Program-made: the position numbers and the translations under genes
Assembly (NCBI GenBank): GCA_973895155.1
Contig: OZ316894.1
Span: 1,566,457 to 1,630,456, forward strand
Length of the DNA: 64,000 bases
Source of the DNA: Marsupella aquatica
Taxonomy: Eukaryota; Plantae; Marchantiophyta
Direction: 5' to 3'
The notes under the pieces: model-generated
What the model saw: the letters and a program-made list of their open reading frames with translations, nothing else
What the model was told of the DNA's origin: nothing
Database searches by the model: none
Shown here: positions 1 to 64,000 of the stretch, piece by piece
How the letters are laid out: each line of letters begins with the position of its first letter
Numbering within the stretch: position 1 is the stretch's first letter

Positions 1-2033
1 AGCTGCATTTGCTTCACCGTCTTCAACACCCCATCCATCGTTTGTGGACTGTTCCATGGTTTCGTCTCCTTCCCCCCACCCCACGGTCACACTGCCCTTT
101 GCTCCTCACCTTTTAGGACTCGAACGAGAGCTTCTAGTGACCTCCGGCCAGAGGAGGAAGTGGATTCAACAGGCCTATTGCGACATTAGTCTGAGACTGC
201 GAGCACCCACCTCTCCGGTCTCTGCTTTGCTTTCTACACCCTGTGCTCTCCTCCTCCGCCTCTGCATCTGTGATTCTCCACCGTCTGGAAGGACAAACGA
301 GTTATTGCACGGAAAACAAGAGATCACAACTGCAAACCCGGATGCAAGAAATGCCAACAACACAACAAGACCCTCAGTAAAAAAGAACGCAGAACACTGA
401 GACACACAGAGTGGAAAATTCATAAAAATACAGAGGAGGAATTACAAAAAGATCCCACGAAGAACGAATGGAAAGAGAGAGACTTCAGGACGTTTCGGAG
501 AAAAGGAACCCAAGATACTCTTGACCGCCCAATGAGCTTGATGCCACAGCCAAGAGAAGCTGCCTATACACAAGACTTTCTATCAGCAATTCATTAGACG
601 TGCACTTGATGAACAGAATCAAGAAATGCTTTCGGTGGGTTCTTCTGGGTTATATCAAGGACATTTAATTCAAATTTGCATTCTGTGAAAGAGAGACAGG
701 TCCTTCGCCCCCACACCTCCGCCCGCTGAATTGCCCGTGCACATTGCCTAGGATTAAAGGTTATGCAGCAGTCAATGAAATCTTGGCATGGCTGATTATT
801 GCCATTACTTTCCATGCTAGCAAAGCATTGAATAGCTCGCAGCTTATTCCACTGCCTCTTCCTACAGCTGCCTCTGTCCATGACGCCAACTTGTCACTAG
901 CTTCATTCGAACATGTCATAGTCTCTGGTGCACCTTAAAGTGTTCACGCAGCAAATCGTCTTTCTCTGTTTCTTGGCTTCGTTTGATACCTATTGGCCTT
1001 CTTATCCTCGCCCGAATCCCACAAATGCGTGTACTTTCAATTGAATCCGAGACTCAACTTTGCCACTGCTGTCGGATGAGTTATCTATCCAAAGATCCCA
1101 GCCAATTGGCTTTGAAAGCGAATCAAGGAATCCATCTGAATTACAATAGCAGCCAAAGCGAACTCGTCTCTGGAACTCTGCGCCTCTTTCCTCTATGCAA
1201 GCTAAACTGAGCTGCAAAACCATGAAAACCACATTCATTCCTTTCCCAGCTTGAATGTGAGTTGGGCAGCGCAGAAATTCACTCACCAACGAATGTCGAA
1301 CGGCTCTCCTTTCATCATGTATCTCATCGCCATGAGGCTGTTTCTTTCCAGTTGTTCACAGCACTCTCAGTTTGCTTCAGAATACCCAGAATGGAAACGG
1401 AAACCACTGACTATGGAATCAATGCAATCCAAACTCGCGCTCTCTTGTAACGGAACCCAAAGAATGAAAACGGAAGCCACTGATGATCGAATCAATGCAA
1501 TCCAAACTCAGTGTCTTGTAACAGAACTCAAAACCAACGCACTCTGGGAATTCCGAGAAGAGTCGAGTAACAACACCTCACTAAGCAACGTTCTTCGACT
1601 GGCATTGAGTGCTACAGACTCTCTACTATATGAACTGAATGCTGATTCCTACTCCCAATGGTGGCATGCCGAGAAGGAAGGGCAGAATGGCGGCTGCAAA
1701 GTTCAGAATAGTGATTACAGTTTGGATTGAGACTTGATGAGAGATGGAAGGGAGTTAGGATCGGGACTTGATGATGAATGATGAGAGATGGAAAGGGAAT
1801 TACCCCGCCGAATTTGGGTACCGTACTCGCAGTCTGGGTCGTTAAAATGTCCTCTCATCATAAAGAGAGGAAGTGAAGAACTTATTATTGCGGTACTGTA
1901 CTTCACATTCAGTTCTTCCTCTCATGAAGTCGTGATGACTGATGAGAGCTCCACCGTATTTGACATCCTCTGTGAGTGTAGCACATTCTACCTTCAACTC
2001 TTCCTGCGGGCATTTTGCTTCCAAAAGCCCAGA

Positions 2034-2130
2034 GATGCGGCATCCCGGAAAGTAGCGAGATTCAACACACTGGTCGACTTACTCCACCGGTAACCGCAGC
2101 GAGTCTCGCTACTTTCCGGGATGCCGCATC
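2034..2130. repeat. 30-bp inverted repeat (hairpin) with 37-nt loop
   Basis: gatgcggcatcccggaaagtagcgagattc (2034-2063) pairs with gagtctcgctactttccgggatgccgcatc (2101-2130) at 29/30 positions. Confidence 0.9.
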
Positions 2131-3788
2131 ACTAACCCCCATCCTGCCAATAGGAGTTGTTGCAGAATTTAAGTCATGAGGTTCTTGTAGCATAGGACCA
2201 TGGAGTTGTTGCAGCCCAAACAATCTCAGCCCAAACAAGCTGGAGAAACTTTCCTATTGATGATTGTGGCTAATATGCATTTGTAGTAACAGCTCAAAAG
2301 ATGGATAAAAAGTTCACCAAAACCCATTTTAACTATCATTTTTAATGATCCATTCAACACTATCAAAGGCTTAAATTACATCCAATTTGAAAGAGATGTA
2401 AGGATCATGAGAAAACAATGCCTGGGATGCCATCTCATTTCAAGTAGCAGATCATGATGAAAAGATCTGCCCTGGGTAGATATGCCCCCACTCCATCAAT
2501 CCAACTACTAAAAACAATTCGAAAACATCTGACGCTTGAGTTTTGGTCCCTCCATCCAAGTTTGTAAACATACAAGAGGAGTACTTTAATTTGGGATTCA
2601 AAATTAAAATAACTAACCCAAAAATATGGGCAAAGAACAAAGTTATCCAAGGTGTGCCAACAAATGCTTACAACAATGGAAACATAGACCAACACTTTGT
2701 ACTTCATATACACTCTCTACTGTAGTAGCTTGTGGTACTTGTTCAATAATTTGTAAGTCTTTCAGAAATAAAGCTAGTGCCAGCTTCTTACGTTACGTCA
2801 CTTTACTTTAATTTTACTTGACTTTAGTAATGGATAATCAAAGGTTGGTACTTTGTGCACTGTAGTTAGGGGGACTTTCCAAAAACAATATGATGGACAC
2901 TTTTTCTTTTAGACTTGGACTTCATCTCACTCGTTCTAAGTTTAGGGTGACCGGTTGTCCTTGACTGTAGAAGGCTTTTGGCGGTGTTTTCAACTTTGGT
3001 TGCCCGAGAGTCCTAAATTGCCGGCCTAAATGCATAGCAGCACATGTAGGGAATATAATGAATGCATTCCAAGAGTATACAAGTGAACAAAAAACTTAGT
3101 ATGGAATTTAATTTCTTCCACTCTTCTCAACCAGTCAGCATAGTTTTCAGCCCTGCCAACATTTTTGGAACTGGCTTTAATAACCTGGGTGCCAAATGGT
3201 TTAATTTAATTGACTATAATTGACGCAAACCTTATTACTACTATAGTAGTCATCTGGGTCAAGCTGCTCCATTGCAGCAGTACATGAATGTGCCAACCTA
3301 TATAACATAGCGTGGTCGTGAATAGTGTAATGACCTATTGTCTAGAGTGAAACCTCTAAACTGTTATTCTGAAAGAGAGCTACGGCTAGGGATGTAACTG
3401 GAAACAGGGCACAATGGTCCGCACCATTATTTATGAGCAACTTGTTTTTTTACTCCCTTACCACCAAACTAGTAAATTTTTTTAATAATGTGCCCTTAAA
3501 ACCCAAATTAACTATCACCTTTGCCTGCATTTTGTATGTGGGCTGGCTGAACCAGGTTAGACTACTACCCTAGAACATATGACACATAATTGGTATGGGG
3601 ACGTGTGGAGGCTTATAATTTGTCCAAGGCAATTCCTTTGACAAATTGGCTGGGTCACTATATCAAGGGTCCTACATCATGTGCAACTTTTTTAGGTCTG
3701 GACCCCCTAACTTATAAGTGAAATTTTAATTTTTCTTGCCCTTACTTAAATATTATGGTTATCCCTAAAAAACTTTAAGTAAAGTTTT

Positions 3789-3960
3789 GTGTTGATGTAT
3801 GATAGTCAGGACCAGAAATTCCCAGGGAAGTTACATATTTGTAGGTTTGGTCCATTTCAAGTGACTTCTATTTTTGAGAATGGTTATTTGTCTTTGGCTA
3901 CTCTACAGGGAGAGGAGTTTCTGACCAGAGTAAATGGATTTACAGTAAGGAAACACTATG
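3789..3960 (+). mobile_element. Ty3/Gypsy integrase C-terminal (GPY/F) relic
   Basis: Translation YDSQDQKFPGKLHICRFGPFQVTSIFENG...RVNG matches the Athila/Tat-type integrase tail pattern KFPGKL..RW.GPF.V..VF.NG...VNG. Confidence 0.75.
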
Positions 3961-6932
3961 ACTTGGAGCATGTCTTGAGATATAGAGTACTCCTGGGGGT
4001 TTGCTTACTAGTCCCGGGATTATGTGTGCCCCCTTAAAAGTGTCTAACATGTCTGTTAGGTAGTTTTCATGCTTATTAGGGAAATTTTCTGCAAAGTTGG
4101 GAGCTAGAATAGGGTTAATTTTCCTGCACCAAGTGTGAAAGCTAATTAACCAAGGTCTAGGAGGCTAAGGCCACTGTATTTGATTTTTAGTTAGAATTGA
4201 TGTTTTAAGGGCCGGTTCATTATGCTAATAGGAAGTTAGAGAATGAGAATCAATGGGTAGTTCTCGTTGCTTAGTTAGAATAGGTGACCAAGAGTGGACC
4301 AAAAGATGGGAACAGTTAACCTTGTGTCTGTGAGGGTCTAAAGAAGGCTAAGAAGTAATTAGAGGATTACTTAGAGTAATTAGACTTTTTTTTTTGTTTT
4401 TTTGAACAATTACTAACTTGTTAGATTTTCATTTTTTTCTAGGCTACTTCTACTTGTTAAAAATTCTGATGTTTTTCCACTCGATAGATTATAGGTAGAG
4501 GAACAGCCTGGTAAAATTTCAGGAAAAATAGAATTTGGGCTAGAAAATTAAAAATCGTGAAAATAGGTGTTTAGCAAGTTTGTGGCAAAGCTGCTTAGCC
4601 GGTTTGCCAAGAATACAAGAACGGGCACCGCCATGAGTAAAAGGAAGGCGCCTTGATGACCATTGTGAAAGACCACAAGGTCCTTATTACGGACCCCCAT
4701 TAGAGGTCCTTTCCAAAATTCCTGGTTCCACAGTGCGCCACATCATCATGGCATGTCACAAACAGGAAGGGACTTGTTTTTGGATAAAATTAACTTCTAC
4801 ATTCGTGTTTGTGGCAACTTTGCTGTAAAAACTAGGACGCCATGCCGTAAAAAAGAATGTAAAAAAATTGACATGCAAACTAAAAGATAAAAAGATTGAG
4901 GTAAACTGCTCCCAATAACGGTTTTATTTCCATTTTGATTTCATTCAAAACATAAAATTTTCCTGAAAATAATTTTTGATTTGACATTGTTGAGTCAAAT
5001 CATAATGAAAACTCACGTATAATATGGCGTTGGAAAGATCTTGAAGAAACGGTCGTGATGAGCTCAGAATTGTCACCATTCGATAAGAATTGAGTAAATA
5101 ATTTGAAAAATAGATTTTACCCGTGATTTTGTAATCTCTAATGTGAATAGAAATTTTGCTGTACAACCCCTGAAATGTTGACCCTTTCCATGAGAATAAA
5201 CCTAAAATTGATAGATTTTATCGAGTACTAAGGAGGTTATGAACTTTAGAATTTCTTTAGTTGTTTAATGAACTTAACATTGATAGATTTAGTTGATTTC
5301 TGAGGAGATTACAAGTTTCCAATGTTCTCTAGCTTTCTAATGAGTGTGACATTGGGAGATTTTATCAAGTACTAAAGTGGTCTTAAATGCTTAAATTTTT
5401 CTAACTTTCTATCCATTCTGAATTCCACAATTGGAAATTTTTTTCCATGAAATTTTTTGTCTTAAACAATTATGCAAGGTTAGTGATTTGATGACACCGA
5501 TGACTTCTCTCTCTTTGTCTATCTGCATGTAGGAATTGAAAAGTGATTACTTTCGATGCAACCTGAATGCATCTAGCATCCCTTCGATAACGTGAAGGAA
5601 ATCGATCACTATTTTGCTGAAGTGGGCAATTAAGGTGCCCACACATTAAACAATAGTTCACATTGCAGCTTGTTTTGTGATTGATGTTAATTATGGTTGT
5701 CTTGGTAAGTTAACAATTGTTTAAAGTGTCAAACATTGACTTGTCCATTTTTGAAATTGTTTCTTAAGATTGGGAGGTCCATCTAGGCTTTCTAGATAAC
5801 TGTCTCTAAAATAACATGGGGGTCCACGGATTAATTACGGTCAAGGAGGGCTCCATTGGAAGGTTCGCGTCCCATGTCTCAAACTATTGGCTCTGAACGG
5901 ACTGCTCGATGGAAAATTGAACTGGAGACCAATGTTTTTGCCAGACAAGTACATTGATCATGGCACTCTAGCAGATCAGCTGGAGAGGCAGGGCTCACAA
6001 CGTCCCACATTGCAGCCACAACAATGTCTATGTTGGGCCAGGCTCATGATTCTTTGTCATGGAAGAGTTGATTGATGGAGGATATCACTATTTTTTGTTT
6101 TGGGGTTGGAAGTGGAACATGTACATATGTCCTCTAAGTTTATTGGGCTGGATGGGAGTTTATGCTTTCAATGTTCTTTTGTCTTAATCTAATAAATAAG
6201 AAAGCAGTTGTTACGGATGATGCAATGCATCAATTAAAGAGTCAATGAGGCAATTCATGTAGCTATATGGGGATTTAGAACCTGAACCACTTAGAACCGA
6301 AATCCTCACTTGGGAGCTTCTCAGGTCCAAGTTGCTGCAAAAAAGTGCTCTACAAAATGCTCCAGCCATACAGTCAAGCAGTGAGAACTTCCTCCAACCT
6401 TGTAGATTTATGGCTTTCAATTTCATACAAGCCTCTTCTCAAACGTCACATGAGTTAAGCAGCCTCTATGGCTGAAGAGGAATACAGTCGTAGACTGCCA
6501 GCTATGCACAATATGGAAAGCTTCATACAATTTCAACAACATTATCTTGCACAAAGGCACGACAAGCACCATACATCCGTCGCTATCCCATAGGCCAGTC
6601 AAAGACTCCCATTCATTCTTCATTTTGTTTTAACATTGATATTATGATTTGATGTCCTGTCCTACTTCCTTGCAAATGCTCTTGAAGGCCGAAGGCATCC
6701 ACTTTGGCTATCAATATCGAATCGAGAGTACAGTTTTGTTTGGTGCGATATTGTTGTGGGTTTTTGCCAAGTAGTGGTATGTAACGCATGGAGGATCCCG
6801 GCTTCTCTCATGACAAGTTTAAATGTTTACAATACTGGTTTCAAGCGAGGTTAAAGGTCATCAGGTTGCAAGCTCCCATTGATGACATTGGTATAATGGA
6901 AAAGTTGGAATCACAAAAAGGACTATGAAGCC

Positions 6933-8432
6933 TGTGGTGGACCTAGCCACCCAGTGCCCTCACCAATCCCGACACCCACGCCTAAGTGCCCCTGGTGCCC
7001 AAACACCTCCATGGAATACCTCGAGCAAGCACCTTAGTGTCCCTTGCACCACCAGCGGCCCCTCCCATACGAAGCCACGCTTATTCTCCAACACGACCGC
7101 TACTCAACGGTCCTCACAGTCTGCACAAGCAACCAAGCACCTCGGTAAGTAACCCTTCAGGATCTAGAACTCCCAAGTCTAGCATCCTAACTCAAGCTCA
7201 ACAGACATTGGTAAATAGGTCAGCGATAGGTCCTCCCGATGCCATAAGCCGGAACCAGAACCCACGCCCACTATTCGTCCAGAACAACTCCTTCCTTGGG
7301 CGTAGCCTGGGTTCCCCCTCGTACCTATCCATCACCAACTGACCGCCTTGACCCCATGACATGCTCATGGCCCAAATAGCGTAGCTTGTCCTAAAGCTTG
7401 TCCCAACACGTCTGGACCAGAATGGCCCTGACTCTAGCAACCCGTCTAGCAACCAACTTCCGATTTGCCCCACTGATGGTCTAGGGACGAAGCACCCTTG
7501 GAACTCAACCTCCATGCCTACTTGGTCTTTCCTCCCCAACGCAAGCTCCCTTGAGAGACTGAACTCAGCTTGGCTGCTATTTCGGCAGGATTTGGCAAAC
7601 GGGAGTGATAACATCTGCAAACCTTGAGAACCTATGGCGTCCCCAAACCCAGATGAGCTCAAGAGTATGTAGTCCTCCTTGAGAGATTTCCAACGCACCA
7701 AAAAAATCCTCCAACGGACTTCCCTTTGGGAAGTTATCATCATTTCTGTTTGACATTTTCCTTTAGTGTCGCAATCGTCGTGGCTCACGACTTTGGCTCG
7801 CCCTTAGCCCCCAGGGAGACACCACTCCCCTCATATATGCTTTTGGAGACCTGCCACCCCTGGACCAACTTTGGTCCCTAAACTTTTGGACCCCAACCCG
7901 GACCCTATCCCACATAACTGGGGGCGTCACCAACTGGCAACGCCCATAACTTTCTCGTTAGGCGTCCGCAAGCGGAGTGCCTTAGCCCGTTGTGATCGGG
8001 CCAACCCAATGCTCATGCCTAGGCCCTCAAATTTCATTGCCGCTTGGGGCCCCCAATCGGCCCTACTCGGATCGGGCCATAACTTGCGCCCCCAAGCGTC
8101 CGTTGCCCATGGCATCAACTCCATTGGCCTTGGGCCCAAGAGGGGCTCTCAATCAAGTCCTCAGAACTCAAAGTCCGTCCAGGGGTCCGAACGGTCGACC
8201 TTGAGCCCGACCCTTTTCCCCCTTGGCCCAACCAGCTTTCAATTAGTCTAAGTGCCTAGTGTGTGTCACCAGCTTGGCGCCTTGCCTTCGCTAGTGCCAC
8301 GTCTCATTGCCCATAAGTCTCCCCATGCTAAGTCCTCCCCGGATGGCCTATCCGGGCCTGGACCATAAGGGAGTTTGGCGTCAGAGTCAGCGACGCCGGA
8401 GCTAAGTGTTAAGGTAATCGAGTTCCACGACT
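6933..8432. mobile_element. 1.5-kb solo-LTR-like element, family A copy 1
   Basis: Flanked by 5-bp TSD AAGCC (6928-32 and 8433-37). Ends tgtggtgga...tccacgact are imperfect inverted repeats. A second copy has the same ends and its own TSD at 26954-55931. Confidence 0.85.
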
Positions 8433-9046
8433 AAGCCCCATCTCATTTGTGACAACAAAACCGGTTGTCAAGGGTGAGCATGGGAGAACACTTAATTGAG
8501 GTTGAAGGAGGCCTGGATATTTATGACTACGGTCTTCCCCCCAACAGAAAGCCCGGGGGAAGTTCAAGCTAATAGATAGTAAGATTGGCCTGGTGCTTTG
8601 AACAATAGTTTGCTTAGGACATTTTCCCACATTTAGAACCAAATACCAAAACAAAAACTGTGTTCACGACTTCTCTCATAGAAACCAATAAATTTAAGTG
8701 CTGGATCGAGTGTTGGATGCATCCTTCTTAAATTAATTGCATCTTTTTTTAAACTGTCCAAATCCATCTAGTGAGCCAAGATTTTCTGTTCGCTATAGAT
8801 TGATGATTGCTAATGATTTGGTGATCTGTACGATGAACCCAATCAATCGTCAAAATGATTATTATCCATGTATTCTCAACCATGTGAAATACCATAACAA
8901 AGAGATAGTCTATGGATATTGTGTTGCTGGTCGGAATAAATAAAAGTAAGAGGAATCAATCTGAGGAATCAATTGACTCCTAGACTGGATAGTTGTTTTA
9001 CAAGAGGCGTTCAGAGCGATTTGTACCTTGAAGGGAGTAACGAGAT

Positions 9047-11534
9047 TGTCACCTGCTTATCAAACGATTTACACGACAAATACGTATTTACTCCTACTAA
9101 AATCGTTTGTTATCGTATGACGGGAACGTGGAGGGACGCTATTAGGATTCTATTGCATTTAGGATGAGTATGTTTATTTCCGCTCCCGGAAATGTAGTTT
9201 TTGATCAAGTCTACCAACTAGCCGCTCTGCTTTTGATCAAGTCCCATGGACTACACCACACACACACACTCCTATTGGTCGTTGGTGGAGTGCTGTCACC
9301 ACCCCTTCTACTCACATGGTTGACCAAACCGTGCAAGGATTCCTTAGACACTTCTTGGGGAAAGAACACAATCTTGAACCGGAAAAGATAACGTCACACC
9401 AAAACTTGAGGAATCAAACCAAATCCATATCTTTTGGCAAAACGTCGTAACACATTGCAAGGACAACCCGACCTCCCGCCGTTTGCCCAACTACTGCCTC
9501 ACTGGGGCAAGTGCTACACCTCTACCTCACTACTCTGGCTTGATTCCCTCTTCTGGCAATGAGCTAACTTCCCTAAGCAAACACTAGACTGAGTTCCCCC
9601 CCTCACTACTCCGGGGCTCTCCCCCTAAATACTGAAAAAAACACACCAAAGCACCCCTCACGAGATCACCATGGTGGCGGCCACCCTAGCGGCGCCGCTA
9701 AAACCCTGCATAAACTTTCACACAAGAAAATCCCTAATCCTAAATCATGCGGCACACACATGCTCCTAAAACCCTAATCTAACAATGGGACCGACGGTGC
9801 CTTCGACGGCGCCCCAACATCACTTCGTGAACCGTGAAAATACAAGTGACCCCATAATTGCCGAAACTAGGTGCCACTCCAATTGCACCTCTGAGCTCAC
9901 CCCTGGGTAGCCCTACTCCCCCTGATCATGAATCACAAAACCGCTCTCGAAATGGACGCCAAACGACCAAGTTATGGCCGTTTCAGTATCACTTATTTAC
10001 CAACTTCGTCAGGCCCTAACTTACTCACCCCGGCTCCGTTTGAGGAGCGCCGCCTCTTGTTGGAATCAGCTCTGCGAGCTCTTTCCAACAAGCCCATGAG
10101 TGCACCCTTCCAAAAAGTTTCAAAATCCAGAGGTCGTATGACAGGTCCGTGCGACTACCCTAGTCCTCCTCTTCACTCACGGTGCCATGGCTTGAGCCCC
10201 GTGAGTTGGTCTCCTCATCAGTCCTCCTCCTCCTCACTCACGGTGCCCTGACTTGAGCCCCGATCCTCTTGTTCGCCACCACCGGTTCGTTGTAAAAGAA
10301 GGGGGCCCCTATAATTATTGAAACTAAAATTTTCTTAGAATTCATTTCAGAAAACATATCTGAGGAGCCCTCCTCTTCCTGATCACGGCTCCATAAACGG
10401 TGCACAAAACGGAGGTCAAACGACCAAGATATGATCGTTTAAGTTTTTACGGGGCACCGTCTCCCTTCGTTTCGTCCGTACAACACGTTTCCCCTGGCTT
10501 TGCAAAACACGGATCACGGTTCCCCGTATGTGCTACTACCTCCTCCTTCCCTTGCAAAGCCGGGACCTCCTTCCGTACGGACGCCCGTACGGCCTCAAAA
10601 CCCTCGTATTCTCAAAAAATGCGATTTGTCGTATCTCCTCCGTCTTAGCTTCGTTTCGGCGCTATGACACATCGTTGGATTCAGCTCGGCGAGCTCTTTC
10701 CAACAAGCCCATAGACTCCTGATTTTGAGATGATAAAAATCTGATGTTTGTACAACCAGGGTCCGGACACACGTTCAAAGCAAGCACAAGAGGGAAAGGG
10801 TTTAGGTATGGGTGGAAACCCCACAAGTGAGAATAGAGAAAGAAGAGAAGGAAGAAAGTGTGAGGGCCCCTTCTACGGATGTGTTCTTCTACAGAGTGCC
10901 CCTCTACGGAGTGGGGAAGGGAAAGAGAACAAAAACCATGTGAGGACCACACAAAGGTTGAAGGGGAACACAAGTGTGAGAACCCATTCCTTCTAAGGGC
11001 CCTCCCACCATCACTACTCCAAGATTGCCTAGTTTGTTGTTTTACGGGCGTTGAGGTCCCTCGAGATGTCACTGTTTGATATAGACCTAAAATCAACTAG
11101 AGAACCTCAGTTTCGCATGGGGCTCATTGAGGGCTTCAAAATGAATCCAAACATGACCATGTTTGGAATAGTACTAGCGCAGAAACTTCTGTTTTAAGTT
11201 TCAACGTTTGCTATATTTTGGTCATTCTTCCCGTTTTGCGCCTTACGTGGAGCCTCCGACCAGCCCCCACCCCTCCAAGATGCCCACACCTTGGCTCCAA
11301 GTCCTTGGGCTGCCTTGTGGCCTCCTTGTACCCCCTCAATGGTTCCCTTGTCATACATCACCGCCCGACACCCCTCTCAACTCCGGCCTCCGGTTGTCGC
11401 ATCCATTTATTAGAACTAACAAAAATAAAAAATTTGAAAATCCAAACACTTTTACTACACATACTTGTCTTTCTACTTATATACGCAATTATAAGTCATC
11501 ATTAAGTTACTACCGGGTTTGGGGCCCTGTCACA
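9047..11534. mobile_element. 2.5-kb solo LTR
   Basis: TGTCAC...TGTCACA ends with 5-bp TSD GAGAT (9042-46 and 11535-39). Internal duplicated motifs (aaacgaccaag; cgagctctttccaacaagcccat at ~10075 and ~10690). No coding domains. Confidence 0.85.
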
Positions 11535-12613
11535 GAGATGCAGCTAACACCACTATACTTAAATGAAAATCAGGAGGGAAACAATTTGATCACTCAAACA
11601 GTTGCTCATGGGCATGACACTGGTATCAATGGATGAATGAATTGATTTAATTGTCCACACATCTCCTTCCCTGAGGGCCATTGGCCAAAATCAAGAGAGT
11701 AGTATTTAATAAAAACAATAGGGAACAATCAACTTTGAGAAACCTGCTTACGAGGACAATACGTTTGGCCATCTTTCCCAACCACTATTGGATCCTAACA
11801 GGTCTGTGTGCATTTCAGTCTTTTACAGCCCTACCAAGGGAGTTTACAAAGCAAAAGAACACCACTATGGGCATTTACATTATCTGGATATATCAAGATA
11901 TATCTTTGAACAGAGAAGGGAATGGCAGTCTCGGGACAATCTTCTTCACTAGCTCTTCAGGGAAATCCTCTCCTCCATTCTTTGTCTCCAACTGGCTAGA
12001 ATTGCCACTGCCGCTGGTACGTTACCCCTTGCCATCTCTTCCCACTCTCCATCTGAGTGCCATTAGACATCATTGAACAAGATAGAATTGAGTTTTGGAG
12101 CTGGACCACCGCATCAGCTGTCCAGGCTATGAATTTGGATAAACCCCAACTTCTCTTAAGAGTGGGAATTGAGTTTGAGAAGCAAAGGACCACATCAACT
12201 ACTGTACACAACTGAGAATTCAAATCCAACTTCCCAGGGATGAAATGGGGGAAAAGAGAGCATCAATTGGGTTCATCACGAAGTTGATGCTCCGACTTGC
12301 ATGAATTAAGTTGGCACCAACTTGGAACGGGAAGGAGATTTCAGCATTCTCCACTGCCATTGTTTCCAAAGTGGCAATTATTGGCGTTACCTAACGGATC
12401 TGGATGAGAAATCCGTGGGAACTGGGAACTCTCTTCTACTGCTCTTACTTGCCGCCCTCTTTCATTCTTTGTTAATAAAAAATTCCCAAAGTTGCTCTAC
12501 TGGAAGAGACGTGTCTGCAAAGCAGGGTCCTGAACAAGCAAGACAGGCCTCTAATTTACAACCCTGGGTTGTGACTTATAGCGTTGGAGTGTAATTATGA
12601 AGCAGGCTGTGAG

Positions 12614-12930
12614 TTCCAGTTTACACTTCTTGATGACTGTTTACATGGGTGTTGTTCAACCTAGTAATATGCTGGGGTGTCAATTTTGGTGACCTCTTGC
12701 AAAACATGTCCACCTCTTGCAAAATAAGTCCTCTATATCGGTTTCAGTTTACACTTCTTGATGACTGTTTACTTGGGCGTTGTTCAACCTAGTAAGGGGT
12801 GTCAATTTTGATGACCTCTTGCAAAACATGTCCACCTCTAAATATAGGCTTCACTTTACACTTCTCGATGACTGTTTAAGTGGGCCTTGTCCAACCTAGT
12901 AAGGTCTGTCAATTTTGGTGACCTCTTGCA
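12614..12930. repeat. Three-copy ~110-130 bp tandem repeat
   Basis: The unit tttacacttcttgatgactgttta...caacctagtaa...tgtcaattttggtgacctcttgca occurs three times. Confidence 0.85.
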
Positions 12931-14318
12931 TCAGTCCTGAAAACAATATATGAGAGAGAGATCATAAAGAGTAGCTTATACACACCCAGTCAAGGCCACC
13001 GTCAAAACGAGACCATATCCACACAAAGCATATGGTTTAGTCACACAGATTGGTAGAGGGAGTATCTTTATTGGATATGATATCCACCAGATCATTCATG
13101 TCAGAAATTCACAAGTTACCGAATGCACATGGTATGTCATGGGAGGACAAATAGAAGTTTGATACGCAGTAAACAAAAGGGTCATACGAAAAGGAGTTAT
13201 ATTCCAAGTAAGTAATATGAAAAGATAAAGTAGTGACATCATGATATGTGTTGTAACAGAACAGAGCAGTATGAGATGTGTGTATTCATGCGTCATTGAG
13301 AAATATTTAATCAAAGTTAAAAAAATCAGGAGAAAAAGATACGTCACAAGTATTAGCATAGAGGTAACTCTGCATTGTGGATGACAGCACCAGAAAGAGA
13401 TAAGCATAGGTTAGTATTGAGACAAACATTTGAAGAAAAAATATCTTTCCTTTACAATAAAGACTTGTCTTGATCAGATCAAGCCAGAAGGTAGCGGTTC
13501 ATCATATCTGTCTGTCATACAGATTGATGTAGACCATCATCCTGAACTGAAAATGTAGGTGACACGGGCTACATTGCAGGCCCCATGGTCGTCTTTCAGC
13601 CCCCATCCATGGGGAGAATCCAGTCAAACTTAGGACAGATTCAAGCTACACGTTTCTGCTACCAAAGCCCAGGCGGTAACGGGGAGACGCGTAATCAGTT
13701 CAAGGCTAGCACAAGAAATATAAAAGAAATCATACAGCATAGAAAAAAACAAGGTCATACCTGTTGTGCCCAGGCCATTTTTCGTGTACTGGAGTTGTGT
13801 AATCTGAGGTCTGGTTGATTGACTTGGTCACCTTGAGTATGATGTACTTAGAAAAACTATATCACAAGCATCTATTGGGGCAGAGCATGGGCACAGAGTA
13901 CATGGCAGGAGAATGTCCTGGCCCACGTAGTGCAGTGTGTGAACAGAACATTGGAAATGATGTTAGTGCAAGATACCAGAGTGTTGTGCCAAGAGAATAA
14001 TTGTAGAGAGTGAACAGTGCGCTTTTAAAGAAGGTTGCGTAGGTCCTGAGATATTTTAGGTTTTCTTTGTGGGGTCCGAAACCCTATGGAGACCGTAAGA
14101 TCTAGGGTATTTTATTTGAGTGGTAGATGTACTAACATCTCTTAGCGTTAAGATCGAGTGGTGGTGCATGTGTCAGAAAATTAGTATATTTATTTATGTG
14201 CATAAATGTAAGTGTAAGTTAAAAATACTTATATTTTATATGTATAAACATGTCCGACATTGGTTTTGAGGTATTTCTATAATACTGATTTAAAGTGGGT
14301 AATTCGATTTTCTTTTGT

Positions 14319-14320
<2 letters not shown>

Positions 14321-14366
<46 letters not shown>
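14321..14366. repeat. (AG)23 microsatellite
   Basis: Read directly from the sequence. Confidence 0.95.
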
Positions 14367-14367
<1 letters not shown>

Positions 14368-15624
14368 ATTAACCTCTCATATTGACTAACTTTTACCCTT
14401 AGTTTGTTGCACTGGTTGTGTTGCACCATTATGGTTGTTTTATGAGTGCCTCTAGTCCCATTATGGATCTGGTTGAATTTTTGAAATAATTCATTCACTC
14501 TTCACAAACACTAAAAGGAAAACAGGGATCAATCTTCTAAAGACATTACTCTAAATGGACTCAAAATAGTGGAGGCCTGGTGTATTTAGAATTACCCTTG
14601 GTATAAAAAATTGCACAGGACATTCATATCTCATGGCTCAAGTTCCACTTCAAATCTACTTCAGAAATACTGGGTTTATACAAGTATGGGTTTCCAAATC
14701 AACTTTGAAATACTTCTTGTCCCCCCCCCAATAAATAAATAATTGCACAAGCTGCAATAATGCATAGATGCATGTATGCACTTATATACTGAACTGCACT
14801 TATACAGCTGTCATCTACTGCCTGGCTTCTGCACTTACACATAGTATTCAAAAAGTGCATTTCCCAATGAAAATTTTGGGATTCTCAAGAGCTACACTAA
14901 TCCACAGAATCCACTCATGGGCACTTACATACTAAACTGCACTTAGACATGGTGGACCGCATGGGCACACATTCAAGCAAAGATTAAGGATGAGAAGAGG
15001 AAATCAAAGGCCCAAATATGAAGATGACCTGGCCTCCTAAGGATGGAGCTCATTGATTCACAGGCACCTTGAGCAATCACTTTGACCCTGTGTTATCTAT
15101 GCAAGTCAAAGTGATTGCTCAAAGTGTAGACCCTTGCTATCTATGCAAGTTGGAACTGCCACCAAGGTCTACTTCAAACGTACCCAGGTTAAGAGTGTGC
15201 CGTTCAAACCAGGGACCCTTGCTTTGTGAGTTGGAATTGCAACCAAGGCCTAGTTCAAACCAGGGTTAGCTTATACAGGTCTGAAAATGGGGAACTGGTG
15301 GAGTCTCCAGAGCTGGATCATGGCAATTTATTTCCCTGATCCCAAACCGTGGTGCTAAATTCACTAATAGTGGTCATCGGCTAGAAAATTGCTGGAGATC
15401 TCTTATGTGCGCATGAGGTCAATTGGCAGTTGAGGTGAGGGAACAGCGAGTACAATCATGTTAAAGAAACTCTTGGTTTGTTTTTGCTGTACAAAGCGCA
15501 TACTCAACTAGACGATCTTTTCTTTTTCTCAGTTGTACAATTTTTGGTCGGACAATTGACCAAATTCACCTTGTAAGTAATGAAGGTTTCATTTGTTTTC
15601 AGTCAGTGGTGTGCCCGGTGGTTT

Positions 15625-18600
15625 GTCTTTAGAGTGAAGTCCTGGACTTCTTCCTGGGCAACTAACAACAAATCCGTGCTGAGAGATTTATCAATGGTAC
15701 CGCTAGGTTTACACCAAAAATGGTTGAAGTTCATTGATCCCAATGCTATTGGAAATTAATCTTGACAGATAATTTTTTTGAGAATTGATGGATGGCAAAT
15801 TGATTGATCATTGATTTCGTTCGCTTTTTACATGCGTAAAATTAGATACCTCTAGTCTCCAGAGAATGGGACTCCTATTATTTGTTGAGAAGTTAAGATT
15901 GAGAGATGGTGGTGGCTTGTATTGGAGGAAGATATTCTGCTTCCATTGTAATTTCATCAATTCATGTATTTACTACTGACAGCTTAATTCAAGATCTCAA
16001 GTTTTGTCTCCAAAGGCATGATTGTCGACAGTCTTATGTTCCCTGGATGATAAAGGTAAGCTGGCTTAGTTGCCAACGTTTTACTAACACTGAAGGCGTA
16101 ATTATGCTAAGTTGCACTAAACTGATAGAGAGAAAAGGTCAGGTCTGTGAATGATCTTTCAAGGCAACAAAAAAAAAGAGTCAGGTCTGTGAAATACATC
16201 TCTGGAAGGGAAGCCATTGCGAGGACAGTACCGATCAGGATTCCAAGTCAATCCCATTCTGGTTCCTAGCTTGACTGAGCTCATGGAAATGACACGTTCA
16301 CTTAGATTGTTTCAAGCTAAAATTAATGAGCCGCTGACTCCACATTGGCCCCACTAGTAGGGTCCGCAACGACCAAGTGCCCAAGCGCCCGAATTCCAGC
16401 AAGAGAGAAGACCAAATTAGCACAACGCTTGTGAGTAACCCCATCCTTGGGTGGTAATACATGTCCCTGCTCGATCATGACAATCATGGTACCCAGAGTC
16501 ACACAATAGGACAAATGGACTATGCGTCTGCAAGGATCTACAGTATATAGATTGTGCAGAATTTAATTCAGATTCGGATCACGTGCAAGACCATGGCCGT
16601 GCCTTTTGGTCAATCGATTGACTAGAACACATCTACCTCATGGTCGGATAGGATAATCTTTAGTTTTGGATTTATAAACCTGCGACCAAAGGCTGTAGAT
16701 TGATGGTGAAAGTTAGACGACGTCTAGCTTGAACAGGGAAGCAAGATACTGGCTTGGTGTTGACGAAGTACACTTCCTGTTACTCCTGCAGGCTCTAGAG
16801 TATCCATCCTATCGAAGGCCTACTTGATATCCATCCTGTAGAATGCCTAATCGATACGTGAGTTCACAGAGTAGAGGACAAACAAGGGAACGCGTTTAAG
16901 TAGGCGAAACGAGACCAGACGGAGAAAATAGAAGGTCGGAAGACAGCCATACCCCCAGTATAAGCTCCTCTTGAGGTAAGCTAATCGTCTCCTCAACTCA
17001 AACTCAACATTTCCGAGCTGCATTTTGGGTACGTTTGATAGGTTTTCGTGGTTGCCTGCAGTCAGTGCTTTCTCGGTAGATGCTTTGTTGAGGTATTTTG
17101 TTACCCACCTTTGCATGAATGGGAGGTGCTGAGATCTTCGGTTTTCAGATCTCCCGTGTCAGTGAAGGCCGCAAGTGCAATTTGACGGAATCTATGGATC
17201 GCGTAGGAAGTGTGAACTCTACTTAGTGGATTTCAGTGGAAACTTTGCCTTCTGTTTGGTCCCGGCCGGGGGATTGCATATTGCATGGAAGAATGTGAGG
17301 TTAATTTTAATTCTGCCCGGACAGATCACGCCGCACCGCAGGTGTTTCCTGGTATTCTGGGCATGCGAGGGTGAATTGGTGCTTGATGCACAAGCAGGCC
17401 CAAGGCTGCCTCCTCAATTTCAGCGCCTAACATTGGGGTCGACGTCGTCTGAGAATTAAATTCCACTGCTCGAACCTTCAGGTCTGGCGGAAGGGTTCGC
17501 CATCCAAACTTGTAAGTAATTTCAATACGTGCGCAGTAAGCTTACAGTCCCAGATTTCTAGCCGATCAGATCCTCCAGTTCTGATAGTCCTGCAATTGTC
17601 TAGCCTCCTATGGACTCAGATGTAGCTCTGCACTCTTCAACGGCTCAGCGATGATGAACAAAGAACCAGACTTTTCTTTCCCGACTCCATTTTCATAGAT
17701 ACGAAGAAAGATTTCTGGGTTTTGCCACCCCTCGAACAGGTCCTCAACACCCCGCGGCTACTAGTGTGAAGTTGAAGACTTTACTCTTGCACGTAACGCT
17801 AGATCTTGGGTTACTTTCTTGGTTGACAGGATATCTATGGATCGAAGAGAGTTCTCCGGGCTTTGCACTGCATCTTCCGCTGTTCACTAAGAAGCCGACT
17901 GACCTTCTCCGTTCTGATCTCCCTTCTACTCATACAGATAGATTCGAGCCTTTAAATTAATAAAATCTACCGAAGGTGAAAACTATCTCCAGGTTGCAAT
18001 CGAAATATATATCACCTCCTAACGTTTTTAAGCTCACAGGCTCCTGGAAACGGCTGGGCCCGATTAGTAAGTGTGCAGTGGGGAATCTTTCCTAACTAAC
18101 ATTGGGCATATCGTTCTATACTTAGATCTGGAAGTTCTTTATTTGATGTACACTCGATCCTACACTACTAGTGCCGCTCCAGCTTTCGCCTCATAGATAC
18201 ACCAGTGACATTTGTGTAAGAACGCCTCCGACCTTCGATACTGTTATGGTAATCGCTGACGGCTTTCTAATCCATGCCTGGTCGGACTGCAGATTCATGG
18301 CGGTGGTAAGTGAAGTCGTTGCAGTATGCAGTTCAATCCTCGGCATTGTGTCAAAGATCGACAATGTCAAGGAAGACTGGTTCACTGCATCAGCCGAGTA
18401 CCAAAGTGAAGCGGAAATCCTCCGCTCAAGGCTTATCTTCTACGAAGAGCAAGTCCACACCCATCAGCAACCAGTGGACAGTACTATGATGAAGACTTTG
18501 AAGAGAGCTGAATCAACATTGAGGAGGGCGGAAGCAAGATTGAATAACTTGGAGAAAAGCGTCGACAGCAACCAGTGCTGTTCGCAAATCTGGTGGTTGT

Positions 18601-21500
18601 ATGCAAAGGTGACCATGACCCTTTTCCCAGAGAAATTAGAGTGCACATTGAAGAAGGTGAACCAGGACCTTGATGGCATCCTTAAAATATTCAAGGACGA
18701 ACAGGAACTCTCTGGTCTTCTGCGAGAAGCAGACAAGCGTCGAGCCATCTCTACAGTTGTCCACAATAACGATAATAAATATGTGCCAATAGAAAAGTCA
18801 CAGTCTGCGGTCACTCAAGCCATCGAAGATTCTGATGGCCCTCCCATGATACTACTGCATGGTGGAGTAGGTAAAGGCAAATCCACTCTTGCCAGATACA
18901 TGTGTGAGCGCTACGGGCCATTTGGAGAAAAAAAAGGCGTCTTTGATCACGTGATTGTGGTGTCGTGTGCTAATAGTTCCATATCTGATCTTGCCACCAA
19001 GCAATATGAAATCTTGGAGCAGCTTTCTCCCACGAGTTTAACCGAGGAAAGCAGTTCAAGATCTGGAACTGGAAAATCTGGGGACAGTACGGGCTCAAAA
19101 TCTAGAATTGCAAGAGCTCTCCAAAATTTCTTCATTGGCAAGAAGATTCTGATGGTCTTAGACGACGTTTCAGATAAGGGGTTTCTGTATAAAATGTGGG
19201 AGACTGCCAGAGATGGTAAAGATGATAAGATACTCATCACTTCCCAATGGTCGAATATATGCGACGACTTTAAACATGACTCTTTGCTTATTACGATGGA
19301 AGATCCTACCAATGAGGAAGCGAGACAGATCCTTGCTTCTCTTGTGGGGCTGGAGAGTAATAGAATTCCTGAGAATATACAGGTTAGTTCCTCGAGCACA
19401 TTTCACCCTGGTCGTTTATTGAGGAGGTACTTGTTTTGTTAAGTTGTCTGGTGTACATGTTTCTAATGTCTACTAACTAGATTAGTCCTTAATTACTGTA
19501 TGTTTTATCTTTGTATACAGGGGATAGCAGATGAGATGATCAAAGCAACAGCGGGAAATCCGTTAGCTTTGGCATGTTTGGCAAGTAACTTTGCTTATGT
19601 AAAGGATGCTAAAGATAAAACAAAGAAGCGGGATTGGCAAGCTGCTTGGAGAGAGTTGTCTCAGTTGCTTGGCAATAAAGCGATGGCTATCGTGGCAGGG
19701 CAGAATAGTGAGACTGCCGCTAGAAGCCTGTGGGGTGCCATGAAGATTTGTATAGAATCCCTTCAAACAGAGGGTGCAAAACGCACACTCTTCTTGATGT
19801 ATGCATGTAAAGGAGTATCGGTTCCTGAAGAGGTCCTGCGGATTTTGTGTGCTGGTATGAAGATGTCAAATTCTACTTTCAAGAGGTCCATAGATGAATT
19901 GCGCATGCGAGACCTACTGAAACCTACAACGGATACATTAGCATGGAAGATGAATTTGGGGAACGGACCAAATGACGAAGTGTCTGCTGCGTGGTCCCTA
20001 CAGTCTTTAGTGAAGCTCTATATGGAACGGCATGTGGTAGGGAAACAGGAAATGAGGGCAGTGATTGGGGCATTGGTTGGTGATGACCAGCTTCCACCTG
20101 AGTCAAGCACCAAATACAAGGTACAGGATCATGAAACTGAAATATTGGAGATTGCAAGCGGGACTAAAACAGCAACTGTGGAGAGTGATGAGGTGAGGGT
20201 GACAATTGCTCTTTGTGCTCTGTACTTTGACCGCCACCATTCCGATCAAGGCGTGACTCAAGCCGTGGCCAAGGCTTTTAAAACATCCAATATTGAAGAC
20301 TCTGAAGACAACATTAATGATCTGAGGAGGAAGGCGATTGAGCCGTTGATATGGCTGCTCGACAAGCCTGAAGAGGACGACGAATGGGCGGAAATGGATA
20401 AATGCTGTGTGAGGAAGGTACTGTCCTGTTCCCCTTGACTATGTTCTTTCCTTTGCAACTTATGTGAGTCCTCATTGAAGTTAGAGAATCATTCGTGTAA
20501 TTCAAATACCCAAGCACGCACAGATCTAACAGTTCACATGTTTCGCATGACCGATTTATTCAAAGTTTACTAGCCGTACTTGAGCCATTCTTCGCAAGTG
20601 CACTTCTTCTGAAAATCCAAAGGACAGTACTCTGTTAACTATGCAAATTCAACTTCTCCCGTGAAATTACTGTTTGATAGCATGGGGCTGTTAGTATGGT
20701 AAACGCAAGTAATGAGTTATCTTGTAAGTCTATTGGACAGAATAACTATTTAGGTTCTATATCTGATAGTTTTTAAAATCAGAGGTCGAGTCTTAGAAGC
20801 ATGATTTCTTAGAAGAGCCATGTGTCTTGGTGAAGTTTGTTTGCCTTGTTTTTATTTGACATGATTTCTTGGAAATTGTAACAGTTGTGTCTGTATTAAA
20901 CGAAGCGCGGTTATTTGAAGTGATGTTTTGTCACTGAATTGTTTTGGACTTGTGAATCACTTTCTTTGCAGGTTGTTCTTGACTACATATGCAAGCGTCA
21001 GCTAGATAACAAGAACATCACTCATCTGTTGAAGTTGGCTGCTTGTCCTGCTGCACAATTGGCCACTCTCAAGGCCATCACTCACATTACAACCATAGAA
21101 GAAACGCCCCTGCTCAACGAAAACACAGTCCAGTTTTTACAAGCTGTAGTCGACCTTTTGAATGTGAAGGAGGGTTTCCACACCTCAGTTCAAGAGGCGG
21201 CCTCTACAGCACTGTGTGAAAGTTGTTGGAAGGCGGCGTACGACAAATCAGCAAACCTTGTTGCTAACATGTCACCTATTTTGGAGGTGTTTGTACACTC
21301 ACTTGCCATCCCCGTTTGGAAGTCGGATGCATTTGCCGAAAACGCAGCATTTGCCTTGAAGGGCTTAGCATTCTCGGAGGAAGAGGACATTGGACAATTA
21401 CTTGTGAAGAAACAGGACCTACTAGCTAGCCTTGTGCGTTGCATGTCTCAGCAATCCAAACCTAGTTTGCAAGCAGCCGCATCAGGGGCTTTGCGAAATC
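15625..21500 (+). repeat. Segmental/tandem duplication unit copy 1 (upstream region plus NLR-like gene); the paired copy runs from ~57608 to the window end
   Basis: Colinear near-identity starts at gtctttagagtgaagtcctgga (~15625 vs ~57609) and continues through the promoter, exons and introns. Confidence 0.9.
16323..16520 (-). mobile_element. Relic of an RLE-type (CRE-like) non-LTR retrotransposon endonuclease
   Basis: Translation RCANLVFSLAGIRALGHLVVADPT resembles the R.D.......RTL.DV.I.DPT PD-(D/E)xK core. The paralogous copy at 58325-59000 retains the downstream motifs. Confidence 0.55.
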
Positions 21501-23135
21501 TATCTTGTAGTGAAGATGACGCTGTCAAGCTGAGAATTGCCAATGAGGAAGGTGCTCTAGGTGGGGTACTGAGTTGGTTGTCAAACGATGACAACGGCGA
21601 AGTACAATTAGATTCAGCCTGCATTTTGGCAGAGCTAGCAGCTTCAGACGAAGAGGCTCTGAAGTTGAGAATTGCCAATGAGAAGGGTGCTCTGGTTGGC
21701 CTCGTGAGTTGCTTATCAAAGCACGACAACAGCGAGTTACAAACACTGGCAGCATGGGCTTTGAGAAACATAGCCAGCTCAAGTGATGAGTCTCTCAAGT
21801 TGAGAATCGCCAATGAAAAGGGGGCTCTGGTTGGTCTAGTGAATTGCTTGTCTCAACAATCCAAACCTGACTTGCAAGCAGCTGCATTGGGGGCTTTGCT
21901 AAATCTAGCTTGTAGTGACGATGAATCTGTTGAGCTGAGAATCGCCAAAGAGGAGGGTGCTTTGGCTGGTCTCGTGAATTGCTTGTCCCAATGTGAGAAC
22001 CCTGATGTGCAAGAAGACGCAGGCATAGTGATATTAAAGCTAGCTCGCACTCCAGATGGAAGGGCGATCCTTAAAGGAGCGGAAGGTCTGTTGCAGGGCC
22101 TTACAAGCTTAGTGGGAGGTGATGTGCGTGGGGATATTCGAAGTTCAGCAGTACAAGCGCTATTTCGAATAGACCCGACACTAGCTAAGGAAGTGGGGTT
22201 GCTCTCGGCACAACTAGATGGCGAAGCTTTAAGGTATGGTCGTGAATTTATAATTGAATTCGAGCACAACCTAGATTGTATAAAGATCGATGGAAAGCTA
22301 AGGGCAATATCTGTACATAGGTTATCTGTACAGAAGCTAGTTTCTCCTGCAGCAAGATACTGTACTACACTAACCATTCCGCCGAGTTAGCTGGCTTGAG
22401 AAGCGCAGGTTGGAAAGAGAATTAACCTGTACTTGATTCGAGGGTTCAACTAGCAGAAGAGTTCAGAATTTCCAGAATTTTGCAGTCGTTTTCCCTCATT
22501 TGTCTTGTGATCTGCCTCGGTTAGCAGGCAAGCGAATTTGTGGCAAGCCTTTTGACGATAAGATGTAGAAGTTCTCTTAGCATTGCAGAATCCAGCAGAT
22601 GAATTATTGTACCATACAGTTTGAGACGTCCAAGCCTAGTGGCATTGGATTGAGTAACATAGCTATACTTGAAATATGGTTGTAACCGAAGTTAAGAAGA
22701 AAGGGTGAACATGTTTACATCCAAGTGCACGTGATGTGTTTGCAGCGTATATTAACTAAGTTTCATATTTGTGATGGCAGTTATAGAATTTTTGTAAAAG
22801 CAAAATTTGGAGACTTTGAAGGGGCACTGGATGATGCCAACAAGGCAATCACGATGCCAGATGGCGACACGTTTTTTACCTTCCAAGAGAGGGGTGTCTT
22901 GAAACGAATGATGGAAGACCTTGAGGGAGCCCTGGCCGATTTGGACGAAGGATTAAAACGAAAAAGCAATGACTACGAGATGCTGAAGCATCGTGGATAT
23001 GTCAAGTTCTTGTTAAAAGACGTGGAAGGCGCTCGAGCAGATGCAGAATGGGCTCTATCGATCCAGTCCTCAAGGAATGACAGCGACTTCTACTTGGGAG
23101 CAACCCCTGTAGAATACTTGGGCTACAAGCTGTAG
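18297..23135 (+). CDS. NLR-like STAND protein, CC/4HB-NB-ARC-ARM repeats-TPR (~1199 aa), 4 coding exons
   Basis: Exons 18297-19382, 19521-20417, 20972-22233 and 22781-23135 are joined by phase-consistent GT-AG introns (3600 nt, no stops). Motifs: P-loop GGVGKGKST, kinase-2 ILMVLDDV, RNBS-B KILITSQ, GLPL-like GNPLAL, 45-aa ARM repeats, and ~3 TPRs (GDFEGALDDANKAI, RGVLKRMMEDLEGALADLDEGL, RGYVKFLLKDVEGARADAEWAL). Confidence 0.88.
21395..22050 (+). repeat. Coding tandem repeat, 135-bp (45-aa) armadillo units
   Basis: LRIANE(E/K)GAL starts recur at 21530, 21665, 21800 and 21935, an exact 135-nt period. Confidence 0.9.
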
Positions 23136-24410
23136 CAGTGGAGATTATTACTCGATGTCCGACAGTTACCGGGACTAGTAGATCATTGAATTGCGCCACT
23201 CGTTGATTGTTTGTGTGAATTGTGTGAAGCAGATTGAAGCTTGAATGACAGCCATGACATGCGATTCCCTCTCTGGGACTGGAAAGCTTGAAAAAAAGAC
23301 TTCGTAGCACCATATGTGCAGCCTGGCCCCGCACAGAGGGTGTCAAAGATGATTCTTTCTATGTAATATTCAATTGCACGTAATTCAATGGACGGATCTG
23401 ATCATACTAAGAGCTCATGCAGGCAAGGGTTTCAATACTAAGGACCACGAGCCTGCGACGTAAAGTCATCATTCAGCACTTATGGAGACTGAAACATCAA
23501 CATGTCTAAGTTTTGTAGCACCCTGTAACTTTTGTAGTATTATCCCGTTAAGAAAGACAAGAGAATCCCCCTGCTGTTAGGTGACATTGTGGCTGTTTCC
23601 TCCAGAAGCGTAGCTTTCGCATTCCATAGAGAAACAGAGAGATGGAAGAAGGGGAAGGACATAATCATGATGTTGCTTTGCGACTGAAATCTTCTATGTG
23701 GTCATTTCTTGTGGCTAGATGTAGGAAGAGTTGCAAAATGCGAAGTCATAAACGGTGTCTGCAGGAGTGGGGACGAGATTACGAATTCAAGACAAGCTCG
23801 CGATTCGATCACTACATTGCCGTGTGAGTTTAGGAGAAGCATCCAGAAACATCATTTCCAAATGCAACCAAAGTAGAATAACACTTGAACGCTGTCGTGA
23901 GGTGAAATGACCTTCGGAAGAAGCAAGCTCTGCTACGTTGACCCCTTTATGGATATATTCTTCCAGAAGTAACGGCTGGATCCATAAATCTTTTCTGTCC
24001 ACGAATTTGTGGGTCGTTGTGAATTCCAGTATGTGCAGAAGTTGCAGCTCTGGTCTCTATAATCTAAATCTTTCCACACGCATTTTGAATCAAACAGGAA
24101 CTAAGGTCTCCAGCTGCTTATCTCTAGGTGGCGTCTACGGTTTCACAAACTAGCTGTATGTCTTATGTTTCATAATCGTAACAAGGACGTTTTCCCAAGG
24201 GTGTGGCTATTGTTCTCTGTCCCTGTGATATCAGAAAGGCAGCAAGTGGCTTCACTGTGTGATCTTGACCGGGCCTAAGGTATTGTGTACCTTTTTCCAT
24301 GACGTTTGTGGTCCTACATTTGGTTTACAGTGGGTCCACTTCTGTTCAAGCAGTATTTGGCCGGGATAGCCTAGTGCAACAAGAGGCTTCCGTTTCAAGC
24401 TTTTTCATTA

Positions 24411-25482
24411 TGGGGGGACTTAAATATAGGCTGTGACTAATTTCCCGGCCGTGCAAGTTAGGGCTAGGTTCCATGGGCCAGGGGCAGGGAGTAAGATCAC
24501 TCCCTTTGACACCCCCTGCGGCCCAAATAGACCGTATGCCAAGGTGTACATAGTATTTTAAATGTATGAATTTTGACTTTAGAGCCAATGAGAATGCATT
24601 GTATAACGTACTGTCACTATGTAGGGGCAGGGTGTGTGTCGACTTGTTAGATGCGCAGAGCTTGAACACGAGACATGAAAACACTCAAAGCCATCGAACA
24701 CGATTTTGAAAACTTCCTGGAGTGCAGATTTCATTATGCCTCAAAAGAGGGCGAGACCCAGAGTACATAGTGGCGTGGGGATCGATGGACCTCAGTCCTT
24801 ATCACACCGTTGTCCCGCGGAAGCCATGTGGCACAGAAAATGACGATTTGACGAGCACCGAAACAGAAAGGTAAACTTTCACAGTGTGCCCCTTGAGTTT
24901 AACAGGGAATGTGAGGGAAAATCATACTCCCTACTATCCTCTTTGTACATTCCTCACTCCCTGGAACAACTGTGAATTTATTGACACACATGTGCACTCC
25001 TCACTCCCAGCCCCATGGAACCTAGCCTAGACAAGGCTGTAACATAGTATGGCAGCCCCCAGCCTAAGTAGGCACAATGTGGTTGCGGGGTTTGACTATT
25101 TCCTGGGGATTGTGTGGGTCCAAACTGTCAATTTTTTTTGGTTTTTTGGAAAGCAAAGCATCTTTCTTGCGCAAGCCAGTTCTGGTTTACCCGCACCACT
25201 TGTTTCCCAGTGCAAAAAAATTTAATTTTCTTTTAAGCTTGTTATATCAGCCTGGGGTCGGCCTTAAACCGCCACCAACCAAGACAAAACCATGATTACA
25301 CAGATTTCACCATTTTTAGTACTCTTTCTCACAATCGTGGAACAAAGCCTCACAATAGACGAGAGAAATGTGAAAAAGTGAGGAGTTTTGGACACTCCTC
25401 CTTTTATATGGCCAGTGGTGGTTTAAGGGCACAGGAGCCATTTTGTGATGAAACCAACTGACCCTAATTTTGAGTCCCCCTA
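24411..25482. mobile_element. Probable hAT-type MITE hosting a nested MITE
   Basis: Ends tggggggacttaaat / attttgagtcccccta are imperfect TIRs. The 8-bp flanks tttcatta and tttcatct match at 6/8. Confidence 0.4.
24462..25027. mobile_element. PIF/Harbinger (Tourist-like) MITE
   Basis: Perfect 16-bp TIR ggctaggttccatggg / cccatggaacctagcc with a 3-bp TSD TAG. Confidence 0.75.
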
Positions 25483-26179
25483 TTTCATCTAATGCCAGCC
25501 CCTTAACAGCAGAATCTGGAAAATATTAGATATTGTTTGTGCAATCTTTTCATGTTTTTATCCAGCATCAACATATATTCAACACCAACCTCTATTTTCT
25601 TGTTTTTATACTATAACTTTAAAAATAATGGATGCATGGAAGAGTCCATGCTTACACCAAAATGCTTAGAATATTCTTAAAATTTATATGAAATACTTTA
25701 TCAGTGAGTTCCATTTAAAAAAAAATTAATAATTTGTTTTACCAACCCTGGTGACACTACAGTAGATTTATGTGTTTTCAGGCCAGGGACGAGAGTGTTC
25801 ATTTTATGAGGTTGCTTGCCTGCCCATTTCATTAGACACCCTCAGTAATGAACCTAATCGCCTTAAACGTTTTGTAAGTGTCAATCCTCTCTTGTGCGAA
25901 GGGGCTTTGGTGAACTCTACTTTCGGGTGGGTATTTGTTCAAAAGCTGCTGCCTCAGAAGTTTGGACTCATGACCCCACTCACTCATGATTGCTACGAGT
26001 CCACTACTGTTTCATTTAACTCCTTCATTCTCTCTTGTTATTTTCGTCTCATGCAGCAGGTTTGAAGTTCTTGGTTTGTTGCATGAGTTTGCCGAAGGGC
26101 GGGTTCATCCAAGCGAGGTTTTGACTCCAAGATGCCACGGTGCTCAGGATTGCTGAGTCTTGTGGTTTGCTCTGCCACT

Positions 26180-26790
26180 ACAGTACTGAAGCAACTGTTT
26201 GGGGAATGGACAGTGGAAAAAATGCAAATTCCAAGCGGGGGTCTTCTGTGAATCTGATCATGCAAGTGCTCCAAAGCAACTTAGAGGGGAAATTTAAAGT
26301 TCTGGATCCGGCTCTCACTCAGCTCTTTATTCTGAACAATATTCACTACATGATGAGATCTGTCCGAAGGTGGGTTGGCAAACGAATGCCTCACTAGCAA
26401 AGCCTGGATTGTGAACCAGTTTGCCATTTCTTTTTAGTTAAGCATTTTCTACTTGTGACGCAAAGGCAGGTTGTTCTTTGCACACACAAGAATTTGTTTT
26501 CTACAAGATTATCATTTCAATTTTTATACAAGAATTTGGTTTCCTGCTCAATTAACAGTTGATCCTCTGTGAGATTCCTGATTTGGTATCATTTCTCTTT
26601 GTTGTTCTAGTAAACTATTTTCTTCTGATGTCATAGCTCGGCAGTGAATGCCTCAACAATCAGTCACACATGAAACTACATTCATATTTGCAGGTTGGAG
26701 GTAAAAGAGTTGTTGGGATGATAGGGTACAACGACATTGACAACTTCTGCAGCAGCATGCATCTGTATATTAGTGGTCTGCCTGGGGAAG
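26180..26790 (+). pseudogene. EXO70: Exocyst subunit Exo70 (Exo70A-like) two-exon relic
   Basis: IMQVLQSNLEGK...DPALTQLFILNNIHYMMRSVR, then intron 26370-26693, then LEVKELLG-DDRVQRH*QLLQQHA...AWG. This matches the Exo70A1 NNIHYMVRSVRRSEAKDLLGDDWVQRHRR motif, with frameshifts and stops. Confidence 0.85.
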
Positions 26791-27556
26791 GTTATCATTG
26801 TTGTTTAAGTACTGATTGCTTGCCACATTGCTGTAGTTACACGGAGTATTCAAACGTCGTTAGATGCTTTCTTTAATAAGCGACCAAAGGACCTCTTTTA
26901 TTAGGTATCATCCAATCGTAGATGTCCTTCTAGAGTAGTGGAATGAGACAGCGAGTGGTGGACCTAGCCACCCAGCGCCCTCACCAATCCCAGCACTCAC
27001 ACCTAAGTGCCCCTGGTGCTCGAACGCCTCCACGGAATACCTCGAGCAAGCAACCTAGTGCCCTTTTGCACCGCCAGCGACCCCTCCCATATGAAGCCGC
27101 ACGTGCCCTCCTACACGACCGCTACTCAATGGTCCTCACTATCTGCACAAGCAACCAAGTACCTCGGTAAGTAACCCCTCAGGATCTAGTATTCGCCAAG
27201 TCTAGCATCCTAACTCAGCTCAACAGACATTGGTAAATAGGTCAACGATAGGTCCTCCCAATGCCATAAGCCAGAACCAGAACCCACGTCCACTGTTCAT
27301 CCAGAACAACTCCTTCCTTGGGCGCGGCCCGGGTTCCCCCTCGTACCTATCCATCACCAACTGACCGCCCTGACCCCAGGGCATGCTCATGGCCCAAATA
27401 GCGTAGCTTGTCCTAAAGCTTGTCCCAACACGCCGGGACCAGAATGACCTCGACTCTAGCAACCAACTCCTGGTTCGTCTCACTGATGATCTAGGGGCCG
27501 AACACTCTTGGGACTCAACCGCCACACCTACTTGGCCTTGCCTCCCCAACGCAAGC

Positions 27557-28091
27557 TGTCATGCCGAGGGACAGTGCCTCTTGTGCACATCGACATGTCC
27601 CTCGCATGCCCGCTAGGTATGTAGTTAGGGCTAGTGTACTACTTGAGTTAGTGTCATGTTCTTGTAGCGAGTCTGGGCCGTTCTTGAAGCAAAGGTGTTT
27701 GTTAGTGTGACGCCTGGACCCGGTCCTACTTAGGGCATGTTTTTCTTTGCCATTTTTCAGTTCTTCTTGAATCGCTGTTGATAGAGCTCAGACAGTGCTC
27801 GTCGGTTCCGTACACGGGATTCACATAGTGATTTGTTAGATGCTCCCGACCGATCTTGGCATCTCGCCGGTTTTTGATTTGATTTCAGTATGCTTGTTTC
27901 TCTTACGCCTTTTATATACAGAGGTTTACACCTCCACTACGTACATACCACCTCAGTTGCTTTTTCTTGGCACTTGTGAATGTGATTGGACTTTTTCTAT
28001 GCATGCTGGTTGCTAGCAGCTTGCACATATGCATTGCCGGTGACTTGTATGTTTTTGATACACTATGGCTACGATACTATATGTCACGACA
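27557..28091. mobile_element. 535-bp solo LTR nested in element A2
   Basis: TGTCATG...CACGACA ends with 4-bp TSD AAGC. The empty site gcaagctccc is visible in copy A1 at ~7541. Confidence 0.85.
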
Positions 28092-31000
28092 AAGCTCCCT
28101 TGGGAGATTGAACGTGGCTATTGACTTCGGCAGGATTTGGCAAGCGGGCGAGTTAACACCCGCAAATCCCAAGAATCCATGGTGCCCCTAGACCCAGCTG
28201 AGCTAAGCCCTCCTAGAGAGCTTTCCAACGCACCCAAGAAGTCAAGTTTGGCGGTTTCCCTTAGTGTCGCGACCGCCGCGGCTCACGACTTCGGCTCACC
28301 CTTAGCCCCCAGGGACACACCACTCCCCTCATATATGCTTATGGAGACCTGCCATCCCCGGACCAGCTTTGGTCCCTAAACATTTGGCCCCCAACCCAGA
28401 TCCTATCGCGCATAATGGGCGCGCCACCAACTGGCAACGCCCATAACTTTCTCGTTAGGCATCCACAAGTGGAGTGCCTTAGCCCGTTGTGATCGGGCCG
28501 ACCCAATGCTCATGCCTAGGCCCTCAGGTCTCATCGCCGCTCGGGGCCCCCTCGGGGGTCTCACTATATGGAGGACCCCCCCATCACCTGCGACGTTTTC
28601 ATGCCTAGACCCCCATACTTATTAAGTTGAAATTTTTTTCCTCCCTCTTTCTTTCTTCTAAGAGTCTAAAATCCAAATTGTATTGCCCCTATAATTTGTG
28701 AAGTAAAGTGTCACATATCAATAAAAATGCCTAGAAAGAAAAGATAAGTCTATGTCAGTACCTTGTGAAGTCGTATGTCAGACATGGCACGCCCTGCAAC
28801 AGTTCTTGCACCTTTGTCGACCTTAAACTTTGATCATTTCAATGCATTATTTATATTGTGTACCTAAAAGGTCATCCCAATATAAACCGTACGTGCATAA
28901 GTGGGATGGCCTTTAAGGTCACAACATAAATAATCCATTCCACCCATTGATCACCAATCCCATGCTCCATCCATACTCCATTTAAAACTTATGTTGAGAG
29001 ATGTAACATGTGACGGAGGGGAATTGAACCCCTAATTGAGAAAGGATCTCAAGTTGCCAATCCGTCACCCCCTATCCTATCCCACTACACCCACTAATAT
29101 TAACAAAATAAAACATATATACAGACTCTCAAAAACTAAACAGTAGCATGATATTCATACCATTGTTTGAAGATACTGATCCAAAGCACGTCTATCTATT
29201 GGATCCAACACATAGATACGATCCATAACCCCTTCTTTCATGGTTAAACTAACACTACCAATGATCATTTCAATATCCATCCATTTCAAATCAGTGGTAT
29301 CATATCTGAATTCACTTTTGCTCTTACCAATAGGACTATACCAATTTAACAACAGTTCACAAATGTTACCTGATTGCCCTGCGAGTGGAGTTGGCCTATC
29401 CATCAAATCAATTGGTGACCGACAATTGCCCCACCTACTGCCATACTTCTGTCTCATTTGGACAATCCGACCAAACCAAAAATATTTCTTACCTGCTGAG
29501 ATTGCCTCCACCACAACCTTATTCTTTCCTCCCTTTCTTTTTCCAGATCTAGTACTTGGAGCAGGATTATCATCAGACTCAAATGCAATTGCACAATCAG
29601 TGCCAACATCAACAAAACATGAGTTAGGATTGACTTCTTGCACTTTTCTCTTGCCAGTACTATAGTATAGCACTTGTTTCACCCTTGTCAGCCTATCTTT
29701 TGACAAATGCGGATTTCCTACCAATTGGCTTACCATAGTGGATTTGTAAATCACCTTGCCTTCATAAGTAACAGTAGGCACTACCTTGGTACGATTCTGC
29801 ACATTAGTTACAGCATGGACAACTGATCCAAACACATGCCGAACTTCATGACCTAATGTCTCAAGCTCATCTGAGGGGTCTACATCAAACTGTATATCAT
29901 CTCTGTGTACATCATCTGAATGCATCTCAGGAACAACAATGGGATCTGGTTCTGTTAACCATGCATCTATTCTATTCAGATCATCCTCAGGATCTTCCAA
30001 TTCATGAAAATCTCCAGTTGGGCGAGGACCTATGTCTGGTGGTTGGTGCTCTACTTGCTCCTTAGAATCATTGCAAACAATTGCTTCCTTCATAACCACC
30101 TCTAGTGGCCAGGTCTCACTTTCCACAACCCAAGGACATGTCCACCATCTCTTTCTAGCTGCTGGTAAGGAACTTCGTGGAGACATCTGCAATTGATGCA
30201 TAAGATCCTTAGCAGCAACAAAACCTTCTTTAAGGGCTGCAACCACTAATTCATTAGTCTCAATGAGAGAATAGTCAAGTAGATTTGGTGCTTCCTCCCC
30301 TTCCCCTATAGGATGAATCTTCCCCCATACATGATCTTGTTTCTTATGTGAACGACCTATCTTCAAGCCTTCTGGTCCATATTCTAGGGCAGCAAGCCGG
30401 TTCAGTCCAACAGCACTATCCAACAGAGAGCCAAAATCATAATTTCGCTCATGGCCACTCATGCCTCCTACCTTGCTGAAGAAAATCTCACAACAATCCG
30501 AACCTAGCAAGTGGAAGGGAACACCTAGATGTGGGAACTTATCTCGAAAGGCACAAATTAACAGCACAATGAAATGACATGACATGTTAACATCATGAAA
30601 AGCTTGAATAGACATCATGTCTTTCTCAGTGTGTGCTGCAAAGTTCCCACTGACCCACTGAATGGTCACCAAACCTCAACCACAATCTCCACAAACGTAG
30701 AAAGAATGAAACCTTGGATGCTAACACAAAACGGGACCTCAAATCATGAACTGGAGAAAAGAAAATATCTAAGTAATCTGCACAAATCTCCAAGTACAAC
30801 TGAGTTCCTAAACTTCATTCATGTCGTACATCTCTCCTCTCATACATATCTTTCAGACATTGCTGCACTCTTCTTGCTGCTATTCGTTGTGGACCTGCCC
30901 AATTCTGCCGGTCAGTCCTATTCACATCATCCCAAGCCATGCCATGTTCATGAATTGGATAATGATTGTAGACATTAGCTACATAAGATAAAGATGCATG

Positions 31001-31100
31001 TTGATCTCCTAGCACCAGTAAAGAAGACACTCTGTCTAAGGGGTTTATCATCTTTTTCCCATTATGAGGTTGGTCTTGGTCACCAAAGCCATACAAACCT

Positions 31101-34100
31101 TGTGAGATAAGGATGTTTATGAAGGAAGGGTTAACTAGCCATAAATTTTTGAATTTTTAAGTTTAAGATCTCAAATGAGGCTAAAGAGGGACCTGAAGAC
31201 TACTATGAAGTGTTATGAGACTCTCAAGCCCATCTGAGGTCAACCCGGATTGATATTGGAGAAGGAGGATCGACCCGGAACTTTTTGTTATAAACCTGGA
31301 ATGAGATATAAAGCTTATACCGAGACTCTACTCAACAACAGCTGTCCATTGCCAAAGTTTTTAAAACCATAAGTCAAACACAGGCACGACCACAGCAGAA
31401 TCCGGATATAAGGAAGGAGAGTCGATCCGGCCTCTCACACCTCTCAAAGCCGAACTTAGTAGGTTTTGAGTTCCCGAGCGCATTAGGCTGTTAAAGCAGT
31501 AGAGTGAGGAGGCTCTACCCTTTTGGTAGAGGATCTTGGGTCCGAATTATAGGACCAATCTTGAATTTCTTGATGAGAGCCTGGATATGAGGGTACTGAC
31601 TGATTCGTTGTGAGGGGAATGCCTACTCCGCCGCTGGGAGTGAAGGCAGGAAGTTTGAGATTCTAGCATACATCGGTGATGAGAACGAAGGCCAGGTCGA
31701 TCCGGACATCCACATTGCAGGCCCTTTTGAGTCTATCTTTGCCCCATGTTCGATGCACCTGAATTTTGATTGACGGGATCTTGATCAACGTTTCCAGAAG
31801 CGCTTGTCAGATGATCAGAAACGCCGTAGCCAGGTCGACCCGGACATTGCTACCATTGGTCGACACCAAAGCGATTGACCATTCTGAAGTCGCAGCATTG
31901 TAGAGCTCGCCGACGAGGAGGCAGGCCATTTATTGGGAATCCATTTTTTGCTTCGATAAGTCCTATGGAGCAAGGGACGGATCCAGCCGGAATGTCCACT
32001 TCTCGCATCTCTAAGGGGCATTCAACCTCAACATCACCTGCACCTACTCCGGTTAAAGCCCCTGTGAGATGATCGAAGAGAAAGGAGGTCCCTATTGCCA
32101 TGAAAATTCTGAGGCCAGCTATTCCGGACAGTGAAGCTGAGAAGGTCAAACTGAGGGAGTCTTTGCTCAGGATGGGCTGTGAGTCTCTGATGGAGCTACC
32201 TTGGAGTTATCAGAGCGAAGATATGATCAGAGAGATCCGATCTAAGGAGTATCCGGCTGAGTTTAAGGATAGCTCCAGAGGCCGACCTGAGCGATGGACT
32301 CAGATGATGATTGCAAGAGCTTTTGTATTGGAAGATGAAGGAGAAGGTCCAGTGGGAAGAGCTGTCAACCTAATCCTTCCTTACTTCAAAGGAGCCATCA
32401 ACAGTAAGGATGGGTTCAATGTTTCTAAGTGTTTGGATCCTGATTTGAGACGAGTCTTCAGCTTTCTGCTACCTCTGCTGTACCCTGAGAAGCCAAGAAG
32501 AGTTACTGTTGGAGTTGGCTCTACCATTGTTGCTGCTTACAAGGGAGAAAGAAAAGTCAACTGGGCTAAGCTTATCTTTGATTTGATAAGGAAGTTGGTA
32601 CAGAACCTATCCAACAAGAGTCCTACTCCCCTCTCCTGCTACCTGGTACATCTATATAGCTTTGAAGGAGTTTTGTTCAGAGAGGAGAAGAAATTACTAT
32701 TGGCCAAGTACAACTTCATCAAGTATGGAGAGACAGATCCAGATATCACCCAGGCCACCTCTGATGACAGTGAAGATGAGGAACCAGCAGAGACAAATCC
32801 TCGAAAGACCCGGTCTGCTGCCCGGAACCTCGACCCGGACTTTTCCGACCCGGCCTTCGTCGACCCGGCTGAATGTCCGGATGCACCCGGCCATGCCTCC
32901 CAAGACACCCTAGCTGATTTCCAGATCATCTCAGACACGTTCCAGAAGGTGAAGAGGAAGACCACTGTGATGGAGAAGGTCATCACCGACATTTCGCAGA
33001 AGCTAGGAGTGAAACTAGGGCAGATTCTTGAGAAGATCTCCACCATGAGTGATGCCACAGATAAGAAGAAGTTGGAGAAGGAGAATGAGTTCCTCAAGAA
33101 GAAGGTATCTGAACTCAAACAGCAGTTGGAAAGGAGTAAGAAGAAGAATGAGCTTGAGCATACTCTCCAACTTAGTATCACTCAATCTTTGGATCTGATT
33201 GAGCCTTTGACTAAGATAGCTTCTCTGGATCTTCTTAAGGCCCAAATTTATGATGAGTATTTGGCCAAGAACACCACACCCATCCTTTTCTCCAAGATTA
33301 ACCATTTAGTGGTAGATGTGAGTACCAAGGTGGATGATGCACTTACACGCCTCTCAAAGACCTGTGAAGCCTTAAGGGAGATGAGTGACTTGACTACTGA
33401 GGAGCTATTAGCTGATACTGAGATTCCTCCCTTTACTACCAGATCTTTCTCTCCTAGTCCTCATGAAGGAGTCTATTCCACTGGCCCCTCATCACCCCTC
33501 AACCCTCCTGGTTTCCCCACTCCCAGTACACACTTCCACTCCCATTCTTACACCTATTCTCATGACCCAAGTGCCCATCAGGAGAACATGGATATTGACC
33601 CGTCCATCCCTTTTACCACTGGCCAGCAAGGAGTTTTCCTTCGACCAGAACCCCTTGCTATGGCTAACCCCGAGGAGGTTCCTTCCCAAAAGCTAGGACC
33701 AGAATAGAGTTATATTTAGAGAGTTAGAGCCACATTAGTTTAGACTTAGAAATATCTATATAGATTAGTATATGAGTAAGTAGACTCCAGTATTTTGTTG
33801 ATGTATCCATTGGAGACTCTACTCCATTTTTGACTAGGATAGTTCACTTTTATTTACATATTTCTTTAGACTTGGGTTTTGAAGAGGCATGTCTTTTCAT
33901 AATCTCCACTTTTAGTACAAAAGGAGGAGAACCCAAAGTCAACTAAGAGAGAGAAAACATACATTTTGATTTCCTCATTGCCTTTGAAGGAATCTATGTC
34001 TTTCTTCCCTTCTTTTTACCATGGTTGAGTAAAAGGAAGAAGTTTAGCAACCCTTGAGTTGTTGTGAAATGTTCAATGAATGCTAGAGTGTGCCTATAAT

Positions 34101-34695
34101 GATATTGGAAGATCAATGAGATTTGTGACCAATACATTTGGAAGATTCACCAAAGAGGAAATTGACATTTGCACAAAACTCAACCAAGCAATCTTAAGGA
34201 TTGTAGGAGAAGTAAGTCGATTCGAGTATCCTAGTACCGTCCTCAAGAGGACCAGAAAAGTGTCCCGGGTTGATTTACATTCATATCTTCTAAATTCAAG
34301 AGATGGAGAAGAGTTGCTACGAGAAATCAAAAAGCATAGAAAATGTTGATTTCTGAATCTTAAATTAGGCCATAATCCTTATTGAAGGAGTGGTGATGGT
34401 CAGAAATTCAATTCCCTTGCACTTTGAAAACTCCTATCTACTCTCTCTCTAGTTTCAATCTTTGTTAATTCTAGTCTTTATTATTGCACTGTGAATCCTA
34501 AGGATTACCCACTTGAGTTTGTGGTTAAACACTTATGTTAAGGAGATCATTAGAAATCTCTCCAACCTAAGAATGTTGGTGTAAACTTCTTAAATTTTGT
34601 TAATTAGGTCTTTTCGATCTTATCCACTCCTAACCGGAACGAAATCGAGTAGTTAAGGAATAAATAGTCATTTATCTCTTTATCACCTTGCTACA
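31101..34695. mobile_element. 3.6-kb TG..CA solo-LTR-like insert carrying an ORF
   Basis: TGTGAG...CTACA ends with 5-bp TSD AACCT. Removing it restores the transposase frame (...PNGGL/YGFGDQDQPH). Confidence 0.85.
32100..33707 (+). CDS. LTR-borne protein of unknown function (535 aa; globular N-domain plus coiled coil)
   Basis: Long ORF that extends upstream in the same frame (31875-32072) past one TGA. Shares the pattern G(F/Y)...C...L.F....L...P....NWA..F with the 39381-41240 ORF. Confidence 0.6.
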   Translation: MKILRPAIPDSEAEKVKLRESLLRMGCESLMELPWSYQSEDMIREIRSKEYPAEFKDSSRGRPERWTQMMIARAFVLEDEGEGPVGRAVNLILPYFKGAINSKDGFNVSKCLDPDLRRVFSFLLPLLYPEKPRRVTVGVGSTIVAAYKGERKVNWAKLIFDLIRKLVQNLSNKSPTPLSCYLVHLYSFEGVLFREEKKLLLAKYNFIKYGETDPDITQATSDDSEDEEPAETNPRKTRSAARNLDPDFSDPAFVDPAECPDAPGHASQDTLADFQIISDTFQKVKRKTTVMEKVITDISQKLGVKLGQILEKISTMSDATDKKKLEKENEFLKKKVSELKQQLERSKKKNELEHTLQLSITQSLDLIEPLTKIASLDLLKAQIYDEYLAKNTTPILFSKINHLVVDVSTKVDDALTRLSKTCEALREMSDLTTEELLADTEIPPFTTRSFSPSPHEGVYSTGPSSPLNPPGFPTPSTHFHSHSYTYSHDPSAHQENMDIDPSIPFTTGQQGVFLRPEPLAMANPEEVPSQKLGPE

Positions 34696-37600
34696 AACCT
34701 CCATTTGGTAGAATTGAAACAGAGTATGTCCACCCTTCCCACCCAACTCCGTACCTTGGGTATGATCCATTCTACCCTCTGTAATCTTCCAGCATCAGCT
34801 TTCGGCGACGTGCATCACCATCACTAGCATGTCCAAGCAAAGGGCCTACCATAGCTCTACAATATTCATCCCAAAAAGCCTTTAACTGGACCCAATGCTC
34901 TCGTACCCAAGAAGCTGTGAACTTATTACAAGTTGGAAGTGCACACACAGCCAATTTAGGTAAGGACTCATGCAGAGGATTCACAATCACAACTCGGGCA
35001 TACATGCACTTGGGGCGTTGTTCAAATGTACTTACAATTTTATCATACCCCTCATCACCTTCACCAACTAGAATTTCCAAACCATAGGAGCATACATGCT
35101 GCTCTGAAGGGCCACAAAAACCAATGAGAGTATCATACTTTGCCTCCCACCTGAAACACAGACATGCAATTTTTCAATATCACAGCAATTCCAGCCAAGT
35201 GCTACTTGTAAAGTCATTAAAAAAACAATTGGAAAAATGTCCAGTTCCAATTACCTAGGGCGTTCTTTGATCCTTGTTTCATCCTCAGCAAAGATAACAG
35301 GCACATCCCCCTCAATGCCCAATGAGTGCTTTGCAGCAGACAACACTCTAGCAATCTCCTGAAAGGTTTCCTTCCGTAACCCGGTTCGAAAAGGTGTGAG
35401 TTTTGCTCTATCACGTTTTAGGGTCACAAGGCTAGGGGCTGTCAAGTTTTGTGCAAAACAATGAGCAACTTGACGGCCCCCAAATTGGAACATAGCCTGA
35501 GCAATAGCTCGAGTCCTATTACTGTAACGATTACCTTTTGGCTTCCTGCTTAAATTGCGAGCTACATCCTTCAAGAAATCCCACAAACCCTCCTTACCAC
35601 CAAATGCACCATTCCTGTGTCCATTCAAAATACTCCTAAGAAACAATCTCAAATCCATCCTGTCTGTTGCAACTCCTAACAACTCCTCTAGTTTTCGTTT
35701 CCTGGTGCTCAAGGCACATACTTTCTGAGCCTGCAAAGCTAACAACCAACGCTCTTTTCGTCGCACACAGTTCAGGTTGTGCACTTGATCTCTTAACTCT
35801 GTGTTGGTCAAATAATCCAAACGTATACCACCAGCAGTGGTTCGGCTCCCTCTGTGGACTACTGCTTCCGCTTCCCTGTGCACCTATCCACGAAAATCAT
35901 CTTCTAGTGTTATAGAATCACATTCACTACAAGTTAGATTTTCAAATCCTCCTCCATTCTGTGATAACCTCAAGCAATCCTTGTGTCTAAAACAGCCTGC
36001 TATACTCACAACACTCTCTCTACTTGGATGGAAAACATCCAAGCAACAACTTGGCTCACAATGCCATGTAATTCCCCCAGACTGATCATCTAAAATGCCA
36101 GAAATATCATAAGATATACCCTTCCATAACAGTCGAGGCACACCTCTCTCTACCCATAATCCCCAGCAAAGCAAACTCAGACCAAGATCAACAGATTCAC
36201 ACACACCTGAACCTGAACCTGAACTGCTGCCTGTCCGGGACCCATCATCTTTAAAGAACTTCAAAATCCCGCTCTGACCAGGATGTAGGTCCCTAGAATC
36301 AGTCCTCTTTGGCCTGCCCCTCTTCCCAGACCTCAAGGCAAGCATTTTTGTGTCATGCCTAGTCTCCAATGCATCCAAGTGATCTCGACTCACTAAGTGT
36401 GTCCTCAAATTGGGCTCCAAGGTAAGCTTCTTGGGGCACAAGTCAATGTGAAGCATTCCACAGATAGTACAGCGAACCTTAAACAGGAAAGACCTGTTTA
36501 CATACTCAGGAGTACTGGGATCAGGAACAATAGAGAATAGTTTGCCATCATCCCCAAGCTCAGCATTCAATCGCTGAACTATCTCAACACCTACTTTGAT
36601 GGCGTCTGCATGATCATATTCTGGCTTCTCAGAGCTGTCTGCTACCTGAACCAAAGTAGAAGGATTAATGCCCCTTCTCCGACAATAGTTATCCTTGTGC
36701 TTATTGAAGACCAAGTGTTTGGTCTTAAAATTACTAAAGCAATTGGAGATGGATTTAGGGTTCTGAGAGTTGTCTGCATTGCCATAAGTTTCCCTACATT
36801 CAAGACACTCCAGATGCCCTCGAACATCTGTCCCCTCATCCCAGGTACAAATTCTCCAATTGTGATCACCATAACCCTTCTTATGCACCCATTTCTCTAA
36901 CCTCATCCACTCATCTTTCCATAGCTTTGATGGGTCATCTCCCATCAATTGTGACTCAAAAGAAGCCCTTACAGGGGAGGGTGCTAGTGCTGTTGGCCCC
37001 AGTTGTGGTGTCCCAGTATTTGGACCCAATGATGCAGGAGTGCAAGGATGACAGGGTACTGGTGGGATCCTCCCACCATCTCCAAGTTCTTGTTGTACAA
37101 CAATAACTCTTCCATCCAGCTCAGACAGATCAATTAATTTCTCATGTACAAGTTTCACTCGACCAGGAAGTCTCTCATCCCAAAAATCAAAGTCAAAGTC
37201 TAGAGTAGAGGCAATACGAGCCCTAAAATCATGTAGGGTGTGTCCTTCTTTGAATGACAAAACACAGATTGGTAAATCAGCCTTGTCATCCCCAACTTTG
37301 CGTATTAATTTAACAGAGTTGGGTTTAGGGGCTGCCATTGCAATACAAATCTAGAACATGCATAGCACCATTGCTTTTGGAGTCGATAACAGAAAGACCT
37401 GCACAAATACATTTGAAATACACACAAGGGAAACACATTAGGATCTTCAAGAGATGTAATGACAACATACACATTCTCATGTAATGTACATAATGTCAGC
37501 ATACATTTAACAATAGAAGTGCTAATAGGCCAAAACACTTTATAATGCAATCCATCATACATGCAAATGTATTCAGTGAAAATCATGATATACCGTTAAA

Positions 37601-38395
37601 GTTGGATAAAATATCTTTGGACAAAATATCCTTTTCGCCTGCTTTTCTAACAATTCCCGAGGTTTAGTGCTTCTGCTCATCAAAATGCAGCACTATCAGT
37701 GACCTTAATTATGACAAAATGTCAACACTAATAAAATTGGGTACTACCACCCATGATGCACCTTAAGTATGTGCCTTGCTCATACCCCACTAAGACGTTG
37801 AAACTTAAGTAATAGGTTTGTTCATTATTCAGATCACTGGAGCCATGAAATGTGGTCCCTGATTGGAGTCTTGAGGTGTGGATCAATAGGATGACGGGGG
37901 CAATAAACCATCTGTCGCTGTTGTCCATGTGCTTCATGGTCCCAGATGTCCCTATCATGAGCGAACCCTTTGCTTTTGATCATCTGGAGACAACCTGTAT
38001 GCCAGGCATTTGGACATCGTAGACATTGTACCATGTTCTTGACCATCTGACCCTCAAGACTTTGATAACATTTCACACATGTATGCAGTGGGCAGGACTT
38101 TACATCAGCTACCAAACACCCAAAGCAATAAAATCGTACAGAAAACGATTAGAGCATTTTCGCACAATTGTAGGTGACGGTCCCACAGTGCGGCACCCAT
38201 AACACATGCTCTGGTCCTGGTTACAATTTGGGCAAAACCATGGCTTCCCTCCATGATGGAGGGGAAGGACTACACAGGGGCAAGAGTCATTAGGGGCTTC
38301 ATCTCCAACCACATAATGAAATTGCCTCTGACATGGCCCATCACAAATTACCAACTTCCCACCATGCTCACAAGTTGCACAAACATGAGGGCTAG

Positions 38396-41300
38396 TGTCG
38401 CACCCCTAACCTGGGCCTTCAATCCAGGTTAGTGTCGTGGTGCGACCTCGACCACCAGTAGGGGTACGTGAGGGTTCGGGCAAGGAGGTGTGTAGTGACC
38501 TTCAATAGCCCTAAGTCGGGCTAAGCCGATATACTTACTGGTATAACACTAAAAAAACGTACTTGACATAGGTATATTTATTTTCCACCGCTGGAATATT
38601 CCCTCAGTTAGTGACGCGGACTAACTCCCGACTTGGGGCTTTTCAAGCCATCGACGTGATAGGACCTTGTGACATGCAATGAGTGGCAATCCCTACCATT
38701 AGTCCGCACCCGGTACGTCCCTTAAAATGGCGCCTTTGCCCAGACAAAGCATACACACAACACCAGTTACTCTCAGAAACATTAGGGGGAAAAGACTACA
38801 TTTACTCAGTGAAGCATCAGTTTACATGGTTGACTCGACTTCAAAGGGGGTCAGCAGGCCCAACGGTAGTCGATGCCCAGTCTCTACGAGGCCCTGCCTC
38901 GCACTTGCCCAGCAAGCTCGACTCTGGCTCTCACTCCTTGGTGTGCTCTGACCCTACTCAGGCCGGGACTCCCTGTGCCTCGCCTTTCTTCTGCTGAGAT
39001 AACTAAGCCTTCTCCCCCCTCCCATCGCGGAAGGGGAAGCCTAAATACTACCATAGTGGAAGAGAACCGGAGGATACTACCTTCCGGGGTACTACCTACT
39101 GACTAACTATCTGCTGACTACTGGTCGCGCTGCACTGACCGGTTGACCGTCGACTACGAGTGTGCCAACCGGAATGGCAGCAGCCAAGCCTACTGACAAA
39201 CTCTAGTCCGTTGATGGACTCCATCCTACGTTGGCTGATCCTAACTGACCGGCCCTAATTCTTCCTACTGCCGCTAATCGGCGCCTAATGACAGTCATTC
39301 TGTCGTTACGCCTAACCAAAAGATGTCGCTGACTTAACCGCCTCGCGCGGCGCCTGCTTCTACCCTTCGCTAACCACCCCTTACGTGTGTGCAGTGGTTG
39401 GACCAGGGCTGGTCCCCTTGTCGGGGTGAGACCTCGAGCCGCCTTGATCAGAGGTGGGCCCAGGTTTTCCCCGTTGGAGGACGAGCAGGGTGACGCGGTC
39501 CTGCAAAGCCTTGTTGTCCCGTACTGCTTCCTCCGCCTCGTTTGCAGCTTCATCGGCTTCAGTCTGGAGCCGCGCCACCTCCAAGTTGAGCTGGTCGATG
39601 GCGTCGCGATGGACCTGGTCCTGCGCTAGCAATTTATCTCGTTCGGCGGAGAGACCAGCCACCTGCTGTGCTGCCTGCAGGAATTGTTTGTTGAGGTCGG
39701 TCAGGCTGGTAACCCGAGCCGAAGATTCTGAGCGTAATTGAAGCACGGTATCGTCCAGCTTCTTGAGTTTAGCCTGCGCTCCGCTTAACTCCTGGGTTAG
39801 TCCGTCCCTCTGTTCGACAGTGCGGACTAAATCCTCATGGCGGGTCGTTGCCTCCTCCTCGAGGTGCTCTACCAGCATCTGGAGACGCCCGATCTCATTC
39901 CCCTTCGCCATGAGTTCTTCTTCCAAGCGGCTGACGATCCGTGGTTGGTGCTCTAACATGAAGAAGGCTGGCTGAAAGTACGCCGAGACTTGTTGTCCGA
40001 TGTATGTCGCCAGCTCCCCAGACATAGTTTGGCTAAACTTCTGGACCAGGTCGTAGGCCATGGTCCCCGGGGCTACTTGGTAGTCCTCCATCCTCTCGGG
40101 TACTGGTGGTTCCTCGGCAGGGGCAATGAGCTCCTCTGTAGTCAGCGCTGGGGAGGGGAAGGTTTCTTCAGGTGGTGGAGGGATTGGGGGTGGTTGTACT
40201 GCAGGTAGCGGAGGCTCAACGGAAGGAGTCGGTGGAATTTCCACAGGGGGCAGTTGTGGAGTATTAGTCGGGGCTTCCGGCTCGGGGTTTGCCCGAGGGA
40301 CGGTAGTCCGCGTAGTCGGGGTTGCCTCCTCTGGGGCGGGGGTGACATTACCCGGGGCTGAGGTGGCCATATTCTTTCCTCTGGCCTCCCGCCGTGCCTT
40401 GTACCAGGCAAGGATAATGGCGATATGACTTCCCAAGTAAGTCTTCCCCCCAATAGCCATACCACCCTGAGCCCGCTTCAGCTCCCCCGAGAATCTTCGG
40501 TAGAAGAATTGGGCCCAGTTTCGTCGTTTGTACTGTTCCACCTGCACGATCGTGTAGAGGGAAATCTCGGATCGTGGCTCAATCATGTGTAGGGTAGTCC
40601 GTATGAAGTTAAGCCGCTCCATATAGGTTAAGTTGGTGCACGCCCCCTGCTTGTATCCGTTGTCCGTCTTACCCTCGGGTTTGAAGTGCCGCGGTGTATA
40701 CTCCTTATCCCGAATTCGGATTTCCACCGGCACCGGCCCGGTTGGTAGGCAGAAAATTTGCGTTAAACGATGCTCCGTGAGTGATAAGGTCTGCCCCAAA
40801 ACCTTGGTGGTCAACGCATCAGTGTCGAAATTGGAGATGAACTCACAAATCTCCTTCGGCCCGGCGGCACACGGCCTCCATAGCAAGTGGGCGAACCGCT
40901 CCAACTGATGCTTCTTGAGATAGTCCGCATGTTCGAGTTTCTTGATCGCGATCCAGACTACCTCGGGGACGCGGATTACCTGTAATAAGTTGGACTTCGG
41001 GTTATCCGGGGGCCGTCGGGTCTGGTTGGTCGGGGGGTTTGCCGGGGCAGGTGCAGGTGCGGCGTCGGTCCGTGTTGATTCGGGGGCCGTCGTAGTCCTT
41101 GACCGCTTACGAGGACGCTGTTCGAGTTGCGGACTAGCTCGCTCGGAACCCGAAGAACACTCCGTGTTGATTACTAGACGGACTTGGGACTGGTTCGGCG
41201 GTACTCCGGTGGTTATCGATTGAGGCACGGGGGTAGCCATATCCCAGTTGAAGGCGTTGGAGCTTTCCCCGAGGAACGTGAGATTACGCGCCGCTTCCCG

Positions 41301-42235
41301 TTGTCTGCTGATGTCTTCTTGGCGCTTTTTGGCTGCGATCTGCTGGTCTAGGTACCCCGGAATCTTGTCAAACTCCGCTTGAGTAAGTCGCTGGTTGCCC
41401 TTCAGCTTAAAGAACTTAGCTGGAACCTCAAGAATCGCCTCTGCTACCGATCTAAGCCCTTCCTCGCTGAGATATAGTTTGGTGATGTAGTCTCGCAGCT
41501 CGTTGTAGCTAGAATCCCTGGTGATGGCCGTCCTTTCGCAATTAACCAGTGCTACCTTGGTTACCAGCTTTGCGTACCTTCATTCGTAAGCGGCTTTCTC
41601 GGGGCAAGAGTACCAGTAAGTCTCGGAGAACTTAGCACCTACCTCGCCAAACAAGGTCCAAAATCCCAAGGCTGTGAGGGTCATACTAACCTCGTAGTCC
41701 GGTTCGTTGCGTCCGCGTTCCCACCTGGCTGGTCCTTTTTCGCGGAGGCCTCGCTCGTCCTGACTAAATCTTGCCACATTCCGCTCTTCTCCCTCGATAA
41801 TTTCCTCGTAAAGGTCGACTGGATTCAATCAAAAAGGCGAGCGGATGGCAGCGTCCGCGAATTCCAAAAAGGTAAACATGAGCAAATGGCCCGCAGTGCC
41901 ATCGGCTCCTCTCTTATGGGGGTGCCAGGATGAGCCCGAGCGTGAGAAGGTCAGGCCGTTTGGTCATTGATAACGAGCTGGAGTCGGCGCCTCGGTCCAA
42001 GCGTGATTCTTCTAACTGATTTTTACTTCGCTGCCGCCACCATACCTCGGTCGTGCGTAATAATCCCTTTCCTGAACTCGTAATTATTCGGTTATCTTAA
42101 CCTACTCCTAATCTAATCATAATGGCAACTTGACGGCTATACGTTCTATTCTACGCTATGGCTACGGTCCTAATGACCGTATAAGTCCTAATCTACGACC
42201 TGGGTTCGGTCAAGTGACACATTACCCGTGTCACA
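38396..42235. mobile_element. 3.8-kb TG..CA solo-LTR-like insert carrying an ORF
   Basis: TGTCGCAC...GTGTCACA ends with 5-bp TSD GCTAG (38391-95 and 42236-40). Removing it restores the PHD gene frame. Confidence 0.88.
39381..41240 (-). CDS. LTR-borne protein of unknown function (619 aa; N-domain, Pro-rich linker, coiled coil)
   Basis: Long ORF; the same frame continues upstream to ~41879 past two stops. Similar in motif pattern to 32100-33707. Confidence 0.6.
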   Translation of the reverse strand: MATPVPQSITTGVPPNQSQVRLVINTECSSGSERASPQLEQRPRKRSRTTTAPESTRTDAAPAPAPANPPTNQTRRPPDNPKSNLLQVIRVPEVVWIAIKKLEHADYLKKHQLERFAHLLWRPCAAGPKEICEFISNFDTDALTTKVLGQTLSLTEHRLTQIFCLPTGPVPVEIRIRDKEYTPRHFKPEGKTDNGYKQGACTNLTYMERLNFIRTTLHMIEPRSEISLYTIVQVEQYKRRNWAQFFYRRFSGELKRAQGGMAIGGKTYLGSHIAIILAWYKARREARGKNMATSAPGNVTPAPEEATPTTRTTVPRANPEPEAPTNTPQLPPVEIPPTPSVEPPLPAVQPPPIPPPPEETFPSPALTTEELIAPAEEPPVPERMEDYQVAPGTMAYDLVQKFSQTMSGELATYIGQQVSAYFQPAFFMLEHQPRIVSRLEEELMAKGNEIGRLQMLVEHLEEEATTRHEDLVRTVEQRDGLTQELSGAQAKLKKLDDTVLQLRSESSARVTSLTDLNKQFLQAAQQVAGLSAERDKLLAQDQVHRDAIDQLNLEVARLQTEADEAANEAEEAVRDNKALQDRVTLLVLQRGKPGPTSDQGGSRSHPDKGTSPGPTTAHT

Positions 42236-43939
42236 GCTAGTTTGTAGAATCTCTTGCTCAGAGAACAACGGAATACGCAATACCTCTTCCAAAGAGGCTC
42301 CTCTGTCAGAGGACTGTGTTGCTTTCTTTATGTTTGAAGTCCTTGTCGGCATGGTTCAATTGCAATCATCACAAAGCACATCACATATGAGGGGGACATG
42401 ATGATAGTGAGCAATCCATAGACAAAGATAAGGTTAATCATAGCACCTGCTCCAATGATCTGCAAACCTCCCTCCCAGATGAAGTCAACTACACAGTGCA
42501 ACCTGAACACCCACCAACCAAGACATACATAAATACAATGCCATCTTGCAAAACTTTGCCACATAATGGGAATGAAAAATATTCTCATATATCATGGATC
42601 GTACAATTGCAGCCTTGCAAACAAAGGCCTAGTCATATATGAACAACGCATCCATGTACTATCAGGGACTACAATGTCAAGCATCCATGGGTTGTAACCT
42701 TAGCTTGATCTGGAATACTATCTGGGGCTACAATATCAAGCTCAGTTGAATGTGGAATACTATCAGGGACTACAATGTCAAGCGTGTTCGTGATGACAAT
42801 CTTGCGTAAAAGACACTCATTTTGAGGCCAAATGGTTGGCCTTATACAAGAGCACTTCCAGCGACGTGTGACAACTTTGCCATGCTTTCCCATGTATGTC
42901 CTAGTAACAAGTCTTCCACGCATTTTCAAGCATAAGCAATGGAACCATTCAAAATTCCCATCACCAACCCTGCACTTGACACAAGGTTCACACCAGCAGC
43001 ATTCATCTGGATGCTGCAGAAGGAGCTTCTCATAATTCGCTTCTAATGTAATGCCCAATATAGCCATGGCACTATTTTTTTTTACTCGGTGAATGGCCAG
43101 ACGATTAGACGTGCAATGACAGGCAACTTACAATTCACTAGGTACACTATGTGTTCTAGCAACCTGCTTCACCGCAAGTGTTGGTGCTCACTACTGCAAG
43201 CGCTGATGACAACCTCTACAATTCCTTTTGCAACCTGTGAACAAAATTGAAACCACCATTCAATTTCTAAGTTTCAAAAACTTCCCATTACATGAAGACA
43301 ACCAATTGGCCATGCATGTTACTACAGCAATAAAATAATAACCCAATCGCTCAACAGACCTGAATAGCTAACCTGAATAGGATAAGTTCAGAATCCGGAA
43401 TGGTAATGCCCTTGCCCAGAAGCTTGAGAAACAAAAGAGAATTTAAAATCAAGCACATCGAGCGTCATCTATTACCGACCACGTCTTGACCAGGCCCGCC
43501 ACCCAATATGGCTGGAGGCTGTGGTCCCCCCTGGCTGAGTAAACACTTAAAGAAGTCTTCTCTTCTAGATGACTTAAAGAAAATTGTAGGAACCAGCCGA
43601 CGGGACACCAAGGCATGTAATAGAGAACCAGATTTGTGCGGGTGTGTGGGGGACAACAGAAGTCAAGTTACGAGATTTTTTCCCTGGGGTCCAGCCCACG
43701 AATGGAGATCATGTAAGGTGGTCAATCATGGCAAGTGCAATCGTTAGAGACCTGTACTCGCGGTTACTCTAACGATGCATCCAAAAAACATGTGCATCAA
43801 GTCATCGATGCGGACACAGGAGGAGAGATGAGTATGGACAACATCGAGACAAATGACGACAATACTGAGCTAGTATTCGGCTGGGAAGTTGGAGCTGGAT
43901 CTCACACTAGAAGAATCCGAGGTGAACTGAGACCGCAAT

Positions 43940-44260
43940 ATGTGACTCATTTTGGCTCATGTGACTTCATTGTGACTCAACGTGACTTGACCCACGCTGT
44001 GACCCTTGGAGTTGCAAAAGTTGAGACCAAAAAATGGAAGTCACTATTGATACTGGGCTTTGCAACTTGCTTGATACCCATTTGTGACTGATCTGTGACT
44101 TTATTGTGGAGTCTAGCCTTGTTTCTACGTGACTGCAATATGACTTCAGCGAGTCACATAGTAAGTCACATACATGACTTACCCGCATTCAACAACGACT
44201 AGCGTGTGACCATTTAGTGTCACAGGAGAGACCAATGGAGACCCTGGCCCGCGTCACACA
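43940..44260. repeat. Dense cluster of (T)GTGAC/GTCAC motifs
   Basis: About 13 GTGAC/GTCAC occurrences in both orientations within ~320 bp. Confidence 0.75.
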
Positions 44261-44758
44261 ACAAAACCATTTGGGACTCTATATACTCATGTTTATAACT
44301 AATAAGGTTCACATGCAAGTTATAACCATGACTAATGAACAGAGAGGGACAGTTCATAAGGAGAGAGAGCACTCCACATTACAATACATAGAAACTGATG
44401 TTCTAACTTTAGAAATATAACACATTGAATACAAGAAATGAACATAGCATGAATGACATCCACATGAAACAAAGCATCATATAAGCAGATCCTACATAAA
44501 ACATTCATAAGAATTAAACACAATCACAATCTTGCTAAAAAATGAAGATCATTTAAATTCCAATGGAATAGTTTACAATGTGATCAATGTAATTCAGACA
44601 AAACAGGAACTCATAATTGATGACTGCAGGATGAGATAACTGAAAGCACATGCATGATACTATGAATCTCCAAGAGGACATGATTCTTGTACTGCTTCTT
44701 GACATCTAAAATCTACATGACATGACTCACACTACAAACAAATAATGGCATGACATTG

Positions 44759-47700
44759 TTATGGATCCTCTATGAACTTGCTTGGCCATAATACCAAAGA
44801 ACCTGCAGCATCTCCAAGTGTCTTTTGAGGAGGATCATCATTTGTGTTTGGAATGGGAAGGACAACTTTAGGTTTCACTAGTAATGTGACTAACACTACT
44901 GAATAACTTGGGGGAATCCTCTTGCCATGGAACGTTGTGGAACCAACCTGCACTCTGCCAAATCCTACTCGTGTTCCACTCTCATCAATAGCTAACAAGC
45001 CACTTTGTCCCTCAGCATTAGGTGCTTTCCCCACTTCCACTTTAGATCTTTCTGCCAGCACTGTTCTTGGAGGTTTGTATGAAACCTTTGACGTGGCTTT
45101 GCTCCCACCAGCAGACTTGCTTCGTGTGCGCATGCTTCCTCTCTTCACAGTAGTGAAGCTAGGCTCAGTAGGTTCCTCTATTAGGACTGTCACAGTAGCA
45201 GGTTCATCACCTGGGAGTGTCATACCAACTAACTCTTTGGTTGGATTTATCTCAACAAGAGGCACACCTATCATTGAGAATGATACATTCTGCAAATCAT
45301 TTATCTCTGCAATGGAGTCAAGATCTACATAGCATGAATCTGGCTCAATGGTATCCTTGTCATGCTTGCTGATATCCTCATTTGCCCCAACATTGATATC
45401 ATCCACTCCCTTGCCAATGTCATCCTTATCCAAACATGGTTGACTGCCCTCTGTCAAACAAGTTGCTTGTACAAACTGCAACTTTGTTGCCTCTAAATTA
45501 CAGCGAGTATTTGCCAGGTTCTCATATTTCTTCTCTGTAGCACCTGTCTTATTCTCTATGGACACAACAACCACAATATATGTTACTAAAAATAACACAT
45601 TCAACAAACAATGTCAATTCAAACTATACATTTAATAATCATATCCCACACAGTTGTAAAGGCCTTACCTTCAAGCCTACATGTCGTTGGCATGCCAGAA
45701 GAGTGCATCGACTTTGCCACCTCAAGTGGTGATGGTGGAACTCCTGCAGAATTGGAATCAATTTTATCTCTCACCGACACAACAGCTTCCATTAATGTCT
45801 TGAAGTTCACATGGAACAAGTCAGTCAATGAATTCAAACGTTCATTGATCTCTGGAAGACATGTTTCGACAGCCTTCAAACGACCACTTATCTCTGTAAG
45901 TAAAGATCCACCTCCCTACATGACACATGGGTATAGGTTCAATCACTCCATATGAAATGTTGGGCAATATATGCACAATCAATGTTATATACAGTGTACA
46001 CCTGAAATTCAACGCAGGTCATTCAATTACCAATCAGAACTCATATAACTTACATGCTTGGAGGATTCAGATACACCCTCTTGAGCTCGGGTGTTCACAA
46101 TTTTGGCCCTCAACTCTTCTTTTGAAGGGCTTTGCCCCAATTGGGGTTTCTGCACATGCATGGCAAACACAAGTTATCGATCAATATTCAGGGAATGTAC
46201 ACTAAAAAACAAAGTTTACATGTATGGGTTTACACTAAAAAACAGTACATAGTGTAGCATAAATTACATAGCTAGGCCATTCATTCTTACCAAACGTTTA
46301 GCTGTCGGTGCAGTGCCGGTCCTTCCTGTCAGATTAGGGTTCTGAACACTCAACCTGGCCTCGGTCATCTGTGAACTCTTCTTTTTTGAAGCATCTGTTA
46401 CAAAATAAGCTACTAACCTTGCCCACACTTTATCATCACAACTGGCTGGTGGAGGCATATCTGGCTTCTCCCCACCTTCCTTCCAAGCCTTATGCATTCT
46501 CCACCTCTCTTGCTTGATGATTTTACCTGCTGTACTCTCTAGGCAACCTATGTCCACGCCATCATCACTGCCCACATAATTCCATTTGCCAGCAACATTT
46601 TCACATACAGTCTTCCAATCTTTTGGATGCTGTTTTTTAAAATTAATAACACTCACATCTAACCAACGCAATACTTCAGCTTTCAAATTAGCATGCCATC
46701 GGTTCTTGCGAGGACACTCAGCATCCACCCATTGTCTCTCATTCAACTTTACGTTCCCTTTCTTTGTCACCTCCCCTCGTGCACTGCTCTCGGTAGTACT
46801 GGGCGTTGTATTGGCCACCCCTTCATTCACCCTACCTGGGGTTCTGAAGCCACCTGGGAAAATACAATGCCATTCATGCTTGAGAACTACATACAGCAGA
46901 ATGGATGACGGCAACATTCAATGCTTCACTTCAAGAAGAATTCTTCAAACATACATACCTGTAGCTCTGCCTGTAGATGCCTGTGCAGGGACTGCACTCT
47001 GAAATTGTTGCGACCCTGGACCACCTGTCCAGCCTAGTACAGGGGCCGAATGATGTCACTTTCTAGGTATGTGTGTGCAAACATATGTACTGAAAACTAA
47101 GTACAAACTGTAGGAAAACAACTGAACATTCACCGACATACCTGTCCCCCTTCCGTGCTGCATCTGCATAGGGGCATTAGTGAATACTTGAGTCGATGGT
47201 TCGACTGTCCAACCTACACACATACATTTTCTATCATTATACATGTGCAGAATCCCCCCCCACGTGAATGGACTCCAGATATAATGGGTTCTTCCATTGC
47301 TGACAAGATCAGACATTACCTGCCCCTCTTCCAACGTTTGTAGGTACTGTATTTTGATATCCTTGCCAATTACCTTCACCACCTTCCCAACCTTGTTCAT
47401 TCCACGACCCACCACCATCCTCCCAACCTGGTTCAACCCATGTTTGTCCTTGTGGACATTGGAACTGATCATTACTAGCATTTGCCCAATCAGGTTGGGC
47501 AGAATCTGCATGCAATGGTAGGTGGACAAAATTTCATGTTGTCTGAATCCAATACATCCCAAACAATGTCAAAAATTGATATGCAGTCTGAAATTCAGGA
47601 GTGTCATGCCTTCACAAAGAACTGGCATATAGATATATACTCACATCCCCATGGTTGAGGTGGACGTCCAAACCCACGAGACTGTGGGTTTGGACCTGCT

Positions 47701-48440
47701 CTGCCTCTACCATGGGCATAACCTAGAGCTTGCCCCCTGCCATAGTATTGGGCACCAGCCTGGGATCTACCACTACTACCACCTTGCCAACCTTGATCAA
47801 AGGTCAGCCCCCCCTGCTGGTATGGTGCATGCACAGGCTTTGAAGGCAAAACAGAACTGGCAGGACGCTGCATCACATCACCAACTACAATGTCAGGAAC
47901 TAAGCAAGGTACATATGTGTAGTACTGAACATATGAAACCTCCAAATAAGAGTTTTTAACTCAAAACCTTGTTGGGAAAACTACTTACCTGTTTCTTTTG
48001 GGGCTGCTCTGCAATGTATTCATCTTCATAACCCCCATCCTCATCCATTTCCTCTGGAAAATACTCATCATCTGCATCTTCTTGTCTAGTGTCTGCACCC
48101 ACCTGTGCAGCATCCATGTCATCTCCACATTCTGCCATTGTAGGTACCACCTTCTTGCTCAACCTTTCACTCCGACGCACACGCCCAGAGATAGTGTTGG
48201 ACACCCTTCTTGCATACTCCTTTCGTTTCTTTGAAAATTCTGTGGTTCTGCAACATTCCAATATGAAAATACAATCACAATTTCAGTGCCACATTGAACT
48301 ATTCATGTCACACAAACTCACTGCAGGATCATATTAGGATCCCCAGGAATCCCGCCATCTTGCATTGCATCATTCATTTGATCATCAAGCGACTGCGGTG
48401 ATTCTTGTAGCAAGTGGCGAACCTCCTCTCTTTTTCTGCA
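44759..48440 (-). CDS. Multi-exon CACTA TnpA-like accessory gene (Ptta/En-Spm Transposase_24-like plus C-terminal Tnp1/DUF8039-like domain)
   Basis: Exon 46291-46854 encodes DKVWARLVAYFVTDASKKKSSQMTEARLSVQNPNLTGRTG. The last exon encodes FHGKRIPPSYSVVLV...VLPIPN.DDPPQKTLGDAAGSLVLWP. GT-AG bounded exons lie near 45555, 45669-45914, 46959 and 47990-48245; the 5' end is uncertain. Confidence 0.65.
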
Positions 48441-48839
48441 TCAACAATGTTTTAGTCAGGCACCAAAACGCATTGACTCTGATTCAAGACTGTACACGTA
48501 TCTACTGTGATTGCAAAGACACCCTTTGGCCAAATGCTGATGGTCAAGAGAAAACCATCTGCACTAAGAGCTGAATAGTCAAGCATATGGAAGCCCCCAA
48601 ATTCCGAAACGACAAGACCCATGGGGGTGAAGAATTTACAAAGCCGGCATGGAAGTAAAAGATTTCAGACAGACAAGATATCTGAAGGAGAACTCTTTGG
48701 GAGAAACAATTACATCCATCGTAAAATACACCAAGATTGAAGAAAGACAAGCTGAATAGGCAGATTACAGGAATGTAAAAATTCACATCAAAAAAGGAAT
48801 AATATGCGGCTGGCTATAACAACCAAAATAAGATCTCCT

Positions 48840-49073
48840 GACCTCCAGAAGTCAAGGGATTAGCATTTTGGGCCACATTTTCCTTTAGAAATATCTACAG
48901 CTTGGTTATACACTACATTAGTGTGCGTACAGCTTTGTAGACAGGTGACCTCCAGAAGTCAAGGGATTAGCATTTGGGCCACAGTTTCCTTTAGAAATAT
49001 CTACAGCTTGGTTATACACTACATTAGTGTGCGTACAGCTTGGTTATACACTACATTAGTGTGCATACAGCTA
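48840..49073. repeat. Local tandem duplication (~107-bp x2, with a ~34-bp sub-unit x3)
   Basis: gacctccagaagtcaagggattagc... occurs twice; cagcttggttatacactacattagtgtgc occurs three times. Confidence 0.85.
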
Positions 49074-50687
49074 GACCGGTTTGTCAATCCTATGAATGCT
49101 TTGAAGCTTCATGCCTTCCACTACTTCTAGGAGACTCTTGCAACTTCCACCATCCTGTTGAGCATCGTGTTCGGCAAGGACCGCATTTGTTGTCTGAAAT
49201 TTTTGCAGAATTGCACAACTAGACCAACCTGTGATGGCAAAAGGGCTGTGTGCGCGAAGAGTGTCTAAGCAGGGCACGTTCTTTTCTTCGTCAACCACAG
49301 CACCAGGTGGTCCACCATCATTGTACAACATTCTGGCGGCCCTTGGATCATACAGTTCTGGGTATAGTTATGGTCGCATGCAAAGATCCTGGACCCCTGG
49401 CGTTGAAAGAGAGAGTGAGAGAGATCCGATTGCGCCCTTACGGCATTCTTTCATTTCGTTCCTTCGGTGCCTAATCGATTATCCCACTGCCGCCCACCCA
49501 TCAACGTGACACCAATAATTTTCTCACATCATTGCTGCACTGATTCACAACACTATGCTATAACTACAGAGGGGGAGACGACAGACGGAAGCAATCAAGA
49601 GCACCTGGGGGACCGTGGTGTCTCTCTCACCATAGTAACCGAGCTTCCAATCCTGCAGCGTGTTTGGACAAATATACTAAACAGAGGTAGTCATGTTTTC
49701 ATTAATTTGGATGAAAAGGCTCTAGAGCAGCAACCAAATAAGATTAACGGAGCGTCTTCATTGTAAAGATTCTTTCCGTCCTCCAACATAGCACTCATCT
49801 ATACGTTAAAGAAGAAAGAACAACGAGAATTTCAGTGAGGTGAAATAGGAGGACAAGGATCCATAGGCAAGTTTGCAAAAGGCCTTTGCCACCGTCACAC
49901 CATCCTTCTTAACTTCACGATAACCAAAACTTTGCTCTGTAACCACATTTTGACCTTGGAAAAGAGTTACAGATTCACAAAGCAATGAGTGACTGGTACA
50001 AGGATGTCACGCACCTACGACACACCTAGACATAATTTTATGAGGGACGGACAATAATTACGTTAAGCAGATGTCTTCTACACCTTTGGGCCCATGGTAA
50101 CCTTCTCAGCATTCGGTAATTCATCAACACCTTGGAGTGTAAGAGCCCTCGAATTGCCTCGACTCCAAACCTGGTATCCTTTGATCCATAAATTTGCACC
50201 AGTTTCGACCTGCTGCATTCTCAACTCCGAATCAGACCAACACAAGAGCATCTGTCTGGTAACTGCGTTAAGGACAAACACTCGGGTCAACTGCTACGAT
50301 CTAAAAACATAGTACAGATGGACGGAGAGTTACAATTCACCTCCAACGTTGTAATTCGAGAGTACGAGGTTGTGAACACTACTTCTTCACATGCTTCCTA
50401 GTTAGTACAGTACGACTATTTCTGCTAGCGACTCTACAATCTGCCGGATGGATAAAATCTACCGGCAGTGGATGGAATCTTTGGAATTGGGAACTGAATA
50501 GTCGAATCTATCCAGGACCAATTCAATAGTGAACTATTCGGACAGGAGGGTCCGTAGTGCACATAGATACTGGAGTAACCTCACTTCTCATCGCACTGTT
50601 GAACGAATCGAGAAGCATAAAATTGCCAACTTCAAGAGAAAAAACACACGACCTACTTCATGGTTGACTGAAAGAAAAGCCACCCAC

Positions 50688-50800
50688 CTGCCTGGCCGCA
50701 ATTTGAGTGTAGCGGAGAAATTTGTGAATGTTCCTGTACTCTCTGGAGACAAGGATTCACCTCGCATCCAATTATCAAACGACCCCATCACTGTGACGTC
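50688..50800 (-). pseudogene. Captured single exon of a PTST1-like CBM48 (starch-targeting) gene
   Basis: An AG/GT-bounded exon encodes DVTVMGSFDNWMRGESLSPESTGTFTNFSATLKLRPGR, matching the PTST pattern VQVMGSFDGWSQ.E.LSPE....T.FSTTL.LRPGR. Neighbouring exons were not found. Confidence 0.7.
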
Positions 50801-53800
50801 CTGGCAAACAAAAGCATTAGTATAGAGAGAAGGAAAAGAACGACAACAAAAACCAAGATCAGATCTAATTTCAACAGGGAACCTGTCAAATACTACTCAA
50901 TACAATAAGGGCCAACTCGCATGTGTGCGTCCTCAAAAATGCGGCCCTTGGCCTACGCAAAAAACAACCCTTGATCATCAGAAGCAAGCAAGGCATGCGA
51001 TGGATCAAGAAGTCAATGCAGCTGCCCCCGGTGAATTTCTGTGATTCCCTCCGCCCTCGTGCACTTCATTGTGGTTGCACCCCATAGTTAAATTATTGTT
51101 GAGAAAACTGTTGCATGCCAATCTGAAGAACACGAAAACAATTTTGCCTTTGCAGCTCTTTACGAGTAGTCATTCTGAGCTGGGACAGGGCAGAAAGGAC
51201 ACGCAAACACATTGTCGTCATTCGTTAATGCCAGGATCTCATATTCGAGGTAAGGTAAATACAGAGTGTTCATGCATGAACCTGCATCTTGGCAGCTCAG
51301 TCTTGACATTGTACTTGACAATCGGACGTCTTAGAGAATTGAGATATCTCTTAGGACAATTGAAACTCAGGCACTCTCTTCAGTACTATCGAATCCAAGA
51401 TGCGAAAATGGATACTGAGACGACAGCTCAAAGCAACTTTGAAGCAACATCAAAAACCTTGGGATAAGGCTACCACCGGAGGACCCCAGGTTCTGGATAG
51501 TCACTTCCAGAAAGCAAGTGGGTTCCAAGATCATGGAACGCCGTTGTGTGGAAGCCTACACACATGTGTTCGCTATCACCCAAGGCAAAGCCAAAGGATC
51601 TTGCTTGAAACTCTTTCTCAAGATGTTCAAAATCATTGTTCTCTGCCACGGGTGACTCTTCAGAGCCCTGAAATTATTCGATAGTCACGCCTACTACGAT
51701 TACCGCCTCATCAATGAGCTAGAAGCAAATCTTTTGCAAGATGAAGCAGGTCGAGGAAGGATCAGCAACTTAGTTGGAGAATCGAAAACTCCAGCTATAA
51801 AACACATATTCCCGGGTGATCGCTACACCAGCGAACGTTCACAAACACGTCCTAAAGTATCACAATATTGTCACCAATCCTCACTTCCTTATAGAATACA
51901 ACGATTTCTCCGTGGATTATTTGGTGCATAGTGACACGAGGGGAAGAAATGATGAAGAAGAAAAATATGTTTTCAAAGGCCTAACTCTGTAAATCCAAGC
52001 TCCCAGTTCGCAAATCCATCTTATTCCACTACGTACCATGACCAAAATCTCATACCCTAAAAAGATGCCCTGCAGCTCCCATACACTACTTTGTCCCAAA
52101 ATACAGATCCCGGCTCTTACACAAACCTCAAGAAAAGATAAACCCAGGACCTGATCACCTCTTCCGCTTACTACGACCGTGTCCCAGCAGGGATTCCAAA
52201 GACGAAGACAAAAGAAAATGCACTACGAGATGGGGTGAATAATCGACTGACAGCCAAGAATAGAAGAGCAAACAAAGAAAACCCACCTTGCAACACTCAC
52301 AAAATGCTGTCGCAGGCTCTACATTGTCGCAGCCCGCTGACTGCCCGTATCATGAATTGCGCATGAAGCACTACTGTAAAACTGCAAAACCAGCAACTTA
52401 ACTCGGACGACGGGCTGAATGACAGTTACTTTCCAAAGCTCTCGTTGTCTTTGCACGCCCTCACACCACTCAACTGTTGAAGGGCCACGCAGCAAAAACC
52501 TACTTTTCCATAGCGATTGAAGCTCATAGTCTAATGCTTTAATCTACGTCCTAAGTGAAAGTTTGCAAATCGAGCAAGGCGACCCTGTTTGAATATTGGC
52601 GACCATCAGGCTCCACCCCTCCTTTCTCGCTACCATTCCCCCATGTGATGGTTAAGCTTCTCAGGACACAATCAATCGCACAAATGTAGCTTAAAGCAGG
52701 ACCTCACTAAGCACACTATCGGTTAGGACCTTACAGACATAGAGGTGACATAGAGATAGATAGGTCAACGCAACCTTACTTGGGCCGATGCAGCATGTCT
52801 CTTGACAATGTGAAGCAGTGTAGCATTCCTCCGCCTAGCTCGCAGTGATCCTCCGCCTTGCTTGTAGTAACCAGCCTCCGCCTACCTAGCTTGCACTGTC
52901 ACGGCTGCAACTTTTTGTGCAATGACTTGGCCCTCCTGCCAACTGTGAGCTCCCAAAAGTATGTCGAGCAGATGTACACTCAAGCTCGACCTCGCAGAGC
53001 TCAACTCCAAGTCGGCAGCTCTCACTTGAAACTCAATAGCAGCTTAGCTCACCAGCAGGTTGAAAAGCGACAATGGACTCCCCTCAAAACTGATTGGCAG
53101 ACCTCCACACTGACGCTCGTAGCAGGCCAATCCTAAACACATTTGCACCCTAAAGTCCAATCGCGCTCAAACACTTTCATTGCCCCCTACAGGAAGTTCG
53201 CAAAGAGTGCAGCTGGAATGAAGGTCGTCGACTCCCAATTTCCCTCGCAAAACCAACCTCCGCGGCACACTGACCCTGAACACTTAGGGCACGGGCCCCA
53301 ATTTCTCTCGCAAAACCAACCTCCAAGGTACACTGACCCTGAGGGAAAGTAGTACCCCTCACATGTGGGCAGCCATCGAGTGACTTAGCAAACAGGTTGG
53401 TTTGGACATAAAAGAACAAATGCAAATGACTTAGCAAAAAGTTCAATGTGGGGAGAGTGCATTTTGGTCAAGAACAAGGCCAAATATAGTCAGGTATGAC
53501 CCCACATTATAAGTGAAAGTACCCACCATTTTGATGAAAACCCCCATATTTATACCCATTTAGATTTGGACTTATTGAACCATGAGTGTGCAATATGTAG
53601 TTGCACCGGGAGTTGCACATTAGGGATTGGCATCCGAAATTGGCTAATGGGGTATGCATGCTGACGGAATTTTAAAAAATGATGTCCAATGCACTATTGT
53701 GGAGTAACTAACATAACTTACCTATTTCTTACTTACCAGTGTTACAATAGCGACATTGGATAAAGTTGTAAGCATGACTTCCCACAGCCTCACCAAAACT

Positions 53801-54319
53801 TAGTTGGTATGATGTAACTAACATGACACCCACAAACTTGGAGTCGCATATTTATGAAGGTCTTGCACAAGTCACATAGGGGAGGGTCTCAGAATGGGTG
53901 GTTTTCTTCTAGTGTCAGCAGTGGCTCCAAACCTTATCTGCGAGGGCATGGCGAGCTCTGGAGGACAAAATACTCAAAGAGCTTATCGCCATTCATGGAG
54001 CTCAGAACAGGAATTTTATAGCTGAAAAGCTAAACGGGCAGATTAGGTGCTTCCTCGTCTATGACCGCTACCAGATCGACTCTAGGTGTGCCATGCGTGA
54101 TAGATTTGGGCGTCAAATAGTAGCAAGCAAGCAAGTACGATCGTCAAAGCAGGCAGCGCCTACCTCCCGGTTGAGCAATGCAGCAATGCAGCTCCACTCC
54201 TGGCACTCCGGTTTGAGATATCGCAACACTCCCTGCAGTAGCCACCTCCCATTTTAGCAAGCTAGCAGCTCCCGTTTTAGCAAGCAGCAATGCAACACTC
54301 CCAACACCCACCTCCCGGA

Positions 54320-55000
54320 GCGCAACACTCTCACTCGATCCTTCACTCCCGGGTTCACTTCAAGCAGCAGCGCAGCCGCAAAGTCTCGCTCTCCCCTTCA
54401 CTCTAATCAGCGCACGCAACTGAGAAGTCTCGCTCTCCCCTTCACTCTACGCAGCAGCGCAGCTGAGATGTCTCGCTCTCCCCTTCACTCTAAACAGCAG
54501 CGCAGCCAGGAACTCTTGGTCGATCCTTTACTTCAAGCAGCAACGGCAGCAGCGCAGCCGAGAGCGCAACACTCTCGCTCTCCCCTTCACTCCAAGTAGC
54601 AGCCCTTCACTCGATCCTTCGCTCGATCCTTCGCCGAGAACTCTCGCTCTCCCCTGCACTCTCGCTCTCCCCTTCACTCTCGCTCTCCCCTTCACTCTCA
54701 CTCTCCCCTTCACTCCTTCGCTCGATCCTTCGCCGAGAACTCTTGAATGCTTGATCTTTCACTCCAGCCACAGCAGCAACGCAGCTCGATCCTTCTCCGA
54801 GAAATCTTGCTTGATCCTTCACTCCAGCCGCAGCAGCAACGCAGCTCGATCCTTCACTCCAGCTGCAGCAGCAATGCAGCTCGATCCTTCACTCCAGCCG
54901 CAGCAGCAGTGCAGTCGAGAGCACAATAGGAGTCGATCCTTCACTCCAGCAGCAGTGTAGTCGAGAGCACACTCTCGCTCGATCCGACCTTCACTCCAAG
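54320..55000. repeat. Subterminal tandem motif arrays of the giant transposon
   Basis: Many copies of ctctcgctctccccttcact (18-20 bp) and gcagctcgatccttcactccag, ending ~550 bp from the right TIR. Confidence 0.85.
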
Positions 55001-56439
55001 CAGGAGCACAACTGGTTTAGACCCTGTTTAGACCATTTGCTGCAAGGTACAAACAAAAGAGACTCTGTTGAGGCAAAGAGCGGGTGGGCCAAAGGGATAG
55101 TGGAGGGAAACGACACGGGAGGAGACTGACAAGGGCCAATTGAGGTAAACGAGACACGTTAAACAGAAAAATTTCAAAGTTAATCCCGGTCAAACCCTAA
55201 ACGTGAGTCCCCATAAAACCAGATCATTCTCAAATTCTTGCCATGTTAACATATTAGAAAAAATTAGGAAAATATATTGGGAATGTTATGTGTGCCACGT
55301 GTACCAATGACATAGTGACACGTGTACTTTACATAGTCCGACACAAAGACCCCCTAACTTCTTTGTATGCCTTCCATCTACAAAGTCAAAAATATTAATA
55401 TCCCTATTATTCTTACAAGTTGTCCAACATATAAAGTTGGCCCTATTGTTCTTACACAAATCTTCTTAAGTCTTCCGAGAAACCCAATTAACGGACCCTA
55501 TACTTCGTCGCACATGATATGAGATTTTCGCGGAGTGAGACCCCCGAGGGGGCCCCCGACCGGCCCATCCCGGATCGGGCCATAACTTGCGCCCCAAGCG
55601 TCTGTTGCCCATGGCGTCAACTCCATTGGCCGGGCCCAAGAGGAACTCACACTCAAGCCCTCAGAACTCAAAGTTCATCCGGAGGTCCGGACGGTCGTCC
55701 TTAAGCCCGACCCATTTCCCCTTGACCCGACCAGCTCTCAACTAGTTCAAGTCCTTAGCGTGTGTCACCAGCTTGGCTCCTTGACTTCGCTAGCGCCACG
55801 TCTCGTTGCCCACAAGTCTCCCCATGCTAAGTCCTCCCCGGATGGCCTATCCGGGCCTAGACCATAAGGGAGCTCGGCGTCGGAGTCAACGATGTCGGAG
55901 CTAAGTGTTAAGGTAGTCGAGTTCCATGACTCAGCGCAACATAATTAAATATTTTGAATGGGAACATTGCCTCACTGAGATAGTGTGCGAGCACAAAAAA
56001 CATTTGGTCCGCAGGGAAAATTGTTGTTTCCGAATTCCCTTTCCTAAGTCAGATCGATCAGATACATTGGCCAGACAAAACATTGGAATATACTGTTTCA
56101 ATCTTTGAGTCTGTGCGGTCCTATTTTCAAAATCAGCTTAAGCAGAGGGATAGTTTTCTGTTCGGAAATTGATGCGATCGATTGGCTGCTGTCCGAGGGA
56201 GGCTGAGTACAAATTCTCGTTAGTTCATTATCTCATCCCATTGCCTAGGATTTGAAGTCAACTACAACCGTTGCTTCTCGATCATTTACTGTTTGGGCTT
56301 GAATGATATCCATTGGCACATGTTTTAATCTTTTTCATAGCAAGTACTCTTGAGTTCTCCGTGTTACCTCAGTGTCAATTACAGCCAGGCCCGGTTAACT
56401 TTGCCATTTGCTATCTTTTCTCAGACGTGTGTTCATTAC

Positions 56440-57140
56440 TCGGCATTCTGAAGGCGCAGTTGTAGGAACTAAATTATCCTAAGTTGCACTAAATCGCTCA
56501 AAGAGAAACAGGCCACGGTCTGTCACTGTACCAAACATCTCTAGTGTGGAAGCCATGGCGAGCACAGGACCAATCAGGATTCGAAGTCAATTACCATCCC
56601 AAAATTTTCCTAGCTTGAGAGCTCATGGAAATGCCAGGACGCTTCGTTTACGTAGTTTGTTTCAAACTGAAGCTAATCGCAGGATGTGTCTAGTCCTTAT
56701 CTACAACCTGATAGGATTCTGGATCATCAGGTGGATCTTTTCGAGTTTGTCCACCTGCAAAAAGATGTGGTCGGCTCTCCTTTTCTTGGACTTTTCTCCC
56801 TTTTTTTTGGATGTTCCTTTATTGGTTAGACAGGAAGTTTTTGAAACAAAAGAAAGACAGAACAGTCTTTTTACAGGTCGACGCATGACACATCCCTGCA
56901 GAAATATTGTATGCCTTGGACTCAATCTCCCAGGAGATTGTGCAGAATTTAATCCAGGTTCCGATCTTGTGGAAGATCGGGGCCGTGCCTTGTGGTCAAT
57001 CGATTGATGGAACCAACCATCTTGCCGTATTGTCCCGGAGGACTGGAGGAGAATCTGTAACTGTCTATGATTTATTAATATGTTGTGGGTCCGCCTGGGA
57101 CCAAAGGCTGACGTGGTGTTGACGAAGTGCACTTCCTGTT
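56440..57140 (+). repeat. Older, diverged third copy of the NLR far-upstream region
   Basis: Blocks ctaagttgcactaaa, atcaggattc.aagtcaat, agattgtgcagaatttaat and tggtgttgacgaagt.cacttcctgtt are shared with 16090-16780 and 58075-59347. Confidence 0.75.
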
Positions 57141-58324
57141 GCTGCTGAGATATGTTACAACCATCAGGCTCTTACAAAATGTGTTTTGAATAGGATAATG
57201 TCTTGGTTAGAGGGCATTGTGGGATATAATGCCCATAACTAGTACATTAATGTATGTAAAAACTTGAGTGACTTTTAGGTAACAAGCAAGAAAAAGTGAA
57301 TCCCTGAAATAGAAAATTCAGATTAAAAGGTCATCCAAGAAGTGATTGCTATGGAATTAGCCAAAAATATACGTTTTTGAATTATATTAGATTCTATTCA
57401 TAGATATTTTGTTCGTATCACCATATAAAATTTGGTTATCATCTTGAGATCTTGACTAAATTTAATTGTTTTTTGCATATGGTTAAACTATATTTAATTT
57501 TTACTTTTACTATAGTGTTTTGTATAATCCCCTCCTCAAAAAAAGGGGTGCATTATGGAGAATTAATGCACTCAAATATACAAAGAGAAAAGTCATGAAA
57601 GGCTTTACGTCTTTAGAGTGAAGTCCTGGATTTCTTCGTGGGCAATTGACAACAAATCTATGCTACGAGATTTATCAATGGTACCGCTAGGTTTTCACAC
57701 AACAAATGGTCGAAGTTTATTGATCACAGTGCCATTGGAAATTAATTTTGACTGATAATTTTCTTTGAGAAATTGATGGATAACAAATTGATTGATCATT
57801 GATTTCATTCACTTTCTACATGTGCAAAATTAGATATTTCTAGTCTCCAGAGAATGGGAGTCCGATTATTTGTTGAGAAGTAAAGATTGAGAGATGGTGG
57901 TGGCTTGTATTGGAGGAAGATATTCTGCTTCCATTGTAATTTGATCAATTCATTTATCTACTACTGGCATCTTAATTTAAGATCTCAAGTTTTGTCTCCA
58001 AAGGCATGATTGTCGACAGTCTTGTGTTCCCTGGATGATAAGGTAGGCTGGCTTAGTTGCCAGCGTTTTACTAACACTGAAGACGTAGTTATGCTAAGTT
58101 GCACTAAACAGATACAGAGAAAAGGTCAGGTCTGTAAATGTGCCATACATCTCTGGAAGGGAAGCCCTTGCGAGCACAGTACCGATCAGGATTCCAAGTC
58201 AATTACTATCCCATTCTGGTTCCTAGCTTGACTGAGCTCATGGAAATGACATTTGGGATACGTTCAGTTAGTTTGTTTCAAGCTAAAACTAATTACAGGG
58301 TGTGTCGCTTAACTGGCACTGCAG

Positions 58325-59000
58325 TATATATATATATATATATATATATTTCAAAATGCCAAAAGACAAAAGGCACCCAACTGGGGGAGACAGGATGGGC
58401 AAAAAAACACAATCAAGGGAGAAAAAAGAAATGGCCAAAAAGCCAAAAAGACCAGGACAAGAAAAAAGGCAAGAAAAAACTAAATACACAGAAACCTAAA
58501 CCCTACCTATCAGTAAACTGAAGAGCCTAGTAGAGCTCAGGCGAGAATTGCATTGGAGGGTCAAGCAAGAGAATCTGATTAGATGTCCAAACACCAACAG
58601 CCTCTACTCTACAAAGAGTAGTGAAGGCCTATGCCCTCTGAAGAGCGATAGATACCCGCTGTCTAAAAAAGAATGTGATAACATACACCGGGGGTATGGC
58701 CTCCGCTCAACATAATGGACCTCCGCTCAACATAATGGACTCCACAAGAACAAAAGAAATGGTCAAATGTAGGGTGCAATGCTGCAAAGATCTCCATGGC
58801 AAATGGGTAAAAGAGGTCCCCTGTATAAAGCACCACATAAGCCTCCTCTTTAAGGCGAACAGCCCGCTTAGGCCACATTGGCTCCACTAGGAGGGTCTTG
58901 AACTACCATGTGCCCAAGCCAAGACCAAATCAACACAAGGCTTGTGAGGAACCCATCCTTTGGTGGTAATACATGTCATCATGACAATCATGTCACCAGA
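58325..59000 (-). mobile_element. 3' end of an RLE-type (CRE-like) non-LTR retrotransposon with (TA)n tail
   Basis: YTGDLFYPFAMEIFAALHPTFDHF and RQRVSIALQRA motifs (F.PFA.ETFG...QR.S.ALQR), a T-rich 3' UTR, and a (TA)12 run at 58325-58348. Confidence 0.7.
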
Positions 59001-59347
59001 GACCAGAGTCATGAGAATAGGACAAATGGACTGAGTAAATTCCACTGATCTACGGTACATTGACAAATGGACTATGCGTGAATTCCAGTGCAAGGATCTA
59101 AAGTAGATTATGCACAATTTAATTCAGATTCAGATCACGTGGCCGTGCCTTTTCGTCCATCAATTGATTAGAACACATCTGTACATCTACCGCATGGTCG
59201 GATAGGAGAATCTTTAGTTTTGGATTTATGAACTTTTTGTAGGTCCGCCTGCGACCAAAGTCTGCAGATTGATAGTGAAAATTAGACGAGGTCTAGCTTG
59301 AACAGGGAAGCAAGATACTGGCCTGGTGTTGACGAAGTACACTTCCT

Positions 59348-59531
59348 TGACTTCTTGGGCCTCTTTGTTTTTCTTGGGGTCTTTTGCTTCCCCCCCTTAT
59401 TGGGTTTGTCTTTTGCTTCCCCCCTTTATTGGGTTTTTTGGCCTTTCGGACCATGTCTCCCGGTTTGGCGTTCCTACTTTCGGACCATGTCTCCCGATTT
59501 GGCGCTCCAGTGTGATATATATCCATATATA
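59348..59531 (+). mobile_element. Short 5'-truncated retro-insert (T-rich 3' UTR ending in TA repeats), present only in duplicate copy 2
   Basis: Absent from copy 1 (cacttcctgttac). Candidate TSD TCCT; composition resembles the 58325 3' UTR. Confidence 0.55.
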
Positions 59532-60806
59532 TCCTGTTGCTCCTACAGGCTCTAGAGTATCCATCCTGTCGAAGGCCTTATCGATATCCATCCTAATCGA
59601 TACGTGAGTTCACACAGTTGAGGACAAACGAGGGAACGCATTTCAGTAGGCGAAACGAGACCAGGTGGAGAAAGTAGAAGGTCGGAAGACGGCCATACCC
59701 CCAGTATAAGCTCCTATTGAGGCAAGTCTCTTCAACTCAAACTCAACATTTCCGAGCTGCACGTCGGGTCCCTTTGATAGGTTTTCGTGGTTGCCTGCAG
59801 TGCTTGTCTCGGTAGATGCTTTGTTGAGGTATTTTGTTGGCCACCGTTGCATGAATGGGAGGTGCTGAGGTCTTCGGTTTTTAGATCTCCCGAGTCAGTG
59901 AAGGCCGCAAGTGCAGTTTGACGGAATCTATGGATCGCGTAGGAAGTGTGAACTCTACTTAGTGGATTTCAGTGGAAACATTGCCTTCTGTTTGGTCCCG
60001 GGGTATTGCATATTGCATGGAAGAAAGTGAGGTCAATTTTAATTCTGCACGGACAGATCTGATAGTCCAAGGCCTGATCGTCCAATTCTGATAGTCCTGC
60101 TTGTCTAGCCTCTTATGGACTCAGTTGTAGCTCTGCACTCTTCAACGGCTCAGCGATGATGAACAAAGAAACCAGACTTTTCCTTCCCGTCTCCATTTTC
60201 ATAGATACGAAGAAAGTTTTCTGGGTTTTGCCACCCCTCGAACAGGTCCTCAACACCCCGCGGCTACTAGTGTGAAGTTGAAGACTTTACTCTTGCACGT
60301 AACTCTGAATCTTGGGTTACTTTCTTAGTAGACAGGATATCTATGGATCGAAGAGAGCGAGTTCTCCGGGCTTTGCACTGCAACTTCCGCGGTTCACCTA
60401 AAACCCGACTGACCTTCTCCGTTCTGATCTCCCTTCTACTCATGCAGATAGATTCGAGCCTTTAAACTAATAAAATCTACCAAAGGTGAAAACTATCTCC
60501 AGGTTGCAATCGAAATATATATGACCTCCTAACGTTTTTAAGCTCAGAGGCTCCTGGAAACGGCTGGGCTTGATCAGTAAGTGTGCAGTGGGGAATCTGT
60601 CCTAACTAACATTGGGCATATCGTTCTATACTTAGATCTGGAAGTTGTTCATTTGATGTACGCTCGATCCTACACTACTAGTGCCGCTCCAGCTTTCGCC
60701 TCATAGATATACCTGAGACATTTGTGTGAGAACGCCTCGGAGCTTCGATACTGTTATGGTAATTGCTGACCTCTTTCCAATGCGTGCCTGGTCGGACTGC
60801 AGATTC

Positions 60807-63800
60807 ATGGCGGTGGTAAGTGAAGTCGTGGCAGTATGCAGTTCAATCCTCGACATTGTGTCAAAGATCGACAATGTCATGGAAGACTGGTTCACTCCAT
60901 CAGCCGAGTACCAAAGTGAAGCGGAAATCCTCCGCTCAAGGCTTATCTCCTACGAGGAGAAGGTCCGCATTCATCAGCAACCAGTGGACAGTACTATGAT
61001 GAAGACTTTGAAGAGAGCCGAATCAACACTAAAGAAGGCGGAAGCAAGATTGAACAGCTTGGAGGAAAGCGTCGACAGGAACCAGTGCTGTTCGCAAATC
61101 TGGTGGTTGTATGCAAAGGTGACCATGACCCTTTTCCCAGAGAAATTAGAGTGCACATTGAAGAAGGTGAACCAGGACCTTGATGGCATCCCCAAAATAC
61201 TCAAGGCCGAACAGGAACTCTCTGGTCTACTGCGAGAAGAAGGCAAGAGTCGAGCCATCTCTACAGTTGTCCACAATAACGATAATAAATATGTGCCAAT
61301 TGAAAAGTCACAGTCTGCGGCCATTGAAGCCATTGAAAATTCGGACGGCCCTCCCATGATACTACTGCATGGTGGAGTAGGTAAAGGCAAGTCTACTCTT
61401 GCCAGATACATGTGTGAGCGCTACGGGCCATTTGGAGAAAAACAAGGCCTCTTTGATCACGTGATTGTGGTGTCGTGTGCTAATAGTTCCATATCTGATC
61501 TTGCCACCAAGCAATATGAAATATTGGAGCAGCTTTCTCCCACGAGTTTAACAGAGGAAAGCAGTTCAAAATCTGGAACTGGAAAATCTGGGGAGAGTAT
61601 GGGCTCAAAATCTAGAATCGCAAGAGCTCTCCAAAATTTCTTCATTGGCAAGAAGATTCTGATGGTCTTAGACGACGTTTCAGATAAGGGGTTTCTGTAC
61701 AAAATTTGGGAGGCTGCCAAAGTTGGTAAAGATGATAAGATCCTCATCACATCCCAATGGTCCAACATATGCGACAACTTTAAACAGGACTCTTTGCTTA
61801 TTACGATGGAAGATCCTACCAAAGAGGAAGCGAGACAGATCCTTGCTTCTCTTGTGGGGCTGGAGAGTAATAGAATTCCTGAGAATATACAGGTTAGTTC
61901 CTCGAGCACATTTCATCCTGGTCGTTTATTGAGGAGGTACTTGTTTTGTTAAGTTGTCTGCTCTACATCTTTCTAATTTCTACTAACTAGATTTAGTCCT
62001 TACTGTATGTTTTATCTTTGTATACAGGAGATAGCAGATGACATGATCAAAAAAACAGCGGGAAATCCATTAGCTTTGGCGTGTTTGGCAACTAACTTTG
62101 CTTTTGCAAAGCATGCTAAAGATAAAACAAAGAGGAGGGATTGGCAAGAGGCTTGGAGAGAGTTATCTCAGTTGCTAGGCAATGAAGCGATGGCTATCGT
62201 GGCAGGGCAGAATAGTGAGAGTGCCGCTAGAAGCCTGTGGGGTGCCCTGAAGATTTGTATAGAATCTCTTCAAACAGAAGGTGCAAAACGCACACTCTTC
62301 TTGATGTATGCATGTAAAGGAGAATCGGTTCCTGAAGAGGTCCTGCGGATTTTGTGTGCTGGTATGAAGATGTCAAATTCTACTTTCAAGAGGTCCATAG
62401 ATGAATTGCGCATGCGAGACCTACTGAAACCTACAACGGATACATTAGCATGGAAGATGAATTTGGGCAACGGACCAAATGACGAAGTTTCTCCTGCATG
62501 GTCCCTACAGTCTTTAGTGAAGCTCTATATGGAACGGCATGTGGTAGGGAAACAAGAAATGAGGGCAGTGATTGGGGCATTGGTTGGTGATGACCAGTTT
62601 CCACCTGAGTCAAGCACCAAATACAAGGTACACGACTATGAAACCGAAATATTGGAGATTGCAAGCGGGACTGAAACAGCAACCGCGGAGAGTGATGAGG
62701 TGAGAGTGACAATTGCTCTCTGTGCTCTGTACTTTGACCGCCGCCATACCGATCAAGGCGTGACTCAAGCCGTGGCTAAGGCTTCCAAAACATCCAATAT
62801 TGAAGACTCTGAAAACAACATTAATGATCTGAGGAGGAAGGCGATTGAGCCGTTGATATGGCTGCTCGACAAGCCTGAAGAGGACAACAAATGGACGGAA
62901 TCGGATAAATGCCGTGTGAGGAAGGTACTGTCCTGTCCCCCTTGACTATGTTCTTGCCTTTGCAACTTATGTGAGTCCTCATTGAAGTTAGAGAATCATT
63001 CGTATAATTCAAATACTTGGGCACACACAGATCTAACGGTTCACATGTTTTCGCATGACCGATTCAGTCAAAGTTTACTAGCCGTACTTTGAGCCATTCT
63101 TCGCAAGTTGGCACTTCTTTTGAAAATCCAAAGGACAGTTCTCTGTTAACTATGCAAATTCAACTTCTCCCGTGAAATACTGTTTGATAGCACGTGGCTG
63201 TATGGTAAACGCAAGTAATGAGTTATCTTGTAAGTCTATTGGACAGAATAACTATTTAGGTTCTGTATGTGATAGTTCTTAAAATCAGAGCTCGAGTCTT
63301 AGAAGCAAGATTTCTTAGAAGAGCCATGTGTCTTGGTGAAATTTGTTTGCGTTGTTTCTATTTTGACATGATTTCTTGGAAATCGTAACAGTTCTGTGTA
63401 TATTAAAGTTATTTGAAGTGATGTTTTGTCACTGAATTGTTTTGGACTTGTGAATTACTTTCTTTGCAGGTTGTTCTTGAGTACATATGCAATCGCCAGC
63501 TGGATAACGAGAACATCACTTACCTGTTGAAGTTGGCCGCTGGTCCTGCTGTACAGCTGGCCACTCTCAAGGCTATCGCTCACATTACATCAATAGAAGA
63601 AACACCCCTGCTTAAAGAAAAAACAGTCGAGTTTTTACAAGCTGTAGTCGACCTTTTGAATTTGAAGGAGGGTTTCGACACTACAGTTCAAGAGGCTGCC
63701 TCTGTAGCACTGCGTGAAAGTTGTTGGAAGGCCGCGTACGACAAATCAGCAACCCTTGTTGCTAACATGTCGCCTGTTCTGGACGTGTTGGTACACTCAC

Positions 63801-64000
63801 TTGCTATTCCCGCTTGGAAGTCAGAGGCATTTGCCGAAAACGCAGCACATGCTTTGAAGGGCTTAGCATTCTCGGAGGACGAGGACATTCGACAAATAAT
63901 TGTGAACAAACAGGACCTACTAGCTAGTCTTGTGAATTGCTTGTCTCAGCAATCCAGGCCTAGTTTGCAAATAGCCGCGGCAGGGGCTTTGCGAAATCTA
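60807..64000 (+). CDS. NLR-like CC-NB-ARC-ARM(-TPR) paralog 2, truncated by the window end
   Basis: Exons 60807-61892, 62028-62924 and 63470->64000 have the same splice sites and motifs as paralog 1, with an open frame throughout. Confidence 0.88.

Follow-up and report, generated by a model that had tools for sequence, protein, structure and literature searches.

What kind of protein is encoded by the gene at positions 18297..23135 (+) of a 64,000-nucleotide stretch of DNA from the liverwort Marsupella aquatica (the window), and does it represent a new sort of receptor or a class that has already been described? The gene had been read, in an earlier note made from the letters alone, as an NB-ARC protein that ends in ARM repeats and TPRs instead of LRRs.

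Results

Four exons, at 18297..19382, 19521..20417, 20972..22233 and 22781..23135 (all +), join into 3600 nt that encode 1199 aa and a stop codon (23133-23135, at the end of exon 4), with GT-AG borders at all three introns and no internal stop codon in the joined frame. Exon 1 (aa 1-362) carries an N-terminal helical bundle, the nucleotide-binding domain and the start of HD1; exon 2 (aa 363-661) the remaining HD1 (GNPLAL), the winged helix and a helical linker peculiar to this family; exon 3 (aa 662-1082) a set of degenerate helical repeats that lead into five ARM units of 45 aa each, closed by a cap; and exon 4 (aa 1083-1199) a short TPR domain with a conserved motif at the C-terminus. The splicing is predicted from homologous gene models, with the Calypogeia fissa models P0001 and P0002 aligning colinearly across all three junctions and sharing the final residues of the window gene. 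Exon 4, which is intact and continues the frame of exon 3, shares 61-70% identity with the C-terminal ends of P0001, P0002 and P0005. Each of the 10 short matches listed, out of 25, starts close to the beginning of exon 2 and ceases to be similar at its end, the pattern that ORFs called from unspliced DNA would show if their genes shared these introns. The intact, spliced 1199-aa frame described earlier is thus upheld.

The N-terminal domain (18297..18737, +; aa 1-147) is predicted, from an AlphaFold model, to comprise four helices. In the model of the whole of exon 1 these lie at residues 2-22, 33-56, 62-91 and 97-147 and are followed by a P-loop NTPase fold, with a block pLDDT of 62-89 across aa 1-130. 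Helix 1 is hydrophobic and moderately amphipathic, in agreement with the helical bundle proposed earlier; it ranks fifth by mean hydrophobicity among the 1178 21-residue windows of the protein, and a hydrophobic first helix is kept in all 10 bundle-bearing proteins examined (Calypogeia, Marchantia, Riccia and the window). Pfam gave no match to CC, Rx_N, RPW8 or HeLo families in this domain and none to TIR, the N-terminus being all-helical. Atlas leads to MLKL_N, RPW8, MCAfunc and Rx_N bundles scored 0.82-0.87, below the 0.9 threshold, and the fold search, run on the whole exon 1 model, was dominated by the NTPase. Compared by eye, the N-terminus resembles neither the MADA nor the MAEPL motif.

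The nucleotide-binding domain (18774..19304, +; aa 160-336; P-loop GGVGKGKST, Walker B LDDV, RNBS-B ITSQ) lies in an exon that matches Pfam NB-ARC at E=4.8e-13 (49.4 bits, cut-off 23.5). Foldseek of the NB-ARC fold placed ZAR1 first (E=4.8e-9), and VIA-align of the exon 1 AlphaFold model gave NRC2 as best match (Z 17.2, rmsd 2.7 over 180 residues). The earlier description of a full NB-ARC motif set holds for the P-loop, Walker B, a GLPL-like motif and RNBS-D, and fails at two places: RNBS-B reads TSQ where the canonical motif is TT/SR, so that the sensor-1 Arg is replaced by Gln, and the MHD position in the winged helix of exon 2 (19998-20006, +), which we set by alignment and a model of the homolog P0024, reads LQS. 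These changes run through the family: none of the 29 family rows has the MHD Asp, one has the sensor-1 Arg and 18 have the MHD His. The Atlas matches of exon 2 to unnamed and bacterial STAND winged-helix clusters (0.90-0.96) are read as a generic likeness of STAND HD1-WHD regions rather than as a sign of gene transfer.

The five ARM units (21395..22069, +; aa 803-1027) repeat with a period of 135 nt. Pfam Arm matches exon 3 at E=1.9e-16 (59.9 bits, cut-off 20.6), and designed armadillo proteins are the top PDB matches. Pairwise identity between the units is 18-62% (mean 43%), so that even the maximum falls short of the more than 85% repeat identity over at least 100 aa used as a criterion in PMC4986451; in the one close repeat pair the groove is less variable than the rest. 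The TPR part spans only about 118 aa, and Pfam TPR_1 matches exon 4 at E=6.4e-6 with 26.2 bits, slightly below the cut-off of 27.8. No LRR family matched any exon of the gene at E<=0.05 in Pfam. Two repeat types therefore follow the NB-ARC domain in the absence of LRRs, as had been claimed, with the second type short and just under its cut-off. The C-terminal motif is predicted to form a beta-hairpin in P0024. A TPR tail with this motif is present in 15 of 29 family rows and absent from 14, several of which are partial models, and the ARM-TPR order recurs in Riccia and Marchantia gene models. A TPR clamp for Hsp70/Hsp90 was considered as well and, on a comparison of residue positions by eye, not retained.

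A second copy (60807..64000, +; exons 60807-61892, 62028-62924 and 63470 onwards) is cut by the window end at 64000 and has 838 codons without a stop, at 88.7% aa identity to the first. The duplicated block (17569..21502, +) is 93% identical to 60076-64000, and additional pieces upstream (15625-17327) match 57609-60059. Purifying selection has acted on this pair, with a dN/dS between the copies of 0.44 (Fisher p=1.8e-6). The value is lowest in the nucleotide-binding domain (0.29) and peaks where the repeat region begins (0.60, with 81% identity there); it is 0.47 in the N-terminal bundle (p=0.09, not significant alone), and exceeds 1 in no region in this comparison of the two window copies.

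Among the matches, 24 family proteins are labelled C. fissa, some of which may be alleles or homoeologs. The tandem expansion proposed earlier is thus borne out as an expansion, two copies in the window and these 24 proteins included, and "tandem" is a loose term for copies separated by 42.5 kb of sequence that includes transposon-like DNA. Named relatives among the NB-ARC family matches are liverworts in every case; no protein named as from a flowering plant, fern or moss is among them, so the link to rice RLS1 rests on a published tree. A metagenome scan with exon 1 yielded 102 pattern matches and no confirmed relative. In our own tree of 30 rows, built without an outgroup and without RLS1, the gene falls in an 8-row subclade (support 100/100) whose other members are all from C. 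fissa. P0041, a spurious match with bacterial-type Ig repeats, was dropped before this tree and the 29-row motif table were made, as were the ARM-only P0030 and short exon-sized matches. The relative P0023 matches exon 2 at E=1.4e-15. In comparing its Pfam fingerprint with that of Marpal_utg000002g0001911, we take PF11865 to be the former DUF3385. P0023 has 11 of the 11 families listed for that protein, itself a member of the CC-NB-ARM clade (PMC12512272). The gene is not a housekeeping single-copy STAND, a placement that the earlier note had named as evidence against its view; it is a non-LRR, NLR-like member of an expanded family, as the note had held, and its NTPase fold is closest to those of plant NLRs and Apaf-1/CED-4.

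The relatives differ in their repeats. Of 22 proteins scanned, 20 have detectable ARM repeats, numbering between 4 and 15. Repeat identity is 82-93% (mean 88%) in P0002, above the 85% bound of PMC4986451, and 74% in P0001, below it. Among near-identical repeats, amino-acid variation affects 134 of 371 groove sites, 40 of 265 on the polar convex face and 72 of 742 buried ones, counts that are not independent and that use groove positions fixed after the repeats had been inspected. All eight larger clusters fit this pattern and all four two-repeat clusters run contrary to it. The window gene's own repeats do not carry this variable, near-identical groove signature. An 80%-identical NB-ARC bears either a helical bundle or an alpha/beta-hydrolase at its N-terminus (P0001, P0002), the hydrolase standing in place of the bundle in two relatives. 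An upstream hydrolase exon for the window gene is rejected, since a tblastn search of the window with P0002 and P0005 gave no match to their hydrolase parts at E<=1e-3.

Discussion

The gene combines a CC-NB-ARC-ARM-TPR architecture with a duplication under purifying selection and a family-wide loss of the MHD Asp and sensor-1 Arg. The novelty that the earlier note saw in it is not supported. CC-NB-ARM is a named clade, conserved in land plants, that comprises 62 rows of a published NB-ARC tree and includes rice RLS1, and Table S3 of the same study lists six Marchantia clade proteins of the type (NBARC)(ARM)(TPR), namely Mp5g08960, Mp5g10840, Mp5g21860 and three M. paleacea genes (PMC12512272). 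A helical N-terminus, the NB-ARC, C-terminal ARM repeats and the lack of LRRs are common to this class and the window gene. RLS1 differs in that it has three ARM motifs, no TPR and an MHDV-like motif described as kept, whereas the window gene has LQS at the MHD position and a TPR tail after the ARM repeats. Canonical CC-NLRs (ZAR1, Sr35, NRC2 and the MAEPL-type of non-flowering plants) share the NB-ARC fold and an N-terminus of four helices, the first of them hydrophobic; the window gene departs from them in having no LRR, no Rx_N or RPW8 match, and degenerate MHD and sensor-1 positions. The TIR-NB-ARC-TPR (TNP) proteins likewise join a plant NB-ARC to C-terminal TPRs in place of LRRs, but the window gene lacks TIR, its ARM repeats separate the NB-ARC from a TPR part that is much shorter, and TNPs form a separate cluster in the published tree (PMC12512272).

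On balance, with confidence a little above even, we favour a reading in which the window gene is intact and its CC-NB-ARC-ARM-TPR product likely belongs, as a liverwort member, to the CC-NB-ARM (RLS1-type) clade and is predicted to be an intracellular immune switch. By analogy with the working of STANDs and NLRs, the ARM solenoid would keep the NB-ARC closed at rest, and binding of a protein or peptide ligand to the concave helix-3 groove of the array would set it free. Nucleotide exchange and oligomerisation could then cluster the four-helix N-termini, whose hydrophobic first helices would act on a membrane and lead to defence or cell death. For the pore that the earlier note considered possible, the support consists of the hydrophobic, moderately amphipathic helix 1 and the Atlas leads below threshold. 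The switch is likely tuned differently from that of ZAR1, given its altered residues at MHD and sensor-1. Since about half of the relatives are without a TPR tail, the tail is likely to serve as an optional cap or as a second surface for interactions.

According to PMC10030324, a gain-of-function allele of RLS1 (LOC_Os02g10900) causes HR-like cell death and defence, RLS1 binds and requires a partner, RMC, and the gene was first described for chloroplast degradation in senescence, its cell death being dependent on high light. The first of these supports the favoured reading of the window gene, and the need for RMC counts against it. With its bundle held off membranes, the protein might be a sensor or scaffold that signals via a partner, as RLS1 does with RMC, or via a helper NLR. 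The almost complete loss of the MHD Asp and sensor-1 Arg across the family is consistent with this, and the hydrolase N-terminus of two relatives implies an NB-ARC chassis that is not tied to a pore; the P-loop and Walker B are nevertheless intact, the hydrophobic helix 1 is kept wherever a bundle was examined, and the bundle is conserved between the window copies (at the dN/dS given above, not significant alone), so we regard this interpretation as rather unlikely, though of some weight. The senescence and light phenotypes of RLS1, together with the lack of positive selection between the two window copies, would also suit a regulator of stress, senescence or development with an endogenous rather than a pathogen ligand. 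The increase in copy number, the variable number of repeats and the groove-biased variation seen in the relatives fit non-self recognition better than a fixed endogenous ligand, and we judge such a role improbable.

A further doubt concerns the transcript itself. The exon-3 frame stays open past the splice site until an in-frame stop at 22390, so read-through of intron 3 would yield a plain CC-NB-ARC-ARM protein resembling the 14 tail-less family rows, partial models among them; alternatively, the gene could be silent. Both are highly improbable given an exon 4 that is intact, in phase and similar to the C-termini of three homologs, and an ARM-TPR order shared with Riccia and Marchantia.

Beyond the favoured reading of the window gene as an RLS1-type switch, its relatives recall the fungal NLRs, which have highly conserved WD, ANK or TPR repeats and swappable HeLo-like or SesB-like N-termini (PMC4986451). 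Variable repeat number, near-identical repeats, concave-face variation and the exchange of bundle and hydrolase are the points of likeness in C. fissa; the differences are that these relatives use ARM repeats and a plant NB-ARC, and that the window repeats are only 43% alike. The comparison is one of analogy, with no membership implied, and the word "armadillo" does not appear in the main text of PMC4986451. In the literature searched, largely outside subscription journals, we found no paper devoted to liverwort NB-ARC-ARM-TPR genes and no mention of such fungal-NLR-like sister genes in C. fissa. Tentatively, and at somewhat less than even confidence, we suggest that liverworts run a second, LRR-free receptor repertoire of fungal-NLR-like design, in which one NB-ARC chassis would carry ARM arrays that expand, contract, homogenise and vary in the groove, an optional TPR cap, and N-termini in which a four-helix bundle that acts on membranes can be exchanged for an alpha/beta-hydrolase, the window pair being young members.

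The window gene is likely one more member of the catalogued CC-NB-ARM class, of which rice RLS1 is the only protein with functional data in the literature searched, where no ligand of its ARM domain is named. The class is expanded in liverworts, and the three Marchantia polymorpha genes have the exact domain order of the window gene, so that the function of the class is directly testable. If groove variation and effector swapping hold, plants would have converged on the fungal way of diversifying receptors, with a modular sensor scaffold for receptor engineering as a consequence, and, should the proposed repertoire be real, plant immunity would have in ARM arrays a natural and programmable sensor of peptides.

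Results

Comparison with homologous proteins indicates that the gene model at 18297-23135 on the forward strand holds. Its four exons spliced together give 1199 codons and a stop, and all three introns have GT-AG borders. Within this joined ORF, exon 1 (18297-19382) carries NB-ARC (Pfam, E=4.8e-13), exon 2 (19521-20417) no Pfam family, exon 3 (20972-22233) Arm (E=1.9e-16) and exon 4 (22781-23135) TPR_1, slightly below the curated cut-off (E=6.4e-6); the Pfam scan placed no LRR family on any exon. In alignment the three splice junctions are colinear with the models of two Calypogeia fissa proteins, P0001 and P0002, whose C-terminal residues are the same as those of the window gene. Similarity of the short exon 2 matches was confined to the limits of that exon in all 10 examined, of 25, which points to conserved introns. 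The spliced NB-ARC/ARM/TPR reading frame of 1199 aa proposed in an earlier note is thus confirmed. The exon 3 frame remains open for some 52 codons into intron 3 (22234-22390).

The full NB-ARC motif set claimed in the same note required correction: P-loop, Walker B, GNPLAL and RNBS-D are all found, but the MHD position reads LQS and RNBS-B reads TSQ. Across the family motif table (29 rows), 18 rows keep the MHD His, one keeps the sensor-1 Arg, and no row has the MHD Asp. An NTPase follows four helices at the N-terminus in the structure that AlphaFold predicts for exon 1 (mean pLDDT 77; alignment of 25 rows). The top Foldseek matches to this model were ZAR1, Sr35 and NRC structures, and VIA-align ranked NRC2 (Z 17.2, rmsd 2.7, 180 residues), a wheat G10 NLR and Apaf-1 highest. 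No informative Pfam match was found for the N-terminal domain, and its Atlas matches to MLKL_N, RPW8, MCAfunc and Rx_N clusters (scores 0.82-0.87) are leads only. Among the 1178 21-residue segments of the protein, helix 1 ranks 5 for hydrophobicity and 194 for hydrophobic moment.

Exon 3 encodes five ARM units of 45 aa each, and the predicted structure of a full-length homolog, P0024 (pLDDT 78.6), shows an unbroken helical solenoid together with TPR helices and, at its end, a beta-hairpin. The TPR tail and terminal motif are present in 15 of 29 family rows, Riccia proteins among them; the ARM+TPR form is therefore old within liverworts and often missing. Marchantia polymorpha Mp4g04270 (P0087/P0069), an ARM-TPR protein without NB-ARC, ends in the same tail and motif and may have given rise to the sensor module, derive from it or act as its decoy; the literature searched yielded no mention of it. 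Related TPRs also occur in a tandem-kinase protein of Ceratodon purpureus (P0059), ordered as helical N-terminus, kinase, long TPR array and kinase.

Searching with exon 1 returned five C. fissa proteins (45-68% identity) and with exon 2 40 representatives, 14 of which were scanned with Pfam (NB-ARC 12, ARM-only one, spurious one); NB-ARC family proteins made up 16 of 19 profile matches. All named members are from liverworts (C. fissa, Marchantia paleacea, Riccia fluitans and R. sorocarpa), with 24 proteins in C. fissa, a count that possibly includes alleles or homoeologs. A leafy liverwort is therefore the probable source of the window. Both window copies fall in an 8-row clade (100/100) that otherwise contains C. 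fissa proteins only, in a 30-row tree of NB-ARC plus linker with no outgroup and a tool warning of long branches.

The second copy runs from 60807 on the forward strand to beyond the window end (838 codons, no stop) and is 88.7% identical to the first. Between them dN/dS is 0.44 overall (p=1.8e-6), so both are likely functional; neither this value nor those by region (bundle 0.47, NBD 0.29, HD1-WHD 0.45, linker 0.40, repeat start 0.60) gives any sign of positive selection between the copies. For copy 1 (18297-21502) against copy 2 (60807-64000), exon dS is 0.12, roughly double the 4-5% divergence measured over aligned columns of the introns and the upstream DNA.

The intervening ~42 kb carries transposon-like ORFs. 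On the reverse strand within 29155-37350, three long ORFs without a Pfam match (29155-30675, 35251-35883 and 35884-37350) resemble in their motifs the fragments of a single P-element/THAP9-type transposase gene, into which a forward-strand ORF (32073-33707) with a weak Transposase_32 match (E=0.2) intrudes. A 732-aa proline-rich and coiled-coil ORF (39381-41579, reverse) in a GC-rich island (53-56% GC), with weak coiled-coil Pfam matches only, is likely a transposon accessory ORF, and En/Spm (CACTA)-like remnants occupy 44759-47568 (reverse; Transposase_24, E=1.6e-4, at 46264-46917). A dispersed repeat (6934-8436, 26955-28551 and 55549-55935; 77-88% identical) has pieces upstream of each NLR-like copy as well as in the DNA separating the two. 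It may be a small mobile element, or it may delimit the unit of duplication.

Discussion

CC-NB-ARMs have been named as a conserved cluster. Their 62 rows (116-177) in Table S3 of PMC12512272 cover, besides rice RLS1, sequences from ferns, lycophytes and several flowering plants together with 16 genes of Marchantia, of which six are annotated (NBARC)(ARM)(TPR); the ARM+TPR form is already tabulated there for Marchantia. The homolog P0023 (Mapa_000187) has 11 of the 11 Pfam families given in that table for Marpal_utg000002g0001911. Judged by this domain content, the two are very likely the same protein, and the family of the window gene therefore very likely falls within the CC-NB-ARM clade. 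One of the 11 families we take to be equivalent through a family renaming. RLS1 is described as a CC-NB-ARC protein of 1040 aa that carries three ARM motifs (PMC10030324), NB-ARM proteins are noted also in PMC8559963, PMC7145615, PMC9825502 and PMC10586772, and MAEPL-type CC domains are treated in bioRxiv 10.1101/2022.10.19.512840, whose passages on them contain no mention of armadillo and whose supplements may include these N-termini.

We consider a STAND-type immune switch the likeliest function of the window gene product, at slightly better than even odds. By analogy with NLR structures and RLS1, a protein ligand would dock in the ARM groove and release the NB-ARC, and this release would lead to oligomerisation that brings the hydrophobic first helices to a membrane. 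What is established of this mechanism is confined to the component domains, the pattern of selection and how the family varies. An RLS1 gain-of-function allele causes HR-like cell death for which RMC is required (PMC10030324), and partner-dependent signalling without a pore is a secondary, rather unlikely reading. That the protein is instead a stress regulator outside immunity we regard as improbable. Because the exon 3 frame is open into intron 3, retention of that intron would yield a TPR-less isoform; that the transcript is TPR-less or silent is the most improbable reading of all.

The C. fissa relatives of the immune-switch candidate share traits described for fungal NLRs in passages of PMC4986451, a likeness not found in the literature searched. 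ARM repeats number 4-15 in 20 of 22 scanned proteins, with five in P0002 (82-93% identity) and ten in P0001 (64-84%). The ARM register was set by alignment to designed armadillo proteins, and we assigned positions 29, 36, 40 and 41 to the binding groove. Eleven proteins supplied 12 clusters of similar repeats, in which variable positions were 134/371 in the helix-3 groove versus 40/265 on the helix 2 polar face, 70/318 in loops and 72/742 at buried sites, counts that are not independent and use position classes chosen after the repeats were inspected; the four two-repeat clusters, the window gene's own pair included, show the opposite trend. PMC4756613 describes binding positions at Glu30, Trp33 and the concave Asn.

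P0001, with a helical bundle, and P0002, with an alpha/beta-hydrolase, are 80% identical in NB-ARC, and a third C. fissa protein, P0005, represents a second, separate lineage with hydrolase, all three being automatic gene models in which fusion of adjacent genes is possible. The two hydrolase N-termini are 44% identical, with nucleophile elbows GHC (P0002) and GHS (P0005). No hydrolase appears in the 62 CC-NB-ARM rows of PMC12512272 Table S3, two cells of which are incomplete.

The window gene adds one member to a class that is known but under-studied. Somewhat more tentatively than the immune switch, we suggest that liverworts may hold a fungal-like receptor repertoire, in which one NB-ARC chassis would be combined with ARM arrays varying at the groove, an optional TPR and swappable N-terminal effectors.
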